Positions 1 through 64,000 of a stretch of 64,000 nucleotides of DNA are shown in pieces; position 1 is the first letter of the stretch, and the number at the start of each line of letters is the position of its first letter. The notes below the pieces were generated by a model. That model was not told the DNA's origin, searched no databases, and saw only the letters and a program-made list of their open reading frames with translations. The stretch comes from Armatimonadota bacterium (GTDB lineage Bacteria > Armatimonadota > HRBIN16). A program made the position numbers and the translations under genes. The stretch covers positions 3,744,001-3,808,000 of the forward strand of contig OY781964.1 of NCBI GenBank assembly GCA_963677485.1. The letters run 5' to 3'.

Positions 1-1
1 A

Positions 2-1282
2 CCGAAGCCGCCATCACCGGCAGATGCTATACGAAAACGGGGTCTGCTGGTAAGAGGGCCGATCCACGACTGGCACTTCTTCATGGTTGATGCCAAGCTT
101 TTCGATACTCACCCCGAATACTTTCCCATGGTCGATGGGAAGCGTACGGTGAATGGCCGCACGGCTTGTTTCTCGAACCCGAAGGCTGTGCAGATATTCA
201 TGGACAACTGGCGTGAGTATGTGCGAACCAACCGTGGTGCCTGGGATGTGATCACCTATTTCCCCGAGGATGTGCCCGATGAGCATTATTGCGGCTGCCC
301 CGAATGCATCAAGGAGCCCAACGCCAACTGGTATGCCATGCTGGTATGCAAGGCCGGGAAGATCGTGGAGGAAGAGGCACCGGGCACCAGGATGGAGTTC
401 TGCGCCTACCACTCGCTGCGGACGCCGCCGACGCGTAAGGTGGAATACCCCTCAAGCGGGCGTAACTTGATCGTGAACATGAGCCTGGGGTACGACCGCG
501 ACCTGTATGAGCCTCTGAACAGCGATAATAAGCTCAACCGGCTCGTAGATGGCATGTTGGACAAGCAGCTAGCCTATCTGGCTTCATGTGGATTCAAGGG
601 CACCGTGCTCATGCAGGACTACTACAACCTGTGCGAACTGCCTGGGATGGGGCCTAGAACCCATTCGTTCCTGTGGCCGGTCGATGTGATCAAGAAGGAC
701 ATGCAATACTACAAGAAGCGCGGGGTCACCGCCGTTGCCGACTGGGTGCTCTACAACAAGATGTGCTTCCCGAACCCATACATGATGTGGGCTTGGCTCA
801 AGGTATGGTCGGATGGCAGGGTTGATTTGGCGAAACTGGAGGCCAGGTTCTACCCGGCATATTACGGAGCTGCAGGGAGCAAGGTTCGGTCGTATATCCA
901 CCGCCTGACCGGGCTGATGCACGAGCTGGTCTCAGTTGATTACGAACGCAATCTAGTCCAACTCGAAAAGCTGGTCAAGGGCCTGGATGGTATCCGCACA
1001 TCAATGCTTTCTGAGCGCGAACGCCACCATATCGAGGTGCTGAAGGTGCATGGCCTTTACTGTGTTTTGCTGAAGAAGGCGTATCATGCCATCGTGACCG
1101 GTGGTCAGGCCCAAAGCGAGGCTTACCGGAAAGAGTTCGCGTTATTTTTCACGGAGACCCATGGCACGCTGTTGAAGGATGAGATCGACCCCAATATGTT
1201 CGGCACCGACTATTGGTGGTTTTGCGTGAACGCCTACCAGGGGTTCGACAAGACCATGGCCACCGACCAGAGGCTGCATTGA
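2..1282 (+). CDS. DUF4838-type glycoside-hydrolase-like protein, 5' end outside the window
   Basis: The frame of ORF 83..1282 is open back to position 2 (PKPPSPADAIRKRGLLVRGPIHDWHFF...). Motifs HPEYFPMVDGKR, CFSNP, FPED..YCGCPEC and AY..L..PP are typical of DUF4838 proteins. Confidence 0.7.
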   Translation, partial: PKPPSPADAIRKRGLLVRGPIHDWHFFMVDAKLFDTHPEYFPMVDGKRTVNGRTACFSNPKAVQIFMDNWREYVRTNRGAWDVITYFPEDVPDEHYCGCPECIKEPNANWYAMLVCKAGKIVEEEAPGTRMEFCAYHSLRTPPTRKVEYPSSGRNLIVNMSLGYDRDLYEPLNSDNKLNRLVDGMLDKQLAYLASCGFKGTVLMQDYYNLCELPGMGPRTHSFLWPVDVIKKDMQYYKKRGVTAVADWVLYNKMCFPNPYMMWAWLKVWSDGRVDLAKLEARFYPAYYGAAGSKVRSYIHRLTGLMHELVSVDYERNLVQLEKLVKGLDGIRTSMLSERERHHIEVLKVHGLYCVLLKKAYHAIVTGGQAQSEAYRKEFALFFTETHGTLLKDEIDPNMFGTDYWWFCVNAYQGFDKTMATDQRLH

Positions 1283-1313
1283 CCGGGTGGTATGTCATCT
1301 ATACCCTTCTAGC

Positions 1314-1483
1314 GTTGCCTAAGTCCGGGGCGGTCTGTGCGTAGGCCAGCGGCCGCAGAAGGCTCGAGACCGCGCCGGTCTGGCGGTTAGCCTCACGGGT
1401 TTGGTTTCGGGAACAAGACCGGCGCGGTCTATAGACTGTAGGCATCGCTAGCTGTCTGACAGACCGCCCCGGACATAGGCAAC
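1314..1483 (-). repeat. 170-bp nested palindromic element (REPIN/MITE-like), copy 1, opposite orientation to the other copies
   Basis: Terminal IR GTTGCCTAAGTCCGGGGCGGTCTGT...ACAGACCGCCCCGGACATAGGCAAC with inner AGACCGCGCCGGTCT/AGACCGGCGCGGTCT units. Homologous to copies at 21704, 47751 and 62612. Confidence 0.9.
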
Positions 1484-1498
1484 ACAATGATATCGTGT

Positions 1499-2818
1499 CT
1501 ATGTCAGCAAAAGGCAGGGATTCTCTAGTATCTCCTTCAGCCTGGCGAAGAACTCGGCGGCGGGAACGCCGTCCATGATCCGGTGGTCGAATGACAGGCA
1601 AAGGTTCATCATGGCGCGCTGCTTAATCTCCCCGCCGCAAATCACCTGCTTCTCTGCGATCCGACAAACGCCCAGGATGGCGGCCTGACCAGGGGTGATG
1701 ATGGGGTCGAATTGGTCGATACCATATGCACCCAGGTTGGAGATAGTGAAAGTACCCCCGGTGAAGTCATCTGGGGTCGATTTTCCCGCGCGGGCACGTG
1801 CCACGATCGCTTTCAACTGAGTGGAGATGTCGGGCAAACTCGTGGAGGTCACACTCTTGATCACAGGCACGACAAGCGCACCCTCTACCGCGGTGGCGAC
1901 TCCGATTTTGATCTGCTCGTGGATAATGATCTCCGTATCGGTCAGCGAGGAGTTTACTATGGGCCTGTCTTGGATGGCCCTACCAACAGCCTTGACGATG
2001 ATGTCTGTGTACGAGATTCGCACCCCGCCGTGGGCCTCTATGTCTTTAAGTATCCGGTTGCGGAGCGCCACGCACTCCGTCATATCTACCTCAATCACGA
2101 GGGTCACATGCGGTATACATTGGGCACTCTTCATCACATTGTCGCCGACCGCTTTGCGTCTGCCGGTGTATGGGATACTTGAACCTAGTCTTACACTACC
2201 TGGGGCTGTCTGAGCAGGGGAAACGGCCTGGTGGATGTCCGCACTGGTCACCTTGCCGCCGATACCCCTGCCGGACACCGCATGGATATCTATCCCCATC
2301 TCGGCAGCCATCTTACTGGCGAGTGGTGTGACTTTCGGTGCGGACTTGAGGTAGTCCTCCACATCCCGTTGGATGATGCGCCCGTTGGGGCCGGTGCCGC
2401 GTGATGACAACTTCATGATGTCGAGGCCATGCTCTTTGGCCACGCGTCGGGCGGCTGGTGACGCGAATAGCCTGTCAGCATCTGGCTGATCGATGACGAT
2501 GTTTGACACTTGGACATCAGATGTGTCAGGAGCCGCTTGTTCTGGAGCAGGGGTGGTGATCTCAGGCTCTATAGATTCATCAGCCGTCCCGATGATGCAG
2601 ATGGGGTCTCCCACAGGAATCACGTCATCAGCTTGTGCAGTGATCTTGCGCAGGATGCCGGTCTCTGTGGCTTCTACCTCAAGGTTCGTCTTGTCGGTCA
2701 TCACCTCAAGCAGCAACTCGCCAGCCTTAACATGATCGCCCTCGTTCTTGAACCATTGGACAATGGTGCCTTCTTCCATCGTCTGACCTAACGCGGGCAT
2801 CAATATCGTCATCGCCAT
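1499..2818 (-). CDS. Dihydrolipoamide acyltransferase (E2) of a 2-oxoacid/acetoin dehydrogenase complex
   Basis: Lipoyl domain (EVMTDKTN), two peripheral-subunit-binding repeats (ASPAARR..GTGPNGRI; VTPLASK..GIGGKV), catalytic motifs GGTFTISNLG and DHRIMDG. Confidence 0.93.
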   Translation of the reverse strand: MAMTILMPALGQTMEEGTIVQWFKNEGDHVKAGELLLEVMTDKTNLEVEATETGILRKITAQADDVIPVGDPICIIGTADESIEPEITTPAPEQAAPDTSDVQVSNIVIDQPDADRLFASPAARRVAKEHGLDIMKLSSRGTGPNGRIIQRDVEDYLKSAPKVTPLASKMAAEMGIDIHAVSGRGIGGKVTSADIHQAVSPAQTAPGSVRLGSSIPYTGRRKAVGDNVMKSAQCIPHVTLVIEVDMTECVALRNRILKDIEAHGGVRISYTDIIVKAVGRAIQDRPIVNSSLTDTEIIIHEQIKIGVATAVEGALVVPVIKSVTSTSLPDISTQLKAIVARARAGKSTPDDFTGGTFTISNLGAYGIDQFDPIITPGQAAILGVCRIAEKQVICGGEIKQRAMMNLCLSFDHRIMDGVPAAEFFARLKEILENPCLLLT

Positions 2819-2842
2819 GATTTACCATCCAATCCTGTTTGT

Positions 2843-3676
2843 CTATCGGGGAGTTGCATCGGGAAGGCCGCCGTCCACCGGAATGGTGGCGCCTGTGGTG
2901 GGCGTCTGGTGCGACACCAGGAACAACACCGCATTCGCCACGTGTTCTGCGGTGACTTGCGCTTTCAACAGGTTGCGGCTCTGGTAATACTCCTCCAGCC
3001 CCTTCTCGTCCAGCCCACGTGCCTTCATTCTGCCCGGCCCTACCTCTTGCCATAGACCTGACTTGCGGGCACCATCGGAAAACACCGCATCGGGTGCGAC
3101 CATGTTCACACGCACGCCGATGGGGGCCAGTTCCAGGCTGGCGATGCGCGCCAACTGGTGCGCCGCGGCCTTGGTCGCGCTGTAGGCACCAAATGTGGCT
3201 CCCGGAGCAAACACGTTCTTGGTAGAAACAAGCACGATGTCGCCGCCATCGCCTTGCTCTTCAAACACGCGCGCCATCTCGCTCAAGACCAACAACGTGC
3301 CCTCGACATTGATCTTTTCCAACTTTTGGAACGCCGTCAGTGCCATATCTTTCAGTGATGACACATGTGCCACTCCGGCATTTATGACGGCGATCTCGAT
3401 GCTTTTCCATTGTGACTTGATGACCACCACTGCTTCAGCAACCGAAGCCGGGTCGGTCACGTCCATCGGCACGCCGATGACCCGGTCTCCAAATCGGGCA
3501 GACAACTCCGCCACCAAGCCATCCAGCCGCTCGCCTGGCAAGTCGGTGACGGCCACTCGGCAGTTCGCCTCAAGCAAGCCGCGGCTGATGCCTGCGCCTA
3601 TCGCGCCTGCGGCTCCGGTCACAAACGCCACGCGCCCATCTAGGTCGTAACGGCATACTGCTTTTTTGTAACTCAT
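2843..3676 (-). CDS. Short-chain dehydrogenase resembling the SDR domain of bifunctional rhamnulose-1-P aldolase/SDR (RhaEW type)
   Basis: TGAAGAIG Rossmann motif, NAG, YSATK catalytic motif. STKN..APG, VNMVAPDAVF, SGLW and YYQSRNLLK are characteristic of the RhaEW C-terminal domain. Confidence 0.85.
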   Translation of the reverse strand: MSYKKAVCRYDLDGRVAFVTGAAGAIGAGISRGLLEANCRVAVTDLPGERLDGLVAELSARFGDRVIGVPMDVTDPASVAEAVVVIKSQWKSIEIAVINAGVAHVSSLKDMALTAFQKLEKINVEGTLLVLSEMARVFEEQGDGGDIVLVSTKNVFAPGATFGAYSATKAAAHQLARIASLELAPIGVRVNMVAPDAVFSDGARKSGLWQEVGPGRMKARGLDEKGLEEYYQSRNLLKAQVTAEHVANAVLFLVSHQTPTTGATIPVDGGLPDATPR

Positions 3677-4389
3677 TTGGCACTCCTGATGATATTTAAC
3701 ATCGATATGGCGTTATCGTGGGGTGTCTTACCATCGTATACAGCACTTCCGGTGACCACCACATCCGCGCCCAGTTTCGCAATCTCTACGATGTTCTCTT
3801 TAGTGATTCCGCCATCCAGGCAGATCAGAATATCTCTATCGGCAATAAGTGTGCGCAACTGTACCATTCGTTCGGACGTGGCGGCGATGAACTTCTGACC
3901 GCCCCAGCCCGGGTTGATGCCCAGCAGTGTGACCATCTCGATCTCATCGAGCAGCGGCTCGATGGCCTGCATGGGTGTTCCTGGGTTGATGGCTAACCCG
4001 CGGACAATCCCTCTGTCTGGGTCGTTCGCATTCGCCATCTTACCCAGAGCTTGGAACACGCGATGGATATGGGTTGGTTCGCTTTCCCAATGCACAGTGA
4101 GAATATCCGCACCGGCAGCCACAAAATCTGCAAGTTTGTTCAGCGGCTCATTGATCATCAGGTGGATGTCTTTGAGCAAATTCGTCTTGATTCCCTTGAT
4201 GAACGGCGGGCCTATTGTCATGGACGGGCAGAAACACCCGTCCATGACATCGAAATGGAGGATGCCGACCCCCGTGTTCTCCAGAGCCGTCAGCTCATCC
4301 CCAAGCTTCATCATACTGGCGGTCAGTATGCCGACACTAATTGAAGGTGTCAAGGCTCTGAGTGTTTGCATCACGGGAGTAAGCGGCAT
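3673..4389 (-). CDS. rpe: Ribulose-phosphate 3-epimerase family protein
   Basis: HFDVMDG, DIHLMI, TVHWE, INPGT, NPGWGGQKF, LDGGI, VTGSAV. Start placed at ATG 4389, 1 nt from the lsrF stop, instead of the ORF-track start at 4455. Confidence 0.88.
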   Translation of the reverse strand: MPLTPVMQTLRALTPSISVGILTASMMKLGDELTALENTGVGILHFDVMDGCFCPSMTIGPPFIKGIKTNLLKDIHLMINEPLNKLADFVAAGADILTVHWESEPTHIHRVFQALGKMANANDPDRGIVRGLAINPGTPMQAIEPLLDEIEMVTLLGINPGWGGQKFIAATSERMVQLRTLIADRDILICLDGGITKENIVEIAKLGADVVVTGSAVYDGKTPHDNAISMLNIIRSAK

Positions 4390-4390
4390 G

Positions 4391-5272
4391 TCAGGCCTTC
4401 CTGTTTTTCTCGGTGAGATAGAATTCGTAGGCGTGTTCAGCGCATAGCCCTTCATGAACCACCTTGCGCACGGCCTGGATCATAGGAATGGGGCACTCGG
4501 CTTGGAAGATGTTGCGGCCCATGTCCACGCCGCAAGCTCCCTGTTGGATCGCGTTGTAGGCCATCTTCAAGGCGTCAAGCTCGGGCAGCTTCTTGCCGCC
4601 GGCTATCACGATTGGCACGGGGCATGAGGCCGCCACGGTGTCGAAACCCTCTTCCACGTAGTAGGTCTTCACGTAGGTTGCTCCCAGTTCGGCGCACATG
4701 CGGGTGGCGAGCCTCATATAGCGTGCGTCGCGCGCCATATCCTTGCCAACAGCGGTGACGCCCAGGGTGGCGATGCCGTAGCGGTTGCCCATGTCGACCA
4801 GCCTGGTCATGTTATGAATGGACTGCGACTCGTATTCGCCACCCACAAACACCTGCACGGCCATCGCCGCGACGTTCAAACGGATCGCTTCGTCGATGTC
4901 GATGGCGATCTGCTCATTGGATAGCTCCTTCAGGATGCTCGGTCCGCCGCTGGCTCGCAGCACGATGCCGCGGGTAAACGTGGGAGGGATCACCGAGCGC
5001 AGCACCCCGCGGGTGAGCATTAGGGTGTCAGCGTAGGGGAGTAGCGGCAGGATGTTGACGTCAATTCTTTCAAGGCCGGTGGTCGGTCCCTGGAAATATC
5101 CGTGGTCGATGGCCAGCATGACTGTCTTGTTTGTGTTGGGATCGAAAATCTGGGATAGCCTGTTTTTCAGGCCCCAGTCCAGGTTATTGCATCCCTTTAG
5201 CGGGTAGACCGTATTGGTCTGTGGGATATCCAGATAGAAGTTTTTCTCTTCGCGTGCATCTGCTTCCGGCAT
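4391..5272 (-). CDS. lsrF: LsrF-type 3-hydroxy-5-phosphooxypentane-2,4-dione thiolase (class I aldolase fold)
   Basis: [68 protein letters not shown] and [10 protein letters not shown] are hallmark LsrF segments. SD AAGGAG upstream. Confidence 0.92.
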
Positions 5273-5314
5273 TCTGATCTCCTTCTGTGGGCCTTCTTGG
5301 TTGGTTATCTCAAG

Positions 5315-5329
5315 TGATGAAATTCATCA
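5315..5329. promoter_or_regulatory. Palindrome TGATGAA-A-TTCATCA, candidate operator downstream of the leftward promoter
   Basis: Perfect 7-bp inverted repeat in the divergent intergenic region. Confidence 0.45.
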
Positions 5330-5339
5330 GAACTATCAC

Positions 5340-5373
5340 TTGACAATGTAACATCCTTACAGTATCCTGTCAA
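5340..5373. promoter_or_regulatory. Overlapping divergent sigma70 promoters
   Basis: + strand: TTGACA(5340)-17 nt-TATCCT(5363). - strand: TTGACA(5373-5368)-17 nt-TACATT(5350-5345). Confidence 0.7.
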
Positions 5374-5377
5374 GTAG

Positions 5378-5397
5378 TGAAATGACATTACATTTCA
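5378..5397. promoter_or_regulatory. Candidate RpiR-family operator TGAAATG-N6-CATTTCA
   Basis: Perfect 7-bp IR just downstream of the rightward -10. TGAAA..TTTCA resembles RpiR/MurR-family boxes. Confidence 0.55.
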
Positions 5398-5417
5398 TCA
5401 ACGACAAAGAGGGTTAT

Positions 5418-6305
5418 ATGACACCGGAAATAGATGCATCTAAAACTGAATTATCGAAGGGCACGGTCTTTTCCCGCATCCAAAGTATGTCCGCCAGCGG
5501 CAAAAAAAGTGTGACGGCCATCTCCGCATATGTGCTTCAGCATTCTGAGGCTGTGCTTCAGATGACCCTAACTGAACTGGCCACCCGTGTGGGCACCAGC
5601 GTGGCGAGTATCAGCCGTTATTGCAGCATGCTGGGTTATGAGAACTATCGGGCGTTTCAGATCGACCTGACTGCCTCCCTGGCTAATAACGCCACTTCCG
5701 TATCTGACCTGTTTGGATCGGAAGATGATACATCGACCATCATCAAGCGGGTTTTTGAGATGAATCGGCAGGGACTGGCCGACACAGAATCGCTGATGAA
5801 GCATGATGATATGGTAGAGGTGGCGAAACTCATCACCGCATCTCGAAGACTGTGTCTGCTGGGAATAGGCAGTTCAGGGCTGGTAGCCAGATCAAGTGCG
5901 CTAAAGCTGGCCAGTCTGGGTATTACAGCACTGGCGATTACCGACCCCTATGAGGGGATACTCACCCTCTCATCATCAACATGCGAGGACGTGTTGATAG
6001 CCATCAGCCACTCTGGACGCAGCGGACTCATCATTGAGCTGCTTGAGATTGCCAAAGAGAAAGGTGCCCGCACGGTGGGGATCACCAACTACTCAGACAC
6101 CACACTCGCCAACCAGTGCGAGTTCACTTTCCTGACCTCATTCCGTGAACGGCGCATCAATGCCGCCGTCTCCTCATCCAGCATTGAGCAGTTGTGCATT
6201 TTAGATGCGCTCTATTTTCTGATCGCACACCTGCAAGGGCCGATATCTGAATCAATGGTAATGGAAATCGAGACGAACGCAGAACGAATCATCCGAGCAA
6301 GGTAA
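5418..6305 (+). CDS. RpiR/MurR family transcriptional regulator (HTH + SIS domain)
   Basis: TLTELATRVGTSVASISRYCSMLGYENY helix-turn-helix, then GIGSSG, ISHSG, ITN and CILDALY SIS motifs. SD AGAGGG before ATG 5418. Confidence 0.92.
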   Translation: MTPEIDASKTELSKGTVFSRIQSMSASGKKSVTAISAYVLQHSEAVLQMTLTELATRVGTSVASISRYCSMLGYENYRAFQIDLTASLANNATSVSDLFGSEDDTSTIIKRVFEMNRQGLADTESLMKHDDMVEVAKLITASRRLCLLGIGSSGLVARSSALKLASLGITALAITDPYEGILTLSSSTCEDVLIAISHSGRSGLIIELLEIAKEKGARTVGITNYSDTTLANQCEFTFLTSFRERRINAAVSSSSIEQLCILDALYFLIAHLQGPISESMVMEIETNAERIIRAR

Positions 6306-6334
6306 CATACCAAACACACAAGGAGAACCTGTAG

Positions 6335-7678
6335 ATGTATCAAACCTATTACAACCCTGAAATCTTCTGCCAGACCTTCGATGGTATCGACCGTGACAAA
6401 TATGTGGTCGCCACATATTACATGGATGACTGCTTGCCTGGCGAGGATTTCATCGACCATTTTGCACTCGTTCAGGCGATGGCCCTGGAAGGCTCCACCG
6501 GCACATGGGAGAAGGTCGAAGAAGACACGCCCGAAATGCGCGAGGTCTATTCCTCCAAGATGGTGGGTTATTTTGAGCTGCCGTCGGATGACCCCAGCCG
6601 AAAACGGGCGATCGTTCAGCTTGCCTTCCCGCTGGCCGCATGGGGCAACAACATCACGATGATGCTTCTGGCCATCGCGGGCAACTGTTTTGCTTACAGC
6701 CCTTCGATTCGACTGCTGGACGTCTATCTCGGTGAGAACATTCTTAAGGGGTTCCAAGGACCGAAATTCGGCGTGCAGGGCATCCGCGACATCCTCGGTG
6801 TGGAAAAACGGCCTCTGTCGCTTCATATCATCAAGCCCAAAATGGGGATGACACCCGAGCAGGTGGCTCATCAGTGTTATCAGACCGCTATCGGCGGTGT
6901 CGACATGATGAAAGACGACGAGATGACCTCGGATGTCTCCAACAGCAATTACCTTGATCGTCTTAAAGCGGTGAATATCGCGCTGGACAAAGCGGAGAGC
7001 GAGACGGGCAAGCGCCCTATCTATCTGCTATCCATCACCCACGAGCCAGAAAAGATGAAAGAGCGTGCCTACAAGGCGATTGATGCTGGTGCTAACGGGC
7101 TGCTGGTCACCTATTCGGCTGGCCTGGGCGCATTGCGCGAACTGACCGAAGACCCCAAGATCAATGTGCCTGTGATGCTGCACGCCTCGCATATGATCGC
7201 TTCGTTGAAGAGCGTGTCATGGCCGGTAGGTGCCAAACTCTGCCGCCTGTGCGGTGCTGACCTTATGCTCACACCCACCATGTGGAGCTCCATCCCCATG
7301 GTGTCGCTTGAAGAGGGCGTACGCACCAGTCACATGCAGTTGGCACCTCTCGCTCACATCAAGCCGACCTTCGCGATGCCTTGCGCCGGGGTCTACCCAG
7401 GGCTGGCTCCCATCCTGGTCGGCGAATACGGCACGGATATCGTGATCCCCGCCGGTGGAGGGATGCTCGGGCACCCGGACGGCTACACCGCCGGTGCGAA
7501 GTCCTGGCAGCAGGCGATCGCTGCCACGATGAGCGATGAACCATTCATCGAGTATGCCAAACGGCCAGAGTGCGGTGAGCTCAGGAGAGCCATCAGCAAG
7601 TGGGGATACCTTGAGCGACCGAAGAGCCCATGGCTGCGTGTGGCACCAAAGTTCCACCCGAAGCATATGGAGCTGTAG
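6335..7678 (+). CDS. RuBisCO-like protein (Form IV RLP)
   Basis: EGSTGTW, AGNCF, GPKFG..GIR, IIKPKMG, GGVDMMKDDE and AGGGMLGHPDG. Lacks the R295, H327 and K334 equivalents of carboxylating RuBisCO. SD AAGGAG. Confidence 0.95.
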   Translation: MYQTYYNPEIFCQTFDGIDRDKYVVATYYMDDCLPGEDFIDHFALVQAMALEGSTGTWEKVEEDTPEMREVYSSKMVGYFELPSDDPSRKRAIVQLAFPLAAWGNNITMMLLAIAGNCFAYSPSIRLLDVYLGENILKGFQGPKFGVQGIRDILGVEKRPLSLHIIKPKMGMTPEQVAHQCYQTAIGGVDMMKDDEMTSDVSNSNYLDRLKAVNIALDKAESETGKRPIYLLSITHEPEKMKERAYKAIDAGANGLLVTYSAGLGALRELTEDPKINVPVMLHASHMIASLKSVSWPVGAKLCRLCGADLMLTPTMWSSIPMVSLEEGVRTSHMQLAPLAHIKPTFAMPCAGVYPGLAPILVGEYGTDIVIPAGGGMLGHPDGYTAGAKSWQQAIAATMSDEPFIEYAKRPECGELRRAISKWGYLERPKSPWLRVAPKFHPKHMEL

Positions 7679-7690
7679 AGTTCCTTCTAG

Positions 7691-7729
7691 ATGGGGGTAG
7701 ATCATCAGACACAGTTGATCTACTCCCGT
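7691..7729 (+). other. Intra-operon 14-bp stem-loop after the RLP gene (possible mRNA stabiliser)
   Basis: ATGGGGGTAGATCA / TGATCTACTCCCGT pair with two G-U pairs. No U-tract. Confidence 0.45.
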
Positions 7730-7809
7730 ATCCCGACCAACACATACCGGCAGCTTACCGACCATGTGCGCAGATTGATGTGCCGCACACCTATACAGGG
7801 GAATGATCG

Positions 7810-9297
7810 ATGACGACGGCAAAGCGGTTTTTGGCATATGACATTGGGGCATCTAACGGACGGGCCGTGGTGGGGGAATTTGATGGCGAGAAACTAACCT
7901 GTCGCGACATCTACCATTTCCCTAACGACCCCGTGCATGTGCCAGGTGGATTTCACTGGGATATTTTTCGGCTGTTTCACGAGGTCAAGCAGGCATTATG
8001 GGCTTACCGTTCGGAATGCGGTAGTGAGCTGGATGGCATCGGGATTGACACCTGGGGAGTGGACTTCGGCCTATTCGACAGAAACGGCAGACTGCTGGGA
8101 AATCCGCACCACTACCGTGACAGCCGCTGCGACGGCGCCGCCGAGGAACTCAGGCAGATCATCAACGGGTATGAGCTGTTTCAGCAGACCGGTGTGGCGA
8201 TTCAACAGGTAGCCACTATCACTCAGATGTATGCGTATGCGAAGAACAAGTCGCCCCTGCTGGAGGTGGCCAAGTCGTTCTTGATGATACCGAGTATCTT
8301 CAACTACTACCTGACCGGCGAGAAGGTGGATGAGCATTCCAATATATCCAATACCGCCTTGCTGGCCATCAAGGACAACGCCCCTGCCAAGGGGGTGCTG
8401 AGTGCCATCGGCATCTCGCGCAATATCCTGCCTCGGTTTGTGATGCCTGGAGACACCATAGGATTGCTTCGAGGACGGGTGGCGGATGAGCTAGGTATGG
8501 GTTCGGTGCCGGTTTTTGCTCCAGCGACGCACGACTCCGCGAGTGCGGTGCTATCGATACCGGCTGATCCCACCACCAACTGGGCGTTTTTGAGCTGCGG
8601 AACCTGGTCGGTGCTGGGTGTAGAGACCGATAAGCCGATTCTCGGTCCCCGCGCCTATGAGCTGAACCTCACGAGTGCCGCCACCGCTGACGGCAAGTAT
8701 ATGTCGCGCTTCAATATCAACGGGCTTTGGATATTGCAGGAGATTCGCAGGGCGTGGGAGGGGCAGGGCAGCCGGATGAACTGGAAGGGCATGGTGCGTG
8801 TGGTGGCATCCACTGAGCCGTTCACCGCGTTCATCGATGTGGACGACCCTGCCTTCGCCGATCCGGTAGATATGCCCACGGCGATCATTGAGTATTTGAC
8901 AGCTACAGAGCAGCGGATTCCGGGCGATAAGGGCACGATGGTGCGTATTGTGCTGGAGAGTCTGGCAATGAAATATCGCTTCCTGCTGCGCCAGATCAAA
9001 GAGCTGTCTGGGAAGCCGATTGACGTGCTGCACATCGTGGGTGGTGGTGTGAAGAACACAGTGCTGTGCAGCCTGACAGCCAGCGCGGTCGGGATTCCGG
9101 TTGTGGCCGGCCCTATGGAGGCAACCTGCAGCGGAAACCTGCTTACCCAGATGATGGGTGCAGGCATTGTAAAGACGATAGACGAGGGGCGCATGTTGCT
9201 GCGTTCCTCCTACGACCTGACTTTGTACAAGCCACACCGTGCTAAAGCATGGGACGAGGCCTATCAACGATACCTGACAGTGACAGGGAGGAAATAG
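7810..9297 (+). CDS. rhaB: Rhamnulokinase-like FGGY carbohydrate kinase
   Basis: LAYDIGASNGR, GIDTWGVDF, YRDSR, ATHDSASAV, LSCGTWSVLG, NINGLWILQE, ESLA, IVGGG, GPMEAT..GN. Confidence 0.88.
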   Translation: MTTAKRFLAYDIGASNGRAVVGEFDGEKLTCRDIYHFPNDPVHVPGGFHWDIFRLFHEVKQALWAYRSECGSELDGIGIDTWGVDFGLFDRNGRLLGNPHHYRDSRCDGAAEELRQIINGYELFQQTGVAIQQVATITQMYAYAKNKSPLLEVAKSFLMIPSIFNYYLTGEKVDEHSNISNTALLAIKDNAPAKGVLSAIGISRNILPRFVMPGDTIGLLRGRVADELGMGSVPVFAPATHDSASAVLSIPADPTTNWAFLSCGTWSVLGVETDKPILGPRAYELNLTSAATADGKYMSRFNINGLWILQEIRRAWEGQGSRMNWKGMVRVVASTEPFTAFIDVDDPAFADPVDMPTAIIEYLTATEQRIPGDKGTMVRIVLESLAMKYRFLLRQIKELSGKPIDVLHIVGGGVKNTVLCSLTASAVGIPVVAGPMEATCSGNLLTQMMGAGIVKTIDEGRMLLRSSYDLTLYKPHRAKAWDEAYQRYLTVTGRK

Positions 9298-9299
9298 AA

Positions 9300-10280
9300 A
9301 TGCTTGGTAAGAACAAACTGGGTGCGTGCCTTCCAACGTTCGGCTCATGTGCCGACAGATACTGCCTCTCGGGGTATGGTGGGGGTGGCACCACGATGGA
9401 GGAGATGCTGGACCTAGCCACTCAGGTCAAGCAGCTTGATGGCCTTGAGATCGTGGGTAACTGGCATGTGAATGACCAAAACATCGATCTGGTGAAAAGG
9501 CTGTTCGCAGAGCGTAACCTTGAAATCAGCATGGTGGTGCCGGATCTGTGGACTCAAGCGAAGTGGGGCAAGGGTAGCCTCGCCTCCCAGGATCCACTGA
9601 TTCGCAAGGCGGCGGTGGCGGAAGTGAAGAAGTCGATGGACTGGGCTGCGGGGGTTGGCTGCTCGTATGTGGATGTTTGGCCCGGGCAGGACGGTTATGA
9701 CTATCCGCTTCAAGCGGACTTCACTGAGGCCTGGAAATGGATGAAAGACGGGATTGAGGATTGTGCGGCCCACCGCACCGATGTGAAGGTGCTGGTGGAG
9801 TATAAGCTCAAGGAGCCTCGCACGCATTGCTATATCAACAGTGCCGCGAAGACGATCCTGCTGATTGACGGACTGCCGAACACCGGTGTGCTGCTGGATA
9901 TCGGCCACTCGATGGCTGCGGGCGAGAACATCGCGGAAGCGGCGGCATTGCTAGATGACTACGGATGCCTTGATTATCTTCATCTGAATGATAACTACCG
10001 CGTGTGGGACGATGACATGATGTTCGCCGCGGTGAATATACCGGAGACTCTAGAGTTCATATTCTGGCTGAAGAAACTCAACTACACCGGATGGCTGACG
10101 CTGGACATCTTCCCATACCGCGAAGACAAAATACCGGTGGTGGAGAACTGCTTTGCCTGGCTGACGACGTTGATGGCGGCGGTCGAAAAGAAGGGCGTTG
10201 CCGAAATTCAGGCTGTGCTGCGATCGGCCGACGCCAACCGCAGCGTCGCGCTGGTCCGCGAATTGCTGACAGGGGGATGA
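9300..10280 (+). CDS. Xylose-isomerase-like TIM-barrel sugar isomerase
   Basis: WPGQDGYDYP, EYKLKEPR, LDIGH, HLNDNYRVWDDD and LDIFP metal-binding motifs. SD GGGAGG before ATG 9300; the ORF-track start at 9249 overlaps the kinase. Confidence 0.87.
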   Translation: MLGKNKLGACLPTFGSCADRYCLSGYGGGGTTMEEMLDLATQVKQLDGLEIVGNWHVNDQNIDLVKRLFAERNLEISMVVPDLWTQAKWGKGSLASQDPLIRKAAVAEVKKSMDWAAGVGCSYVDVWPGQDGYDYPLQADFTEAWKWMKDGIEDCAAHRTDVKVLVEYKLKEPRTHCYINSAAKTILLIDGLPNTGVLLDIGHSMAAGENIAEAAALLDDYGCLDYLHLNDNYRVWDDDMMFAAVNIPETLEFIFWLKKLNYTGWLTLDIFPYREDKIPVVENCFAWLTTLMAAVEKKGVAEIQAVLRSADANRSVALVRELLTGG

Positions 10281-10284
10281 TACG

Positions 10285-11286
10285 TTGACTCATGAAACAC
10301 GCGACCTGAGAGGCCGTGAACCCGAACAAGAGATATCGGCTGATAGGCTGCTGGCCATGTACAAAACCATGGTTAGGATCCGCCGGTTCGAAGACACCAT
10401 ACACCTGAGATTCCTGAAGGGCACACTGCCTGGAACAGTTCATCTATATCAGGGGCAGGAGGCCGTGGCGGTCGGTGTGTGCGCACATCTGAACGAACAA
10501 GATGCCGTTGCCAGCACACACAGGCCGCATGGCCACGCCATAGCTAAGGGTGTGAGTCTGCGGTCGCTGATGGCGGAGCTTTACGGCAAGGAAACGGGTT
10601 GCTGTAAGGGAAAAGGCGGGTCGATGCACGTGGGCGATGCTTCTGTGGGTATGCTGCCGGCTATCGCCATCGTGGGTGGCGGACTTACCATCGCCACAGG
10701 CTGTGGACTGGCCTTCAAGATGCAGAAGAATCACAACGTGGCAATCGCCTTTCTAGGTGATGGTGCGTCCAACGAGGGTGACTTCCATGAGGCACTGAAC
10801 ATGGCCGCGATATGGAATCTGCCGGTGGTGTTCGTGTGTGAAAACAACCTGTATGGTGCTTCCACTAGCCTAAAGCTTGTGTGCAAGCTGGAGGATATCG
10901 CCGACCGTGCAGCCAGTTACGACATGCCATCGTCGATCTGCGACGGTAATGACCTCTTCTCAGTGTATGGGGCGTTGGCTGAGGCTGTGGAACAGGCACG
11001 CTCTGGCGGCGGCCCAAGCCTGGTGGAGTGCAAGACCTACCGTATCGGCGGACACTCCCGTTCAGACGGCAACGCTTACCGTGACAAAGAAGAAGAGAAG
11101 CTCTGGTTTGAGCACGACCCCATTCGAAACTTGCAGACAAAGCTGATCAGCATGGGCGTGATGACAGAACCCGACATCGCACGCATCGATGATGAGATCG
11201 AAAAAGAGATCGAAGATGCGACGGAGTTTGCGGTGAACAGCCCGCTTCCTTTACCGGACGAGTGCTTTACGGACCTCTGGGCATAG
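10285..11286 (+). CDS. ThDP-dependent dehydrogenase E1 alpha subunit (acetoin/pyruvate dehydrogenase type)
   Basis: HLYQGQEA, STHRPHGH, GKGGSMH, GDGA..N..ENN ThDP motif, TYR..GHS. Confidence 0.93.
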   Translation: MTHETRDLRGREPEQEISADRLLAMYKTMVRIRRFEDTIHLRFLKGTLPGTVHLYQGQEAVAVGVCAHLNEQDAVASTHRPHGHAIAKGVSLRSLMAELYGKETGCCKGKGGSMHVGDASVGMLPAIAIVGGGLTIATGCGLAFKMQKNHNVAIAFLGDGASNEGDFHEALNMAAIWNLPVVFVCENNLYGASTSLKLVCKLEDIADRAASYDMPSSICDGNDLFSVYGALAEAVEQARSGGGPSLVECKTYRIGGHSRSDGNAYRDKEEEKLWFEHDPIRNLQTKLISMGVMTEPDIARIDDEIEKEIEDATEFAVNSPLPLPDECFTDLWA

Positions 11287-11298
11287 GAGAAGAGAGAT

Positions 11299-12318
11299 AT
11301 GAAAAAACTGTCATACGCCGAAGCGATACGGGAAGGCATCAAAGAGGAGATGCAGCGCGACCAGCGCGTGTTCTGCATCGGTGAAGATATTGGGGTGGAG
11401 AATGGCTTTGGTGGAGCCTTTACGGTCACCCTTGGATTGTCCGACATCTTTGGGCATGAGCGTATCCTCGATACCCCCATTTCGGAAGCAGGTCTGGCGG
11501 GGGCCGCCATCGGTGCTGCTATGATGGGCATGCGCCCCATCGCCGATGTGCAGTATTGCGATTTCCTGTTCTGCTGTATGGACCAGATGATCAATGAGGC
11601 TCCGAAGATGCGTTACATGTCCGGTGGCGGTTTTTCGGTGCCGATGGTGATGCGCGCTCCTGTGGGGGTGACCGCCCGCGGTGCCCAGCACGCCCAGAGC
11701 GTGGAGAGCTATTTCATGCACTGCCCAGGTTGGAAGATCGCCTGCCCTTCGAATGCATACGATGCGAAAGGCATACTCAAAACAGCCGTGCGGGATGACA
11801 ACCCGGTGTTGATATTTGAACACAAAAAGTTGTATGGTGCCAAAGGCATCCGCAAGGTGGAAGGCGCACTGGATGCCTCCAGTGATATCCCAGAGGAAGA
11901 CTACACCATCCCCGAAGGCAAGGCGCGGATCGTCCGAGCGGGTAAGCATGTGACCGTGTTGGCCAACCTCAGGATGGTCTACGAGGCCGGTTTCGCCGCC
12001 AGTGAACTAGCGGAAGAGGGCATTGAAGTGGAGCTCATCGACCCACGCTGGCTGGTGCCATTTGACTATGAGACGCTGTATGCCTCTGTGAAGAAGACAG
12101 GCCGACTGGTGGTAGTGCATGAAGACACCATCACGGGCGGATGGGGTGCTGAGATCGCCGCGAAGGCGATGTTCGATGTGTTCGACTATCTTGATGCGCC
12201 GGTCTGGCGTGTCGCCGCGCCAGATACCCCTGCACCCTTCTCGCCTCCATTGGAGGATGTGTATGTGCCGAGTAAGGAGCGCATCAAGCAGGCGATACGG
12301 AAGATCTGTTATCGGTGA
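11299..12318 (+). CDS. ThDP-dependent dehydrogenase E1 beta subunit
   Basis: IGEDIG, DTPISE, GMRP, AQHAQS, DAKG, EHKKLY, SVKKTGR, LDAPV.RV. Confidence 0.93.
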   Translation: MKKLSYAEAIREGIKEEMQRDQRVFCIGEDIGVENGFGGAFTVTLGLSDIFGHERILDTPISEAGLAGAAIGAAMMGMRPIADVQYCDFLFCCMDQMINEAPKMRYMSGGGFSVPMVMRAPVGVTARGAQHAQSVESYFMHCPGWKIACPSNAYDAKGILKTAVRDDNPVLIFEHKKLYGAKGIRKVEGALDASSDIPEEDYTIPEGKARIVRAGKHVTVLANLRMVYEAGFAASELAEEGIEVELIDPRWLVPFDYETLYASVKKTGRLVVVHEDTITGGWGAEIAAKAMFDVFDYLDAPVWRVAAPDTPAPFSPPLEDVYVPSKERIKQAIRKICYR

Positions 12319-12878
12319 GAACTGGTTACATCTTCGACTTTGACGGTGTGCTGGTCGATAGCATTGAAGTGCATTGGTCCAGCTTCATGCCAGCCTGTTC
12401 AGAAGTGGGTATACATGTAGACAGGGACAGACTTGTCAGATACAACGGCATCCCGGTAATCCAGCAGATTGAGCTGTTTGCAGGCCACTCCAACGTTCAG
12501 GTGAATGCAAATGCAGTATTCGATCGATATTCAGAAAACTATGCCCTGCAGTCAATAGAAGATGTGGTCATCATCGAGCCCATGTTAGGGATAATGCGTG
12601 CATTATCCCTTGCCGGTTGCTCGGTGGCCATTGCATCTAGCGGCTCACGGGAGCACATTCAGGCGATTGTAGACAAGTTTGCCATTCCATGCGAGATCAT
12701 TGTCTCGAATAACGATGTGAGCAACGGCAAGCCAGACCCCGAGATATTCCTTACCGCCGCAGCAAGGTTGGGCATCTCTCCCGAGAACTGCGTGGTGTTT
12801 GAAGACTCAGATATAGGCATTCAGGCCGCCGTGCGCGCAGGAATGGCTACCCTGCATTTCCGACAGCACGACGACTGA
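12315..12878 (+). CDS. HAD-family phosphatase (beta-phosphoglucomutase/YqaB-like)
   Basis: FDFDGVLVDS, ASS, KPDPEIF, FEDS..GI.AA..AGM. GTG start overlaps the E1b stop. Confidence 0.88.
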   Translation: MRTGYIFDFDGVLVDSIEVHWSSFMPACSEVGIHVDRDRLVRYNGIPVIQQIELFAGHSNVQVNANAVFDRYSENYALQSIEDVVIIEPMLGIMRALSLAGCSVAIASSGSREHIQAIVDKFAIPCEIIVSNNDVSNGKPDPEIFLTAAARLGISPENCVVFEDSDIGIQAAVRAGMATLHFRQHDD

Positions 12879-13062
12879 TTGGACTCTGACGCAAGGCCGC
12901 TTTACACACCCTCGTTGGAAATGGTATAACATAATCACTGCGTATCCCAACGTTTGCGTTGGGGTTCTGGTAAAAGCAATATGCCACATCCCAACAAGCA
13001 TGCTGGCAGCTTAAACCGCTAGCTGGGTCCAACTCACACATACAACGGCCAAGGGTAAGATC

Positions 13063-13557
13063 ATGAACAAGTCGAAGGTTATCACTATACTCGTATTCAT
13101 CGGGATTACAGTGACCGGGGTGTACTGGCTGATGGACATAAATCGCAGCGAGCATTATTATATATATCTCCCTGGAGGATTTGTATCCTATAGAGATGAG
13201 TATGGTGCGATATTCAAAAATATTCGCCTTCAACCGCCACCTTCAAAGAAACGGTATATAGGCCCTAATGTGGGTGGATATCACGTATATCAATCTGCCA
13301 TCGTAGGGAAGATAACACCGCATCCCAATGACCAGGATTTATCGCAGATGAATATCAGCCACGACTTATACGAAAGACGGCCCGGCTATTTCATCCTTGA
13401 TCTACGCACGAAAGAGGTGTATGGCGGTTTGAATAAGCACAACTGGATACTGAAGTTAAAATCCTACGGCATCACCGAGGAGCCGGAGTTATACGAACCC
13501 TCCTGGCGGGACGAAAAGCTGAGGCGTAATGAGCCGCAAGCCGACATTGTGGAGTAA
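13063..13557 (+). CDS. Hypothetical membrane-anchored protein (DUF3997-like) in an AT-richer segment
   Basis: N-terminal TM helix and the motif YFILD..TKEVYGGLN....KLKSYGI. Visibly lower GC than the flanks. Confidence 0.6.
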   Translation: MNKSKVITILVFIGITVTGVYWLMDINRSEHYYIYLPGGFVSYRDEYGAIFKNIRLQPPPSKKRYIGPNVGGYHVYQSAIVGKITPHPNDQDLSQMNISHDLYERRPGYFILDLRTKEVYGGLNKHNWILKLKSYGITEEPELYEPSWRDEKLRRNEPQADIVE

Positions 13558-13661
13558 TGGGAGCATTAATTACAGCAAACCCACAGGGCGTCTTGCTGAA
13601 CTGATATGCTCAGCAAGGTTTCAGAGAGTATAGCGACTATATACCTTCGACGATTAATCCA

Positions 13662-13689
13662 TTGGGGCAGCCTCTGTGGCTGCCCCCAA
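13662..13689. repeat. REP-like hairpin GGGGCAGC-N7-GCTGCCCC between convergent genes
   Basis: Same arms as the GTAG-REP at 45368. Confidence 0.5.
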
Positions 13690-13702
13690 CGGTTGCGGGT
13701 GA

Positions 13703-16700
13703 CTACTTCACAGCCAGTATCTGCACCGGCCCTAACAGCCCCGAAGAATACAGCGGCGTATCAGCCCCCAACTGGAAGTTGGATTTGGTCAACCGTTGAG
13801 CCACAGGCAGGGCGGCATCACCGATCACGCGGTTCGCCCACAGGTTCGCCACCTCGATCTCCAGCGTATTCACACCAGGTTTGATGGCTGCTCCCAGATC
13901 GGCCTGCCAGGGCTCGCACCAGGTCACGCCCAAATCCTTGCCGTTCAAGCGCACACGGGCGATGTCCTTCACCACACCCAGGCTGAGCCGCAGCTTCGAA
14001 ATCTGCGCTGGCGTCAGACCCTGGGGTAGGTTGAAACTGGTGCTGTAGGTTGCGATTCCGGAGTAGAATCTCAAGCCGGGTTCGGCACGTTTCGTCCAGT
14101 CGGTGAGCTGTTTGAACACCAGCCTGCCTTTCGACAGGTCGCCGGAAGTCCCCAGAGCAGGTGATACCCAGGCTGGATCGAACTGCACGGCCCAAGGGCC
14201 TTTAACTTCTTGCATCGGCTTATACTCATGGAAGTTAGGTTTGGCTTTCACAGTGGCTGGTGTGGCTGCCTTCTGGCGGAAGATGATGAACAACCCCTGG
14301 TATGCCTCGAAGCGCATGGGGATGACTGTCTGCTGTGCTTTGATTGAGTAACTCGGAAGCGCACTGACCTTGCCTGTGAGCGGGTCGAACAGCTCCGGTA
14401 CTTTGCCAGTGATGCGTAATGCTATCTGCATTTTGAGCAGCTTACTGGACGGGTTCGCTACGAAATAGATGTCAGTGTCCTTCGTGCGCCGATGAATCCA
14501 GTCGAGGCTGATGGTTGCGGACGGATCGAATGAGCCCCATGGGCTGCAGCCTAACGGTCCGACGATGCTGGCGGATGTCCAAGTTTTGGCATCCTGGCTG
14601 GACTGCCATGTGTCCGCATCGGTGCAGAGTTCCGTTGTCTTGCCGTTTGATAGTGTGACCACGAATTTACCGATCAACCCAGCGGGGCTGGGCTCGTTGG
14701 TGATATTGACGGCCTTCACCAGGACTGTGTTCCGTCCGGCCTTCAGCAGCTTCGAAATATCGGCGTCAGATGCTTTCTGCCAGTCTACGCTCTTCAAGCA
14801 CTCTTTGCCGTTGACCGTCAGGGTGAACTCGTTGTCTGCGGACATGCTGACCAATGCTTTCTGAACCTTGGCTTTTGCTGGCAGATCGATGGTCGATCTG
14901 AAGTAACGGGTTCCGGGTGCTGGGTATCCTGCGGCACTGCCATGCCATATCCAAGAGGCATTCGCCAGACCCGCTCGTTTGGCGGTAGAGGCATTGCCGA
15001 TATCGGTAGCCACCATATCGGGCAGGGAGTTGTCCTTCTGCATCAGCTTGTCAATCGAGAGCCCCCACACTACGCGGCCTATGCCCACGCTATGGATGCC
15101 CTTCGGTGTGCGTTTGGTACCCCATAAGGTGTTGACGAGTGCTTTCAGCTTAACCTCGGCGGACGCCCGGTTTGCCAGGCCTGGGGTGCGTGTGGGCGGT
15201 TTCCCAACCAGTGTGCCACCTGCTGCCACCAGATTCGCAATCTTCTGCAGCACTTCAGTGCTCATGGTCGAACTGTATGGGTCGGTGAGCACGAGATACC
15301 GGTAGCTCAGCCTGTCCGGCAGTGTCCACCGGCCGTTCTTGACCGAGAGGCGGGTGAGCAGCACTTCAGCATTTATGCCGTCGTAGTCGCATCCCAACGG
15401 CAACGCAGGCTTCAAACTCGCCTTGCTGGGCACATATCGGGAAGAGCCCTCGCCCACAAAGTAGGCGGCGTCGGCCACGAACTTCCCTTGCTGCAGAAGA
15501 CACTGGCAGCGTCCGATGTAGTTCAGCATCCCCTCAGCCATCGGCCACCAGGTGTAGTGACGGCTGAATATGCCATAGTCTTCCAAACCGGGCTTGTATT
15601 CAAAGGGCTGATGAACATACTTGTGTATCACCGCGGAGTTCAGACCATTGGCGAAGCAATAGTTGAGTGTTTTGCGGTAACGGTCGGGGGCGGTGACCTG
15701 CCCCAGCCAGGGGTGATAAGTCAGCGTCTCGGCTTGCACGATCTGCCGGCCGTAGATGCGTGCGCCGGAGGCGGCGGTACGCAGTGCATCGGCGAAGGGG
15801 TTTGACATCGCACTGGAGACGTTCTCTAAAGAGTTGTTGTGCGAGACCTCCGCCATTGGCAGGTCGGCGCGGCCAAAAACCTTCAGACCATCCTGGTGCG
15901 GTGAGGGATAACTACCATAACCCGATTCTGGGTTCATCATGGTGTTGGTCAGGTGCGCTCTGTGCTGGAGCTGTCCGTAGTAATCCGCCACCAAGTCCGC
16001 GATGGTGGCGCGGTAGTCGGTAAGGAACCTTTCGGTGGTCTCGCTGTCATCCACGATGCGGCGCGCCATCGCAGGGAGCATCGAAAGCAAGTCATACCCT
16101 CGGCGCTTGCGGAACTGCTCGCGGAACTCTGGCGTCCAGGTGGGCTGCTGTCCTTGGACATCGGCACCGATCTCCCAGCTATCGGTGTGGAATAGTTTCA
16201 TCACGCCCGGTGCGCTCTTTTCGGTAGCCTTGAGCATGCCCATCGCCGCGTTGTCGAACATCAGGTCAGCGCCTTTGGTGCTCAGCACATCCACCTCGTA
16301 GCCACCGCCAGCGGACATACGCGCGGGCTGTCCGATGGTGGTCCATCCGAAGCGCATGATTGTCCAGCGTCCTGAGGGTGCCTTCCAGTCCAAGTGACCG
16401 TCGGGTCGCAGATATTTGGTGAGGTCGATCACCTGGCTGCTCTTGAGGTCGTATTGTTTGTGGAATGGGTTGTTATCATCCATCGCAGCTTCCACCAGAA
16501 TGCCGCGGTTGCCAGACTTGTAGTTCCACCATTTGATGCCCTGGCGCACCGTGGGCTGGTCACCCTGACGCAGCATCTGGAACTCCGCCAGACTGACATC
16601 CGGTGAATAGGCCGATGTGATCACCAGCCGGAAGTAACGTCCAGTGGTTTCTGCGATGGAAATCTGCTTCGCCTCGCCCTGCTTCATGTTGATTTGCTTG

Positions 16701-17506
16701 ATCGATCGGAAGTTTTGGCCGTCGTCAGACACTTGAAGCTCACTCTCACGTGGGCCTCCGCCGGGCATACCCTTCAGGTATACCGACACGGCGGTTAGCG
16801 GTTGTGAATAGGCATATTGTATCCAAACGGGGCTGGTGACACTTGGCGCGCTGGAGGTTTTCCAGAAGGTGTCAGGGTCGCAGTCAGCCGCGTGGATAGC
16901 CGGCCAGTTTTCCTCTGCGCAATAACCCATGTGGGTGTTGCTGCCGACAGCGGATGCCGGCGTCAGCGCACGGGTGGCCCGCTCTGGGAAGGCGATCACG
17001 GCCACATCGTGGTAGACATCGAGCCTGTTGAAGGGCTTCGGCAGTGGTTGGCTCATGTCAGTTGAGCGATCCACTTGCAGTTCAGAGCTGACCAGCATCA
17101 TGGCCGCGTGCTCTTTATCTACCCATTTGCCGCCAAACGCCCAGCCATCCACCATACTTGCGGCGAAAGTCATGTCGGCGTTCCCCGCCAGCTTGGCGGC
17201 TTCGCCGAACCAGTCGGCCCATTCGGCACCCAGCATCGGGGGTTGAGAGGGGAGGGGCAGACCGGTTGTGTCGATGGTCTGCATATGCATCACCCCGCCG
17301 ATGCCCTTCTCGCGCATGGCCGCGATGTCCTTCGCCATGCCCTCTTTGTTGCCGTATCCGCCCTCGAACCACCAGAACACCCAGGGGCGTGCCTTCATAG
17401 GTGGTGCGGCGAACTCCTTGCTTAACAGCGAAGGTGCTGCCGATACGATGGAATTGCAGCATATGACTGCGCAGAATAGTGTAGATAGCATACGCCAGAA
17501 GGTCAT
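13703..17506 (-). CDS. Secreted GH106 alpha-L-rhamnosidase-like protein with F5/8-type (CBM32-like) insert
   Basis: Signal peptide, RPWVFWW, DIAAMREKGIGG, HTDSWE, WT..FR.RRGYDL, AASGARIYG, AET and G.DYD.IN. GH2-like C-terminus LGVVKDIARVRLNG..NTLEIEVAN.W.NR..GD..SGLLGPV. SD GAGGA before ATG 17506. Confidence 0.88.
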   Translation of the reverse strand: MTFWRMLSTLFCAVICCNSIVSAAPSLLSKEFAAPPMKARPWVFWWFEGGYGNKEGMAKDIAAMREKGIGGVMHMQTIDTTGLPLPSQPPMLGAEWADWFGEAAKLAGNADMTFAASMVDGWAFGGKWVDKEHAAMMLVSSELQVDRSTDMSQPLPKPFNRLDVYHDVAVIAFPERATRALTPASAVGSNTHMGYCAEENWPAIHAADCDPDTFWKTSSAPSVTSPVWIQYAYSQPLTAVSVYLKGMPGGGPRESELQVSDDGQNFRSIKQINMKQGEAKQISIAETTGRYFRLVITSAYSPDVSLAEFQMLRQGDQPTVRQGIKWWNYKSGNRGILVEAAMDDNNPFHKQYDLKSSQVIDLTKYLRPDGHLDWKAPSGRWTIMRFGWTTIGQPARMSAGGGYEVDVLSTKGADLMFDNAAMGMLKATEKSAPGVMKLFHTDSWEIGADVQGQQPTWTPEFREQFRKRRGYDLLSMLPAMARRIVDDSETTERFLTDYRATIADLVADYYGQLQHRAHLTNTMMNPESGYGSYPSPHQDGLKVFGRADLPMAEVSHNNSLENVSSAMSNPFADALRTAASGARIYGRQIVQAETLTYHPWLGQVTAPDRYRKTLNYCFANGLNSAVIHKYVHQPFEYKPGLEDYGIFSRHYTWWPMAEGMLNYIGRCQCLLQQGKFVADAAYFVGEGSSRYVPSKASLKPALPLGCDYDGINAEVLLTRLSVKNGRWTLPDRLSYRYLVLTDPYSSTMSTEVLQKIANLVAAGGTLVGKPPTRTPGLANRASAEVKLKALVNTLWGTKRTPKGIHSVGIGRVVWGLSIDKLMQKDNSLPDMVATDIGNASTAKRAGLANASWIWHGSAAGYPAPGTRYFRSTIDLPAKAKVQKALVSMSADNEFTLTVNGKECLKSVDWQKASDADISKLLKAGRNTVLVKAVNITNEPSPAGLIGKFVVTLSNGKTTELCTDADTWQSSQDAKTWTSASIVGPLGCSPWGSFDPSATISLDWIHRRTKDTDIYFVANPSSKLLKMQIALRITGKVPELFDPLTGKVSALPSYSIKAQQTVIPMRFEAYQGLFIIFRQKAATPATVKAKPNFHEYKPMQEVKGPWAVQFDPAWVSPALGTSGDLSKGRLVFKQLTDWTKRAEPGLRFYSGIATYSTSFNLPQGLTPAQISKLRLSLGVVKDIARVRLNGKDLGVTWCEPWQADLGAAIKPGVNTLEIEVANLWANRVIGDAALPVAQRLTKSNFQLGADTPLYSSGLLGPVQILAVK

Positions 17507-17617
17507 GTTTGTGTATCCTCTCAATGCTGATGCGTCGGTGCTACCTACCACGATACAGCCATGGCGTATGCTTGTGCAATGGTTGATTTGGCCTTTTGTT
17601 TGCACATTCTGACCAAA

Positions 17618-18541
17618 CTAACTGGCTTGTGTTGACAACCGGTTTATGATGAGCTTGCCGATCTTTCGCAGTGTCTGCTGCACATTTTGCGGAAGGTTGC
17701 GTGCGCCAAGGTGGGTTGGGCCGTCAAGCCCGCCGGGCCAGATGTAGCAGACAAGAGCGATCACATCGGGTTCCGCCATAGATGCCCGGTAGTAACTCTC
17801 TGCGATCTTGGCCATATCTTCTTTTTTGACATTTGCATCGGTCTGGTAGAACGGCAGCCATTGAGTGCTTGAGATCACCACAATCTTTTGATCGGGCCTG
17901 CTGCGTGCAGCCTTCACTCCACGCAGATCGGCCTGCCACCTGGGGTCGTGCTCAGGGTCTTTGATGTCATACCGGTCGAACCCCACCCAGTCCAATTCCT
18001 TGGGAACCATGATCTTGTCGAGTATCTTGTAGGCCTCAATCATGACCGTAGGGATACCGGGTACATACTTCTTCACGATCTTGAGAGCTTTAGTGAACTC
18101 GGCGCGCGACAGCCCGTTCCATGCGGGTTCATCGACCACATACAGTGCCGCGATATGTTGGGCGGTCAAGACCGATTTGTTGCGCTTGACGTAGTCGCTC
18201 CATAGCTTTTCAGCGTCTGGACGTAAGGTCAGCTTGGTGCCTGAGAGGGCTGTCACCTTCTCCCGCTCGAACAACAGCGGTTCGATGTGCAGCAGCGCTT
18301 TGACTTTGGCTCGCTGGAACTTCGCCAGCCGAGGGGCCAGCAGATCGTCTTTAGAGAGCACACCCATCTGCCCTATGTTGGTAAACCCCGCGACTTCGTC
18401 GATGTAGTTGGTTTTGCCTGTATGGTCATTAGGGTCGTGCCAGCCGCAGTCGATGGCTGCGAACCCGTAGTATTTTAAGCTGGGGCGAGGCTTGCGTTTC
18501 GCCAAGTCTAGATTTCGGCTGGTGGGGAGGATATTGGCCAC
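17618..18541 (-). CDS. Hypothetical protein, probable TIM-barrel glycoside-hydrolase-like fold
   Basis: Long ORF with YVVDEPAWN and DWVGFDRY. SD AAGGAG before GTG 18541. Confidence 0.6.
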   Translation of the reverse strand: MANILPTSRNLDLAKRKPRPSLKYYGFAAIDCGWHDPNDHTGKTNYIDEVAGFTNIGQMGVLSKDDLLAPRLAKFQRAKVKALLHIEPLLFEREKVTALSGTKLTLRPDAEKLWSDYVKRNKSVLTAQHIAALYVVDEPAWNGLSRAEFTKALKIVKKYVPGIPTVMIEAYKILDKIMVPKELDWVGFDRYDIKDPEHDPRWQADLRGVKAARSRPDQKIVVISSTQWLPFYQTDANVKKEDMAKIAESYYRASMAEPDVIALVCYIWPGGLDGPTHLGARNLPQNVQQTLRKIGKLIINRLSTQAS

Positions 18542-18762
18542 GTGATGCTCCTTCGGGTTGTGATCCTCGTCAAAATACTGACTACCTAACACGATACCCG
18601 CATCAAGAATGCACCGCAATAGGCACAAAACATACGGATAAAGCCGACTTCGGGTAACATCTATATGGCCATGTTGCTTTTTGGATGGTTTCCTCAACTA
18701 CTCTGAATGGCGGCATGGCTATTTCTATATCATGACGCACGCTCTTCCTGGGAGAATATGAT

Positions 18763-20226
18763 ATGCCGCTCACACAAACGCCCTTCTATACACACCGATC
18801 CTGTTATGTGAACTTCGCGGAGCATCTGCAAAACAGTTGGAATGTGAACATGCTTTACCCCCAGGCCCCGAACCGATGGGAGCTTGAGGATTGGCGGCAG
18901 TTTCTGACCATGATCAAAGCGTTTGGATACAACTGCTTTGAATACTGGATTCCGCCCACGATGTTTCAAGAGGCTGCGCTAACTGGCGAAGGTCGTTACG
19001 GCATGTTCGCGGATACGATGCGGAGGGTGACGGAACTAGCGCATGAGCTGGGCTTGAAGACCAAAGCGGGTGCCATCCCGAACTGTCTGGGTGCCGATTG
19101 GTATTTCGCCTGCCTCAACGATAAGGCCGACCGCGAGCGGATCATGAAACTCTGGTCGCACTGGTGTCAGCAGCTTTCGGGAACGGACATCATCACCATC
19201 TTTCCAGGTGATCCTGGAGGCTGTAACCGCAACGGCTGCGATCATGAGACCTTCATAGAGCTAGCGTTGAATCTCACAGAAGTCTCACGAAAATACCTGC
19301 CGGATTGCGGTTTTGAGCTCAACACCTGGGGAACCCCGTTCTCAGGATGGGGCAGCGACCTGCGGCACACCCCAGGCTGGGACGGCAGTTGGGCGATGCT
19401 GACCAGCTGCGAGCACGACACTCCTGAAACCCCCTGCCACATCTGGAACGGTGACCCTGAACGCGCGGAGCGTGCGATGAGTTATCTGCTGCGACGTCTA
19501 CCCGAGTTCCCTCAGGAGACGATGGTGGCGATAAACCTTGGGTTCAGTCCTGACGGCGATATGTTGATGGGCGGCGACGCTCGCGGATATGCACGGGAAA
19601 TCGCAGCCATCCGCCCGATTGTGACGTGGGACTACTCGCTGTGCGAGGGTGAGCTGATCAACTACCCGCACTGGCGGCTGCCTCGCATGGCTGCCCGCCG
19701 ACGCGAGGAGCGGTCGGCTGCACCATACTCTGGCGGGATGTGCTACACCATGACCCCGAAGCTCAACCTACTATCTCTGTATGCGGGTGGGCAACTGCTG
19801 ATAAAACCCGATGCTGACCCCGACCAGCTCTCCAGGCAGTTTTGCGCGGATGTGTTTGGTGCAGAACATGCGGAACTGGGTGAGCTGTTTGAGGCGTTCG
19901 AGGTCGTGCAGGGATGGGGACATTATCCCCGGCACCAGTGGTCAAAACAGCAACTCCGCCTGAAATACCAGCAGATCATCGACCGACTTGAGGCTGTGAA
20001 GGCTCCGTCGGGTTGCTTGCCGATCTATCCTGCGTTCGATCAATATCGGTCTGATCTGCTGTGGTTTGCCCGAAAATTCTTGACGATGGCAGGCGACAAG
20101 CCCAACAGAGCGCAGATTGAGCAGGAATACTGGCAGCGCGCCTTGAATATCTATGATGTGATCGAGATGTCCGCGGACCCTCGCGCGCATCTTGCTGCAC
20201 AGAATTTCTCTTCAATACTGGCATAA
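18763..20226 (+). CDS. Hypothetical cytoplasmic protein, possibly glycoside-hydrolase-like (TIM barrel)
   Basis: 487-aa ORF with SD GGGAG. W..EDWRQFL..MIKAFGYNCFEYW and FPGDPGGC motifs. No signal peptide. Confidence 0.65.
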   Translation: MPLTQTPFYTHRSCYVNFAEHLQNSWNVNMLYPQAPNRWELEDWRQFLTMIKAFGYNCFEYWIPPTMFQEAALTGEGRYGMFADTMRRVTELAHELGLKTKAGAIPNCLGADWYFACLNDKADRERIMKLWSHWCQQLSGTDIITIFPGDPGGCNRNGCDHETFIELALNLTEVSRKYLPDCGFELNTWGTPFSGWGSDLRHTPGWDGSWAMLTSCEHDTPETPCHIWNGDPERAERAMSYLLRRLPEFPQETMVAINLGFSPDGDMLMGGDARGYAREIAAIRPIVTWDYSLCEGELINYPHWRLPRMAARRREERSAAPYSGGMCYTMTPKLNLLSLYAGGQLLIKPDADPDQLSRQFCADVFGAEHAELGELFEAFEVVQGWGHYPRHQWSKQQLRLKYQQIIDRLEAVKAPSGCLPIYPAFDQYRSDLLWFARKFLTMAGDKPNRAQIEQEYWQRALNIYDVIEMSADPRAHLAAQNFSSILA

Positions 20227-20249
20227 TCGGTGCCGTGGGAGCTCATATA

Positions 20250-21536
20250 GTGAAATACCAAATAGGAATGATGTTGGCTGTCGGACTGCTTGTCGCGACC
20301 GCGGCGTCAGCAAACCGGGTGACAGGTGATCAAAACATGCTTGAACTGTTCAAGTCGGATTCAAAGATACTCAATAAAGCACCAAAGATGTACGACAGCG
20401 ATGTGGCAAAACCTGTTGGTACGAAGTCATATGCATTCGATTCGATGTTTTATGACAGCCCACTGCGCGAGAAAGCGCTTGAGAGCGACGTGAAGGCCAT
20501 CTTCTACGACGGCCTTGAATATAAAGGTAAACCAACCCGTGTTTTTGCGTATCTGGGTATGCCGAAGGTGCCTGCGGGCACCAAGGTTCCGGGAATCGTG
20601 CTGGTGCATGGTGGCGGAGGCACCGCGTTTGAGGCTTGGGTGCGGTTGTGGAACGCGCGCGGCTATGCGGCGATCGCCATGGATAACTGCGGCACGGTAC
20701 CGGAGGGCGAGTATGGTAACTGGAAGGCTCATGACCACAGCGGGCCTGGTTGTAATGACACCTTCGGCAATATCGAACTGCCGGCCAAAGATAACTGGAC
20801 CTACCAGGCGGTCGCTACCGTGATGCTGGCCAACTCGCTGCTGCGCTCGCTGCCTGGTGTGGATCGTAACCGCATCGGTGTGACTGGCATATCCTGGGGT
20901 GGTTACCTCACCTGCATCACGGCTGGTGTGGATTCCCGCTTCAAATACGCGGTGCCGGTGTATGGCTGCGGTTTCCTCGGTGATAACTCCACCTGGCTAG
21001 ATACCTTCCAGGGGATGGGTGAGACGAACCGTGCCAAGTGGCTGTCGATGTGGGACCCCTCTGTGTATGTAGGACATGCGAAGATGCCCGTGCTCTGGGT
21101 GACCGGCACCAATGACTTTGCATACCCGATGGATTCCTTGCGCAAGACCTATCGACTGCTCGATGGAAAGGCGACGCTGTGCTTACGCATCGCGATGCCG
21201 CACGGCCATGGCGGAGCGGGGGAACGACCAGAGGAGATATACGCGTTTGCGAAGACCTTCTCTGAGAAGGGGTTGCCGCTGGCCAAAGTGAAGGCGACCC
21301 AACAAGATGCGAAACAGGCATGGAGTGAGTATACATCGAAATCGCCGATCAAAATCGCGGAGCTTGTGTATACCAAAGACACCGGCAAGTGGCCTGAACG
21401 CAAATGGGAGTCACTGCCTGCCAAGGTGGATTCTAAACGCGTGAGTGCGGAGCTTCCCGATGGCGTGAAGGTGTTCTATTTTAACCTGACCGATGAGCGC
21501 GGGCTCATCGTGAGCTCGGAGCATCTGGAGCTGTAG
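20250..21536 (+). CDS. Secreted alpha/beta hydrolase (acetylxylan-esterase/dienelactone-hydrolase-like)
   Basis: Signal peptide, VLVHGGGG oxyanion motif, GISWGG nucleophile elbow, GTNDFAY Asp and MPHGH His. Confidence 0.85.
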   Translation: MKYQIGMMLAVGLLVATAASANRVTGDQNMLELFKSDSKILNKAPKMYDSDVAKPVGTKSYAFDSMFYDSPLREKALESDVKAIFYDGLEYKGKPTRVFAYLGMPKVPAGTKVPGIVLVHGGGGTAFEAWVRLWNARGYAAIAMDNCGTVPEGEYGNWKAHDHSGPGCNDTFGNIELPAKDNWTYQAVATVMLANSLLRSLPGVDRNRIGVTGISWGGYLTCITAGVDSRFKYAVPVYGCGFLGDNSTWLDTFQGMGETNRAKWLSMWDPSVYVGHAKMPVLWVTGTNDFAYPMDSLRKTYRLLDGKATLCLRIAMPHGHGGAGERPEEIYAFAKTFSEKGLPLAKVKATQQDAKQAWSEYTSKSPIKIAELVYTKDTGKWPERKWESLPAKVDSKRVSAELPDGVKVFYFNLTDERGLIVSSEHLEL

Positions 21537-21703
21537 GACCGCAGCGTCGACTACCCAGGTAAAATCGGGATGATGTAGCACCGATTCCGCGACATAAATG
21601 TCTCGGCAATTGATCACCAAGACTGCTGAAGCTGTCTGAGATGGCGTGATCACCGTCGGTACGAAGTGTTACAGCCCGTTTTAACGGGCCTGTATGAAAC
21701 TTG

Positions 21704-21873
21704 GTTGGCTATGTCCGGGGCGGTCTGTCAGTACGCCTGCGAAGGCCACTGTCTATAGACCGCGCCGGTCTAGTTCCTGACACATATCTATCATGGCTAT
21801 CCGCCAGACCGGCGCGGTCTTGAGCCTTCTGCATCCGCTGGCCTACGTACAGACCGCCCCGGACATAGGCAAC
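21704..21873 (+). repeat. 170-bp nested palindromic element, copy 2
   Basis: GTTGGCTATGTCCGGGGCGGTCTGT...ACAGACCGCCCCGGACATAGGCAAC with the inner IR units. Confidence 0.9.
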
Positions 21874-22101
21874 GATTGGCTGCAATAGGGGCGAACAGCC
21901 ATTCGCATGTCACCTGTCACCTAAGTGTGGCGCGTGAGTTATAGTCCGGGCGGCCGTGCCAGCACGGGCGGTTGCTTGTTGTTCCATAGCCGAGACGTTA
22001 ATATTGCGGCGCGATGGAGTGGGTATTATTTATGCTTACTTTTCGACATGTTGACATTCCAGAATCCGAACGCTCAAGCCATGATAAAGGAACATACATC
22101 C

Positions 22102-24774
22102 ATGCCCACCAATGGTCATAAATATCTGAAACCCTATATCCACATCGGGTTCTCACTACTGGTCATGTGCCTATCGCTCGCTGCCGTATGCTCCGCGGAA
22201 CCTGCAGAGAAGACGACACCTTTACAGCCGCACGACGATCTCTATGCGCTGAAGATTGACCAAAACGCGGAGCCGGTGAACTGCCGCACGATGCCCTTCC
22301 TGGCGTGCGCACCTGACAAGCGTGGGCAGACCACTCGCACGCAGATCGGCTCCGAGGAGCGTATCCCTGTGGGTGCGACGGCCAGTCAGATATACCTTCT
22401 TGGCATGATCAACGACGGCTATGACTATGGCACGGGGCCCTGGATGGACCACCCTGAGCTAATCGCCAATCGCAACGACCAGCAGTATGTCGGCCAAAAT
22501 CTGGGCGAGATCGAGATCCGGTATGCTGACGGTAAGTCGGACCGCATCCCTTTCATCATGGGCGCGACCGCCTGGTTTGCTCAGTGGACCTATATGTATC
22601 AGGATCGTGTTATGGTCAGGGAGCCGTTCATCTCGCGGCCAGACTGCGCCCAGGCCTATGCCCGCAGCATGAAGCTTCGCGAAACTGCGAAAGGGGGCAA
22701 CTATCCCGGCCGATACGCGCTCTACTACCTGCCGGTGAAGCCCCGAGCTCAAGTGATCGAATCAATCATCGTTCGAGACAATCCGGCGACGCGTGGTGTG
22801 CCGTTGGTATCGGGAGTCACTCTGGCTGGAGCACATGCCAATAACAACCTGCAGTGGCTGGGCAAAAACAAGGTCGATGCGGAGGACCTGAAACCGACCG
22901 TTGACAGCACCAAAACCAGTGGATGGGCAAAAGACACGAACCGTCTGGCGGCTGCGTTGTATACCCAAGATTCGGATTTACCCAAAAAAGTGGAGCTGCT
23001 GCCATTTCCGAAAGGTCTGGATGCCACTCTCATCCAATTCAAGGGCGACCGTATGGCCGATATGCTCACCAATGTCTGGGTGGCCAACCTGACGCAGATC
23101 GACCGCAAATTCGACAGCAAGAGCGGCTTCTTTCAAGAGACCGAAGCGGACAGTCCGTGGTATAGCGGCTTGATCGGATACGGCGTGTGGGCACCCATCG
23201 GCATCTATTACGGCGGGGCATACGGGCGGAGCTCGGATCACTTTGTGACCCTGGCGCTGCGTGGCTTGAACAATGACCAACGCGCACAGAGCTATGTTGA
23301 CTACTGCGACAGCCGGCTGTACTACTACCGAACCAATCGTGACCCTGACAAGGGTCCGCTGAACGAAGCACTCGACATCACCAAATACCCCAAGGACGCG
23401 CCACCGCATTGGACCTTTGGGCTGCATGAGCAGTATAGCCTGCCGTTCCCTCTGAACGAAATACCGGGTGGTGAGGAGATGGAGGGGCATGGCTCCACCA
23501 TCGTGGGTCGATGGGCTGCCTGGCGGTTGCTCGGTGCGCCGAAGGGTGAGTGGCTGAACGCTCCACGTCCCGGGGTTTATGGCAAGAGTCGCTGGGATTC
23601 CTCGAAAGATGCAGCGGACTTCATCTGCTGGCTGATGGACTACACCGGTCGGGATGTGATCTACACCGAAGGCGAATCGGTGGGCTGGGCCGGACCTTAT
23701 CAGGTCTCGATACCTAAGGGCATGGCCACAGAGACTGACCCTGTGAAGATCAAGCAGAACTACGCCAACGCTGATATGTATTTGCCATATGCCAGCTACG
23801 TGAACTACTCTGCATTACGATGCTCTGCTAACATGGCGGATGCGGTGGGTGACACAACCTCGGCTGCGAAGTGGCGGTCGTATGCCAAGCGGCTGCGTGA
23901 CGGTATGGTGCGGCTGCTCAGGGCAGGGGATACCAACAACTTTACCTGGAAAATGAGCCCCTATTCGTGGTTTTCATCGCAGCAAGATTCGCTTGTGCAG
24001 GCCTGGTTTGCTCAATACCAAGACGGGCTGGATCCCAACAAGTTCGATGCAGAGATGACCGCAATCACCCGCAACACGTTAAAGCAGCAACTATCACAGC
24101 CGTACGGCAAAGCGGCGGTATTGGCCATGGGCTACGGTCAAGGCTGGCTGACACAGTCGGCTTTGGTCTTGGACGACATGGACGCCTCTGGGCCGTTACT
24201 GACCAACATCGCGCGCTTTTCGTATGACAAGAACATGGACTACGTGGATGCCAAACGGGGCATCGACTGGCGAAAGTGGCTGTGGCTGATACCGGAAGGC
24301 ACCAATCTGCTGCCGAACGGGATGTGGCACAGGGTCAGTGATCTGTCCAATGGCGCGAACCAGGGCCCACCCATGCACGCGATAAATAGCTGTGCTGGGG
24401 TGGATGACCTTGACCCTTCTAATATCAAGATACTGCCGCGGGTTCCCGAGCCGATGACGGGCATCAAGGTATCCAACTACTTCGTGATGCTGCCTGAGTG
24501 TGATAAGCTGGTCAAGAGCCGCCTGGCGTTTGAGTTCACACGGCCTGGGCTGTTTACGATGCAGTGTGATCGCGAAATTCCAGAGCTGTCTGTGCGCCTG
24601 GGACCCTTCGACGAGGCCACCGCGAGACGTCGGCTGGAGACGGGTAAACGCCCTCTGGGCAGCACCGTGCGGCTGGATCGCTCGGGCACGTGGCATGGGA
24701 AGGACGCCTGGTGGATCTGGGTGGAGGGCATCAAGCAGGCGCGGTCGGTCGAACTGGATTTTGGGAAAGACTAA
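22102..24774 (+). CDS. Large secreted hypothetical protein, possibly an (alpha/alpha)6 glycosidase
   Basis: Signal-peptide-like N-terminus after SD AAAGGA. E.EGHG, Y..LR..A.MADAVGD...A.KWR..A.RL helical pattern. Confidence 0.65.
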   Translation: MPTNGHKYLKPYIHIGFSLLVMCLSLAAVCSAEPAEKTTPLQPHDDLYALKIDQNAEPVNCRTMPFLACAPDKRGQTTRTQIGSEERIPVGATASQIYLLGMINDGYDYGTGPWMDHPELIANRNDQQYVGQNLGEIEIRYADGKSDRIPFIMGATAWFAQWTYMYQDRVMVREPFISRPDCAQAYARSMKLRETAKGGNYPGRYALYYLPVKPRAQVIESIIVRDNPATRGVPLVSGVTLAGAHANNNLQWLGKNKVDAEDLKPTVDSTKTSGWAKDTNRLAAALYTQDSDLPKKVELLPFPKGLDATLIQFKGDRMADMLTNVWVANLTQIDRKFDSKSGFFQETEADSPWYSGLIGYGVWAPIGIYYGGAYGRSSDHFVTLALRGLNNDQRAQSYVDYCDSRLYYYRTNRDPDKGPLNEALDITKYPKDAPPHWTFGLHEQYSLPFPLNEIPGGEEMEGHGSTIVGRWAAWRLLGAPKGEWLNAPRPGVYGKSRWDSSKDAADFICWLMDYTGRDVIYTEGESVGWAGPYQVSIPKGMATETDPVKIKQNYANADMYLPYASYVNYSALRCSANMADAVGDTTSAAKWRSYAKRLRDGMVRLLRAGDTNNFTWKMSPYSWFSSQQDSLVQAWFAQYQDGLDPNKFDAEMTAITRNTLKQQLSQPYGKAAVLAMGYGQGWLTQSALVLDDMDASGPLLTNIARFSYDKNMDYVDAKRGIDWRKWLWLIPEGTNLLPNGMWHRVSDLSNGANQGPPMHAINSCAGVDDLDPSNIKILPRVPEPMTGIKVSNYFVMLPECDKLVKSRLAFEFTRPGLFTMQCDREIPELSVRLGPFDEATARRRLETGKRPLGSTVRLDRSGTWHGKDAWWIWVEGIKQARSVELDFGKD

Positions 24775-25992
24775 GTGAGCATGGTGACTCGCACCCCCTG
24801 GGCGGCGGCGGTGCAGCTGCAGCTTGGTCTGGTGATCGCCTGTGCGGCTTTCAACCCGCTGCTGCAGCCGCTGATGGCGAAAGCGTTAAGCCCCTGGAAT
24901 TGGCTGCTGCTTGGTCTGCTGGTGCTGGTTTGCCTGGTATTTGGGTATCTGTGTGCCTCGAAGCCGATCGTGCGCTGGCTGAGCGGGACGCCGTTCGCGG
25001 TGGTCAGCCTGCTGCTGATGTGCCTGCTGGGATTAATTGGCACGATGGTGCTTCAAAAGCCCGAGCTGGGTGGTTTGGCAGCCAGAATCGGCTTGAGGGA
25101 TGTGTTTCACTCCGCGCCCTTCTTTATCGCCTCGTTGATGGCCTTGCTGAACCTGAGCCTGGTGGTTGGACGCAGAATAGCGCAGCCAAAGCCGGGTAAT
25201 GGCGCTTTCTTATGCAACCACATCGGCATGGTGCTGGTGCTGTTGGGCATGATGGCGCAACCCGGTGCGATGCAGGAGGGGATGCTGCAGCTCCATGAAA
25301 GGGAACAGAGTCGTCAGATCATCAGCAAGACTGGCACCACGATGAACCTGCCGGACGCGATGAGCTTGGAAAAGTTCACCGTAAAGCATTACCCACCGAA
25401 GTTGATCATCGGTGAGATGACGGATAGAGGTCCCGCCGATGGGGAGATGGATCCGAAGTGGGCGAATGAGCTGCATACCTATCGTGCACAGGGAATCAGT
25501 GTGACGATACACCAGTATCTGGCGTCTGCGGTGCCCGATGTGCCTCAAGACTGGCGTGATGGAGAGGGTGGGGTGCCCGCGGTCAAGTTGTCCATATCGG
25601 ATGCATCCGGGCAGCAAGGTGACATCTGGCTGGCTCTGACGCCGCAAGCATCGGGCGAGGAGGCACAGGATGCTGTGCTGGTGGGAGAGAACCACTTTGT
25701 GCAGCTCAGCCAGGCTGTTCCCAAGCTGTTCCGCTCCGATCTGCTGGTCAAGCCTGTCGATAAGCCGAAGTATCGGGTCACGTTGGAAGTCAACAAACCA
25801 CTCAGTATGGATGGTTGGATGCTATATCAAAGCTCTTGGGGTGAGGACCAGTTCGGCCGTTATTCGGTGATCATGGCGGTGAAAGATCAGACGGTGCCCG
25901 TGGTTTTCACCGGTCTGGGCATGATGGTGGTCGGTGCCTTCTGGGCACTGTGGAGCCGGCGCGTGATGGCCAGTGTGGAGGTGTCGGCATGA
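24775..25992 (+). CDS. ccsB: ResB/CcsB-like cytochrome c biogenesis protein
   Basis: TM helices with LIGT..Q, DVFHS..F and FLCNHIG, followed by LEVNKPL..DGW.LYQSSW and KD...PVVFTG. Confidence 0.8.
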   Translation: MSMVTRTPWAAAVQLQLGLVIACAAFNPLLQPLMAKALSPWNWLLLGLLVLVCLVFGYLCASKPIVRWLSGTPFAVVSLLLMCLLGLIGTMVLQKPELGGLAARIGLRDVFHSAPFFIASLMALLNLSLVVGRRIAQPKPGNGAFLCNHIGMVLVLLGMMAQPGAMQEGMLQLHEREQSRQIISKTGTTMNLPDAMSLEKFTVKHYPPKLIIGEMTDRGPADGEMDPKWANELHTYRAQGISVTIHQYLASAVPDVPQDWRDGEGGVPAVKLSISDASGQQGDIWLALTPQASGEEAQDAVLVGENHFVQLSQAVPKLFRSDLLVKPVDKPKYRVTLEVNKPLSMDGWMLYQSSWGEDQFGRYSVIMAVKDQTVPVVFTGLGMMVVGAFWALWSRRVMASVEVSA

Positions 25993-26795
25993 GCGCCCAT
26001 GGGCCATTCGGCTTGATCGGCTCTGTTCTGCTGGTTTTGTGGCTGCTGGCGTTAGTAGGCTACGCTCTGCCCGTCAAACCCTGGCTGCAGCGTGCGGGTG
26101 CCATCGCCTTTGCCACAGGCGGAGTGGTGGTCTGGGGGTATCTGGGCTGGCTGTGGAAGGTGCTGGAGCGGCTGCCGATGCGCACTCAAGGCGAGACGCG
26201 GCTCTGGTACATGGCGTTCCTGGTGTTGATGGGGCTGGCCATACAGGCCCGGTGGCGGTCACGGGTGCTGGTGGCACCGGCGATTGTGATGACCATGGTG
26301 TTCCTGATCATCACGATGCTCCACCCGGAGAGCCTGGACAAAACGCTGATGCCCGCCTTGAACAGCCCCTGGTTTGCTCCGCATGTGATCGTGTATATGA
26401 TGGCCTATGCGGCCCTGGGCACGGCGGGAGCCGTGTCGGCCTGGGCCTTGATTGTGCTGAAGCGCCGCGGAGCACAAGAAGGTACCGCTCTGGAGCAGAT
26501 GGCACGCAGCCTGGTTTATGTGGGTTTCCCCTTGCTGACCACAGGATTTATCCTGGGGGCGTTCTGGGCGAAGGTCGCCTGGGGCCACTACTGGAGCTGG
26601 GACCCGAAAGAGACCTGGGCGTTCCTCACCTGGGCGGTGTATCTGGCCTACCTACACCTGGACCGCGCCAAGCTGCTCACTACGAAGCTCAGTCTGTGGG
26701 TGGTGTTTGGTGCGTTCATGGTGCTGCTGGTCTGCTGGTTTGGCGTCACCATCCTGCCCAACGCGGCCAGCAGTGTGCATATCTACAGCCAGTAG
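25989..26795 (+). CDS. ccsA: CcsA/ResC cytochrome c synthase (system II)
   Basis: LMPALNSPWFAPHV, WWD motif WAKVAWGHYWSWDPKETW, AYLHL and C-terminal SVHIY. ATGA overlap with ccsB. Confidence 0.93.
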   Translation: MSAHGPFGLIGSVLLVLWLLALVGYALPVKPWLQRAGAIAFATGGVVVWGYLGWLWKVLERLPMRTQGETRLWYMAFLVLMGLAIQARWRSRVLVAPAIVMTMVFLIITMLHPESLDKTLMPALNSPWFAPHVIVYMMAYAALGTAGAVSAWALIVLKRRGAQEGTALEQMARSLVYVGFPLLTTGFILGAFWAKVAWGHYWSWDPKETWAFLTWAVYLAYLHLDRAKLLTTKLSLWVVFGAFMVLLVCWFGVTILPNAASSVHIYSQ

Positions 26796-26806
26796 AGTCG
26801 AGTAAA

Positions 26807-27010
26807 TTACTTTCCGTTGGTCAAACCCTTGAAAGTGCCTCTGACGGTTGTTTTAGTCACTTTATTTTTAAGACCGATGTAGATCGCGGTACCCGATGTG
26901 GTTCCAGTCACTGTATTCCCCTGCGGTTTTACGATAACTCGCAAAATGAGGTTTACTGATCCACCGCCCGCTTTGTCGTAGTTGCCGGCAAATGCACCGC
27001 TGACTATTCC
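26807..27010 (-). pseudogene. Start-less 67-codon frame, probable 3' gene remnant
   Basis: Reads GIVSGAFAGNYDKAGGGSVNLILRVIVKPQGNTVTGTTSGTAIYIGLKNKVTKTTVRGTFKGLTNGK*. In frame directly after the TAA of 27011..28618. Confidence 0.4.
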
Positions 27011-28618
27011 TTACTTGGTGGATTTGACGAACTCGAAGCTATAAAGGGATGCGCTCTTTAGAGTGAAACGGAACTTCACGCTCCGCCCGGCCAAACCCTT
27101 TAGGCTGCGCGAGCCGCGCCAAGAAAGCTTGGCAGCCAGGTAGTCGCCCTTCTTGATCGCAACAGAGTCCTTTACCGTGTAGCGTGCAATTGGTGTGCCA
27201 CTCGGATCCAGCATCTCCACCTTCACTGAACCTCCCGCCGCCACCACAGTATTAAGCCGAAGCTCAGCGTTCGCCGGCACCTGAAGCGCCGGAGTAGTCC
27301 AAATACCGACTTGCCCAGGCTGATCTGCGATCGCAATGAAGCCGTCGACTCTCATCTGCGTAATGTATGTGGTCATGGAGCGGGTCTTCTCATCCTTACC
27401 ACCATACGAGTTGTGCGGGAAGTCGCGGTACGAATAGAAGAACCAGAGCTTCCCTCCCTGCTCCACCAGAGGCTCCATGAAGATCATGTCGCCGTCCGCC
27501 TCGAAATTGGGGTTGTGACGGGTAAGGGCTATAAGGGATGCACCCTTCGTCTCGGGGTCCGCAAACCAGGTCCTGCTGTCGCGGCTGTAGAGCAACTGAG
27601 GATAGATCGGTCCACTGATCCCCAACGTCTCCGTCCACGAGCTATTGTGGTTATCCCGAGGAGCGTGGAATACGTTGGGTGTAGCGATGAACTGACCGTG
27701 GTAGGCCACGATATTGGTCATATATATGTCATCGCAGTTCTCAGTGATGGGACTATAGAGGAGATTGGGCTTCAGATTATACTCCAGGGGTGCGTTGAGC
27801 AGACCTTTGATAGTTGCTGAACGTTTAGTGGCGCCGCCGCGATATTCGGTCGTGCCCGCGCCAGGGGCTGGACTGCCCGATGCGTTGTACCAATAGCGCA
27901 CCGTGAGGACATACTTCCGCTCTGCGGCGTCCCAGTATATCTGGTTACCACCATCCAGCGCGTAGGCCTTAGTACTGGGCTCGTTGAAGACCAGCACTGG
28001 GGCCGAGAAGTTGATGCCATCTGGCGATGTTTGCACGTAAAGGCGATGGAATGTAGGATCATCGGAATGCCTACTGAGGCACAGATAACGTTCATAGCTC
28101 AGGGCGTTCGGATTCGGGTTAAAATATCCCGTGTCATGATGAACGATGTTGTTCGGCTCAGGGGTGTGGCTGTCGCCCTTGGGGTTCAGAACTGGCTTCT
28201 TCCAGCGGATGCCGTCGCTGCTTTCCGCATAAGACCAGCATATACTGCCATCGACTCGGCTCTTCAGCATGTACCACCAGCGCCATGGGTGTTTCGGATA
28301 CTGGCCGGAATATACTGTGGGGTCGTACGATACCTGACCGTGATTACGGAAGTACCAGTCCTTCTCACAATTTGCCTTGTCCAGGGTCACCAGCGGCCCT
28401 GCGTAAGTCGCTTGACCCACCACGATGCGCGTATTGGTCATCTCCGCGCGCAGCGTCGGATCGGCAGCAAGATACCGTATCCCGATCGCCTGGTCGGACG
28501 TGCGCTCAGGCACCGAAGCGGATGTGCAGCTTGCCACCAGGAAGAGAATACAGGTAGACAGGCATACCGCAGTCGCCGTAACTGGTCTCATAAATACGAT
28601 CATTCTGCTCAGCGGCAT
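27011..28618 (-). CDS. Secreted five-bladed beta-propeller glycosidase-like protein (GH32/43 clan-like)
   Basis: Signal peptide, YAESSDGIRW.KP.L and TSPDGINF Asp-box-like motifs, QL.YSRD..W, R.DGF, LRLN..G.V.VE.LD and FRF.L..A.LYSF C-terminal domain. Confidence 0.7.
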   Translation of the reverse strand: MPLSRMIVFMRPVTATAVCLSTCILFLVASCTSASVPERTSDQAIGIRYLAADPTLRAEMTNTRIVVGQATYAGPLVTLDKANCEKDWYFRNHGQVSYDPTVYSGQYPKHPWRWWYMLKSRVDGSICWSYAESSDGIRWKKPVLNPKGDSHTPEPNNIVHHDTGYFNPNPNALSYERYLCLSRHSDDPTFHRLYVQTSPDGINFSAPVLVFNEPSTKAYALDGGNQIYWDAAERKYVLTVRYWYNASGSPAPGAGTTEYRGGATKRSATIKGLLNAPLEYNLKPNLLYSPITENCDDIYMTNIVAYHGQFIATPNVFHAPRDNHNSSWTETLGISGPIYPQLLYSRDSRTWFADPETKGASLIALTRHNPNFEADGDMIFMEPLVEQGGKLWFFYSYRDFPHNSYGGKDEKTRSMTTYITQMRVDGFIAIADQPGQVGIWTTPALQVPANAELRLNTVVAAGGSVKVEMLDPSGTPIARYTVKDSVAIKKGDYLAAKLSWRGSRSLKGLAGRSVKFRFTLKSASLYSFEFVKSTK

Positions 28619-28707
28619 GTTTCCTTCCAACGTGGTTTGTTAGGTGCTTTGTGAGTAGGGTTCCTTAATGCCACGAATAAGACGACCAATATCGAATGCT
28701 GTTTACG

Positions 28708-29457
28708 CTACCGGCGCATCTTGAGCTTGCGCTCCAGGCTGCGGCCAAGTGTCAGCCATCGGTGCATAGGCCCAATTTTGCGAAGGAAACCCAGCCCGAC
28801 ATCCTTGGCTGTGATCTGTATACGGGGCAGGGCGTATGGGTTCATTCCTGCGAACTTCACACCATCGAATATGGCCAGGGCACCGCGGTATCCCGCCTCA
28901 GCGGCGGTTCGCCGTACCAGCCGGTTGTGGCGGCCATACGGGTAACAGAGCGTTTCCGGTGGAAAACCCAGGTTCTGCTGGAATGTCTCACGGGAGATAT
29001 ACAGTTCATCTTCGAGTTCAGACAAGCCGATGTGAGTGAGATCAGCATGCGAGCAGGTATGAGAACCCAGCTCCATACCGTCCGCCAGCCACATCTGAAG
29101 TTGGTCCCAGTTCATCATCCTGCAGCGCGGATTGTTGGGTTTGACTTCAAAGTCGTTCATCAACCCTACCCAGTTGGCGATGGGGAACACCGTACCGTGG
29201 AAGTCAAACGCGGCCATGATGGGCATCGCGTGTGTGTAGTTATCTTCATACCCATCGTCAAAGGTGATGACTACAGGCTTATCGGGTAGGTCGAAACCGC
29301 GGTTGATGGTGTCAATCAACTGAATGACCGAAACCGTCTTATATCCAGCGCGCCATAACAGCTCCATCTGGTGTTGAAACACATCCGGTGGCACACTGTT
29401 GCGATGACCTGGCACATCCGCTATGCTGTGATACATGAGTATGGGCACTCGTTTCAT
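28708..29457 (-). CDS. Polysaccharide deacetylase (CE4/NodB)
   Basis: PILMYH, ITFDDGY, GSHTCSH, CYPYG, LPRI. Confidence 0.92.
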   Translation of the reverse strand: MKRVPILMYHSIADVPGHRNSVPPDVFQHQMELLWRAGYKTVSVIQLIDTINRGFDLPDKPVVITFDDGYEDNYTHAMPIMAAFDFHGTVFPIANWVGLMNDFEVKPNNPRCRMMNWDQLQMWLADGMELGSHTCSHADLTHIGLSELEDELYISRETFQQNLGFPPETLCYPYGRHNRLVRRTAAEAGYRGALAIFDGVKFAGMNPYALPRIQITAKDVGLGFLRKIGPMHRWLTLGRSLERKLKMRR

Positions 29458-30554
29458 GAGCGGCTATCCCGGGCTGCCGTGTAAATGGGCATCATTTTAT
29501 TCACCATGGCGTCAATGGTGAAATGCTGTTCAATACGCTGCCTGGCAGCCATGCCCATCTGCCTTGCTTCGTCTGGGTGGATGGCCAGCCACACTAAACG
29601 GTCAGCTAATGATTCTTCGTCTTGATAAGGCACCAGAAATCCGGTCTCCCCATCCGCCACTAACTCTGGAACGCCACCTACCGCGTAGGCCACGGTGGGT
29701 TTTCCGCAGGCCATCGCTTCCGCCAGGCTCAATCCAAAGGTCTCGCTAAACGTGGGCAGGGCCACGGCGTCGACCCAGGGAAGTATCTGCGGGATATCCT
29801 GACGGGCTCCCAGGAAGTGAACCCTGTCCGTTACCCCGAGCGTCTGTGCCATCTCTTGGAAATAGCTGAAGAACCGGCCGCCACCGATGAGTATGGCGTG
29901 CCAATCTTTGCAGTTGGGGTTGGATGCTAAAATCTTTATGATTGTGTGGTGGCCTTTGCGATGTTGAGAGAACATCCGGCCGATCAGCCCTATTGTGAAG
30001 GCCTCTGGGGGAATACCCAGTTCAGCGCGTATATTTGGCTCGGTAGGTGTCATCGAAAAGTGTTGAAGCTGCACACCATTCGGAATGGTGGTGAGGAGTT
30101 CCGCCGGGTAGATACCCTCGGCGATGATGTCGTTACGCAGGTAATCGCTGACGCAGATCATCTTGAACGCCTCTCCAAACTGTTGATATTTAACCTGGTG
30201 CCGAAACAGCCTGCCGTGAGCTGTCATCACCCATGGGGTGCGGGCAGCCTTGCATGCTTTGGCGGTGACCACCGCCGCATTCGCCGAGTTGGCATGAACG
30301 ACATCGGGCTTCAACTTGTTTATAAGGCGCCCGAGGAGCATGGTTGAGATACCCACATGAAGGCGGAACGGCACGTAGTGCTGCTCGATGCCGTCTTGCT
30401 CCAACTGTTTGGATATCTGACCACCGCCTGATGCCACACTGACTCTGATCCCTTGTTGAAGCAGTTGCCTGGCCAGCAACGCTGTATATGTTTCAGCCCC
30501 CCCCGCATTTAGACGGGGTACTGTCAACAAAATTTTTAGCGGTTGGCTGAGCAA
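29454..30554 (-). CDS. Glycosyltransferase family 4
   Basis: GGAE, VHAN, TAHG, CVS, IPNGV, KGH, ETFGLSLAEAMACGKP, GGVPE..DGETG. Confidence 0.92.
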   Translation of the reverse strand: MLSQPLKILLTVPRLNAGGAETYTALLARQLLQQGIRVSVASGGGQISKQLEQDGIEQHYVPFRLHVGISTMLLGRLINKLKPDVVHANSANAAVVTAKACKAARTPWVMTAHGRLFRHQVKYQQFGEAFKMICVSDYLRNDIIAEGIYPAELLTTIPNGVQLQHFSMTPTEPNIRAELGIPPEAFTIGLIGRMFSQHRKGHHTIIKILASNPNCKDWHAILIGGGRFFSYFQEMAQTLGVTDRVHFLGARQDIPQILPWVDAVALPTFSETFGLSLAEAMACGKPTVAYAVGGVPELVADGETGFLVPYQDEESLADRLVWLAIHPDEARQMGMAARQRIEQHFTIDAMVNKMMPIYTAARDSRS

Positions 30555-30617
30555 TGGGCGCCCTCATGTAATATTGTCATGCAGATATATATTACAGGAA
30601 TCCGTGTCATAATCATG

Positions 30618-31406
30618 CTACGCATCGGCTGCTGTGATGTGATAGCTGTCACGGCTGCGGTGTACATGAATCGGGGTGTCAAACAGCTCGGTGAGGTTCT
30701 TGCTTGTGAGTATTTGAGATGGGGTCCCATCGTGTAAAATCCGACCGTTTTTCATCGTGACCACGCGGTGGATGTCTGAGGTGATATCGGGCAAATTGTG
30801 CGTGACCAGGATGATTCCGTGCCCAGCATCAGCGATCTGGTGGATGGATTGGCGCAACCTTTGCTGAGCCGCCGGATCGAGGCCGTTGCCTGGCTCGTCC
30901 AGCAGCAGCGTCTCGGGTGAATTCACCAACGCTCTGGTGATCAGAACCCGCCTTATCTGTCCGGTGGAGAGCGTGTTCATCGCCCTGTCCGCCAGGTGAG
31001 CGCATCCCAGCCAATCCATCAGCTCTGCGGATCGCTGCCACATCTCCGCGGTCGCCTCGTGCTGTCGGAACAGTCCCATCGAGCCGAAGAAACCTGACAC
31101 CACCATCTGCTTCACCGAAATATCACGCCAGCACTCGCGCTGTAGTTCACCGGAGACCACGCCCAGATGCTGCCGCAGCTCGAAGACATCCCAGCGCTGC
31201 TGCCCCATGATGGCGGCGTAGCTGTTGCTGTCGGCTATCGGGAACAGTTCGCGTAGGATGGTTTTGATCAGGGTGCTTTTGCCGCAGCCGTTCGGGCCGA
31301 GGATCGCCAGTTTTTCACAGCGATCGATACGCAGGGTCAGACCATCCAGCACGGTTTGACCACCACGCTTCACGGTAATGTTCTCGAAGTGGCACAGAGG
31401 TTCCAT
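30618..31406 (-). CDS. Stand-alone ABC ATPase (ModF/YlmA-like)
   Basis: Walker A GPNGCGKST, signature LSTGQ, Walker B LLLDEP, H-loop VTH. Confidence 0.9.
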   Translation of the reverse strand: MEPLCHFENITVKRGGQTVLDGLTLRIDRCEKLAILGPNGCGKSTLIKTILRELFPIADSNSYAAIMGQQRWDVFELRQHLGVVSGELQRECWRDISVKQMVVSGFFGSMGLFRQHEATAEMWQRSAELMDWLGCAHLADRAMNTLSTGQIRRVLITRALVNSPETLLLDEPGNGLDPAAQQRLRQSIHQIADAGHGIILVTHNLPDITSDIHRVVTMKNGRILHDGTPSQILTSKNLTELFDTPIHVHRSRDSYHITAADA

Positions 31407-31571
31407 GTAAATGATGAGTTCCTTTCAGGTGTGTCTATTTACATTATATGACTCCGTGGTTTGCCGAGGGCGCCTGACACCACAGACTGCATGCATAGGG
31501 TGCCGTGTACCACAAATATGGCATCGAGTGCTATGAAGGAATATGCCTGCATGATACAGTAGAGATAGATC

Positions 31572-33692
31572 ATGCTACTGAGTGGTGTTGGTGCAACGTC
31601 ATTGGTAGGATACCCTCAGAATTGGCCATACGATATAGCTGAACCCAGGAGTGAGAACTTGTACAAAATCAACCCGAAACACTGGAATACCCCGCTTAGC
31701 AAGCCAGACATGGAACACTACTACCGGTTGGTGAAGTGGATACTGCAGTTCTGTCCGAGCCTGCATCAAGACCGGTTGGCCAACCTGGCGATACAGCTAT
31801 ACTTCATGATGACGGATTCGCCTAATAGAGATCAGAGCCCGAATGGGCTGCAGAAGCTTTCGAGTGGCATCTACAATCTGGTGAAGGAGATCACCGCCGG
31901 TTTGCCATATGTGCATGTCGTCATCACCAAAGAGGGGCTGTCTGTAGCCGCCTCGGAGCTGACGCTGCCCGAGGGACTGGAGCAGCCCGTGCTGGTATGG
32001 GTTGAAAACAAAGGTGCCGAGGCGGTGTCGCGGGTTGACCTCAGCTCCTCATGGGGTGATGGTGAGGCGATGGGCGGCTTATGGGTGCCAGATGGTGATA
32101 TCAGACCGTATATGATCACTCTGAAGCAGGGCCAAGCCGACACCGTGGAGCTGAGCGTGATGCAGGGCAAGCCGGCTGTGAAAGTACCCGTTAGGAAACT
32201 GGGCACCGCCACCCTGCGGGTGAGCATGATGGCTGACGGCAAGCTGTGGCCTGCCCGGGCCAGCGTGTATGGTGCAGATGGCGTGTTGAGATATGCCGGC
32301 GCATACTCCGAGAACAACACACTCTCCTATAAACCGGTACTGGGTGTGGATACCCGACCCATCCAGTATCGGCTGCCGTTCTTCTACACCGATGGCGAGT
32401 TGGAGATCACCGTGCCTGCGGGCCCTGTGACCGTACAAATGGAGCGGGGATTCGAGCATCCCATCGTGACAAAGCGCAGAACGCTCCGAGCCGGGCAGAA
32501 AGTGGGCATGAGGCTTGACAGCCGACGTGAAGTTGACATGAAGGCCCGCGGTTGGGTATCCGGTGACACCCATGTGCATTGGGCAAAGAATAGTTGGGAT
32601 GTGAATGAGGACATCACCCTGTTGGGGATGGTGCAGCGGGCGGAAGACCTGCGGGTGGTGAACAACCTGACGCTAAAGCACTGGGTGCGCGGCACGAATG
32701 TGCGGTTTGTGGCTCCGACACAGTATCCCATGGGGCCAGTTCCTGGTATGTGCGACCAGGAATACCACATTCAAATGGCTGAGGAGTTCCGTAACCAGGC
32801 GTGGTACGGACATATCAATCTGCTGGCTATCAAGAAACTCATCGAGCCGATCTCCACTGGTCCGGACATGGGCGATATGGCTGACTACCCCAACAATGTT
32901 CCAGCCATCGACGAGACGCACCGGCAAGGCGGCATCGTGTGTGAGGCGCACGGGCTTGGCTTAAACTGGGATGTGCCCGTGAATGTGATCAACGGCAAGA
33001 TCGACTGCCTCGACCAGATGATGGAGTTGGATTACTACCGCTTCCTGGACTGCGGTTTTCGCCTGCCACTGGGCAACGGATCCGATCACCCGGCCCGCGT
33101 GGCTGGGGTCGCTCGTATGTATGTGCTCAACGCGGCTGGTGGTCTGCATGACGGCTGGATTCAGGGCATCCGTAACCGGGCGATCTTTGTGACTTCAGGG
33201 GCACTGATTGGTCTGACGGTAGATGGCAAGCCCATCGGCGAGCTGATGACTCTGCAGAAGGGCCAGAAGGTGCGAATTCAAGCTTGGGGACGCAGCCGAC
33301 GGGAACTGGGCACACTGCAGATTGTGGTGAACGGCAAAGTGGTGGCGCAGAAGAGCACCAAGGGCCACACGGCAGAGCTGGATGTGAATCTGGCAATCGA
33401 CGAACCGAGCTGGGTCTGCGCCCGGTGCAGCCCGATCCCGTGGTCATACTGGGTGTTCACTGGTGCCGACATCGCCCATACCAGCGCCATCTACCTGGAC
33501 GTGGAGGGCCGTCGCCGGTTTAATGCGAAGGCTGCGATCTGGTTTGCGAAGCAGATGCAGCAACACGCAGGTGATGTGGAAGCCAAAGCGCTGTTCGACA
33601 CGGCGGATCAGCGGCGTGAGAGTGTCGACTACATCCGCAAAGGCGCCGAGGCCTACCGGCTGCTGGTCAAGCAAAAGGGATATAAATCGTGA
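31572..33692 (+). CDS. CehA/McbA-family (PHP-like) metallohydrolase
   Basis: RGFEH, GWVSGDTHVH, EEFR...GH, GG....AH, Y..LDCGFRLP..GSD, R.Y, FVTSG, AHTSAIY. Confidence 0.8.
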   Translation: MLLSGVGATSLVGYPQNWPYDIAEPRSENLYKINPKHWNTPLSKPDMEHYYRLVKWILQFCPSLHQDRLANLAIQLYFMMTDSPNRDQSPNGLQKLSSGIYNLVKEITAGLPYVHVVITKEGLSVAASELTLPEGLEQPVLVWVENKGAEAVSRVDLSSSWGDGEAMGGLWVPDGDIRPYMITLKQGQADTVELSVMQGKPAVKVPVRKLGTATLRVSMMADGKLWPARASVYGADGVLRYAGAYSENNTLSYKPVLGVDTRPIQYRLPFFYTDGELEITVPAGPVTVQMERGFEHPIVTKRRTLRAGQKVGMRLDSRREVDMKARGWVSGDTHVHWAKNSWDVNEDITLLGMVQRAEDLRVVNNLTLKHWVRGTNVRFVAPTQYPMGPVPGMCDQEYHIQMAEEFRNQAWYGHINLLAIKKLIEPISTGPDMGDMADYPNNVPAIDETHRQGGIVCEAHGLGLNWDVPVNVINGKIDCLDQMMELDYYRFLDCGFRLPLGNGSDHPARVAGVARMYVLNAAGGLHDGWIQGIRNRAIFVTSGALIGLTVDGKPIGELMTLQKGQKVRIQAWGRSRRELGTLQIVVNGKVVAQKSTKGHTAELDVNLAIDEPSWVCARCSPIPWSYWVFTGADIAHTSAIYLDVEGRRRFNAKAAIWFAKQMQQHAGDVEAKALFDTADQRRESVDYIRKGAEAYRLLVKQKGYKS

Positions 33693-36600
33693 AGTTGTTT
33701 TCGGTAATGGTGCTTTGGGCGGCGCTCTGCTCGTGTTCGATGGCGCAGGTACAGTGGGATGTGCAGAATGGCTATCTATGTGCCCATGAGGGGCAGACCC
33801 GCCTGCTGGTGCCTGCCGCCGCGGGGGCAGTGGATGCCATCGTCGATGGAGTGCCGGTGATGAACGGCAAAGCGGTGGTGTCGGTGAAGCGGCCTGTTGA
33901 GAGTCGAATTGAGGTGATCTACGCCACACCAAACGGCCGTCTGCGTGATATCTACAATCGGTTTCCCAAGCTGGGAGATCAAGCCTGGCAAAGACAGGTG
34001 TGCTACACCAACACCTCAGATAAGCCTCAGCGGTTGTCTGGTGTCACCATGCGCGCCTGCCCCGCGATCACCGACAGGCCGGATGTGTGGCGTCCCAAGA
34101 CCTTTTGGATGGGCCGCGTCTCAGCGACGAGGTTCCTTGCGGTTGGGTTCACCAGCGACGAAGATATGTATACCTTCCAGGAGCACAAACAGCCTGCCGC
34201 AACTGGCCCGCTGACCCGTCAGATTGTCGACACCGGCGTGAACGCAGTCTATACACTAAAGCCCGGTCAGAGTGCATGGGCGGGAACCCAGAGCATCTGG
34301 CTGAGCGGGAATGGTCACACAATACAGAGTGAATACCGTGTGCAGGCCCAGCAATTTTACCGTGCGGTCGGCATCACGCTGGTGGCGAATGCGCCAAAAT
34401 GGCTGCCAGGAGCGATCTACTACAAAACCACTCCAGGCGGTACCATCGAAAGCCGCTCCAGTGATATCGGCGGATTTGCCAACTACAGCCGTCAGCTGGA
34501 CTATCTGGCGGATATGGGGCTGGATGCCATCATGTATCACTCGATCACCCAGCACAAGTTCGGCACCGACCCTCAGACGGGCGGCTGGAATGTGTATGGG
34601 ATCACGGACTACGACAACATCGACATCATCAACGGCGGGGCGAAAGCGTTCAAGGCGCTGGCCGATGGCACACGAGATCGCGGCGTCCGGGTGATGAGCG
34701 AGCTCTGCTTGAACGGCTACTACAGCGTGAAAGCCGGATTTACCGGCACAGAGAACGCGCACCTGCAACGATGGTGGACCGTGGGGCATGATGGCAAGCA
34801 GTTGAAGAGTTTCGGTGGAGCCAGTATGGACTACAGCAGCCGTGAGTGGCAGCGGGCGATGGCCAAAGTGGCTCTGCGCTATCAAAGCGAGTTCGGCATC
34901 GAGGGGATGCGGCTGGATTTGGGCAGTGGATCAGGCGATAATTATGGGTCTATCTACACTAACCATCACAGCCTCTCCAATCTGGGCGGTTCATTGCAGA
35001 TGTTGAAGGCGATCAGCCAAAGCGCCAAGCTGGGTGACACCGCCTCTGTAATCATGAGCGAAGACATGGTGCACCAGCCCGAACGGTATCGCTACACGCC
35101 GCTGCTGTACGGGTTTGAGAATAAGCAGTTGCTTTCTCAACAGTTCCCATCTGATCTTTCCGATGCCCGCACGATGGTGCAACGGCTGACCGACTGGTAC
35201 GCGACCGAGTATGGCTCGATGCCAGAGGGTGGTCAGGTGATGAGCACCTTGAACGGATTGAATGAAGTCGTGGCACTGGGACGCGCCAGTTTTCGGTACG
35301 GGTATGGCCTTCAGCGTGCTCTTTACGGAGCATTGTTGGGGGTGCCGGGAGTGCTGCAGATGCACCAGGAAGAGGAATCGGGCAGTTACTTCGCCTACCA
35401 GGCGATGAATCGCGCGCGAATGGAGAGCCCGGAACTGCACACCGACTGGGCCGACTACCGCAGCGTGATCTTCCAACCCGAGGTTTTTACCGTGCTGCGG
35501 GGCACGAAGAGTAAGGCACTGTGCCTGAGCAACCTGTCGGGCAAAGCGGTGAAGGGCGAGGTGTGTCTGCCCGGCTGGCTGCGGCTGGATGGTCGGCCTG
35601 TGCACGACATGGTGGGCCGCAGGCAGGTGGGTGTCGTGCGGTCGCACCGCTTCAGTCTGAAGATGGAAGCCTATCAGACGATGGTCTGCCGGTTTGAGCT
35701 ACCTGCGCCGGTTCTGAAGGTCATCAAGTATGCGGGGCAGGAGTTGAGCGCAGAGGCCACCGCCAAGCCGTTCCACCTCGCCTTTTTGCAGGATCGTGTG
35801 GAGATAGACAGCGGATTGCTGCGAGCCCAGTTGGTGATGCCCACGGGATGGAGCCAAACCTCAGATGGCGTATACGGCGTTGCTGATGGTCAGTGCAGGA
35901 TTGTGCGTGACGGAGATGGCTGGAATGTCAGCATGGAGTTGAAACCAGGCGCGGATGCGCCTGTGTTGAGGGTGCTCAACACCGATGAATGGTTGGTCTC
36001 TGGCCGAACCGCGCTGCTGCACGACCGGCTGATCAGGCGCCATTTCCCATGGCCTGCCGACACGGGCTACCACTGGGATCGCACGATGACCTGGGGTGCT
36101 TTGCAGTGGGGCGGATTGTATAACAATGTGTTCCCCACTGGTCGGCTCTGGCAAAGCATCATTGAGCCGCTGCACCCCGACAAGCCAGGTCTGGGCTTTG
36201 TCCGCGGTGACGGGCGGCTGTTGGTCGACAGCATCCAAAGCAATGCACAGAACATAGTGCTGACCGACCGCACCGATGAGGCCATCAACACGCCGTATGG
36301 CCTTGATCTGCGATTCTTGTCAGTCGACCGTGACCTAAGTGCGCGTGTCGCGCGGTTCGGTTTTGACCTATGGTGGAACACGGAAGATTCCCAACTGGGG
36401 GCTTCTGAGCAGCCCGTGAAGGTGAATTTTCGCATCAGCGCCGGAGATGTGGTACCGGCACTGTCCGCTGCACGTCAGGCTCCAATCAACCGCAACAGTG
36501 AGATTGAGCGCAAGGGCGAGCAGATCGTGATGGCGGAGAACTCAGCGGTGTTCTTCGTGCAGCCAGGCGAGATCAGTTGGCGGTTCCCTGAGTATGCGAA

Positions 36601-36877
36601 GGGACGCTATCAGGTGCGGATGCTGCTCCTGCGAAGCGGTCTGTCAGCAGACGGCAGCGATATGGAGCCGTTCTATACGCTGCTGGTCAATGGGAAGCCG
36701 CAGCCCATCACCTGGGGCAAGAAGAACATCAGCAGTCAGGGCAACGCCTACTTCGGCTACGGCACAACCCCGGTGGTCGATTTGTCCGACGGGAAGCCGC
36801 ATGTGCTCACGCTGCGCATGAGCTCTACATGGCAGGCCGTCCAGCCCTACCTTACACTGATCAACGCGTCGGAATAG
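33689..36877 (+). CDS. Secreted multidomain protein with an alpha-amylase (GH13)-like catalytic domain
   Basis: Signal peptide, PKWL..AIYY, GGF....QLDYLADMGLDAI, Y.ITDY..ID...GG...FKAL......GVRVM, GIEGMRLD, MSE. GTGA overlap with the upstream gene. Confidence 0.7.
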   Translation: MKLFSVMVLWAALCSCSMAQVQWDVQNGYLCAHEGQTRLLVPAAAGAVDAIVDGVPVMNGKAVVSVKRPVESRIEVIYATPNGRLRDIYNRFPKLGDQAWQRQVCYTNTSDKPQRLSGVTMRACPAITDRPDVWRPKTFWMGRVSATRFLAVGFTSDEDMYTFQEHKQPAATGPLTRQIVDTGVNAVYTLKPGQSAWAGTQSIWLSGNGHTIQSEYRVQAQQFYRAVGITLVANAPKWLPGAIYYKTTPGGTIESRSSDIGGFANYSRQLDYLADMGLDAIMYHSITQHKFGTDPQTGGWNVYGITDYDNIDIINGGAKAFKALADGTRDRGVRVMSELCLNGYYSVKAGFTGTENAHLQRWWTVGHDGKQLKSFGGASMDYSSREWQRAMAKVALRYQSEFGIEGMRLDLGSGSGDNYGSIYTNHHSLSNLGGSLQMLKAISQSAKLGDTASVIMSEDMVHQPERYRYTPLLYGFENKQLLSQQFPSDLSDARTMVQRLTDWYATEYGSMPEGGQVMSTLNGLNEVVALGRASFRYGYGLQRALYGALLGVPGVLQMHQEEESGSYFAYQAMNRARMESPELHTDWADYRSVIFQPEVFTVLRGTKSKALCLSNLSGKAVKGEVCLPGWLRLDGRPVHDMVGRRQVGVVRSHRFSLKMEAYQTMVCRFELPAPVLKVIKYAGQELSAEATAKPFHLAFLQDRVEIDSGLLRAQLVMPTGWSQTSDGVYGVADGQCRIVRDGDGWNVSMELKPGADAPVLRVLNTDEWLVSGRTALLHDRLIRRHFPWPADTGYHWDRTMTWGALQWGGLYNNVFPTGRLWQSIIEPLHPDKPGLGFVRGDGRLLVDSIQSNAQNIVLTDRTDEAINTPYGLDLRFLSVDRDLSARVARFGFDLWWNTEDSQLGASEQPVKVNFRISAGDVVPALSAARQAPINRNSEIERKGEQIVMAENSAVFFVQPGEISWRFPEYAKGRYQVRMLLLRSGLSADGSDMEPFYTLLVNGKPQPITWGKKNISSQGNAYFGYGTTPVVDLSDGKPHVLTLRMSSTWQAVQPYLTLINASE

Positions 36878-36885
36878 ACCGGCTG

Positions 36886-36914
36886 TTGTGCCCTGTAGCT
36901 ACCCGGTGTATAAT
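36886..36914 (+). promoter_or_regulatory. Putative sigma70 promoter of the GH36 array
   Basis: TTGTGC-17 nt-TATAAT. Confidence 0.5.
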
Positions 36915-36928
36915 CATCTTTGAGTGTG

Positions 36929-36976
36929 CTGCGGATGGGTCGGTATAAATGCGATGTTGTCCGCAGTTTTATCTTT
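36929..36976 (+). terminator. Terminator-like stem-loop plus U-tract (end of the upstream operon, or a leader attenuator)
   Basis: CTGCGGA...TCCGCAG stem extended by G-U pairs, followed by TTTTATCTTT. Confidence 0.5.
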
Positions 36977-37001
36977 ATGTGCGAGGTTAACCGATTAACC
37001 A

Positions 37002-39062
37002 ATGAAGCAAATATCGACGCTGTTGGCCATCATACTTCTTATGATGCTGCCTGCGGTCATGACAAGGAGTGTAGAAGTGCAAAATAATAGTGTTCAGTTG
37101 GTGCAGACATCCGAGCCCACTGGCTGGTTTTACAACATCACTAAAGAGAAAGGGGCAAGGCCGGCATCGCTGCCATTCTCATTCATATGCAATGGCCAGC
37201 ACTCTTCGGAATGGCTGGCTGGATGCGAGTTCTCCCGGAGTGCGAAACAGCTTGATAACTCGCGTCATGAGATCACGCTGGTATACTCCGATAAGCTCAC
37301 CGGCTTGACCCTGCGTTGTGTCGCGGTGGAATACCTCGATTTCCCCACGGTAGAGTGGACGCTCCATTTCAGGAATGAAGGCACGGCCGACACGCCTATA
37401 CTGGAGAACATCCAGCCGCTGGATTTGAATTTCGCCAGGCAGGCGGATGCCAAAGATGAGTTTTTGCTTCATCATGCCAGGGGCTCTGTCTCCGGTCCGA
37501 ATGACTACGAGCCTTTCAGCAAGCCGCTGCCGCCAGAGACCAAATGCCAGTTCGATGCCCTCAACGGCAAACCATCCTGGGGTGAGTGGCCTTATTACAA
37601 CCTGGAATGGGGGAGCGGCGGAGCCATCATCGCCATCGGCTGGCCCGGTTCCTGGAGTTCCCGGTTCACCCGAAATGCGGGCACACAGTTGCATATTCAA
37701 GCTGGACAGCAGAAGACCCATTTTCGGCTCCATCCGCAGGAAGAGGTGCGAAGCCCGCTGATTGTGGTGCAGCGGTATGAGGGCGATTGGCTGGCGGGAC
37801 AGAACATATGGCGACGATGGATGTGGGCCCATATCATACCTCGGCCAGGCGGCAAGATGCTGCAGCCGATGACAGGTGGGTTTGACGGTTATTACTTCCC
37901 CGATCTACAGATTACCGAGAAGGGCGAGAAGCAGGCGATCGACCGATACGCAGAGGAACGCCTGCTGCCGGACTGCTGGTGGGTGGATGCCGGTTGGTTC
38001 CAGATGACCGATGCGAAGGGCGTTTCCTCGTTCTGGAACGCAGGCACCTGGGATATCGAGACCAAGCGGCTTCCAGACGGCTTGCGTCCTGTATTTGATC
38101 ATGCAAAGTCCAAGGGTATCGGGAAGGGCATCCTGTGGTTTGAACCGGAGCGTGTGGCTCCAGGCCGATGGCTGTCGGAACAGCATCCTGAATGGTTATC
38201 GGGGCGCGAGGGGCAGTACAAGCTGCTGAACCTGGGCAACCCCGAGGCCTGGGATTGGGTGACCAACATGGTCGACAAGACGTTGAAGGATGCTGGGATC
38301 ACCATCTACCGTGAGGACTTCAACTTTGGCCCATTGGATTGCTGGACATACAATGAGCCTGAGGACCGGCAGGGGATCAACGAGATTAAGCATGTGACAG
38401 GCCATCTTGCGTTCTGGAAAGAGCTGCTCAAGCGTGATCCAAACCGGATGATAGACACCTGCGCTTCGGGTGGTCATCGGCTCGATATCGAAACCCTTCG
38501 CCTCTCGGTTCCGCTCTGGCGCAGTGACTGTTCCTGGGATCCCATCGGTATGCAGTGCATCACGTATGGACTATCGCTTTGGGTGCCCTATCAGGGCACA
38601 GGCGTCGTCTCTGACGATCCGTACGTGATGCGCAGCGATATGACGCCCTTCTTCTTGATGTCATGGGACATGAACCGCAAGGACATCGACTTCGACCGTC
38701 TCCGTAAACTGATGGCTGAGTGGCATAAGATCAGCAAATACTACAAGGGTGACTTCTACCCATTGTCGGCATACAGCCTGTCCAACACGGCGTGGATGGC
38801 GTGGCAATACAACTGTCCAGAAGATAATGCAGGAATGGTTCAGGTGTTTCGTCGTGCCGACAGCCCGTACATATCGGCCCAATTTGTGCTCAAGGGGCTT
38901 GACGCCTCCGCGGAGTACCGAGTGGTCAACGCCGGTACGGGCAGCAGTAGCGTGTATACGGGCAAAAAGCTGATGGGCGAAGGCTTCACCGCCAGCATCA
39001 AGGCCATGCCTGGAGCGACAACCTATATCTACACCAAACGGCAAGCGGCCAAACCTAGATAG
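37002..39062 (+). CDS. GH36 alpha-galactosidase-like protein, paralog 1
   Basis: WWVDAGW, LWFEPE, LLNLGNPEA, YREDFN (nucleophile), CASGGHR, WRSD (acid/base), GDFYPL. Confidence 0.9.
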   Translation: MKQISTLLAIILLMMLPAVMTRSVEVQNNSVQLVQTSEPTGWFYNITKEKGARPASLPFSFICNGQHSSEWLAGCEFSRSAKQLDNSRHEITLVYSDKLTGLTLRCVAVEYLDFPTVEWTLHFRNEGTADTPILENIQPLDLNFARQADAKDEFLLHHARGSVSGPNDYEPFSKPLPPETKCQFDALNGKPSWGEWPYYNLEWGSGGAIIAIGWPGSWSSRFTRNAGTQLHIQAGQQKTHFRLHPQEEVRSPLIVVQRYEGDWLAGQNIWRRWMWAHIIPRPGGKMLQPMTGGFDGYYFPDLQITEKGEKQAIDRYAEERLLPDCWWVDAGWFQMTDAKGVSSFWNAGTWDIETKRLPDGLRPVFDHAKSKGIGKGILWFEPERVAPGRWLSEQHPEWLSGREGQYKLLNLGNPEAWDWVTNMVDKTLKDAGITIYREDFNFGPLDCWTYNEPEDRQGINEIKHVTGHLAFWKELLKRDPNRMIDTCASGGHRLDIETLRLSVPLWRSDCSWDPIGMQCITYGLSLWVPYQGTGVVSDDPYVMRSDMTPFFLMSWDMNRKDIDFDRLRKLMAEWHKISKYYKGDFYPLSAYSLSNTAWMAWQYNCPEDNAGMVQVFRRADSPYISAQFVLKGLDASAEYRVVNAGTGSSSVYTGKKLMGEGFTASIKAMPGATTYIYTKRQAAKPR

Positions 39063-39063
39063 G

Positions 39064-41163
39064 ATGACGTTATTAATGAAGTCGACGGCGGCCTTACTCA
39101 TGATGATCGTGTTGACGATTGTTCCAGCATTTGGATGGAGTGGTGATATGTCTCAGAATGATGTTACCAAAGTAGATTGCGCCAGCAGTCGCTGGTTCGA
39201 CAGCCTAACTCGGGCCACAGATGCGCGTCCGCAGGCTGTGCCATTTTCATTTACTTACAATGGAAAGCCTTCCTCGGAGTGGCTAGATAGCTGCCGGTTT
39301 GAGCGTTCCACGAAGCAGCTTGATGCGAACCGCAAGCAGCATACCTTGAGCTTCACCGACACAGCCACCGGGCTGGTTCTGACATGCGTCGCGGTGGATT
39401 ACCTGGATTTTCCAACGGTTGAGTGGACGCTCTATTTCAAGAATAGTGGCTCTGCAGACACGCCGATCATCGAGAATATCCAGGCTCTCAACCTGCGCAT
39501 TGAGAAGAAGCCCGTCGCTGATGACGAATATGTGCTTCACCACAACAACGGCACATTAGTGACTACCATCAACGTGCCCGCCGGCATACGCGACTATGAG
39601 CCGCTGACCACAGCACTCACGCCAGGCAAGAAGATGGCGTTTATCCCGCCTCAGGGGCGGCCGTGTGCCGGGGAGTGGCCGTACTACAACCTCGCCTGGA
39701 AGGGCGGGGGAGCCATCATCGTGGTGGGTTGGCCGGGTTCCTGGGCGGCTCGGTTCACGTGTGACGATGGCAACGGCTTGCAGGTGAGTGCCGGTCAGCA
39801 GAAGACGCATTTCGTGCTTCATCCTCAGGAGGAAGTCAGGAGCCCGTTGATCGTGGTGCAGCGCTACCAGGGTGATTGGATAGATGGACAGAACATCTGG
39901 CGCAGGTGGATGTTTGCACACAATATGCCGCGGCCGGGAGGCAAGCTGCCTGAGCCGATGACCGGCGCGTCGGACTGTGACTATGTGGCTGACATGGCCG
40001 TTGATGCCCAGCGAGAGATGCGCTCTATGGACCGTCACGCAGAGGAAAAGCTTCTTCCAGACTGCTGGTGGATTGACGCGGGCTGGTACAAGATGACCGA
40101 TGAGAACGGTGTGAAGTCCTACACCTACACCGGCACCTGGGAGGTGGATACCGATCGGTTCCCTAATGGTCTACGCCCAGTATTCGACTATGCCAAATCC
40201 AAGGGTATCGGTAAGGGCATCGTCTGGTTTGAGCCGGAGCGTGTGGCTCCTAAGCGGTGGCTCTATACGGAAAGGCCCCAATGGCTTCTCGGCCGTGAAG
40301 GCGAATACAAACTGTTGAACATGGGCAACCCAGAGGCTCTAGCCTGGGTGACCGACATGGTCGACAAGACGATGAACGACGGTGGTTTCACGATCTACCG
40401 CGAAGACTTCAATTTCGGACCATCCGACTGCTGGACCTATCACGAAGCCGAAAACAGGCAGGGTATCAACGAAATCAAGCATGTGACCGGACATCTGGCG
40501 TTCTGGACGGAGCTGCTCAGACGTAACCCCAACCGCATGATCGATACCTGCGCCTCCGGTGGGCACCGGCTGGACATCGAGACGCTGCGGCTGTCTGTGC
40601 CTCTGTGGCGTACTGACTACCCGCATGAACCGGTAGGGGCTCAAGGGATGACCTACGGACTGTCGATGTGGGTTCCATACAGCGGCACCGGCGTGCGGTC
40701 GGATGACCCCTACGTGGTGCGTAGCGATATGGCGCCATTCTTTGTTCTGACCTGGAATATGTTCAGCAAGGATGTCGACTACCCTGAGCTGCGGAAACTC
40801 ATGGCTGAGTGGCGCTCGATTAACCAATACTATAGAGGCGACTTCTACCCGCTGACGGAGTATAGCGCGTCGAATGCTGTCTGGATCGGCTGGCAGTTCC
40901 ATCGGATAGATATCGACGCCGGTATTGTGCAGCTATTCCGCCGTGCAGATTGCCCATATATTTCTGCCAGCTTCAAACTCAAGGGACTGGATCCGACCAG
41001 CGACTACCGTGTGACCAACGCCGAAACCGGAAAGAGCGTCATGCGGTCTGGTAAGCAGCTCATGGATGAGGGGCTGATCGGCACCATTGCCAAAAGACCG
41101 GGAGCGGTGAACTACATCTACACCAAACGCAAGCTCAGCAAGGCGAGAGCTGGTAACCAATGA
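39064..41163 (+). CDS. GH36 alpha-galactosidase-like protein, paralog 2
   Basis: Same motifs (WWIDAGW, WFEPE, YREDFN, CASGG, WRTD) and a signal peptide. Confidence 0.9.
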   Translation: MTLLMKSTAALLMMIVLTIVPAFGWSGDMSQNDVTKVDCASSRWFDSLTRATDARPQAVPFSFTYNGKPSSEWLDSCRFERSTKQLDANRKQHTLSFTDTATGLVLTCVAVDYLDFPTVEWTLYFKNSGSADTPIIENIQALNLRIEKKPVADDEYVLHHNNGTLVTTINVPAGIRDYEPLTTALTPGKKMAFIPPQGRPCAGEWPYYNLAWKGGGAIIVVGWPGSWAARFTCDDGNGLQVSAGQQKTHFVLHPQEEVRSPLIVVQRYQGDWIDGQNIWRRWMFAHNMPRPGGKLPEPMTGASDCDYVADMAVDAQREMRSMDRHAEEKLLPDCWWIDAGWYKMTDENGVKSYTYTGTWEVDTDRFPNGLRPVFDYAKSKGIGKGIVWFEPERVAPKRWLYTERPQWLLGREGEYKLLNMGNPEALAWVTDMVDKTMNDGGFTIYREDFNFGPSDCWTYHEAENRQGINEIKHVTGHLAFWTELLRRNPNRMIDTCASGGHRLDIETLRLSVPLWRTDYPHEPVGAQGMTYGLSMWVPYSGTGVRSDDPYVVRSDMAPFFVLTWNMFSKDVDYPELRKLMAEWRSINQYYRGDFYPLTEYSASNAVWIGWQFHRIDIDAGIVQLFRRADCPYISASFKLKGLDPTSDYRVTNAETGKSVMRSGKQLMDEGLIGTIAKRPGAVNYIYTKRKLSKARAGNQ

Positions 41164-41218
41164 TCGAAGCGCACAGAATGCAGACGCGTGTTTCGGTATA
41201 GAAACGGGGAGCAGCACA

Positions 41219-43294
41219 GTGCATTTAGTTACTAAGAGATTGATCGCCATTTTGATCACGCTGTTAATGGTGGTCCAGACATGGGGTATGGATATGTCCA
41301 ATAACGTGCTACCACAGATCGTCCAGAATGACAGCCGTTCGGCCTGGTTTGGTAACATCACCGGATCTGGCAGGGAGTGTCCTTCGTCGCTGCCATTTTC
41401 ATTTACCTACAACGGAAAGCCCTCCTCGGAGTGGCTCTCTAGCTGCCGGTTTGGGCGTTCCACAAAAGCGCTGAATGCAAACCGCAAGCAGCATACCTTG
41501 AGTTTCACCGACCCAGCCACCGGGCTGGTTCTGACATGCGTCGCGATGGAGTATCTGGATTTCCCCACGGTAGAGTGGACGCTCTATTTCAAGAATAGCG
41601 GCTCTGAGGATACACCAATCATCGAAAACATCCAGGCTCTTGACCTGCGCATTGAGAAGAAGCCAGTTGCTGACGATGAGTATGTGCTTCACCACAACAA
41701 CGGCACATTAGTGACCACAATCAACGTGCCGGCTGGCATCCAAGACTACGAGCCACTGACCACAGCACTCACGCCAGGTAAGAAGATGGCGTTTATCCCG
41801 CCTCAAGGGCGCCCATGTGCCGGCGAGTGGCCGTATTACAATCTGGCATGGAAGGGCGGGGGAGCCATCATCGTGGTGGGTTGGCCTGGGGCATGGGCCG
41901 CAAGCTTCACGCGTGATGAGGGCAACGGCTTGGATGTCAAAGCCGGGCAGCAGCATACGCACTTCAAGCTGCACCCGCAGGAGGAGCTGAGAAGCCCTCT
42001 GGTGGTCGTGCAGCGATACTCTGGCGACTGGATCGGTGCCCAAAACTCCTGGCGCCGATGGATGTTTGCGCACAATATCCCCAGGCCAGGCGGGAAGCTG
42101 CCAGAGCCGATGACCGGCGGCTTCGCAGGCTACTACTTCCCAGACCTCACCATCACCCAACAAGGTGAGAACCAGGCGATCGACCGGTATAAACAGGAAC
42201 GGCTGCTGCCCGATAGTTGGTGGGTAGACGCAGGCTGGTATGAGATGACCGATGATAAAGGTGTGAACTCATACACATATACCGGAACCTGGGAGACTGA
42301 CATGAAGCGATTCCCTGGTGGATTGAACGCGGTGTTCAGCCATGCTCGGGAGAGCGGCATCGGAAAGGGCATCCTCTGGTTAGAACCAGAGCGTGTAGCC
42401 CCTAATCGATGGCTTTACGAAAAGCGTCCTCAGTGGCTGTTGGGCCGCGAGGGTCAATACAAGCTGCTGAATATGGGAAATCCGGATGCGCTGGAGTGGG
42501 TCACCAACATGGTGGACCGCACCCTCAACGAGGCGGGTATCACCGTCTATCGTGAAGATTTCAACTTCGGACCACTCGACTGCTGGACATACAATGAACC
42601 TGAAGACCGGCAGGGAGTGAATGAGATCAAGCATGTGACGGGACACCTGGCGTTCTGGAAAGAGCTGCTCCAGCGTAACCCCAACCGCATGATCGACACC
42701 TGCGCCTCTGGTGGACACCGGCTGGACCTTGAGACTCTCCGACTCTCCGTGCCGTTATGGCGCACCGACTATCCTTGGGAGCCTATCGGGCAGCAGGGGC
42801 AGACCTACGGTCTGTCAATGTGGGTGCCCTATCATGGCACCGGAGTGGTCTCAGACGACCCGTATATCATGCGCAGCGACATGGCTCCCTTCTTCTTGAT
42901 GTCGTGGGATATGAACCGCAAGGACATAGACTTCAACAGGCTGCGGAAGCTGATGGCGGAGTGGCGTAAGATATCGAAATATTACAACGGAGATTTCTAC
43001 CCGCTGTCTGAGTATAGTGTGTCGAACAGCGTATGGATGGCCTGGCAATATAACCGAACCGACGTAAATGGGGGACTGGTGCAGTTGTTCCGCCGCGCGG
43101 AGTGTCCGTATATCTCGGCTAGTTACAAGCTCAAGGGGCTAGATGCCAAGATGCAATACCGCGTGATGAACCTGGAGACCGGAAAGAGCATCACGGTCAG
43201 CGGTACCGTTCTGATGGATGAAGGCATCACAGGAAGTATCACGAGCAAGCCAGGTGCGGTGAACTACATCTACACAAAAGTAGATGCGAAGTAA
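41219..43294 (+). CDS. GH36 alpha-galactosidase-like protein, paralog 3
   Basis: Same motifs. SD GGGGAG before GTG 41219. Confidence 0.9.
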   Translation: MHLVTKRLIAILITLLMVVQTWGMDMSNNVLPQIVQNDSRSAWFGNITGSGRECPSSLPFSFTYNGKPSSEWLSSCRFGRSTKALNANRKQHTLSFTDPATGLVLTCVAMEYLDFPTVEWTLYFKNSGSEDTPIIENIQALDLRIEKKPVADDEYVLHHNNGTLVTTINVPAGIQDYEPLTTALTPGKKMAFIPPQGRPCAGEWPYYNLAWKGGGAIIVVGWPGAWAASFTRDEGNGLDVKAGQQHTHFKLHPQEELRSPLVVVQRYSGDWIGAQNSWRRWMFAHNIPRPGGKLPEPMTGGFAGYYFPDLTITQQGENQAIDRYKQERLLPDSWWVDAGWYEMTDDKGVNSYTYTGTWETDMKRFPGGLNAVFSHARESGIGKGILWLEPERVAPNRWLYEKRPQWLLGREGQYKLLNMGNPDALEWVTNMVDRTLNEAGITVYREDFNFGPLDCWTYNEPEDRQGVNEIKHVTGHLAFWKELLQRNPNRMIDTCASGGHRLDLETLRLSVPLWRTDYPWEPIGQQGQTYGLSMWVPYHGTGVVSDDPYIMRSDMAPFFLMSWDMNRKDIDFNRLRKLMAEWRKISKYYNGDFYPLSEYSVSNSVWMAWQYNRTDVNGGLVQLFRRAECPYISASYKLKGLDAKMQYRVMNLETGKSITVSGTVLMDEGITGSITSKPGAVNYIYTKVDAK

Positions 43295-43299
43295 GTGTT

Positions 43300-45363
43300 A
43301 TGAAACCAATACTATTGAGCACCATGATGCTGATGGCAGTCAGCGCTTGGAGCATGAACCTGTCGAAAAGTGAGGTGACACGCGTGTCAGATATTACTGC
43401 AGCGAATACGAGTGTGAGCAGTCTGGATTTGTCTGGAAATGGCCCGATCAAGGCTCTGCCTGTTTCGTTCCTATATGGGGGTAAGCCGTCAGCGGATTGG
43501 CTTGCCGGATGCCAGTTCAAGCGATCGGCCAAGATGCTGGACAAGACCCGCAAGCAGCATACGCTGATCTACACCGACCGAGCGACAGGGTTGGTCATGA
43601 GCTGCGTGGCTGTGGAGTATCTTGACTTTCCGACCGTCGAGTGGACTCTGCATTTCAAGAACAGCGGCACATCGGACACACCCATCATCGAAAACATTCA
43701 AGCGTTGGATATGCGGTTGGATCAGGCTCCGGATGCCAACAAGGGGTATCTGCTGCATCACAACAACGGAACCCTGGTGACCACCATCAACGTGCCAGCA
43801 GGCATACGCGACTATGAGCCGTTGACCACTGAACTCACCGCAGGCAAGAAGCTGGCATTCATCCCGCCTCAAGGTCGGCCGTGTGCTGGTGAGTGGCCGT
43901 ATTACAACCTGGCCTGGAAGGGTGGAGGCGCGATCATCGTGGTGGGTTGGCCCGGAGCCTGGACCGCCCGGTTTGAGCGCGATGACGCGAATGGTCTGCA
44001 TGTGACCGCCGGCCAACAGAAGACGCATTTCCTTCTACACCCGCAGGAGGAGGTCCGAAGTCCACTCATCGTCATCCAACAGTATAAGGGCGACTGGATC
44101 GATGGGCAGAACATGTGGCGGCAGTGGATGTTTGCTCACAATATGCCACGTCCCGGGGGCAAGCTTCCAAAACCGATGACCGGTGCGATCGACCTGTTCT
44201 ACTTCCCGAACCTCATGATCTCGGAAAAAGGCGAGAACCAGTTCATCGATCGGTATGCTGAGGAGCGGCTTCTACCGGACTGCTGGTGGGTAGATGCTGG
44301 TTGGTATGAGATGACGGACGAGAAGGGTGAATCATCCTACACATTCACCGGCACCTGGGAAATTGACAGAAAGAGGTTCCCAAACGGGCTGCGCGGGGTG
44401 TTCGATCATGCGAAGTCGAAGGGTATCGGGCAGGGGATATTATGGTTTGAACCGGAGCGAGTGGCACCTAAGCGTTGGCTTTATACAGAGAGGCCCCAGT
44501 GGCTGTTGGGCCGAGAAGGCGAATATAAGCTGCTAAATATGGGCAACCCCGAATCTTTAGCATGGGTGACCGACATGGTCGACAAGGCGATGAATGATGG
44601 CGGATTTTTGATATACCGTGAGGACTACAATTTCGGACCGCTGGATTGCTGGTCGTATCAAGAGCCTGAGAATCGGCAGGGGATCAATGAGATCAATCAT
44701 GTGACTGGTCATCTGGCGTTCTGGAAGGAGATTCTCAGGCGCAACCCCAAGCGCATGATCGACACGTGCGCTTCGGGTGGTCACCGACTAGATATCGAGA
44801 CGCTGCGGCTCTCTGTTCCGCTGTGGCGGACCGATTACCCGTTTGATCCGGTAGCTCAGCAGGGGCAGACCTACGGCTTGTCGATGTGGGTTCCTTACAA
44901 CGGAACCGGAATCGACAAAGACGACGCATACACCGTGCGCAGCGACATGACCCCTTTTTTCCTGATGGCGTGGGATATGAACCGCAAAGACCAGGACTAT
45001 GCAGGCCTTCGGAAGATGGTGGCCGAGTGGCGGAAGATCACGGACTATTACAGCGGCGACTTCTACCCGCTGACCTCCTACAGCGTGTCCAACACCGACT
45101 GGATGGCGTGGCAGTTCCACAGACGCGACAAGGATGCGGGTTCAGTGCAGGTATTTCGCAGGGCGGACAGTCCTCACGATGGTGCGGAATTTAGGCTCAA
45201 GGGTCTTGATGTTGATGCCGAATATCGGGTGACTGATCTCGACACAGGCAAGAGTGTGGTGATCACTGGCAAGGAGCTGACGGAAGTCGGCTTGCAGGTC
45301 ACGATGAAGACGAGACCTTGCGCTACGACATTCGTGTATACGAAACGCGGTAATCGGAAATAG
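43300..45363 (+). CDS. GH36 alpha-galactosidase-like protein, paralog 4
   Basis: Same motifs (YREDYN variant). Confidence 0.9.
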   Translation: MKPILLSTMMLMAVSAWSMNLSKSEVTRVSDITAANTSVSSLDLSGNGPIKALPVSFLYGGKPSADWLAGCQFKRSAKMLDKTRKQHTLIYTDRATGLVMSCVAVEYLDFPTVEWTLHFKNSGTSDTPIIENIQALDMRLDQAPDANKGYLLHHNNGTLVTTINVPAGIRDYEPLTTELTAGKKLAFIPPQGRPCAGEWPYYNLAWKGGGAIIVVGWPGAWTARFERDDANGLHVTAGQQKTHFLLHPQEEVRSPLIVIQQYKGDWIDGQNMWRQWMFAHNMPRPGGKLPKPMTGAIDLFYFPNLMISEKGENQFIDRYAEERLLPDCWWVDAGWYEMTDEKGESSYTFTGTWEIDRKRFPNGLRGVFDHAKSKGIGQGILWFEPERVAPKRWLYTERPQWLLGREGEYKLLNMGNPESLAWVTDMVDKAMNDGGFLIYREDYNFGPLDCWSYQEPENRQGINEINHVTGHLAFWKEILRRNPKRMIDTCASGGHRLDIETLRLSVPLWRTDYPFDPVAQQGQTYGLSMWVPYNGTGIDKDDAYTVRSDMTPFFLMAWDMNRKDQDYAGLRKMVAEWRKITDYYSGDFYPLTSYSVSNTDWMAWQFHRRDKDAGSVQVFRRADSPHDGAEFRLKGLDVDAEYRVTDLDTGKSVVITGKELTEVGLQVTMKTRPCATTFVYTKRGNRK

Positions 45364-45367
45364 GCTG

Positions 45368-45395
45368 GTAGGGGCAGCTCCCCGTGGCTGCCCCT
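45368..45395 (+). repeat. GTAG-type REP hairpin
   Basis: GTAGGGGCAGC-TCCCCGTG-GCTGCCCCT. Confidence 0.6.
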
Positions 45396-45410
45396 GACTA
45401 AGATCGTCTG

Positions 45411-45442
45411 AACCGCGGATGGACACGGATGGACGCGGATGG
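45411..45442 (+). repeat. 10-bp tandem repeat, about 3 copies of AC(A/G)CGGATGG
   Basis: aaccgcggat ggacacggat ggacgcggat gg. Confidence 0.6.
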
Positions 45443-45503
45443 GGAGAGAGACCAGCCCGGAAATGAACACCGGACTGGTCATTCGAAAACATGGCATGTC
45501 GCC

Positions 45504-47687
45504 TTATAGCGGCGTCGGGTCGACCTTCGTCCAGGGGGTGAAAGCGCCCATCGTGTGGCCTTTGATCTGGCGCTGGTATATCTTGTCGCCGCAGAAGGCG
45601 TAGAGCGTGTTCATCTCGGCACCTCCGATGCAGATGCCGGTCACTCGACCCTTGGGCACGGGAATGATGACCTGCGTCGGCCCGTCATCTGCGCAGACCT
45701 GGATCCCAAGCCTGGTGGCTGCAAACAGGTGTCCCTCACGGTCGTAGCAGAGGGCCTCGGTGCCCGCATCATCATCCCAGTCGGCCACATGAAGCCAGAA
45801 GAACCGCTCGCGATGGGCCACCGTGCCGTCAGGGTTTACTTGGTAGCTGTATATCCACTTGGAGCTTCTATCTGCAACGGCCAGCAACCACTGGTCCGGG
45901 CGCATGGCAAGTCCAGTGGCGGATTTCGCCACGGTGTCGAGCTTTGTCGTCTTACCGCCCTTCACGAGCCACAGGCTGCTGGTTTGGCCTGCCACACCCG
46001 AGCTGGTGACATAGACGCCACCATCGGGCTTGGCCATGATATACTGCCCCTTCAGACCTTCAGCAACCACCTTGCCTTTCCCTGCGGCATCGTAGCGCAT
46101 CACCTGACCGGTGGTGGTTGAGGCCGTGTAGAGTTCGCCTTTGGGGCCGAAGCTCAAGCTGTTCGCATGGAGTGCGTCCTTGATGAATGGTTGTGTCTTG
46201 CCATCCAAGCCTATGCGGTCAATGCGATTGGTTGCGGCATCGATGAAGAAGACCTCACCCTTCGAGTTGGTGGCAGCCCCCTTGAGCTGCTTAAAACCAC
46301 CGGAGCACAGCTTCCAGGACTGCTCAGGCACCAAGATATCCTGAGCACGCGGAGCACCAACACCGGCTTTCACCGGCTCAGGCCAGCCTTTCCAAAGGTA
46401 GCGCAAGCCCTCCGTCAGGCCTGATGGTCCACCACCCGCCCCATGTCCGCCTTCGATGGTGTGGAAGATGTAGTCGTAGCCACAGAATTTCAAGCTCTTT
46501 TCCATCTCCAAGTCCAATAGCGTCCAGTCACCGGCACAGTTCTCCATGTCATGCGTGCCGGTGGTGAGGAATGCTCGTATGGGCTTAGCTTCCGTCTTGC
46601 GCACCAGGGTGGGGAACTCATGCGCTCCGCGAAAGGCGACGAAACTGCCGCTGACCGCATACACTCTGCTGAACGCATCGGGACGCTCCCAGGCGGCATT
46701 GAACGCGCAGATGCCGCCGCTGGATCCGCCGCCGATACAACGGTCGTTGCCGCTGGTGGAGAGATTGAGCTTCTCCGTTTTGGCGACATATGGGAGTATC
46801 TCTTCGGTGATAAAGCGCACATAGTTATCGCCCATGGCGTCATACTCAAAATCGCGATTTCGCCGGACGTCGGTATCCATGCCCGTCGGAGCCGGAAGCC
46901 AGCCGGAGCTGACGAATACGCCGACCGTGACTGGCATCTGCTTGGTGGCTATGAGCTCATCCAACACCCGCGCTTCCCAATTACCAAAACCATCCTGCTG
47001 TACATAGACACAGGCCGGTTTCGAGGGGTCGTATTGCGCTGGTACGTAAACCCAATATTGGCGTATGGTTCCGGGAAATATTTTACTTTGGTTGAATGTG
47101 CCTGTGGTGATCCGTCCTTTTGGGTTTGGCACGGGCACGCCATCTTTGGTGCTGACGATGCTCCACTGAAGGTGTTCATCCCCATCGATCAAGTCCCAGA
47201 TATCTTGCCTGGATCCTGGTGTCTCACCGCCACCGAAATCATCGATACCCTTCAACGGGGCATGTTTGGGGATGATACTGAGTTTCCCACTGTCGTTCAG
47301 CTTGATGGACCAAAGCTGCCAGTCCAATCCCTGATCTTTGGAGAGAACGAGTTGGGTTCCATTGGCCGTTCCGCCATCTTGGACCGTCAGCACGAGTTCC
47401 GTGCTATACGAAGGGCGGATCGAGTACTGGCCGTTTCCTCTTGAGGTAAACACCCACTTCTGGTTAGCTGAACCTGTGGGTTTCCCGATTGAGACCACGG
47501 TGCCATCGGTTGTTCCCGAGTTGACCGCTTCAAGAACCATATCCGGTGCGCTGACCGGCAGCAGATATTTCTCTCCACTCCACTGATCTTGATTGGTGTC
47601 TTGTGCAGAGGCTGATCCTGAGCCAAAATGCGAAAGAAGCATGAGAAGCATGACGATCCCCCCGAAATACCTGCGATGTAGTTTCAT
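45504..47687 (-). CDS. Secreted fusion: ricin-B lectin + Fes-like esterase + SMP-30/gluconolactonase
   Basis: Signal peptide, QKW/QLW/LQW beta-trefoil repeats, YWVYVPAQY..QDG, R..EYD, GGSSGGICAF nucleophile elbow, and a C-terminal six-bladed propeller (D.EG.L..AT..GIQV). Confidence 0.85.
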   Translation of the reverse strand: MKLHRRYFGGIVMLLMLLSHFGSGSASAQDTNQDQWSGEKYLLPVSAPDMVLEAVNSGTTDGTVVSIGKPTGSANQKWVFTSRGNGQYSIRPSYSTELVLTVQDGGTANGTQLVLSKDQGLDWQLWSIKLNDSGKLSIIPKHAPLKGIDDFGGGETPGSRQDIWDLIDGDEHLQWSIVSTKDGVPVPNPKGRITTGTFNQSKIFPGTIRQYWVYVPAQYDPSKPACVYVQQDGFGNWEARVLDELIATKQMPVTVGVFVSSGWLPAPTGMDTDVRRNRDFEYDAMGDNYVRFITEEILPYVAKTEKLNLSTSGNDRCIGGGSSGGICAFNAAWERPDAFSRVYAVSGSFVAFRGAHEFPTLVRKTEAKPIRAFLTTGTHDMENCAGDWTLLDLEMEKSLKFCGYDYIFHTIEGGHGAGGGPSGLTEGLRYLWKGWPEPVKAGVGAPRAQDILVPEQSWKLCSGGFKQLKGAATNSKGEVFFIDAATNRIDRIGLDGKTQPFIKDALHANSLSFGPKGELYTASTTTGQVMRYDAAGKGKVVAEGLKGQYIMAKPDGGVYVTSSGVAGQTSSLWLVKGGKTTKLDTVAKSATGLAMRPDQWLLAVADRSSKWIYSYQVNPDGTVAHRERFFWLHVADWDDDAGTEALCYDREGHLFAATRLGIQVCADDGPTQVIIPVPKGRVTGICIGGAEMNTLYAFCGDKIYQRQIKGHTMGAFTPWTKVDPTPL

Positions 47688-47750
47688 ACGGTCAATCCTT
47701 TACTGGCGTATCTGTCAATTCCTTTACCTTCAAAGCATGTAAGCAACTTG

Positions 47751-47920
47751 GTTGGCTATGTCCGGGGCGGTCTGTCAGTATGCCTGCGGTGGCCACTATC
47801 TATAGACCGCGCCGGTCTTGTTCTCGAACCCAAACCAGGGAGGCTAACCGCCAGACCGGCGCGGTCTCGAGCCTTCTGCAGCCATTAGCCTACGCACAGA
47901 CCGCCCCGGACATAGCCAAC
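47751..47920 (+). repeat. 170-bp nested palindromic element, copy 3
   Basis: Perfect terminal IR GTTGGCTATGTCCGGGGCGGTCTGT / ACAGACCGCCCCGGACATAGCCAAC. Confidence 0.9.
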
Positions 47921-48051
47921 GCTTGTAATGATACAGGCGAACGACTCGTCGCCTATCTATATGTTGCTTCAGCAGGACGCATCAGTTGCAACATGGGCTG
48001 CCGTGCCAGCACAAGCCGTTGCTTACTACTATATCATATGGCATTCGGGGC

Positions 48052-48095
48052 TAAAAATAGAACGGCCGCCCTGTTTGAAAAAACGGGGCGGCCGT
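48052..48095 (-). terminator. Intrinsic terminator of the dsbD-thioredoxin operon
   Basis: ACGGCCGCCC...GGGCGGCCGT stem, followed on the - strand by TCTATTTTTA. Confidence 0.65.
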
Positions 48096-48107
48096 GAGTC
48101 GTTTCCT

Positions 48108-48590
48108 CTACTTGGCTTTAATAGCCTTGTCTAGCGAGGCACCGTAAGAAGCAGGGGGAGCAAACCCGACCACCGAAGCATCGGGCAGGTATTTACCAGA
48201 CTTGCTGATCAATACCGTGGTGGGGAAGCCCTGAATGCCATACTTCTCGGCCGCAGCGGACTCATCAGGTGTGGTGGAGTTGCGGTCGGTCATGTCAGCA
48301 AGCAAGAAGACGAACTTCTTGGCTTTAGCTTGCACGCCTTTATCGGTAAATGTCTCAGTCTTTAGTTTCGTGCAATATCCACACCATTCGGCCGTGAAGA
48401 AAATCGCAACGGGCTTCTTGGCTTTAATCGCCTTATTGACAGCCGCCGGGGTGTATTGCTCCATCTTGATACCCGACTCTTTGCGCGGGCCTGCAGGTGA
48501 GTTGGGTTGTTCAGATTGGGCGCGAGATATCATCGGTACTATTGCGATTGCAGCGAGCAACGCAACCAGTATTGGGTTTTTGAGTTTCAT
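48108..48590 (-). CDS. Exported thioredoxin-family protein
   Basis: Signal peptide, FTAEWCGYC and cis-Pro loop GFPT. SD AAGGAG. Confidence 0.9.
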   Translation of the reverse strand: MKLKNPILVALLAAIAIVPMISRAQSEQPNSPAGPRKESGIKMEQYTPAAVNKAIKAKKPVAIFFTAEWCGYCTKLKTETFTDKGVQAKAKKFVFLLADMTDRNSTTPDESAAAEKYGIQGFPTTVLISKSGKYLPDASVVGFAPPASYGASLDKAIKAK

Positions 48591-48619
48591 GGTTCTGGTC
48601 TCCTTCATTGATCTCTCGA

Positions 48620-50401
48620 TCAGTCGATTTTACGAAGCCTTTGCGAGAACAGTGTTGCGGGTTCGAAGCCGGTCAGCCGGAGATCACGCCGCTCATTCCC
48701 CGCTCTATCTATAAATACGATGGTGGGCACCCCTTTAATCCCATACCGTTGTTTCATCATCTGAGCCAGGGGGGTGTCCTCACGTGTAAGGTTGATCTTT
48801 AGGGTCGTCATGTGATTAAGTTGACGCTGCACCTCAGTGTCGCGGAATGTTTTTGCATCAAGCTCCTTACAGGGGATGCACCAGTCAGCGTAGAAATCCA
48901 GCACCACCGGGCGACGTTCTTCGTTGGCTTGCTGCTGAAGCTGTGCGCTGTATGGCGTCCAGACATGCTGGTCGGCAGGGGGAGTGCTTGGCTTCAACAT
49001 CCACATAGCCGCCAGCACTGCAGCTAATCCCAGTGTTCGCTTGAACAGGCTGAAGCCCTTGAGTTGGGCTGCGTGACGGTCTACCAGGTTAAGGTAGATG
49101 CCGCACAATGCGATCACCACTGGCAGGCTCCACTCCCATCCCTTAGGCAAAATCGGCTGCAGTAAGAACACGGCGGTACAGAGCAGCATCAACCCAAATA
49201 TACGCTCCAATGCGATCATCCAGTCGCCGCTGCGGGGCAGTGACTTGATCTTACTGCTGTAGGCACCCAGAATGAGGTATGGTGATCCCAACCCCAGCCC
49301 TAGCACGAAGAACAGGGTGAAGCCCAACAGGATGCTCCCTGAGGCACTGACAGCGGTGGCGAGTGCCACGACCACCGGCCCCACACACGGTGCGGCTGCA
49401 ATCCCTACCAGCATACCCATCGTCAGTGCGCCAATATGTCCGTTACGCAGTTTGCTCTTATTGCGCCAATTGGCGGGCATTTGAAGCTCGTATAGTCCAA
49501 ACATGCTCAAAGCCAACGCGATCAGCACCGCGGCAAACCCGCCCACCACCCACGGGTTCTGCAGTTGAAAGCCAAAGGTCTTGCCCAGCACCGCTGCGGC
49601 GGTACCCAGTGCGGAATACATCAACGCCATCCCCAGCACATACATGCCAGACAGCCCTAGCTGCTTTTTCGTGCTCTGCTCAGACTGTCGCGCGAAGAAG
49701 GCGATGGTGATAGGGATGATCGGGTAGACACAGGGTGTCAGGTTCAGCAGCAAGCCCAGCAGGAAGATCAACGGGATCGCGGTCGCAAGATGACCTGTTG
49801 AGAGTAGGCCTGACAACCGGTCAGTTGGTGTGGCCCCTGACTCAGTTGGCGCGGCTGCAGGCGATGCGGTCGCGGTCGCGGTCGCGGTCGATGTGTCTAT
49901 GTTGAAGTTCTGCGATGCTGGTGCGTAGCATGAGTGCTCATCACAGGCCTGGTAGTTCAGCTTGCCTTTGATGGTGGTGGGCTTGAATACCCCATTTGTG
50001 GCTAAAGGAACGACGATCATGGCAGTATCGGCATAGACCGCGATTTTTTTCCCGGAAGTGAATGCGAAAGTGACCATCTTTGGTTTCGGATATATGATCG
50101 AACCTGGTAGTAGTGCTTGGGCCGCGGTGATATCCACACTGGTAGGAATCAAATAAGATTCGGATGCCGGATTGGCGTTGATGTGGTATGGCTTTTTGAT
50201 CGCTACCTTCAACGTCAGCTCAAAATGGCCAGACGTCTTGTCGACAAAGGTCGGCGTCACTGTGATGGCATCAGCCGGTAATGCTTGGGCCAGCACCGGG
50301 GCAACGAATGACACAGCCAGTATGAAGATGCCGATCAGCCTGATAAGTCTCAAAATAGTTACCCTCCAACCATTAGACACAGACCAAGCTGGTTTGGTCA
50401 C
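48620..50401 (-). CDS. dsbD: Thiol:disulfide interchange protein DsbD
   Basis: N-domain YQACDEHSCY, TM domain LTPCVYP and AAPCVGP, C-terminal thioredoxin DFYADWCIPC. Confidence 0.93.
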   Translation of the reverse strand: MTKPAWSVSNGWRVTILRLIRLIGIFILAVSFVAPVLAQALPADAITVTPTFVDKTSGHFELTLKVAIKKPYHINANPASESYLIPTSVDITAAQALLPGSIIYPKPKMVTFAFTSGKKIAVYADTAMIVVPLATNGVFKPTTIKGKLNYQACDEHSCYAPASQNFNIDTSTATATATASPAAAPTESGATPTDRLSGLLSTGHLATAIPLIFLLGLLLNLTPCVYPIIPITIAFFARQSEQSTKKQLGLSGMYVLGMALMYSALGTAAAVLGKTFGFQLQNPWVVGGFAAVLIALALSMFGLYELQMPANWRNKSKLRNGHIGALTMGMLVGIAAAPCVGPVVVALATAVSASGSILLGFTLFFVLGLGLGSPYLILGAYSSKIKSLPRSGDWMIALERIFGLMLLCTAVFLLQPILPKGWEWSLPVVIALCGIYLNLVDRHAAQLKGFSLFKRTLGLAAVLAAMWMLKPSTPPADQHVWTPYSAQLQQQANEERRPVVLDFYADWCIPCKELDAKTFRDTEVQRQLNHMTTLKINLTREDTPLAQMMKQRYGIKGVPTIVFIDRAGNERRDLRLTGFEPATLFSQRLRKID

Positions 50402-50475
50402 ATACTGTCCACACCAAAATCATCGCGACATAAGGTACTGTTGAGACAGGAACTACTACCTCAGGAGAGAAATCG

Positions 50476-51354
50476 ATGAGTGTCACGCCTTTCCAATGCT
50501 CCAATGACATCATATCTGACACCGATGCTCTGACTCAACGTATGGCCATTCAAGGATATCTGTTTTTCCAAAAAATCGTCCCACCGGGTGTCGTTTCAGA
50601 GGCCTACCACCAAACGATGGATATCTTGCGTGATCTGGGTTGGGCAGACGAACATGGCCATATCATCACCGAGCCTTACCCCGAGGGCAAGCCGGAGTAT
50701 TTCCTGGCGTATGACCGGATACAGATGCTGGAGAGCTTTCATACCATGGCGCATCACCCGATTGTGCTTGATGTGGTCAGAAAGGTGGTGGGCGGTGACG
50801 TGCTGGTGCATCCGCGCAATATCGCGAGGGTCACACCACCTTACTGCCCGGAATACACCACCCCACCACACCAGGACTGGCCCCTGATTCAAGGCACCAA
50901 GCAGTTCTACACCGGATGGATTCCGTTGTGTGACTGTCCGGTAAGTTTGGGTGGTCTGGCTGTGCTGGAGGGCTCCCATACTTACGGCCTGCTGCCAGCC
51001 CGTCCGGCTCTGGGGCCAGGCGGTTTATCAGTGGCGTTGGAGCGTATACCCGAGGATCGGTGGCATCAACAAGATTTGCATGCCGGTGATATGCTGTTGT
51101 TCACCAGCTACACCATCCACAAAGGCATCCCAAATCACAGCGATGGCCAGTTCCGGGTATCTGTCGACTACCGTTACCAGAACTATGATTTGCCTGTGGT
51201 GGCCGATTCGCTGCTGCCACACTACGAGCGCACCAGTTGGGAGAAGATTTACGAGGGCTGGCACAACGACGATCTGAAATACTACTGGACGAAATTGAGC
51301 AAAGAGGTGCAGATCATAGACCGTGACCCTAGCCCAATTGAGATTCTGCAGTGA
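50476..51354 (+). CDS. Phytanoyl-CoA dioxygenase (PhyH) family Fe/2OG oxygenase
   Basis: TPPHQD, WIPL.D....GGL.V..GSH, AGD.L.F...TIH, R.S.D.RY. SD AGGAG. Confidence 0.9.
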   Translation: MSVTPFQCSNDIISDTDALTQRMAIQGYLFFQKIVPPGVVSEAYHQTMDILRDLGWADEHGHIITEPYPEGKPEYFLAYDRIQMLESFHTMAHHPIVLDVVRKVVGGDVLVHPRNIARVTPPYCPEYTTPPHQDWPLIQGTKQFYTGWIPLCDCPVSLGGLAVLEGSHTYGLLPARPALGPGGLSVALERIPEDRWHQQDLHAGDMLLFTSYTIHKGIPNHSDGQFRVSVDYRYQNYDLPVVADSLLPHYERTSWEKIYEGWHNDDLKYYWTKLSKEVQIIDRDPSPIEILQ

Positions 51355-51378
51355 AAGATTCGTTCCTTAGGCCCGGTT

Positions 51379-51459
51379 TGTCCTACTCGTCCTACTCATC
51401 CTACAAGTCATATGACACAAGTAAATAAGACATGTAGGATAAGTAGGACAAGTAGGACA
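51379..51459. repeat. Inverted pair of 9-bp tandem repeats, (GTCCTACTY)x3 ... (AAGTAGGAC)x3
   Basis: tgtcctactcgtcctactcatcctaca ... tgtaggataagtaggacaagtaggaca, between convergent genes. Confidence 0.75.
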
Positions 51460-51483
51460 GTAAACGCGAATTTGGCAGCAGCC

Positions 51484-52188
51484 CTACAACCCCGGGTGCA
51501 GGTTGCGCCAGACGACCATGATGTCCATCAAACCGCTGATGAGTGCGTGGGCGGCGAAGCCAGGAAGGAAACTTTTGCCCCGGATAGCGATTAGGCCCAT
51601 GGCAATCCCGGCGACCAACGAGCCTGCCAACTCAGGCATCGGCTTGCCCCAGTGCATCCCCGCGAAGACCATTGCCTGCAGGATCACACCGGCATATCCG
51701 AAGGCCCGCCACGAGGCAAAGGTCAGCACCCCTCTGAAAAACAGCTCCCAACTGAACAGGTAGAGGCTGTATAACAGCAGATGATATCCCAGCGGCCACC
51801 CACCCGATGAGGCTGGCGCGTAGATGGGGTAGTATCCGCGGAAGTCGGGACGGGCACTGGCAAACCAGAGCACTGGCAACATACATAGGGTGAAGATGCC
51901 GTAGAATTTCCAACTCCATTGACTGCCTATCTGAAACCCGAACTCCCGCCCCCTCATACACAGTGGCAAGGCGATCAAAAGGGGGATCAACAGTATGGTG
52001 TGGCTGAACAGCAGAAACTGCTCATAGCGGCCTTCGCCATAGGGCAGCCGAGGCCACACGGGCAACCGGTTCTGGCTGTATAGAAAGAGCAGTCCCATCA
52101 ATGCCACACAGAGCAATGTCAACGTGATATCGGGCAAACGCTGCACGAGACTGCTCCGTTTAGAGCCCTGGTTATCTATGCTAAGCAT
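51484..52188 (-). CDS. CPBP (Abi/CAAX-like) intramembrane glutamic endopeptidase
   Basis: WELFFRG, FAGMH.GKP..E and AAH motifs. Start uncertain. Confidence 0.85.
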   Translation of the reverse strand: MLSIDNQGSKRSSLVQRLPDITLTLLCVALMGLLFLYSQNRLPVWPRLPYGEGRYEQFLLFSHTILLIPLLIALPLCMRGREFGFQIGSQWSWKFYGIFTLCMLPVLWFASARPDFRGYYPIYAPASSGGWPLGYHLLLYSLYLFSWELFFRGVLTFASWRAFGYAGVILQAMVFAGMHWGKPMPELAGSLVAGIAMGLIAIRGKSFLPGFAAHALISGLMDIMVVWRNLHPGL

Positions 52189-52211
52189 GTGATTTTTCGT
52201 ATCATGTAAAT

Positions 52212-52910
52212 ATGAACTTCTCTGAATATCCATTTAGAGCGGAGCCCATTGCCGCACTCGATCGTGTGAGATTGGTGGAGAATGGCGAGCCGCTGGTTGA
52301 TGTGGCAGATTACTGCCCTAACATTATCATACACGAGCATTGTGTCCCGCTGGTGCGGCTGACCGTGGCGAATATGCTCCAACAAGCCGATGCCGCACTG
52401 CCTGATGGCCTGCATCTATGGCTCAAAACCGGGTTGCGCAGCCTTGAACGGCAGCGCAGATCGTGGGAAGGGCACTATGCTGATCTGAAACGGCGGAACC
52501 CGCAGTGGCCAGAACATACCCTTAGGCGGCAGACGAATAAGTTCTTAGCACCTCTAGATCACCCGGCACCTCCAGGTCACAGCACCGGTGGAGCAGTCGA
52601 TGTGTTTCTGATGCGGCCAGGCCATGTGGCTGTCGATATGGGCTTTGATCTGCACAATCTGAAATCCATCGCCACCACCTATCCGCATCCGAATCCAGAA
52701 GTTCGCGAAGCCCGAGAGCTGATGTTTGACGTGATGACCGATGCCGGCTTCAGCAACTGCCGTGATGAGTTTTGGCACTACAGCTACGGTGATTCCGGTT
52801 GGGCCGTGAGGCACGGTTTGGCCGAATGCTGCTACGGGCTTACCGACTTGGCGGAGCTGCCCGACGCTGAACTATACGCCATGATAACCAACCGAAATAC
52901 GCACCCATAA
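52212..52910 (+). CDS. M15D D-Ala-D-Ala dipeptidase (VanX/DdpX-like)
   Basis: ENGEPLV, GLRS, PPGHSTGGAVD, EFWHYSYGD. Confidence 0.87.
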   Translation: MNFSEYPFRAEPIAALDRVRLVENGEPLVDVADYCPNIIIHEHCVPLVRLTVANMLQQADAALPDGLHLWLKTGLRSLERQRRSWEGHYADLKRRNPQWPEHTLRRQTNKFLAPLDHPAPPGHSTGGAVDVFLMRPGHVAVDMGFDLHNLKSIATTYPHPNPEVREARELMFDVMTDAGFSNCRDEFWHYSYGDSGWAVRHGLAECCYGLTDLAELPDAELYAMITNRNTHP

Positions 52911-53484
52911 GACCGCCCGCAAGCACATCGCTGGGGTAGTGTACCCCGCGGTAGATGCGTGAGAGCATCACGCCCAAAGCCAGTATCCAACTGCAGATGA
53001 CCAGGGTCTTGTTGGATCGTCCGAACAGCATCGTGATGGCCATGGCGATGGCGGCCGCGCTCCAGCTATGCCCTGATGGGAAGGAATGCGTCGTCAGATG
53101 CTCATCCGGTGCCACGAAGAAGGTGTCGGACAATGTGGATGGGCGCATCCGATGAAATATGTTTTTAGGGATTTGGACCAGCAGCCCTGAAGCCCACGCC
53201 CACAGCATCACATAGAGCCCGCGGTTGACATCAGCCATCGTAGTGCAGAGCGAACTCACGGCGGCTTGAGAGATGTCTGGCAGGACTCTGACGACTTTCT
53301 GTTGCCATAATGCACGCTCCCTCCAACCCAGCCATACCAGCAGGATCAGCACAATCTGGGTTTCGCCACGGCCGCACCAGCTTAGCAGCCAAGCTAAAGG
53401 CGTATATCCCCCAAAGGTACCCCAATGCCAGCCTGTATTGATGACATGAAACAGGTGTTCGTCGAGTTGTTGCAGTTTATCCAA
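52840..53484 (-). CDS. PAP2-family phosphatase (undecaprenyl-PP/lipid phosphatase-like)
   Basis: K..FHRMRP, SFPSGH, SRIYRGVHYPSDV. Confidence 0.92.
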   Translation of the reverse strand: MDKLQQLDEHLFHVINTGWHWGTFGGYTPLAWLLSWCGRGETQIVLILLVWLGWRERALWQQKVVRVLPDISQAAVSSLCTTMADVNRGLYVMLWAWASGLLVQIPKNIFHRMRPSTLSDTFFVAPDEHLTTHSFPSGHSWSAAAIAMAITMLFGRSNKTLVICSWILALGVMLSRIYRGVHYPSDVLAGGLMGAYFGWLSWRIVQRRAAPPSR

Positions 53485-54078
53485 TTATAAATCCTGAAGT
53501 TGCGTGAACGTGTTGAGTATGATGTCCCAGCGCATATTGGGCTGTTTACTCGGTTGAAGCACCACCAGCACAGGCTCATCGCCGCTGTGGCCAAATGATA
53601 GGCGTCTCAGACTGGCTTCCCATAAGTACCGATTGGGCGACGACCAGTGGCTGGTTCCGTCCGAAAACCAGTAAAGTGCTTCGCTCCTCTCACTCCCTCG
53701 CTTCAGACCCACCAACTTTGCCATGCCGTTTGATAGGGGGTAGTCCGCCTGTCGTTCTACCTGCCATCCTCCGCCTCTGAGGCAAAATAGAGGGTCGTGG
53801 ACGGCATGACGGTTATTTGATCCATCAATCACGATGGCGACCATCAATTTATTGTGTACGGAATAGATGCGCTTTACCAACTGCGCTTTCCCGTAGACTT
53901 CTCTTTCAGTCTGCGTGATCGGTAACTCACGGCTTGCGAAGCCCATACCGGCCTTGGGCAGGCCGTTCAACCGTGCTGAGGCATCTGGTAGTTTCTGGAA
54001 CCGCCACGCTGCTGCGAGTATGACCGCGATGATCAAAAGTGGCCACAGAAGCCGATCTATTGCTTTACGAGAGGGCAT
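53485..54078 (-). CDS. EpsI-like exosortase-associated protein
   Basis: N-terminal anchor, E.EV.G...LVKRIY, RHAVHDPLFCLRGGGW, ALYWF. Confidence 0.75.
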   Translation of the reverse strand: MPSRKAIDRLLWPLLIIAVILAAAWRFQKLPDASARLNGLPKAGMGFASRELPITQTEREVYGKAQLVKRIYSVHNKLMVAIVIDGSNNRHAVHDPLFCLRGGGWQVERQADYPLSNGMAKLVGLKRGSERSEALYWFSDGTSHWSSPNRYLWEASLRRLSFGHSGDEPVLVVLQPSKQPNMRWDIILNTFTQLQDL

Positions 54079-54553
54079 GTGTTTCGTCCTTTCGGAGGGA
54101 GAGTCTATAAATGATCGATATGCATATGATGGCGATGATCCAGCGAAAAAGTGTCACCTGGTTCAATTCCAGTAAGCCTTTGAGAATCTGGCTACAAGCT
54201 GGCAGCATGTAGATGGCGCCGAGAGCCCACACCACAGCCTGGCCAGTTTGTGGGAATAGCGCTGCGGCGAACATCACTAGTGAGATATGCCCCAATGCGT
54301 TGACATCCAGAAGCCAGGCGAGCAAAGACATTATCAAGCAGACTATCGCCAGCACCGCACTGACGGGCTTCGTTTTCTTCCGAAGCACTATGACCGCCAA
54401 CGTGGCTAACAGGGCGATCAGCGGGCCGCGTGTCGTGCGGTCGTATGGGGACCCGTTGTTACTGTAAATCGCCTCCCATAGTCCTAAGCCGCTCAGGAAA
54501 ATAAAGACACCGATGCACCAAATGGCCAATCGGGTGCTGAGGCGATCATCCAT
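54065..54553 (-). CDS. Multi-TM hypothetical protein in the exosortase operon
   Basis: About 5 hydrophobic helices. Overlaps both neighbours. SD GAGGA. Confidence 0.6.
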   Translation of the reverse strand: MDDRLSTRLAIWCIGVFIFLSGLGLWEAIYSNNGSPYDRTTRGPLIALLATLAVIVLRKKTKPVSAVLAIVCLIMSLLAWLLDVNALGHISLVMFAAALFPQTGQAVVWALGAIYMLPACSQILKGLLELNQVTLFRWIIAIICISIIYRLSLRKDETHALS

Positions 54554-55361
54554 GTGAGCGTTCCTCACCCCGCTTGATCAGCCGGAAGCAGCCCCAGCTT
54601 AGCAAGAATGTCAGGAATACCACCAGGAATCCGCCGTAGTTGTGGAACCATCCAGCCGCCGCTTCACGTCCGAACGCAAGCCCCACACCCACTAGAAATA
54701 TGATGCGCAGTGTGTTGGCTAACCAACTGAACAACAACAACAGCGGGATACTCCACCAGTATCGGACCGACTTGCCCAGCACCAGAAAGGCCGCGGCTGT
54801 GCCGCCAATCATCATCGTCTGCAGGGTATGCATACCGGCGCAACTAGCGTCAATGATCCACGGTTGTCCACCTACTACCATATGCACGCCCTGTCGGCTG
54901 ACATCTACAGCGATCATCTGAAAGAACCCGCTGGCTACCGCTGCGCCAGAGAGCTGGAACCACCATCCCACAGGCTGCTGCAGGTCGATCGATACCCAGG
55001 GGAATGACATCAACACCATGGGCAGAAGCCGCCACGCGGTCGCGAGGGAGTGACTCTCCAGGTGCATACACAGCCAGGCATAAAACAGCAGGCACCAACC
55101 AATGCTCATGCAGGTTACCATCCCGACCTCTAACCCGCTGCCCAGGGACATCAGCAACACCCCCGCCACGATCATCCACCGTCGTGGCGGAGCGGGAGAC
55201 TTGCTGAGTTGCCATGGCCAGCCCATCCATATGGCGAGGGATAGTCCTACCATGACGGGTAATACATCACCAGCCATGGAGAGCCAACTTCGGTCCACGA
55301 CCCAGATTAATGCGGCCAGTATGGTGAGGACGGTCAGGATTAGGGCATCGACTAGCTTCAT
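54546..55361 (-). CDS. Exosortase/archaeosortase family protein
   Basis: Multi-TM with G.V.RQG, catalytic Cys (ASCAGM), Arg (ANTLRI) and His (WFHNY). Confidence 0.85.
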   Translation of the reverse strand: MKLVDALILTVLTILAALIWVVDRSWLSMAGDVLPVMVGLSLAIWMGWPWQLSKSPAPPRRWMIVAGVLLMSLGSGLEVGMVTCMSIGWCLLFYAWLCMHLESHSLATAWRLLPMVLMSFPWVSIDLQQPVGWWFQLSGAAVASGFFQMIAVDVSRQGVHMVVGGQPWIIDASCAGMHTLQTMMIGGTAAAFLVLGKSVRYWWSIPLLLLFSWLANTLRIIFLVGVGLAFGREAAAGWFHNYGGFLVVFLTFLLSWGCFRLIKRGEERSHG

Positions 55362-57325
55362 CGCTTTCTGCGCGCCTCTTGTATGGCCTGAATGTTTTTG
55401 CGGAACTGCATCTCATCAGGAGCGGCCAGGATTAACTGGTTGGTAATCTGTTCGGCCCTGTCATATTGTTTGTTGTCATAGGCCAGTTTCGCTAGAAATA
55501 CCTTGGCTTCAATGGACTGAGATGCGATGGATGTGTATATCTTTTCGGCTTGCGTAATTTGTTTCCGAGCCAGGGCAGTTTTCGCTAGCACCTCTTTACC
55601 TGCTACACTTTGCAGAAGCTGCTGGTTTCTCAGCACGGTCTGCTCTGCGGCGGTAGTCTGGTGTGCTTCCAACTGGGCCAGGCTTAGCAGCCAGGCGGCT
55701 CGGTAGCCTATCGGCCCTGCCTTAGTCGAGTTTTTAGCCATGATCTTTATACCGGCGGGTACATCGCCCGTAGCCAGCAAGAGCTCTCCAATGAGCTGAG
55801 TAAGTTCCGGTGATTTGGGCTGTTTTTGCGCCCACTGTAAAGCGGCCTTATCCCCTTTGGTTTGCGCGATGGAATGGGTCATCGTATAGGCAGCCCAACT
55901 TGGGAAGCCAGTGGGGTAGACATCGGTGCGGTGCAAAATGTATGCTGCGTGACTCCACCCGCTGGCAGCTATAATCAGAGCAAAGACCTCGTTCGATTTG
56001 ACCAACATCTGGGTTTCTGGGGATGCTTTGGCCAACGGCTTACCCGCCAGTTTGTTGATACCCGCAATGAATGAATGGCTGGATGGCAAGCTACGTCCGG
56101 TGAACGTAGATGAACCGAACTGCCCGGTTTTCCGTGCGATGAGTACCGAATTGATGGCATTCAATGTCTCCGGCTGCCATGTACTAGACTTGAATGGCCA
56201 GTCTTTAATAAGCTCGATTGCCTCTGTATCATTGCCCTTAGCCAGCTCACTCAGAAGCCGCAGCCACGCGGTCTCTTGGCGCTCCTCAAGGTAGCGGCTA
56301 TATTCAGGAAGCTTACCGAAGGCCGCATCGTCCCAGAACACCTCTGGTTTCAGCGAGACCAGGTATTTCGCGAAGCTGTCGATCTCCCCTTCAGGGATAT
56401 CCCCAGTCGGAGCCTTCTCGGCTGATACGGCCACCTTACTCCAAAATGCCAGCTTTACCCACAGAAAATCTTGTGGACGTGTTTTAATGCCATTTGCCCA
56501 TGTTTGGACGGCCAGGGGGAAGCTGCCTTGTCGAATGTAGAACTCGGCAAGCTGATCAACCAACAGGGGGTTTTTCGGATCGGCCACAACCGCCGCTGCA
56601 TAGGATACGCGAGCGTCGCGTGTCTTACCAAGCCGCTCAAATATCTGTGCTCGGATGGTCAACACATCGGTATTCCGCGGGTCCAGTGCCGTGGCTTGCT
56701 GCACTGTTTGCCAGCTCTGCCATGGGTTGGTGGCCATCTGAAGCATGGCGATTCGCGTGAGGCGTGGTATGTCGGCCTTACCAGGGAAACTGCGACTCTT
56801 TAGCATATTCATAGCCTGGGGGCGATACCCTTTGCTTATCAAGTCGTCGACACGGATGCAGAACCAGCTTTCAGGTTGAGCCGAATGGCTCTCCCATATC
56901 TTTTGCAGGGAGGCCAACTGGGCTTGTGAACCCTGGATCATACTAAAAGCTCGAGCTACTAGAACACTAGCATCCTCGTTCGCCTCAATGACGGCCGGTT
57001 TCCGGTTATATATGTTGACTAGCCGGACGATATCGCGGTATTCCACCGCTGCACGCAGCTCCAATGCCAGCCACTTGGGGTCCAACTCTTTGCGGTTGTT
57101 GCTTGACTTACCACGTCTGCCAATCACGCGCAGAGCGATCTGGGGCTGGTTGGATTTCAGTGCTTGATCGGCTTCGTTATAAGCCTTCATATCGAGGGCT
57201 TTGGGGATAGCAAAACGGAGACCTACCACTACAACAACTAACAAAATGATGAAGGCTAGAACCTTTGGCCATATAGGCTTACGACGATTCTGATCCGGGT
57301 AACGTGCCATTGTTATTAACCTCAT
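55358..57325 (-). CDS. Membrane-anchored tetratricopeptide-repeat protein
   Basis: N-terminal TM helix and TPR patterns (ATALDPRN, AVVADPKN, LAEFY..G...A). ATGA overlap with the exosortase gene. Confidence 0.8.
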   Translation of the reverse strand: MRLITMARYPDQNRRKPIWPKVLAFIILLVVVVVGLRFAIPKALDMKAYNEADQALKSNQPQIALRVIGRRGKSSNNRKELDPKWLALELRAAVEYRDIVRLVNIYNRKPAVIEANEDASVLVARAFSMIQGSQAQLASLQKIWESHSAQPESWFCIRVDDLISKGYRPQAMNMLKSRSFPGKADIPRLTRIAMLQMATNPWQSWQTVQQATALDPRNTDVLTIRAQIFERLGKTRDARVSYAAAVVADPKNPLLVDQLAEFYIRQGSFPLAVQTWANGIKTRPQDFLWVKLAFWSKVAVSAEKAPTGDIPEGEIDSFAKYLVSLKPEVFWDDAAFGKLPEYSRYLEERQETAWLRLLSELAKGNDTEAIELIKDWPFKSSTWQPETLNAINSVLIARKTGQFGSSTFTGRSLPSSHSFIAGINKLAGKPLAKASPETQMLVKSNEVFALIIAASGWSHAAYILHRTDVYPTGFPSWAAYTMTHSIAQTKGDKAALQWAQKQPKSPELTQLIGELLLATGDVPAGIKIMAKNSTKAGPIGYRAAWLLSLAQLEAHQTTAAEQTVLRNQQLLQSVAGKEVLAKTALARKQITQAEKIYTSIASQSIEAKVFLAKLAYDNKQYDRAEQITNQLILAAPDEMQFRKNIQAIQEARRKR

Positions 57326-57454
57326 GTATTAAGAGCTTCACATAAAATATACTTCATAATGACACTCAAGTGTGTGAATTTGGCATATGGTATGATGAAT
57401 AAGATGAATAAAGACGAACTACGCTACGACACCTTTTAGGAGTGGTAAATATCC

Positions 57455-58438
57455 ATGTCAGAACTTCGGTGGCATCCTTATCTCCGCGAGTGGGTCATCA
57501 CAGCAACCCACCGACAAAACAGAACGTTTCTACCTCCTAAAGAGTATTGTCCCCTCTGTCCCACCAAGGACGGCGGATTGGCTACAGAGATACCATATAC
57601 GGATTACGATATCGTCGCGTTTGACAACAGGTTCCCCTCAATGCAGTCACCAGCACCGGGGCCTGCTGTAGAGGCGTTCCCTTTATGTCCAGTCAAGCCG
57701 GCTGATGGCGTGTGTGAAGTGGTATTGTATACCAGCCGTCACGACGGTGAGATGGCCGATATACCCGTGCTGCAGATAGCTAAGCTGATAGAGGTGTGGG
57801 CCGATCGGTATGAGGAGCTAGGCTCTCTCCCGCAAAGCGAATATGTGTTGATATTCGAAAATAAGGGTGCCGAAATAGGTGTGACGATTGACCACCCACA
57901 TGGCCAGATATATGCTTACCCATTCATACCGCCTGTGCTTGCGCGCGAGGTGGATTCGTCGGTGCAGTATTTCGCTGAGAAACAGGGCTGCATGTTCTGT
58001 GATGTCACCGCGAATGAGCTGAAAGACGGCACGCGTGTTGTGGCTGAGAATGAGCATGTCGCTGCTTATATCCCGTTCTTCGCACGATTCCCGTATGAGA
58101 CGCATGTCGTGATGAAACGGCATATCTCTTCATTACTTGAGGCCACACCTGAAGAGCGATGGTCCTTGGCTGAGATGCTGCGGCAGATCACTGGCGCGCT
58201 GCGTGCTTTATGGGACATGTCTGTTCCATATATCATGCTGATGCATCAGGCCCCCACCAAAGGGGAGCACAGTGCATCAAGCCACCTGTATGTGCAGTTC
58301 TTGCCATTCAAAAGAACACCCCAAAAGTTGAAATACCTGGCAGGAAGTGAACAAGCTGGTTCATTTATCAACGACACTCTTGCCGAAGAGAAGGCTGCTG
58401 AACTTCGGACTGCGGCGGCAATCGTCCAAATCATATAA
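57455..58438 (+). CDS. galT: Galactose-1-phosphate uridylyltransferase
   Basis: ELRWHP...EWV..A.HRQ.R, CPLCP, NRFP, FENKG..IG....HPHGQ, KY.AGSE. SD AGGAG. Confidence 0.95.
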   Translation: MSELRWHPYLREWVITATHRQNRTFLPPKEYCPLCPTKDGGLATEIPYTDYDIVAFDNRFPSMQSPAPGPAVEAFPLCPVKPADGVCEVVLYTSRHDGEMADIPVLQIAKLIEVWADRYEELGSLPQSEYVLIFENKGAEIGVTIDHPHGQIYAYPFIPPVLAREVDSSVQYFAEKQGCMFCDVTANELKDGTRVVAENEHVAAYIPFFARFPYETHVVMKRHISSLLEATPEERWSLAEMLRQITGALRALWDMSVPYIMLMHQAPTKGEHSASSHLYVQFLPFKRTPQKLKYLAGSEQAGSFINDTLAEEKAAELRTAAAIVQII

Positions 58439-58540
58439 GCGAGCGAACGCAGGGGTGAACACAAACACCCCTGATGACTTACAGAGGTGCCGGAGTGGAT
58501 CTGGTTATAAAGGGCCAGATGAGATACAGGTGGTATAGCA

Positions 58541-59569
58541 ATGCCTTCGCACCAATCGGATGAACAACAAGCCGAACCTAAGCTTTCAGTCGATGATCGG
58601 CTTGATGAACTCATGGAGATCATCAAGCAAGATCGGGAGATCGCGCCAGAAGCTATCTCCGAGAAGATGAATGTGTCGCTACGGACTGTATACCGCTACC
58701 TGCGAAAGTTACGGCAAAACGAGCTGCTGAAGACACGCTACTCCAGAAAACATAGAAAGCACTTTCTACAATCCAATGAGACCCTGCGCCCTATTCGGTT
58801 TACTCCTCAAGAAGCACTAGCCCTTGAGGCTGCCAGCAGCGGCGCTGAACGTCAAACCACGAGCAGGCTGACTGCCGCCCTCAACCAAGCCATGGCGAAA
58901 ATACACGAGGCGACCGATACTGAGCTCGATCTGGCGGCTGAGCAGGGGTTTGGCGAGTTCGGCGCGATCGATGAACACACACGCAGAAATATACCGGCAT
59001 ATCGTGACATCATACTAGCCCTCAGCCATGCCTACGATGATCGAAACAAAGTGCTGCTGCGCTACTGGCAGCTTGGGAACAGCCGCCCCGAGGAGATGGT
59101 GGTCCACCCGCTGCATATCGCCTTGAGCAAGGGGTTGTGGTATCTCATGGCGTTTTCGGAACGGCATGGTGAGACCCGTCTGTTTCAAATTGCTCTGATT
59201 GATCAGGCGGATGTCATGACTGATCGTTTCCGTAAACCAAGCAAGATGGATGCGTCTCTTCGATTTGACCGATGTATCGCAGAAGCCAAGAGCGGTGTTG
59301 GTCCGCAGGTGGTTCTGCGATTTAGTGCGAAGGTGGCTGATGTGGTGAAGCAGTTGACTGATGTTCGTCTTCATGTTGAGCAGGAGATGACAGACGGTTG
59401 TTTGATATGCAGCCTGGAGCCGTATGGTTCCGGCGAGATGATGCCGTGGATATTGGGCTGGGGTGTTGAGGTTGAGGTTCTGCAGCCTGATGGTTTCCGT
59501 CGTGACCTGGCACGCGTGGCAGCGACGCTTCTACGCCGATACAGCGCCGCGTTGAGTAACCAGCGATGA
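58541..59569 (+). CDS. WYL-domain transcriptional regulator (HTH-WYL-WCX, PafC/YafY-like)
   Basis: N-terminal HTH (VSLRTVYRYL), FT.QEA.AL, V.P......WYL.A......R.F...I, and WCX motif WILGWG..VEVLQP..FR. Confidence 0.9.
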   Translation: MPSHQSDEQQAEPKLSVDDRLDELMEIIKQDREIAPEAISEKMNVSLRTVYRYLRKLRQNELLKTRYSRKHRKHFLQSNETLRPIRFTPQEALALEAASSGAERQTTSRLTAALNQAMAKIHEATDTELDLAAEQGFGEFGAIDEHTRRNIPAYRDIILALSHAYDDRNKVLLRYWQLGNSRPEEMVVHPLHIALSKGLWYLMAFSERHGETRLFQIALIDQADVMTDRFRKPSKMDASLRFDRCIAEAKSGVGPQVVLRFSAKVADVVKQLTDVRLHVEQEMTDGCLICSLEPYGSGEMMPWILGWGVEVEVLQPDGFRRDLARVAATLLRRYSAALSNQR

Positions 59570-62514
59570 AGCACATCACAGCCTTTCTGGCATGCCTGAC
59601 TGCGACGATATGCATCACGACCGCTCATGCCGCAAGCATTGCCACTGCCCCCGCACTGTCACCGCTCGAACGCCTGGCTGCCAGCGAGCTCCAGCGGTAT
59701 CTGTACCTGCGGACTGGCAGTCTGCCAACCATCTCTATGGGAGCTTCACAGGGTGACTTTATGGTATTGCGCTCAGACCGCCTGCTGCAAATACCTGCGG
59801 AGTTACGGCCTGCGGCGCGCGGAATACATTCGGAACAATTCATCATCCGCACATTGACGACGGCCGGCCGCCGAAGCTGGTGGATCATCGGAGGCTCGGA
59901 CATCGGCACGCTGTATGGCGTGTACCGATTCGCCGAGAAGCTGGGCGTGCGCTTCTACCTTCATGGTGATGTGATACCAGACGATCGGCTCAAACAAATC
60001 CCGAACGTGAGTGAGACCGGCAAGCCGGTATTCGATACCCGGGGTATACAGCCTTTTCATGACTTTTCTGAAGGGCCTGACTGGTGGAGCACCGATGACT
60101 ATCTGAGCTATATCACCCAGCTTGCTAAGATGCGCATGAACTTCATAGGGCTGCACTGCTACCCGGAGGGGATGGCGGAGCCCGCGGTATGGATTGGACT
60201 GCCTGAGGATGTCGGAGCTAACGGTCGCGTCAAGTTCAGCTACCCCTCTACCTGGGCGAACACAGCCCATCCTGGTGTGTGGTGGAATGTGCCCATGAAC
60301 AGCTCGGACTTCACGGCCGGTGCCGGTCAGATATTCGATGATGATATCCACGGATCGGATGCCCAGAAGGGGATGTTCCCGCTGCCCTCAACGCCCGAGC
60401 AGAATAATCGGCTGTTCAATAACACCGCGGAGTTGTTTCACACCGCATTTGATTACGCTCGCTCATTGGGAGTGAAGAGCTGCATCGGCACTGAGACGCC
60501 TATCACCATCCCCGCACTCGTCAAGCAGCGCATTGTTGCCAAAGGGCAAGACCCGGCGGATCCGTTGGTGGTGCAGGACGTCTACAAGGGGATTTTTAGC
60601 CGTATCGCCGCGGCCTACCCCGTTGACTATTACTGGCTGTGGACGCCTGAACGGTGGACATGGGAAGGTAACAGTGCGGTTGACACACAGGCGACAATTG
60701 GCGACGTACAGAGCGCTCTGGATGCTCTGAAATCACTCGGCAACCCGTTCAAATTGGCGACATCGGGCTGGGTGCTGGGGCCTGTGCAGGATCGACTGGC
60801 ATTGGGCCGAGTGCTTCCTAAGGACAGCCCCATGAGCTGCATCAACCGCAATGTGGGGCATTCGCCTGTGGAGCCGAGTTTTGGTGAGCTTACCGGACGG
60901 CCGAAGTGGGCGATCCCATGGATGGAGAACGACCCCGTGTTAACAGCACCCCAACCCTGGGTGGGGCGTATGCTCTACGACGCTGCCGATGCGGCGCGGT
61001 TAGGATGCACCGGCCTTCTGGGCATCCATTGGCGCACTAAGGTGCTGAGCATGAATGTGTCCGCATTGGCAGGCGCGGCCTGGAACCAGGACTGGAATTC
61101 AGATGAGTATCGCGCACTGCAGAAAGTATCTGAGCCGAAAGACGGGCCGGTGACTGGTCAGGTGGTCACCTATGGCAACCCCATCGATGGCACAGATGAA
61201 GACGATGTGTATCAGTCGGTGCGATACAACCTCACCGGATACCGGCTGACGGTGCCCAATGGACGGTATACCGTGCGCTTGATGTTCAGCGAGCTGGCTT
61301 ATGATACACCAGGACGACGGGTCTTCGGCGTGAGCCTGCAGGGGAAGCCTGTGATTGACCGTCTGGATATTTTCGAGAAGGTCGGCAAGAACAAAGCCCT
61401 GGACTACACTTACCCCGACGTGGTGGTGACCAACCGACAGTTGCGGCTCGATTTCGCATACATAGTCGAATTTCCATGCATCAACGGCATTGTCATCTCC
61501 GGCAAGAGTTCCACAGGGGAAGCGTATACGCGCAAGATCAACTGCGGTGGGCCTGCGTTGCGTGATTATGAGGGTGACCTGAAGGTCATCGAGAGCCCGG
61601 CTGAACGCCGCGGTCTGCCAGTCCGGGATTTCTACCTGGATGATGCTCGAGCGAATTTCGGCAGGATTGTGGCGGAGCCTATCGCAGCGATTTTGTCTGA
61701 GATCGATGGGCTGAACATGCCTGCCCCTGTGGCTCTATGCCCGGGTGGGTTGGTGCCCAATGGTCAGCCATGGGACACTGAGAAGCTGAGGTATGGCTTT
61801 GTTGATAAGCTGGAGGCACTCCGCCCGCGTATCACCAGCCCGGGAGACAGGGAGCGGTTTGACTACTGGTTGAATACCTACCGGTATGCCAGGTGCCTGG
61901 GTGAGGTGGGGTGCCGTCGGGCGGAACTCGATGCTCTCGCAGAGCAGCTTAAGGCTGAAGCTGATGCCGCCAAACGCACTCAGACCGCCCAAACGATGCT
62001 GACACTACGCATTGACCTGTCTCGGCTGTGGGAACGCACCATCGGATACCAACTAGCGGCCGTGGATACCCCCGGTGAGATGGGCACCATCGATAACCTC
62101 GAACGACATAACCGAGGCGGTATGAAGTTTCTGTCGCAATATGATGACGTGATTTCTGCGGCTCTGGGCAGTGAGCTGCCCGAGGAAGTGGCATTGTCGA
62201 CGCGCTTTACTGGCGGGCCGCGTATCATCGTGCCTACGGTGCGCACACAAGCTGGTCAGGGTGAGGTGGTGCGGCTGAAGGTGTTTATACTGGCTGCTCA
62301 ACCTCCCGCATCAGCCATGCTTTATTGGCGGCCGCTGGGCAAGGGGGCTTACCACGCATTGCCTCTGAAGCACGTGACTCGCTCTGTGTATATGGTCGAT
62401 ATGCCATCTATGAACACATCGTATGAATACTACATCGTGGCGGAAAGCAGCGGCGGTCAGCTGGTGTGGCCTGCCACCACTCCGCGCATCAACCAGACGG
62501 TGGTCATCTGGTAG
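59566..62514 (+). CDS. Secreted glycoside-hydrolase-like protein with GH67/GH20-type N-domain and malectin domain
   Basis: Signal peptide, AA.ELQRYL, GG.DIGTLYGVY.F.E.LGVRF, RGIQPFHDF and QLAKMRMN. Malectin segment VYQSVRY..VPNG.Y.V.L.F.E....G.RVF.V..QG...LDIF..VG. Confidence 0.8.
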   Translation: MKHITAFLACLTATICITTAHAASIATAPALSPLERLAASELQRYLYLRTGSLPTISMGASQGDFMVLRSDRLLQIPAELRPAARGIHSEQFIIRTLTTAGRRSWWIIGGSDIGTLYGVYRFAEKLGVRFYLHGDVIPDDRLKQIPNVSETGKPVFDTRGIQPFHDFSEGPDWWSTDDYLSYITQLAKMRMNFIGLHCYPEGMAEPAVWIGLPEDVGANGRVKFSYPSTWANTAHPGVWWNVPMNSSDFTAGAGQIFDDDIHGSDAQKGMFPLPSTPEQNNRLFNNTAELFHTAFDYARSLGVKSCIGTETPITIPALVKQRIVAKGQDPADPLVVQDVYKGIFSRIAAAYPVDYYWLWTPERWTWEGNSAVDTQATIGDVQSALDALKSLGNPFKLATSGWVLGPVQDRLALGRVLPKDSPMSCINRNVGHSPVEPSFGELTGRPKWAIPWMENDPVLTAPQPWVGRMLYDAADAARLGCTGLLGIHWRTKVLSMNVSALAGAAWNQDWNSDEYRALQKVSEPKDGPVTGQVVTYGNPIDGTDEDDVYQSVRYNLTGYRLTVPNGRYTVRLMFSELAYDTPGRRVFGVSLQGKPVIDRLDIFEKVGKNKALDYTYPDVVVTNRQLRLDFAYIVEFPCINGIVISGKSSTGEAYTRKINCGGPALRDYEGDLKVIESPAERRGLPVRDFYLDDARANFGRIVAEPIAAILSEIDGLNMPAPVALCPGGLVPNGQPWDTEKLRYGFVDKLEALRPRITSPGDRERFDYWLNTYRYARCLGEVGCRRAELDALAEQLKAEADAAKRTQTAQTMLTLRIDLSRLWERTIGYQLAAVDTPGEMGTIDNLERHNRGGMKFLSQYDDVISAALGSELPEEVALSTRFTGGPRIIVPTVRTQAGQGEVVRLKVFILAAQPPASAMLYWRPLGKGAYHALPLKHVTRSVYMVDMPSMNTSYEYYIVAESSGGQLVWPATTPRINQTVVIW

Positions 62515-62611
62515 CTTCAGTTTAAAATTCGGGAAGTTACCCGGAAAATGCGGCGTGACACAGTGATCTTCCGGGTATCAATGGAGTGAGTAGCAATGTG
62601 TTTATGACTTG

Positions 62612-62781
62612 GTTGGCTATGTCCGGGGCGGTCTGTCAGTACGACTGCGGTGGCTACTGTTTATAGACCGCGCCGGTCTTGTTCCCGACACAAATCTTTC
62701 ATGGCTGTCCGCCAGACCGGCGCGGTCTCGAGCCTTCTGTATCCGCTAGCCTACGCACAGACCGCCCCGGACATAGGCAAC
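62612..62781 (+). repeat. 170-bp nested palindromic element, copy 4
   Basis: Same terminal and inner inverted repeats, between convergent genes. Confidence 0.9.
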
Positions 62782-62819
62782 GTTTGGTTGTAATAGAGGC
62801 GAACAGCCATTACAAACGG

Positions 62820-63866
62820 CTAATCCTGCGCTCCGAAATTCTGGTCGATGATGACGTAGTCAAACAGGTTCACGATGCCGTCGCCATCCAGGTCGGCGGA
62901 TGTCGTGGGTTTACCGAAGTTCGAATCAAGCACCACAAAGTCAAACAGGTTGATCTGGCCGTCGTTGTTCGCATCGCCGTTAATCAACACGACATCAACA
63001 GGCAGGCTGGTTTGGCCCATTATATTGACAGATTTCAGCTCGTGTGCCAGGTGATGATCCCAAACGAATCGAAGAGTGTGCAGCCCCGTAAGTGACGTAA
63101 TGATGCTGAACACTCCATCTGCGTCTGGCGTGACTGAAGCGGTTTCTACAGGCGTCATCTGGCCGTCTGGGATAATCTCGATATGCCCAGCCATGCGGCT
63201 GACACCAGGGATGACTTTCCCTGTGATGCAACACTCAGCCGAACAACTCACGGTGATGGACTGAGTGCCCAACCTGATAATCTGCCCCTCTTGTGGCGTC
63301 ATGAAGCTGGTGTATGACAGATTGGATCCCGCATCCCAGATGACAATCGGCATCGACTCACCGGGTTGCAGAGCGTTGTTCCGTAATCGGATGCTAAACA
63401 GCCTTTGAGCCGCTGAGGCCGGAAACCCTTGCATTGAGGCGTGCGAGAACTGCAGTCCGTATGGCCGCTCTGAGTCGCTTGGTGAACCTGCTGCGGCACG
63501 AAATCCGCAGATTGCATTTCCGCCAGGGCCGGTCTGGTATACAGTGAGTGCTTCCGCCAGGCTGCCATCAAGCAGCAGTTTATGCTTAAGTGGTGCCGCC
63601 GAGGGGCCGGATTGTGTGGTGATATCCCAACCAAGGCAGACCTCCAGGCTCAAGAGCCCGTAGCTTTTGTCTGGACTTGGGTCAATGTCAGGCGCACTGT
63701 ACCATACGGTGAGTTCGAAGTTGCTGTAGGGCTTCACTACCAATGGTGCAGCTAGAGGTGTGGGGTCATCGCGATCTTGCGTCACCCACAACTGGTAGGG
63801 CACATCAGCTTGTAGAGATGTGCAGGCAAGGCACAGCATCACTGCGAGAGCGGTTATTTTCGCCAT
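62820..63866 (-). CDS. Secreted protein with a cohesin-like/beta-sandwich N-part and C-terminal dockerin type I (duplicated EF-hand) domain
   Basis: Signal peptide, GDANNDGQINLFDF..L..NFG and ADLDGDGIVNLFDY..I..NFG. SD GAGGTG. Confidence 0.8.
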   Translation of the reverse strand: MAKITALAVMLCLACTSLQADVPYQLWVTQDRDDPTPLAAPLVVKPYSNFELTVWYSAPDIDPSPDKSYGLLSLEVCLGWDITTQSGPSAAPLKHKLLLDGSLAEALTVYQTGPGGNAICGFRAAAGSPSDSERPYGLQFSHASMQGFPASAAQRLFSIRLRNNALQPGESMPIVIWDAGSNLSYTSFMTPQEGQIIRLGTQSITVSCSAECCITGKVIPGVSRMAGHIEIIPDGQMTPVETASVTPDADGVFSIITSLTGLHTLRFVWDHHLAHELKSVNIMGQTSLPVDVVLINGDANNDGQINLFDFVVLDSNFGKPTTSADLDGDGIVNLFDYVIIDQNFGAQD

Positions 63867-64000
63867 AGTTCACCTCAAACGGCGGTTATTTAAAGTATTA
63901 TACTCGGTTCGTTTTTCAGAACGACCATGCAATAATACCGGTTTTTGATGAAATCGAGGGAAATACGCATGAATTCTGGACACATCAATCAATCTTGATC

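Follow-up and report, generated by a model that had tools for sequence, protein, structure and literature searches.

Gene content and organisation of the locus

The window, a 64,000-nucleotide stretch of an Armatimonadota genome, harbors eleven genes between positions 1499 and 12878 that are arranged in two divergent, tightly packed operons. The minus-strand operon begins with LsrF, continues with Rpe and SDR and ends with E2, and the plus-strand operon follows the order RpiR-RLP-FGGY kinase-isomerase-E1a-E1b-HAD. Pfam and NCBIfam searches returned the families that a first-pass annotation had named for these genes. The features are as follows:

1499..2818, minus strand: E2 dihydrolipoyl acyltransferase with lipoyl, E3-binding and catalytic domains (Pfam)
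2843..3676, minus strand: short-chain dehydrogenase, SDR (NF006194)
3673..4455, minus strand: ribulose-phosphate 3-epimerase paralogue, Rpe-like (PF00834, NF004076)
4391..5272, minus strand: LsrF orthologue, 3-hydroxy-5-phosphonooxypentane-2,4-dione thiolase (NF006081)
5273..5381, no strand: divergent intergenic control region of 109 nt (consensus-level evidence only)
5382..6305, plus strand: RpiR/MurR-family regulator, HTH_6 and SIS sugar-phosphate-binding domain (Pfam/NCBIfam)
6335..7678, plus strand: RuBisCO-like protein (RLP) of an uncharacterised clade (PF00016 and PF02788)
7810..9297, plus strand: FGGY sugar kinase, rhamnulokinase/fuculokinase branch (TIGR02627 below cut-off, structures)
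9249..10280, plus strand: xylose-isomerase-like TIM-barrel isomerase (PF01261)
10285..11286, plus strand: ThDP-dependent E1 alpha subunit, E1a (PF00676)
11299..12318, plus strand: E1 beta subunit, E1b (Transket_pyr and Transketolase_C; NF006667)
12315..12878, plus strand: HAD-IA phosphatase, beta-phosphoglucomutase-family hydrolase, translationally coupled to E1 beta
13703..17605, minus strand: GH106 alpha-L-rhamnosidase, a neighbour whose cluster membership is not shown (PF17132, 476 bits)

Short gaps and overlaps agree with the tight coupling described earlier for both operons. SDR/Rpe and E1b/HAD each overlap by 4 nt, the gaps measure 4 nt (isomerase-E1a), 12 nt (E1a-E1b), 24 nt (E2-SDR) and 29 nt (RpiR-RLP), and the widest intra-operon gap (131 nt) lies between RLP and kinase. 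The true start of Rpe is probably downstream of 4455, since its Pfam match begins only at residue 39. The 109-nt spacer contains a sigma-70-like site on either strand; the two sites overlap, and both have a perfect TTGACA with 10/12 matches. Also present are two perfect inverted repeats (TCAAGTGAT/ATCACTTGA and ACTTGACA/TGTCAAGT). Over the 12.4 kb region 12 promoter-like sites were found compared with 9.0 +/- 3.2 in shuffled sequences, and therefore the spacer promoters are to be read as consensus matches only.

LsrF scored 492.8 bits against the NF006081 equivalog (cut-off 297) and 398 bits over 285 residues against the E. coli LsrF structures 3gkf/3glc/4p2v, with the KTYY segment retained; thus, its naming as a genuine LsrF, a close orthologue of the E. 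coli enzyme, was confirmed. The known substrate of LsrF is a C5 1-deoxy diketone phosphate. Rpe (PF00834, 169 bits) stayed below the cut-off of TIGR01163 (182.7, cut-off 212.6) and exceeded that of the subfamily NF004076 (170.7, cut-off 165); another Rpe elsewhere in the genome is 35% identical to it. The SDR matched profile positions 436-703 of NF006194 with 400.6 bits (the cut-off of 686 is for the whole protein), and by this alignment its orthologue is the SDR half at the C-terminal end of the 'bifunctional class II aldolase/SDR' subfamily. Its nearest aldolase/SDR fusions are named rhamnulose-1-phosphate aldolase/SDR in NCBIfam, and in the related locus L003 its orthologue (79% identical) forms the C-terminal portion of a 729-aa protein in which Aldolase_II and SDR are fused.

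E2 combines the Pfam domains Biotin_lipoyl, E3_binding and 2-oxoacid_dh, possesses the lipoyl-Lys motif TDK and the catalytic DHRxxDG motif, and scored 328 against its best NCBIfam equivalog (cut-off 445); it is ~30% identical to the E2 of most other loci. E1 alpha (PF00676, 294.8 bits; TIGR03182, 360.7 with a cut-off of 393.85) is structurally closest to human PDH E1 alpha (207 bits), and E1 beta exceeded the NF006667 subfamily cut-off (331, cut-off 321) and groups in the tree with E1b genes of other RLP loci. The E1 genes of the cluster are extra copies, as the genome encodes two further E1ab pairs, two further E2 and a single Lpd. The FGGY kinase scored 373 against TIGR02627 (cut-off 528) and is nearest to kinases acting at C1 of omega-deoxy L-ketoses (S. 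pneumoniae FucK 4c23, 275 bits; E. coli RhaB 2cgj, 249 bits). A paralogue at genome position 2918753 scored higher against the same model (476.6 bits), below its cut-off. The best structure for the isomerase is 3ktc (193 bits). Aligned with Thermus xylose isomerase 1bxb, it retains counterparts of E181, K183, H220, D255, D257 and D287 with the changes E217->D and D245->H, and by this alignment the ligands of a two-metal xylose isomerase are retained.

Conservation of the neighbourhood

For comparison, 107 related loci were used, including 29 well-flanked ones in which the RLP gene has 6 kb or more of sequence on either side. They derive from MAGs labelled Acidobacteriota, Planctomycetes, Armatimonadota, Anaerolineae, Bacteroidaceae and Acidimicrobiia. 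Conservation of the neighbourhood, which the first-pass annotation had proposed to check, was found: RLP and isomerase occur in 29/29 well-flanked loci, accompanied by E1a in 22, by E1b, E2 and kinase in 19 each and by RpiR in 15. RpiR lies immediately upstream of RLP in 52/107 loci. The conserved unit is RLP-isomerase-E1ab(-E2-kinase-RpiR). In the related genome of L001, the E2-to-E1b block is syntenic at 90% nucleotide identity and synteny stops exactly at the end of E1b. HAD, which follows E1b in 5/107 loci, is classed as an accessory gene because it is missing from this block. An FGGY kinase is missing within reach of 15 of the 17 long loci checked while the isomerase is always there, and therefore the isomerase may act on a phosphorylated intermediate and not on a free sugar. 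The cluster core is shared by many soil and sediment bacteria that have not been cultured.

LsrF, Rpe and SDR form a minority module. The triad is complete in 8/18 fetched LsrF regions, occurs in 4-6 of the 29 well-flanked RLP loci and with the RLP core in 9/107 loci, and is also found without RLP; thus, the earlier idea of a pathway built on LsrF had to be given up. E1ab adjoins LsrF-Rpe in L139 and L143 with no RLP nearby, which could be a sign that E1 and LsrF work together instead of being alternatives.

Since triad and RLP core each occur independently, and neither HAD nor GH106 is conserved, the locus might be a chance assembly of two or three operons that share no pathway, namely an extra PDH, a module around LsrF and a sugar kinase/isomerase/RLP unit. 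However, RLP-isomerase-E1ab-E2 are adjacent and co-oriented in loci of several phyla, LsrF is present in 8/11 RLP genomes of the phylum sample compared with 28/401 overall (kin not being independent), and the E2 of the window is split from E1 and sits in the LsrF operon. We regard such a coincidence as highly improbable. Because the E2-to-E1b block is syntenic in L001 and the core recurs across phyla, the gene set goes beyond chance.

Active site of the RuBisCO-like protein

RLP, the sole RuBisCO-family gene of the genome, reached no NCBIfam cut-off and its best solved structure gave 199.5 bits; NCBIfam models and structure comparison thus place it outside every characterised RLP family, as had been supposed. 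The 74 sequences of its own family form a coherent group with identities of 61-99%. Counterparts of E60, W66, N123, K175, K177, K201, D203, E204 and H298 are invariant in 74/74 full-length RLPs, G381, G403 and G404 are conserved in 73/74 (one row is gapped), and T65 is conserved in 71 and replaced by S in 3. Therefore, both sites, for Mg/carbamate and for the P1 phosphate, are intact. R295 is replaced by I/V/L, H327 by L, H294 by P and K334 by S; in 74/74 sequences Ser/Ala stands at the loop-6 Lys (K334) and Pro-Ile/Val/Leu at HxHR. These losses would be expected for a monophosphate substrate and a reaction without carboxylation or hydrolysis. In contrast to MtnW enolases, the family has no Lys at the N123 position. 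N123, K177 and E60 are likewise present in true RuBisCO, and to our knowledge their retention is not a signature of isomerase-class RLPs, which weighs against the reading favoured below.

The first-pass annotation had considered a decarboxylating RLP acting on aceric acid. Isomerase and kinase would yield 3-C-carboxy-5-deoxy-L-xylulose-1-P, RLP would decarboxylate it, and Rpe, SDR and LsrF would lead to DHAP and acetyl-CoA. The intermediate is a close analogue of 3-oxo-isoapionate-4-P, the substrate of the apionate-pathway RLPs (described in PMC6302742). Apionate-pathway RLPs act on carboxylated substrates, and LsrF would suit the 5-deoxy C5 product. GH140 apiosidase-like genes directly adjoin the cluster at 7/107 loci, GH28 genes neighbour it at 4 loci, and GH106 does so in the window; decarboxylase-type families accompany it elsewhere, with URO-D at 27 loci and Amidohydro_2 at 6-8. 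The literature matches listed for aceric acid and catabolism showed no pathway for its breakdown. However, both apionate-pathway RLPs compared, OiaX of R. johnstonii and a Microvirga apionate-cluster RLP, retain K334 and HxHR, and RLP scored 136 bits against the OiaX model (cut-off 700). Moreover, the most conserved partners, E1ab and E2, would get no role, LsrF, Rpe and SDR are missing at most loci, and GH106 is not conserved beside the cluster. This scheme is therefore unlikely, and RLP is more likely a proton-transfer isomerase than a decarboxylase, as the apionate-pathway enzymes retain the residues it has lost. The alternative mechanism of the first-pass annotation, 1,3-isomerisation to a 1-deoxy-pentulose-5-P followed by E1/E2 cleavage, fits better.

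Candidate pathway and substrates

We tentatively favour, at somewhat less than an even chance, an RpiR-controlled catabolic cluster for an unusual sugar, most likely with a 5-deoxy-pentose skeleton, that proceeds via RLP isomerisation and subsequent cleavage. The two-metal isomerase would convert the free aldose to a 2-ketose, and the RhaB/FucK-like kinase would phosphorylate C1; alternatively, the ketose-1-P might arise from 5'-deoxyadenosine or MTA via MtnP-MtnA. The carbamate-Mg site of RLP would bind the 1-phosphate, the 2-keto group and the 3-hydroxyl, and enolisation would shift the carbonyl to give a 1-deoxy-pentulose-5-P as C3 epimers. A model for this proposed chemistry is the R. rubrum Deep-Ykr RLP, which converts MTRu-1-P to MTXu-5-P in a 3:1 mixture with MTRu-5-P (PMC4958253). 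PDH-like E1ab/E2 and the single Lpd of the genome would then cleave C2-C3 oxidatively to acetyl-CoA, glyceraldehyde-3-P and NADH, formally the reverse of DXP synthase; no epimerase would be needed, because the C3 stereocentre is lost. In a putative second branch in the window's lineage, the Rpe paralogue would set C3, SDR would oxidise the C4-OH to 3-hydroxy-2,4-pentanedione-5-P, and LsrF would move the acetyl group to CoA and leave DHAP. Only the product of RLP isomerisation would suit an Rpe-type epimerase, a feed into LsrF by one oxidation and ThDP cleavage at the same time.

Several points count against this pentose reading. Both branches would give triose phosphate, acetyl-CoA and NADH and are thus redundant; they are co-located in the window, with E2 in the LsrF operon. 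The cluster contains no transporter gene. The scheme offers no role for the URO-D-like genes, for a module of aminotransferase, 2 amidohydrolase and SDR genes at 6-9 loci, or for a cyclase-family gene at 7 loci. Finally, kinase, SDR and the fused class II aldolase of L003 point equally to 6-deoxyhexoses.

A route for L-fucose, for an isomer of rhamnose or for a deoxyhexose carrying a methyl or other modification is doubtful, if less so than the decarboxylase scheme. RLP might turn the ketose-1-P into a 4-keto isomer for E1/E2 cleavage to GAP and lactyl-CoA; oxidation and LsrF might give DHAP and lactyl-CoA, or an aldolase might split the sugar and SDR oxidise lactaldehyde. The kinase relatives, weak matches of the isomerase to RhaI and XylA, the complete aldolase/SDR fusion at the same position in L003, class II aldolase genes in 5 loci and the adjacent GH106 are consistent with such a route, and CoA-transferase A/B genes after E1b in L010 and L070 would suit a non-acetyl acyl-CoA. 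However, plain L-rhamnose is already covered, since RhaA (646 bits), the higher-scoring kinase paralogue and an aldolase-SDR fusion are encoded elsewhere in the genome. An Rpe-type epimerase and an LsrF so close to that of E. coli better fit a C5 2-ketose-5-P, and a 2-to-4 carbonyl shift in a hexulose would give a 3-ketose, which is not an Rpe substrate.

The pectin/RG-II context proposed earlier did not hold for GH106, which is not beside the cluster even in the sister genome of L001 and has at least 7 further relatives in the genome; the GH140 and GH28 neighbours at other loci do suggest it, and a GH140-like gene also adjoins the LsrF triad in L151. GH140 adjacency would suit a variant D-apiose pathway, in which isomerase and kinase make apulose phosphate, E1ab(/E2) replaces a split transketolase and cleaves it to DHAP and a C2 unit, and Rpe handles a pentulose-5-P product. 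The trio of isomerase, FGGY kinase and ThDP enzyme parallels the transketolase route, which reportedly runs via apulose-4-P with a split transketolase. However, GH140-like genes occur in 244/401 genomes of the phylum, so adjacency weighs less, an enolising RLP would be idle as apulose C3 has no hydrogen, and the LsrF substrate is a 1-deoxy compound. We consider this variant improbable.

The genome also possesses an MtnP-MtnA-Apt operon without a downstream enzyme, predicted to supply 5-deoxy- or 5-methylthio-ribulose-1-P internally, and an MTA/SAH nucleosidase was not found in the genome search. Potentially, the cluster might merely dispose of SAM by-products or autoinducer-2 (MTRu-1-P, 5-deoxyribulose-1-P or phospho-DPD), with RLP as an LsrG-like isomerase feeding LsrF and glycosidase neighbours coincidental. 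The many loci without kinase, the genuine LsrF and the Deep-Ykr precedent would agree. However, a dedicated E1/E2 complex, an RpiR regulator and an isomerase of the free-sugar type are elaborate machinery for a by-product formed in traces. Among the gene families that at least 4 of the 107 loci have in common, none is of the cupin, LsrK, LsrG or LuxS type, and the kinase of the window scored only 66 bits against the LsrK model. This role is equally improbable.

Substrate candidates thus comprise aceric acid, 5-deoxyribose/MTR, a 6-deoxyhexose and apiose. For the favoured pentose route the candidate order is L-aceric acid (from RG-II, minus its 3-carboxyl), a possible substrate, followed by 5-deoxy-D-ribose/methylthioribose and other omega-deoxy sugars. 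Literature text searches found no published description of this gene set, in line with the first-pass annotation. In summary, the cluster looks like a so-far undescribed route from an unusual, probably 5-deoxy sugar to triose phosphate and acetyl-CoA.

Gene organization and recurrence of the RLP cluster

The eleven-gene cluster of divergent operons that the first-pass annotation had described is real, and both its gene families and its tight packing were found at the following window positions.

1499-12878, minus and plus strands: two divergent operons with eleven genes, from ORF and family matches
Left operon, minus strand, in transcription order: LsrF orthologue, ribulose-phosphate 3-epimerase (Rpe) paralogue, short-chain dehydrogenase (SDR), lipoyl-bearing E2 acyltransferase
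Right operon, plus strand: RpiR/SIS regulator, RuBisCO-like protein (RLP), FGGY kinase, xylose-isomerase-like TIM-barrel protein (isomerase), E1 alpha, E1 beta, HAD phosphatase

Neighbouring genes overlap or are separated by 4-29 nt, with the exception of a gap of 131 nt between the RLP and kinase genes. The 109-nt spacer between the operons contains two overlapping promoter-like sites, one per strand, and two perfect inverted repeats, a match at consensus level only. The block is flanked by a GH106 rhamnosidase and a DUF4838 protein, and the rest of the 64-kb window holds mixed glycosidases, esterases and housekeeping genes, with no recognisable polysaccharide-utilisation locus. Between the HAD and GH106 genes lies a 164-aa ORF (13063-13557) with no Pfam or NCBIfam match; at least five paralogues of it, 40-44% identical, are dispersed over the genome. 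At 37002-45363, four ORFs (686, 699, 691 and 687 aa) stand in tandem and in one orientation; the first has Melibiase/GH36 domains, and together they look like an array of GH36-like paralogues. In the sister genome (locus L001), synteny at 90% nucleotide identity runs from E2 to the exact stop of E1 beta and is followed by another genomic region; the HAD and GH106 genes thus lie outside the conserved block. Beyond this break (L001 15983-16210 versus window 12316), L001 continues with DNA found at 1.005 Mb in the window's genome, and the DNA past the break includes an element of ~300 bp, of which the window's genome has copies at 11 other sites.

Loci with a related RLP were fetched from species-representative genomes (27) and metagenomes (80), and their ORFs were clustered together with the window proteins. 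The resulting counts come from gene maps of a crude ORF caller and from phylogenetically non-independent loci, and they are lower bounds because frameshifted long-read MAGs (e.g. L020, L021, L024-L026) split genes.

Table. Gene families in the fetched RLP loci (number of loci out of 107)
RLP: 106
Isomerase: 71
Kinase: 59
E1 alpha: 53
RpiR: 52
E1 beta: 44
E2: 39
URO-D-like: 27
LsrF: 9
Rpe: 7
GH140-like: 7
Cyclase family: 7
SDR of the window type: 5
Class II aldolase: 5
HAD: 5
GH28: 4

As many contigs are short, a separate count was restricted to loci in which the RLP is flanked by at least 6 kb on each side (29 loci). Put to this test, the neighbourhood of the RLP proved to be conserved: an RLP-isomerase core recurs, with the isomerase in 29/29 and E1 alpha in 22/29 well-flanked loci, followed by E1 beta, E2 and kinase (19 each), RpiR (15), URO-D (13), LsrF and SDR (6 each), GH140 (5) and Rpe (4). 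A module of aminotransferase-III, two Amidohydro_2 proteins and an SDR was found in 6-9 loci. The more than 100 RLP loci come from soil, peat, sediment and groundwater assemblies, and their labels include Acidobacteriota/Terriglobia, Bryobacterales, Planctomycetes/Brocadiaceae, Armatimonadota, Anaerolineae, Bacteroidaceae and Acidimicrobiia. Among the 48 loci without a kinase-family match, a kinase profile search detected FGGY genes in only three, and 15 of the 17 long loci examined had none. No other kinase family was found in the ORFs upstream of the RLP in kinase-less loci, which encode AAA ATPase, GH3, GH2 or metallophosphoesterase proteins or have no Pfam match.

In a tree of E1 beta proteins, the window's copy falls inside a clade of E1 beta from other RLP loci, and a separate small clade has the gene order kinase-cyclase-E1a-E1b-HAD-isomerase. 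In two acidobacterial loci (L011 and L014), the RLP cluster contains a pair of distinct E1ab sets, one with this latter order and one with the order URO-D-E2-E1a-E1b; the E1 beta proteins of the two sets belong to separate clades. In two other acidobacterial loci, genes for CoA-transferase subunits A and B follow shortly downstream of E1 beta (L010 17401-19223; L070 11951-13713). Such genes would be in keeping with the recycling of a non-acetyl acyl-CoA; found in only two near-identical loci, they are too few to build on. We conclude that this is a real, conserved, RLP-centred catabolic cluster, uncharacterised to date.

Relation of the RLP to RuBisCO, methionine-salvage and apionate enzymes

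RuBisCO-family enzymes enolise 1-phospho-2-keto-3-hydroxy compounds on a carbamate-Mg site, and the known functions of RLPs are those of methionine salvage enolase, MTRu-1-P isomerase and apionate decarboxylase/transcarboxylase. The window RLP is encoded by the one RuBisCO-family gene of its genome (a single 5.22-Mb contig) and scored below every curated cut-off tried: 269.3/409 (NF007095) and 220/513.6 (TIGR03332) for the MtnW models, 220 against 497 for form III RuBisCO and 136 bits against 700 for OiaX (NF042437). Judged by its matches to solved structures, it appears about equidistant from the MtnW enolases (2zvi, 199.5 bits, the best; 2oek, 193), form III RuBisCO (189) and the Chlorobium RLP (167). 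Relatives numbered 700 at E <= 1e-20 among 7999 scored candidates, and the 120 of these that were listed are 67-100% identical and bear automatic names only. Searching 1.84 billion representatives with the RLP gave 195 proteins at E <= 1e-30, in a graded series of 53, 47, 44, 42, 41 and 39% identity. None of 20 clusters checked (full-length representatives, ranks 2-28) had a characterised name, all being named automatically; the organisms legible among these 20 nearest clusters were uncharacterised strains or MAGs, and named organisms (Anaerofustis, Desulfosporosinus, Lachnospiraceae, Eubacteriaceae) appeared only at ~37-38% identity. One further genome of the same phylum (G187) encodes an RLP of the window family (65% identical) together with a second RLP only 38% identical to that of the window (C1:2525881-2527119).

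The full RuBisCO catalytic set, in spinach numbering, comprises K175, K177, K201, D203, E204, H294, R295, H327, K334 and S379. The fetched loci yielded 74 full-length family members. Invariant among them (74/74) are the positions equivalent to E60, W66, N123, K175, K177, K201, D203, E204 and H298; G381, G403 and G404 are kept in 73/74 (with a gap in the remaining row), and the T65 position holds T or S. Pro stands in place of H294 throughout, Ile, Val or Leu in place of R295, Leu in place of H327, Ser (73/74) or Ala (1/74) in place of K334 and Cys (72/74) in place of S379. This pattern indicates an intact carbamate-Mg site and P1 phosphate site, while the second phosphate site and the residues linked to carboxylation and hydrolysis are, by sequence, gone from the family. 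A bona fide RuBisCO of forms I-III was rejected on the replacement of H294, R295, H327, K334 and S379 in 72-74 of 74 members and on the form III score. The family has a fixed and distinctive active-site pattern, at 61-99% identity across phyla.

This clade carries automatic names such as 'DK-MTP-1-P enolase'. The window RLP does share with MtnW/YkrW the P-x in place of H294/R295, and both lack H327 and K334. The HAD phosphatase gene that follows in the window has a parallel in MtnX of Bacillus. However, the enolases have a catalytic Lys (K98 in G. kaustophilus) at the N123 position, whereas the RLP family has Asn in all 74 members and also keeps K177 and E60; at this site G-K-L in B. subtilis MtnW aligns with G-N-C in the window RLP. 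In contrast to a methionine salvage context, the window cluster contains no MtnK, MtnB or MtnD gene. A function as MtnW/YkrW 2,3-diketo-5-methylthiopentyl-1-P enolase was rejected, as both equivalog cut-offs were missed, and the automatic name fails the MtnW tests on cut-offs and on the N123 Lys alike.

In reaction type, a parallel is offered by the Deep-Ykr RLP of the Rhodospirillum rubrum MTA-isoprenoid shunt, an isomerase that turns MTRu-1-P into MTXu-5-P and MTRu-5-P, in a 3:1 ratio, by moving its carbonyl (PMC4958253). This product is a 1-substituted pentulose-5-P in the form of two C3 epimers (PMC4958253). By analogy, the window RLP could likewise act after a ketose-1-P with a non-hydroxyl C5. 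As a further likeness, the window's genome encodes MtnP and MtnA, in a MtnP-MtnA-phosphoribosyltransferase operon (G000:C1:4385162-4387021; L160 5642-8022) ~630 kb from the cluster. MtnP (MTA phosphorylase) scores 279 bits against a cut-off of 275, and MtnA belongs to the IF-2B family. 5-Deoxyribose or methylthioribose, or their 1-phosphates made internally, are candidate alternative substrates. This operon has no downstream methionine-salvage or aldolase gene, and no MTA/SAH nucleosidase was found in the genome; past two glycosyltransferase genes, at a distance of 5 kb, there is an ORF of the class II aldolase family. Compared by reaction and gene context, the window RLP differs from Deep-Ykr in having no cupin sulfurylase and no adjacent mtnP/mtnA: genes for MTA phosphorylase, MTR-1-P isomerase and cupin sulfurylase occur neither in the window cluster nor among the families common to at least 4 of the 107 loci. 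Its partners are instead a free-sugar isomerase, an FGGY kinase, E1/E2 and LsrF, and the outcome proposed here is catabolic cleavage, whereas that of Deep-Ykr is methionine or isoprenoid salvage.

The apionate-pathway RLPs (the 3-oxo-isoapionate-4-P decarboxylases OiaC/OiaX and the transcarboxylase/hydrolase OiaT) operate in clusters that break down an uncommon sugar of plant cell walls; some of the present loci, too, have GH140, GH28 or GH106 genes nearby. D-Apiose is a further candidate substrate. For comparison, two RLPs encoded in apionate-type clusters of rhizobial plasmids were fetched, one annotated as OiaX and the other from Microvirga. Their identities to the window RLP are 26% and 31%, and the loop-6 Lys (K334) and a HAHR motif (HxHR) are present in each. 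Both adjoin a gene for a four-carbon acid sugar kinase (DUF1537), with ABC transporters also beside them; no DUF1537 kinase was found in the present RLP loci, and the ABC transporter neighbours are missing from the present family as well. An OiaX/OiaC-type decarboxylase was rejected on the OiaX score, the 26-31% identity, the loss of the loop-6 Lys and HxHR and the missing DUF1537 neighbour. Mainly because the apionate-type RLPs keep the loop-6 Lys and HAHR, which the present family lacks, we rank a proton-transferring, isomerase-type RLP above a decarboxylase. Of the two mechanisms suggested by the first-pass annotation, the second, 1,3-isomerisation followed by cleavage by E1/E2, is preferred on this ground, and the first, in which the RLP acts as a decarboxylase, is disfavoured.

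Partner enzymes, their paralogues and the LsrF module

LsrF is the sole cluster protein that passes an equivalog cut-off with ease (NF006081, 492.8 versus 297). It matches the E. coli LsrF structure 3gkf over its full length (398 bits, residues 5-289) and conserves the KTYY segment, which holds the catalytic Schiff-base Lys. LsrF cleaves 3-hydroxy-2,4-pentanedione-5-P to DHAP and acetyl-CoA, in agreement with the NCBIfam name. Unlike in the autoinducer-2 (lsr) operon of E. coli, no lsrK, lsrG, lsrACDB or lsrR gene is present within the window, and the cluster's kinase reaches only 66 bits with the LsrK model (cut-off 528); LsrF is linked instead to the Rpe paralogue and the SDR. Rpe-type epimerases invert C3 of 2-ketose-5/6-phosphates, and the paralogue is below TIGR01163 (182.7 versus 212.6) and above the subfamily model NF004076 (170.7 versus 165). 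The SDR matches the C-terminal half of one bifunctional class II aldolase/SDR subfamily with 400 bits, and its orthologue in the RLP locus L003 is a real 729-residue fusion of this kind.

RhaB/FucK-type kinases phosphorylate C1 of 2-ketoses. The structures nearest to the window kinase are S. pneumoniae fuculokinase (275 bits) and E. coli rhamnulokinase (249 bits), and it lies below the rhamnulokinase equivalog cut-off (373 versus 527.95). Its paralogue elsewhere in the genome scores 476.6 against 373 bits with the same model, and a canonical RhaA and an aldolase-SDR fusion are also encoded elsewhere; for these reasons plain L-rhamnose is unlikely as the cluster substrate. For the isomerase, the nearest structure is 3ktc, an unannotated 'xylose isomerase' (193 bits), and the scores with the xylose isomerase and L-rhamnose isomerase RhaI equivalogs are far below their cut-offs (78/447 and 73/531). 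Aligned to Thermus xylose isomerase, it keeps the two-metal ligand positions or replaces them conservatively. The gene contexts of plasmid-borne homologues (Pantoea, Croceibacterium; 35% identity) gave no functional clue.

The E1 alpha/beta proteins and an E2 with lipoyl and catalytic domains resemble acetoin and pyruvate dehydrogenases in architecture. E1 alpha is nearest to a mitochondrial-type PDH E1 alpha structure (207 bits), and both it (360.7/393.85) and E2 (328/445) are below the PDH equivalog cut-offs, whereas E1 beta just passes a subfamily cut-off (331/321) and has weak matches to DXS models. E2 contains the lipoyl-lysine and DHRxxDG motifs. The difference from those complexes is that the window E1/E2 are extra copies embedded in an RLP sugar cluster: outside the cluster, the genome encodes another two E1ab pairs, another two E2 proteins, one lipoamide dehydrogenase and a second Rpe. 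A housekeeping PDH was rejected because of these further copies and because E1 beta groups with those of other RLP loci.

In 401 genomes of the window's phylum (LsrF at E <= 1e-40, RLP at E <= 1e-60), LsrF homologues were found in 28, the RLP in 11 and both in 8. Regions of ~19 kb were fetched around 18 of 29 LsrF places. LsrF, Rpe and SDR occur together in eight of these 18 (L138, L140, L141, L144, L145, L146, L151, L155), and LsrF and Rpe in two more (L139, L143). The RLP cluster adjoins LsrF in three (L138, L141, L144), E1ab is near LsrF without the RLP in two (L139, L143), and a GH140-like gene abuts the triad in L151. No Rpe, SDR, RLP, E1ab or GH140 partner is present in seven regions with a more distant LsrF (51-63% identical) or in L142 (85% identical). 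This distribution points to a mobile three-gene unit that joined the RLP core in some lineages. The window E2 is ~30% identical to the E2 of most RLP loci, and the triad in the window has thus captured an E2 of another lineage.

The uroporphyrinogen decarboxylase/methyltransferase (URO-D) family has 43 matches in the window's genome (e.g. C1:1063597, 386535, 492234), far above the need of haem synthesis. The URO-D-like genes that come after the isomerase in the 27 loci counted above are of another subtype. A gene of this cluster type was sought in the window's genome and not found, the best match being 22-25% identical, and the URO-D gene beside the cluster in the sister genome is one of the unrelated paralogues.

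A proposed route, its weak points and its meaning

We favour a scheme through 1-deoxy-pentulose-5-P, since this compound is the one intermediate suited to all three downstream options. It would be an Rpe-type substrate, a single oxidation at C4 would turn it into the LsrF substrate, and, as a methyl-ketol, it could be split by a ThDP-dependent E1 into an acetyl unit and GAP. Acetoin dehydrogenase cleaves a methyl-ketol; we know of no oxidative cleavage of DXP. In the favoured scheme, the isomerase would convert an aldose to a ketose and the kinase would form the ketose-1-P, which could alternatively arise from nucleosides via MtnP/MtnA. The RLP would then convert the ketose-1-P to 1-deoxy-pentulose-5-P. 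A first exit, by E1/E2 and lipoamide dehydrogenase, would yield acetyl-CoA and GAP, and a second, by Rpe, SDR and LsrF, would yield DHAP and acetyl-CoA. As the E1 split would erase the C3 stereocentre, core clusters would need no epimerase. We infer every step of this scheme.

Several points weaken it. The two exits are redundant, and E1ab and LsrF are linked in places where the RLP is absent. The isomerase is always present, even in kinase-less loci, and the two carbonyl shifts might be shared out between it and the RLP, one each. A 6-deoxyhexose flavour is common to the kinase, the SDR and the aldolase fusion, and a modified 6-deoxyhexose is another candidate substrate. The URO-D, Amidohydro_2, aminotransferase and cyclase genes have no place in the scheme.

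The DHAP shunt of 5-deoxyribose salvage (see PMC6079011, PMC10986504) uses a kinase, an MtnA-type isomerase and a class II aldolase. The presumed intermediate 5-deoxy-pentulose-1-P would be shared with the route favoured here, and a triose phosphate would be yielded in both; class II aldolase genes are present in the five RLP loci of the table and as the fusion in L003. The proposed order differs, however, with the isomerase acting before an FGGY kinase, and while the DHAP shunt gives acetaldehyde, cleavage by a ThDP complex or a thiolase would give acetyl-CoA.

L-Aceric acid is an attractive candidate substrate. It is, to our knowledge, the only 5-deoxy-pentose of plant cell walls, and GH140-like, GH28 and GH106 genes border some RLP loci. 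In many loci the isomerase gene also has URO-D and Amidohydro_2 neighbours, both of decarboxylase-type families, whose products could take off the 3-carboxyl group of aceric acid. GH140-like genes are found in 244 of the 401 genomes of the phylum, two of them in the window's genome and far from the window; being so common, they make phyletic co-occurrence with the RLP uninformative and give adjacency little weight.

It is tempting to speculate, although we hold the whole reading to be rather doubtful, that the cluster encodes an undescribed pathway, widespread among uncultured bacteria that include Acidobacteriota, Armatimonadota and Planctomycetota. An RLP of a new functional class would relocate the carbonyl of a deoxy-ketose-1-phosphate, and a dedicated PDH-like complex would then run the DXP-synthase reaction oxidatively in reverse (1-deoxy-pentulose-5-P + CoA + NAD+ -> acetyl-CoA + GAP + NADH), with an LsrF thiolase branch, recruited from outside quorum sensing, as second exit. 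Full-text literature searches, whose reach excluded most subscription journals, found no paper describing this gene set.

RLPs with known function form a small set, and each of these functions revealed new chemistry on the RuBisCO scaffold. In kind, the present cluster resembles the sugar and by-product metabolism already known to depend on RLPs, and it is a promising source of new enzyme chemistry. Assigning the reaction of this clade would correct a systematic misannotation and would give an LsrF orthologue a role outside autoinducer-2 metabolism. It may also establish sugar phosphates as a new substrate class for E1/E2 dehydrogenase complexes, and may account for the consumption of a rare deoxy or branched plant sugar by soil bacteria. 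If the pathway is true and its feedstock is L-aceric acid, this sugar of rhamnogalacturonan-II would gain its first catabolic route.

Follow-up and report, generated by a model that had tools for sequence, protein, structure and literature searches.

The question raised by this locus is what an enzyme does with a RuBisCO-type active site that is largely kept but apparently no longer suited to carboxylation. The known reactions of RuBisCO-like proteins (RLPs) come to a handful: enolase, 1,3-isomerase, decarboxylase, transcarboxylase/hydrolase and oxygenase (PMC10176493). Each newly solved RLP has brought a new pathway and has fed into ideas on the origin of CO2 fixation in enolate chemistry. 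The window analyzed here is a 64,000-nucleotide stretch of DNA from an Armatimonadota bacterium, and its RLP gene is an uninterrupted open reading frame (6335-7678, + strand) of 447 amino acids plus a stop codon, with AAGGAGA 5' of the ATG start. Both RuBisCO large-subunit domains exceed their Pfam cut-offs (PF00016, RuBisCO_large, 137.6 bits, E 6.9e-40, cut-off 30.1; PF02788, RuBisCO_large_N, 35.8 bits, cut-off 20.7), so the family match is far beyond chance. With an N-terminal alpha+beta domain and a C-terminal TIM barrel, the protein belongs to the RuBisCO large-subunit superfamily, as a form IV member.

Assignment to a named family is another matter, as the protein stays below all NCBIfam equivalog cut-offs. 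It fails the form III model (TIGR03326, 220.2 bits, cut-off 497.45), the RuBisCO large-subunit models NF003252 (209.4 bits, cut-off 438) and NF010002 (103.5 bits, cut-off 489), the MtnW equivalogs NF007095 (its top NCBIfam match, 269.3 bits, cut-off 409) and TIGR03332 (220 bits, cut-off 513.6), and the OiaX model NF042437 (136 bits, cut-off 700). The best match in a PDB sequence search was MtnW 2zvi (E 8.4e-58), with form III at 189 bits. A Foldseek search with the AlphaFold2 model (pLDDT 94.1, pTM 0.92) gave RuBisCO and RLP folds only among the matches listed, 2oem, 1tel and 2d69 included, at TM 0.79-0.91, which confirmed the RuBisCO large-subunit fold. Identity is about 30% to every solved RLP or RuBisCO.

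The initial annotation had quoted ten motifs, each of which is present exactly once in the protein, and had read from them a list of retained and replaced residues. Equivalences were established in a 99-sequence MAFFT alignment in which four proteins pass the form III cut-off of NCBIfam and two pass both of its cut-offs for MtnW; the spinach RbcL numbers were transferred through the form III motifs and not from an aligned spinach sequence. Conservation was counted over 120 close relatives, in which most of the listed positions are invariant. The first motif, EGSTGTW (residues 52-58; 6488-6508, +, as are all motifs below), carries E52 and T57, equivalent to E60 and T65, the N-domain residues which in RuBisCO complete the active site of the partner subunit; the Glu is found in 120/120 relatives and the Thr in 112, with Ser in 8. 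In AGNCF (115-119; 6677-6691), N117 occupies the place of N123 and is Asn in 120/120, where MtnW has Lys. K167 and K169 of IIKPKMG (165-171; 6827-6847) correspond to K175 and K177, the second of which is lost in MtnW. The KDDE motif (193-196; 6911-6922) aligns with its form III counterpart and supplies K193, D195 and E196 for the carbamylatable K201 and the Mg2+ ligands D203 and E204, all kept in 120/120.

Beyond this point replacements and retained residues alternate. MLH (281-283) ends with H283, the equivalent of H294, which opens HASH (283-286) and, one residue longer, HASHM (7181-7195); here A284 replaces R295 and M287 replaces H298, and the C5-phosphate site appears to be lost. ADLML (308-312) and PTMWSS (314-319) belong to the end of beta-6 and loop 6 (ADLMLTPTMWSSIPMVS; 7256-7306), with L312 for H327 and S319 for K334, and this loop is without Lys and invariant across the clade. 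MPCAG (348-352; 7376-7390) has C350 for S379 and A351 for G380 and keeps G381 as G352, while AGGG (373-376; 7451-7462) keeps G374 and G375 for G403 and G404, whose backbone amides form part of the C1-phosphate site in RuBisCO. All of the residues initially listed as retained (E60/T65, N123, K175/K177, K201-D203-E204, H294 and G403/G404) or as replaced (R295, H327, K334 and S379) are borne out, and a proper alignment, which might have restored R295, H327 and K334, has Ala, Leu and Ser in their places; the changes at H298 and G380 are new. C350 and A351 are conserved in 119/120 relatives and M287 in 117/120, position 284 varies (A 62, G 44, C 12, P 1, N 1), and R, H, H and K at the equivalents of 295, 298, 327 and 334 occur in 0/120. 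A HMMER pairwise alignment to form III 2cwx offers an alternative register, with H283 opposite H298 and P-V opposite H294-R295. We prefer H283 as H294 because the multiple alignment, the pairwise MtnW alignments and the AlphaFold strand 280-283, in which H283 ends beta-5 (L312 lies in beta-6), agree on it.

In its sequence, the protein thus retains the complete RuBisCO sets for Mg2+ binding (carbamylatable K193, D195, E196), for proton abstraction beside a 2-keto group and stabilization of the 2,3-enediolate (K167, K169, H283, N117 and E52/T57 of the partner) and for holding a C1 phosphate (G352, G374, G375). The pocket for the second phosphate of RuBP and the loop-6 Lys of CO2 addition are exchanged for the small or hydrophobic A284, M287, L312, S319 and C350. 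That it is not a RuBP carboxylase, as first proposed, is well supported by the replacement of R295, H298, H327 and the loop-6 Lys throughout the relatives and with the shortfall on the form III model. The accompanying suggestion of an uncharacterized form IV clade also holds up, given the MtnW and OiaX scores and the distance to solved proteins. A quick IQ-TREE search, with SH-aLRT as its only support measure, placed the protein and its relatives in a clade with 100% support, nested in an 11-row clade (96%) which, together with P0136 at an unresolved fork, stands beside a 35-row clade (97%) holding MtnW. All seven MtnW-labelled rows fall in a 13-row clade (99%) within these 35 rows, and the RLP clade lies outside. 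Literature searches found no publication on this clade. We consider it very likely, on residues and tree, that the protein is a non-carboxylase of a new clade.

If not carboxylation, then what? Here the genes nearby become informative. The relatives comprise 700 proteins at E <= 1e-10, occur in at least 210 species genomes and share 60-80% identity across phyla. All 80 loci fetched are from metagenome-assembled genomes (MAGs) of many phyla. Most of the host phyla are uncultured, and they include Omnitrophota, Planctomycetota, Acidobacteriota, Spirochaetota and Armatimonadota. Counts below are given over the 80 loci and over the 29 with at least 8 kb on each side of the RLP gene, in which the partner genes are nearly all on its strand. 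The common order is regulator (RpiR), RLP, (kinase), (isomerase), E2, E1 alpha and E1 beta, with E2 usually directly after the RLP gene.

In the window, a RpiR/MurR-family regulator with HTH_6 and a sugar-phosphate-sensing SIS domain (5382-6305, +; 49/80, 21/29) lies directly upstream. Downstream is an FGGY kinase (7810-9297, +; Pfam FGGY_N/C; 39/80, 18/29) nearest to L-fuculose and L-rhamnulose 1-kinases, as judged by 373 bits on the NCBIfam rhamnulokinase model (below its cut-off of 528) and by its PDB matches FucK 4c23 (274.8 bits) and RhaB 2cgj (248.6 bits). L-fuculose kinase and L-rhamnulose kinase phosphorylate C1 of 6-deoxy-ketohexoses. The following gene encodes a xylose-isomerase-like TIM-barrel protein, a putative aldose-ketose isomerase (9249-10280, +; Pfam AP_endonuc_2; 47/80, 26/29), which matches 3ktc at 193 bits and then Thermus xylose isomerase at 70 bits; an ATG at 9297 may be its true start. 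Next come a thiamine-diphosphate E1 alpha of pyruvate dehydrogenase (PDH)/acetoin-dehydrogenase type (10285-11286, +; Pfam E1_dh; 54/80, 23/29), with 360.7 bits on TIGR03182 (cut-off 393.85) and human PDH E1 alpha as best PDB match (207 bits), and an E1 beta found by profile searches (11299-12318, +; 52/80, 23/29), which scores above the cut-off of its subfamily model. The lipoyl E2 acyltransferase (1499-2818, -; Pfam Biotin_lipoyl, E3_binding and 2-oxoacid_dh; E2 in 38/80, 18/29) is the last gene of a divergent operon. One or the other E1 gene is present in 41/47 loci having at least 6 kb downstream. The kinase is absent from 11/29 full-flank loci and E1 from 5/29, and the loci without E1 have a class II aldolase, extra SDRs or a class III aminotransferase instead.

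Four further genes near the RLP gene are accessory. Profile searches identified a HAD-IA phosphatase that matches beta-phosphoglucomutase-type models (12315-12878, +; only 4/80) and a ribulose-phosphate 3-epimerase (RPE) family protein (3673-4455, -; 4/80). An SDR (2843-3676, -; 5/80) resembles the C-terminal dehydrogenase half of rhamnulose-1-phosphate aldolase/SDR bifunctionals (NF006194, 400.6 bits across profile positions 436-703), and an LsrF-type class I aldolase/thiolase (4391-5272, -; 5/80, 3/29) scores 492.8 bits on the 3-hydroxy-5-phosphonooxypentane-2,4-dione thiolase equivalog NF006081 (cut-off 297). A GH106 alpha-L-rhamnosidase of 1300 amino acids (13703-17605, -; Pfam PF17132, 476 bits) is a weak link, with a tblastn match in 1/80 loci. 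Elsewhere, apiosidase-like GH140 genes occur in 4/80 loci, and URO-D-family genes in 23/80, with URO-D and B12-binding fusions in 5; these methyltransferase-like genes could be a sign of a sugar that is methylated or carries a methylthio group. A 4HBT thioesterase (cluster c61) in two loci, CoA-transferase A+B genes in locus L016 and LutABC-like genes in L021 are hints that an acyl-CoA other than plain acetyl-CoA, or lactate, is formed. A scan of 44 window ORFs turned up no class II aldolase, nor was an E3 gene seen among the neighbors scanned in the window and the other loci. The near-constant isomerase, kinase and PDH-like partners indicate an undescribed route of sugar breakdown. The strongest clue to the function of the RLP is its near-constant pairing with PDH-like E1 alpha/beta-E2, which the initial annotation had missed.

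What, then, is the substrate? A ketose 1-phosphate whose tail is uncharged seems probable to us, and that tail could be 5-deoxy, 6-deoxy or methylthio. An uncharged-tail 1-monophosphate had been proposed from the active site, and the fuculo/rhamnulose 1-kinase-like neighbor and the conserved aldose-ketose-isomerase-like gene make it plausible. The narrower 5-deoxy proposal is not singled out by these data, as a 6-deoxyhexose would agree no less well with the kinase and with the GH106, lactate-utilization and CoA-transferase genes of some loci.

Going further than residues and synteny, we infer the following sequence of events. The xylose-isomerase-like enzyme would convert an uncharged-tail aldose to the 2-ketose, and the fuculo/rhamnulokinase-like kinase would place a phosphate on its C1. 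The RLP would then remove the C3 proton in RuBisCO fashion by way of the carbamate, to which the kept N123, K177 and E60, so different from MtnW, are fitting, and re-protonation would shift the carbonyl along the chain in a 1,2- or 1,3-isomerization, as in the Rhodospirillum rubrum RLP. Finally, E1 alpha/beta-E2 would split the hydroxy-ketone phosphate oxidatively, in the manner of acetoin dehydrogenase, giving an acyl-CoA together with a triose phosphate. For a C5 sugar, 5-deoxyribulose-1-phosphate would pass through 1-deoxyxylulose-5-phosphate to acetyl-CoA and glyceraldehyde-3-phosphate; for a C6 sugar, rhamnulose- or fuculose-1-phosphate would pass through the 4-ulose to lactyl-CoA and glyceraldehyde-3-phosphate. 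Among donors, one of acetyl type (a methyl ketone) should suit a PDH-like E1 best, which favors the C5 version through DXP and makes the lactyl-CoA version awkward. Taken as a whole, a carbonyl shift on an uncharged-tail ketose 1-phosphate followed by E1/E2 cleavage is the best explanation we have, although we stop short of calling it probable; the narrower statement that the RLP is an isomerase feeding E1/E2 is possible and should be held somewhat more loosely.

Several observations sit uneasily with this explanation. The kinase and E1 are not universal in the full-flank loci, and where E1 is lacking other partners take its place. The E1/E2 genes are of ordinary PDH type by sequence and could simply serve to oxidize pyruvate formed downstream. 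The URO-D genes and their B12-binding fusions are left unexplained. The LsrF equivalog of the window and four other loci, in most cases accompanied by an SDR and an RPE-like gene, would offer an alternative or additional route, and the kept N123, K177 and E60 could instead mean carboxylate handling or C-C cleavage.

The least improbable alternative, though distinctly unlikely, has the same 2,3-enediolate meet another fate, namely C3 epimerization, C4-OH elimination or C1-phosphate elimination, with E1/E2 cleaving the resulting diketone or acyloin. An MtnB-like dehydration could give a 2,3-diketo-4-deoxy 1-phosphate, and phosphate loss a 1-deoxy-2,3-diulose. Residues and synteny speak for it just as they do for the carbonyl shift, RuBisCO itself is known to undergo beta-elimination from its enediol as a side reaction, and a phosphatase of the HAD family is present in the few loci mentioned. 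However, phosphate loss would discard the very handle that the conserved P1 site binds, we know of no RLP dehydratase, direct evidence is lacking, and cleavage of an alpha-diketone would be unusual for a PDH-type E1.

A shade less likely is that the link to E1/E2 is a matter of metabolic book-keeping. An ordinary fucose/rhamnose-type pathway would run through isomerase, kinase and an aldolase, either encoded elsewhere or the LsrF-like class I aldolase, and from lactaldehyde through lactate to pyruvate for an E1/E2 that is pyruvate dehydrogenase; the RLP would have a side job in epimerization or in repair of a damaged sugar phosphate. The PDH-like sequences of E1 alpha and beta suit this, as do a full class II aldolase-SDR fusion in locus L002, the likeness of the window SDR to the lactaldehyde-dehydrogenase half of such fusions, GH106 in the window and in L020, and the LutABC-like genes in L021. 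Yet the adjacency of RLP, E2, E1 alpha and E1 beta is the most conserved feature over many phyla, against 5/80 for the aldolase/SDR genes, and an E3 gene was not seen among the neighbors scanned. Many of the host lineages are presumably anaerobes, as is their repute, for which reliance on PDH is not expected.

The LsrF-type gene raises a third possibility, to which we give a slim chance: an LsrG-like tautomerase that would interconvert a phosphorylated 1-deoxy-2,3-pentodiulose (P-DPD-like, AI-2-related) and 3-hydroxy-2,4-pentanedione 5-phosphate, which the LsrF thiolase would turn into DHAP and acetyl-CoA. LsrK would be represented by the FGGY kinase and LsrE by the RPE-like protein; Salmonella lsrE is an Rpe homologue. 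The high LsrF score, the adjoining RPE-family gene and a pocket suited to 2,3-enediol tautomerization of a methyl-ended C5 phosphate are in its favor. It is opposed by the rarity of LsrF among the loci, by the kinase's 66 bits for the AI-2 kinase model, far short of its 373 for rhamnulokinase, and by the lack of a role for the nearly universal E1/E2 and xylose-isomerase-like partners; a literature search found no paper pairing 'RuBisCO-like protein' with LsrF.

Slimmer still is the chance of C-C-cleaving RuBisCO-type chemistry on a monophosphate, like that of the apiose and hamamelose RLPs, in which an enediolate or beta-keto acid would be carboxylated, oxygenated, decarboxylated or hydrolyzed and an acid product passed to E1/E2. 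The clade keeps N123, K175, K177, E60 and H294, which are partly lost in MtnW, a few loci have the apiosidase-like GH140, and published RLPs include decarboxylases, a transcarboxylase/hydrolase and an oxygenase (PMC6302742, PMC10176493). Against this, the loop-6 Lys is missing in 120/120 relatives, the OiaX score is far too low, the kinase resembles a 6-deoxy-ketohexose 1-kinase and not a sugar-acid kinase, and neither a sugar dehydrogenase nor a lactonase is a conserved member of the cluster across the 80 loci. Last, the DK-MTP-1-phosphate enolase (MtnW) of methionine salvage, as which JGI labels many relatives and to which the top NCBIfam and PDB matches point, has a negligible chance and was rejected because both MtnW scores are under their cut-offs, Asn stands for the MtnW Lys in every relative (with K177 and E60 kept) and the clade lies outside that of MtnW; moreover, no MtnK, MtnA, MtnB, MtnX or MtnD family member was found among the 13 window neighbors scanned.

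Returning to the carbonyl shift and E1/E2 cleavage, its furthest consequence would be a route, so far undescribed, that degrades deoxy or methylthio sugars through a DXP-like acyloin phosphate and needs no aldolase; we regard it as rather unlikely but worth stating. If true, it would keep the thioester and avoid free toxic aldehydes (acetaldehyde, lactaldehyde), would be active in at least about 200 species, and would give the RuBisCO superfamily a further, novel reaction and complexes of the 2-oxoacid-dehydrogenase type their first substrate among the sugar phosphates. Should the E1/E2 coupling be real, the labels 'DK-MTP-1-phosphate enolase' and 'pyruvate dehydrogenase' would need correcting in many MAGs. 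The clade is large and its active site unusually RuBisCO-like, altered only at the distal phosphate site and in loop 6; the close resemblance and the fixed E1/E2 partner make its function testable with a few sugar phosphates.

How does this protein compare with systems already known? MtnW/YkrW (Bacillus subtilis 2zvi; Geobacillus kaustophilus 2oek/2oem) is nearest in sequence and fold (TM 0.81-0.91). The two share the Mg/carbamate triad, K175, H294 and the P1 glycines and have both lost R295, H298, H327 and K334 (with Leu at 327, Ser at 334 and Ala at 380), and each would accommodate a hydrophobic-tailed 1-phosphate. They differ at positions 123 (Asn in the window RLP against Lys, the residue in all seven MtnW-labelled rows), 177 (Lys against V/I/G/T), 60 (Glu against Gly) and 379 (Cys against Ser), and in context, where kinase, isomerase and E1/E2 stand in place of methionine-salvage neighbors. 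The Lys of MtnW reportedly acts as catalytic base in the Geobacillus enzyme, a finding credited to Imker and colleagues in 2007.

The proposed functional model for the window RLP is the DeepYkr RLP of Rhodospirillum rubrum and Rhodopseudomonas palustris, which two reports describe as a 5-methylthio-D-ribulose-1-phosphate 1,3-isomerase that enolizes an uncharged-tail ketose 1-phosphate and moves its carbonyl to give a 1-substituted xylulose-5-phosphate, a DXP analogue (PMC5893883, PMC6302742). Its partner is a cupin-type MTXu-5-P methylsulfurylase, which was not found among the window neighbors or 130 locus ORFs scanned, whereas the RLP clade is partnered by a thiamine/lipoyl E1/E2. The R. rubrum structure, which we take to be 3qfw, was not among the best 60 of 99 PDB sequence matches nor among the Foldseek matches listed. 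The apiose RLPs OiaX and OiaT, 3-oxo-isoapionate-4-phosphate decarboxylase and transcarboxylase/hydrolase, are likewise encoded beside a kinase in plant-wall sugar catabolism (PMC6302742). The oxidative apiose genes of their pathway are not conserved in the loci of the RLP clade, GH140 in the 4/80 loci being the likeness. Form III RuBisCO (Pyrococcus horikoshii 2cwx/2d69; Thermococcus kodakarensis 3a12) is almost as close as MtnW (TM 0.81-0.88) and shares E60, T65, N123, K175, K177, K201, D203, E204, H294, G381, G403 and G404 with the window RLP, which has A, M, L, S, C and A for its R295, H298, H327, K334, S379 and G380.

For the partner, the comparison is with acetoin dehydrogenase, in which E1 alpha/beta and a lipoyl E2 cleave acetoin to acetyl-CoA and acetaldehyde. 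The E1 near the RLP is nearest to PDH E1 in sequence, in a cluster in which E3 was not among the neighbors scanned, and we know of no E1/E2 that acts on a sugar phosphate. By analogy with acetoin dehydrogenase and DXP synthase, whose chemistry involves CH3-CO-CHOH-R, the proposed step would be the same reaction carried out on a phosphorylated sugar acyloin.

The open reading frame at 6335-7678 (+), which encodes the RuBisCO-like protein (RLP), is intact, with 447 codons and AAGGAGA in front. Its product matches both RuBisCO large subunit domains far above the cut-offs (PF00016, 137.6 bits; PF02788, 35.8 bits). The initial annotation had sorted the active-site residues by eye into retained and substituted ones. 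Each motif that it quoted occurs exactly once, at the place given, and the list itself proved correct when read against the form III rows of a 99-sequence alignment. This alignment comprises the window RLP, five members of its own clade and 93 full-length representatives chosen among the hits of an exhaustive HMMER search (1702 proteins at E <= 0.001; 195 at E <= 1e-30). Rows were labelled by NCBIfam cut-offs: P0195, P0205, P0214 and P0254 passed form III, P0153 and P0163 passed both models of MtnW, the DK-MTP-1-P enolase of methionine salvage, and P0159, P0175, P0187, P0196 and P0218 passed one of them. In spinach RbcL numbering, the RLP keeps E60, T65, N123, K175, K177, K201, D203, E204, H294, G381, G403 and G404; R295 is replaced by Ala, H298 by Met, H327 by Leu, K334 by Ser, S379 by Cys and G380 by Ala, with H298 and G380 being additions to the earlier list. 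The gapless HMMER pairwise alignment with the form III structure 2cwx shifts the H294 region by four residues, which would turn the His of the MLH motif into H298 and place P/V at H294/R295. This register was dropped in favour of the multiple alignment, the MtnW alignments and the strand ends of an AlphaFold model (pLDDT 94.1, pTM 0.92), where H283 is the last residue of strand 280-283 and L312 lies in strand 310-314. On these three lines, the favoured assignment is that H283 would occupy the H294 position.

The same residues were followed through the relatives of the protein. A word-indexed search scored 7999 candidates and found 700 proteins at E <= 1e-10, and the best 120 cluster representatives of these (67-100% identity to the window RLP) were aligned. 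One fully identical protein, P0002, bears the label Armatimonadota at NCBI. In window protein numbering, E52, W58, N117, K167, K169, K193, D195, E196, H283, S285, L312, W317, S318, S319, I320, G352 and G374-376 are fixed in 120/120, and H286 (113/120), M287 (117/120), C350 (119/120) and A351 (119/120) are nearly so. Position 57 is T in 112 relatives and S in 8, and position 284, the equivalent of R295, is occupied by A (62), G (44), C (12), P (1) or N (1). The loop-6 stretch LTPTxWSSIPMVSxEEG does not vary across a 14-sequence alignment. This large clade has the residue pattern as a fixed trait. As judged from these residues, the metal/carbamate site, C1-phosphate site and RuBisCO-type enolisation residues are all intact, whereas the distal pocket is rebuilt and uncharged and loop 6 is devoid of Lys.

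The RLP gene stands within a compact cluster. An RpiR regulator (5382-6305, +) lies ahead of it, and an FGGY kinase (7810-9297), a xylose-isomerase-like (XI-like) TIM barrel (9249-10280), the E1 alpha (10285-11286) and E1 beta (11299-12318) subunits of a thiamine/lipoyl, PDH-like system and a HAD phosphatase (12315-12878) follow, all on the plus strand. The XI-like frame shares 49 nt with the kinase gene and in fact probably begins at the ATG at 9297. A divergent operon on the minus strand carries an LsrF equivalog (4391-5272; 492.8 bits, cut-off 297), an RPE-family gene (3673-4455), an SDR (2843-3676) that resembles the dehydrogenase portion of fusions between a rhamnulose-1-P aldolase and an SDR, and a lipoyl E2 (1499-2818). 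The RPE-like frame overlaps the end of the LsrF-like frame by 65 nt; since its Pfam match starts only at residue 39, its true start probably lies further downstream. A GH106 alpha-L-rhamnosidase (13703-17605, -) stands after the cluster, and none of the 31 ORFs scanned between 17.6 and 64 kb was pathway-related. In the near-twin locus L001, from a metagenome chromosome assembly, the cluster is 99% identical, but the two sequences part after E1 beta: the window continues with the HAD gene, a 164-aa ORF and GH106 (12315-17605) and has no URO-D gene, whereas L001 continues with a URO-D gene, a GFO/IDH/MocA oxidoreductase and DUF4838 proteins. This difference is a recent rearrangement at the cluster edge.

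Other genes of the window were recorded in passing. A DUF4838 protein (2-1282, +) is cut by the window start; two genes of this family occur in L001, which also has a WbsX-like domain protein, and one in L008, and both kinds of protein are probably glycan-active enzymes. A GH36/melibiase domain is present in each of four tandem paralogues of roughly 690 aa (37002-39062, 39064-41163, 41219-43294 and 43300-45363, +), which follow an alpha-amylase-domain protein of 1062 aa (33689-36877). An exosortase (EpsH) gene (54546-55361), accompanied by a DUF3485 protein and a TPR protein (53485-57325, -), looks like part of a PEP-CTERM/exosortase-type sorting locus unrelated to the RLP.

A scan of species-representative genomes gave 255 pattern matches, 210 of them encoding a relative, and the best 80 loci were retained. 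All 80 come from MAGs or metagenome assemblies. Going by record titles, they are spread over Omnitrophota, Armatimonadota, Acidobacteriota, Planctomycetota (including Brocadiaceae and Phycisphaerae), Spirochaetota, Verrucomicrobiota/Kiritimatiellae, Latescibacterota, Hydrogenedentota, Sumerlaeota, Atribacteria, Aerophobetes, Ratteibacteria, Bacteroidales, Nitrospiraceae, Chloroflexota and others. Neighbours were counted by tblastn with the window neighbours against these loci, many of which are ended by contig ends, and also within a full-flank set of 29 loci, each flanked by 8 kb or more in both directions. The XI-like gene was found in 47/80 loci (26/29 full-flank), E1 alpha in 54/80 (23/29), E1 beta in 52/80 (23/29), RpiR in 49/80 (21/29), the kinase in 39/80 (18/29) and E2 in 38/80 (18/29). 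Far fewer loci carry the SDR (5/80; 4/29), LsrF (5/80; 3/29), the RPE-like gene (4/80; 3/29), HAD (4/80; 2/29) or GH106 (1/80; 1/29). The conserved neighbours are nearly all on the strand of the RLP, with the usual order RpiR-RLP-(kinase)-(XI)-E2-E1a-E1b. Neither an E3 gene nor a cupin was found among the neighbours scanned. The conserved operon joins an aldose-ketose-isomerase-like protein and a ketose 1-kinase-like protein to a thiamine/lipoyl E1/E2.

De novo clustering of the locus ORFs added a URO-D-family (PF01208) protein within or adjoining the RLP cluster in 23/80 loci (for example L019:12365-13453, L046:13877-15721, L055, L057, L059 and L063), and a URO-D+B12-binding fusion adjoining a ribose-type ABC transporter in 5/80. 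In the PDB, the URO-D-family neighbour matches a methylcobalamin:CoM methyltransferase only, and that weakly. These genes look like a corrinoid methyltransferase system, and the sugar may be O- or S-methylated. Rarer neighbours include glycosidases (apiosidase-like GH140 in four loci, GH2, GH4, GH28, and GH106 in L020), ribose-type ABC transporter genes, a 4HBT thioesterase and class II aldolases (L009 and L030; SDR-fused in L002). In a variant context, the RLP and kinase occur with a class III aminotransferase (cluster c19; L009, L031, L036, L071), with Amidohydro_2-family proteins (c13/c16; L004, L009, L036, L066, L072) or with both, alongside an extra SDR, and E1/E2 may be present or absent. 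BMC shell proteins with an aldehyde dehydrogenase (L017:16704-20009; L026 by cluster membership), CoA-transferase subunits A and B (L016:17401-19226) and LutABC-like lactate-utilisation genes (L021:5304-8282) hint at lactate, lactyl-CoA or an aldehyde as product in some lineages.

The best PDB matches of the kinase are 4c23, an L-fuculose kinase (274.8 bits), and 2cgj, an L-rhamnulose kinase (248.6 bits), with no further chain at E 1e-10 or better; its NCBIfam scores are 373 for rhamnulokinase, under the cut-off of 528, and only 66 for AI-2 kinase. Both L-fuculose kinase and L-rhamnulose kinase phosphorylate a 6-deoxy-2-ketohexose at C1. For the XI-like protein, the nearest match is 3ktc (193 bits), an uncharacterised 'xylose isomerase' solved by a structural-genomics project; Thermus xylose isomerases come next. 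We infer that the substrate of the RLP would be a 2-ketose 1-phosphate with an uncharged tail. In the seven rows labelled MtnW, the E60 position holds Gly, the N123 position Lys and the K177 position V/I/G/T; RuBisCO and the window clade share Glu, Asn and Lys there. As the clade lacks the MtnW Lys at 123 and has K177, N123 and E60, the carbamate probably takes the C3 proton as in RuBisCO, and this deprotonation would give a Mg-bound 2,3-enediolate. CO2 addition is unlikely because K334 is absent. The simplest productive fate would then be re-protonation with migration of the carbonyl. In two of the main rivals, the same enediolate could meet another fate, making the RLP an epimerase, dehydratase or phosphate eliminase, or the RLP could perform C-C-cleaving chemistry.

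The product of carbonyl migration would be an acyloin, which an E1/E2 of the PDH or acetoin dehydrogenase type could split into an acyl-lipoamide, hence acyl-CoA, and an aldehyde phosphate. A further main rival is that E1/E2 is merely a downstream PDH. E1 alpha has human PDH E1 alpha as its top PDB match (207 bits) and scores 360.7 on the PDH E1 alpha equivalog model, narrowly short of the cut-off of 393.85, and E1 beta exceeds the cut-off of a PDH E1 beta subfamily model (331, cut-off 321). Of the 47 loci that extend 6 kb or more downstream, 41 have an E1 subunit. With acyloin cleavage as the proposed route, a 5-deoxypentose would lead to DXP, then acetyl-CoA and GAP. This C5 version fits an E1 of the PDH-like, acetyl type, with the product of the RPE-like gene as a possible C3 epimerase of a 1-deoxy-pentulose-5-P. 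For rhamnulose- or fuculose-1-P, a 1,3-shift would give a 4-ulose, then lactyl-CoA and GAP. This C6 version fits the kinase, the rhamnosidases and the RhaEW-like SDR, as well as the LutABC, CoA-transferase and thioesterase genes of some loci. An S- or O-methylated sugar would fit the URO-D/B12 genes. The divergent operon brings in another main rival, an LsrG-like tautomerase supplying LsrF, but its support could come from only 5/80 loci.

The last of the main rivals is MtnW, which provides the top family and PDB matches of the RLP (NF007095, 269 bits; 2zvi, E 8.4e-58) and is ruled out by cut-offs, residues, tree and gene context. The RLP falls under both MtnW equivalog cut-offs (409 and 513.6), and likewise reaches only 220 bits with the form III model (cut-off 497) and 136 with OiaX (cut-off 700). 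Foldseek against the PDB returned RuBisCO and RLP chains only (23-31% identity, TM 0.79-0.91). Membership of an uncharacterised Form IV clade had been raised as a possibility at the outset; in a maximum likelihood tree (quick IQ-TREE search, LG+C20, SH-aLRT support only), the window clade has 100% support and lies outside the MtnW clade. Together with P0122, P0123, P0125, P0128 and P0127 it forms an 11-row clade (96%), which stands, in an unresolved fork with P0136, beside a 35-row clade (97%); all MtnW rows belong to a 13-row subclade (99%) within the latter. Source databases name the relatives generically, or as 'DK-MTP-1-P enolase' at JGI, a label that is not supported. Fusion proteins of other RLP/RuBisCO clades, namely TIR + RLP (583 aa), a RuBisCO-like protein with an IF-2B-family isomerase in front (742 aa) and RLP + nucleotidyl-transferase (667 aa) in P0201, P0216 and P0231, give no clue to the role of the window clade.

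Published RLP reactions are few (PMC10176493). A 2020 genome paper gives RLP function as unknown in CPR bacteria, Spirochaetes, Planctomycetes and Moorella thermoacetica, whose RLPs are not necessarily of the window clade (PMC7325909), and another study collapsed RLPs as an outgroup (PMC13454268). A full-text literature search, with most subscription journals outside it, found nothing on the window clade and no link between an RLP and a rhamnulo/fuculokinase-like kinase, LsrF or E1/E2. The clade may already be present, unnamed, in published trees. Published names of RLP clades include IV-GOS, IV-AMC and IV-EnvOnly. The superfamily and its enolisation chemistry are known; the clade, its residue signature and its conserved pathway context are judged new. 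The reaction proposed here is the carbonyl migration published for the DeepYkr RLP of R. rubrum and R. palustris, which converts 5-methylthioribulose-1-P into 1-methylthioxylulose-5-P (PMC5893883, PMC6302742).
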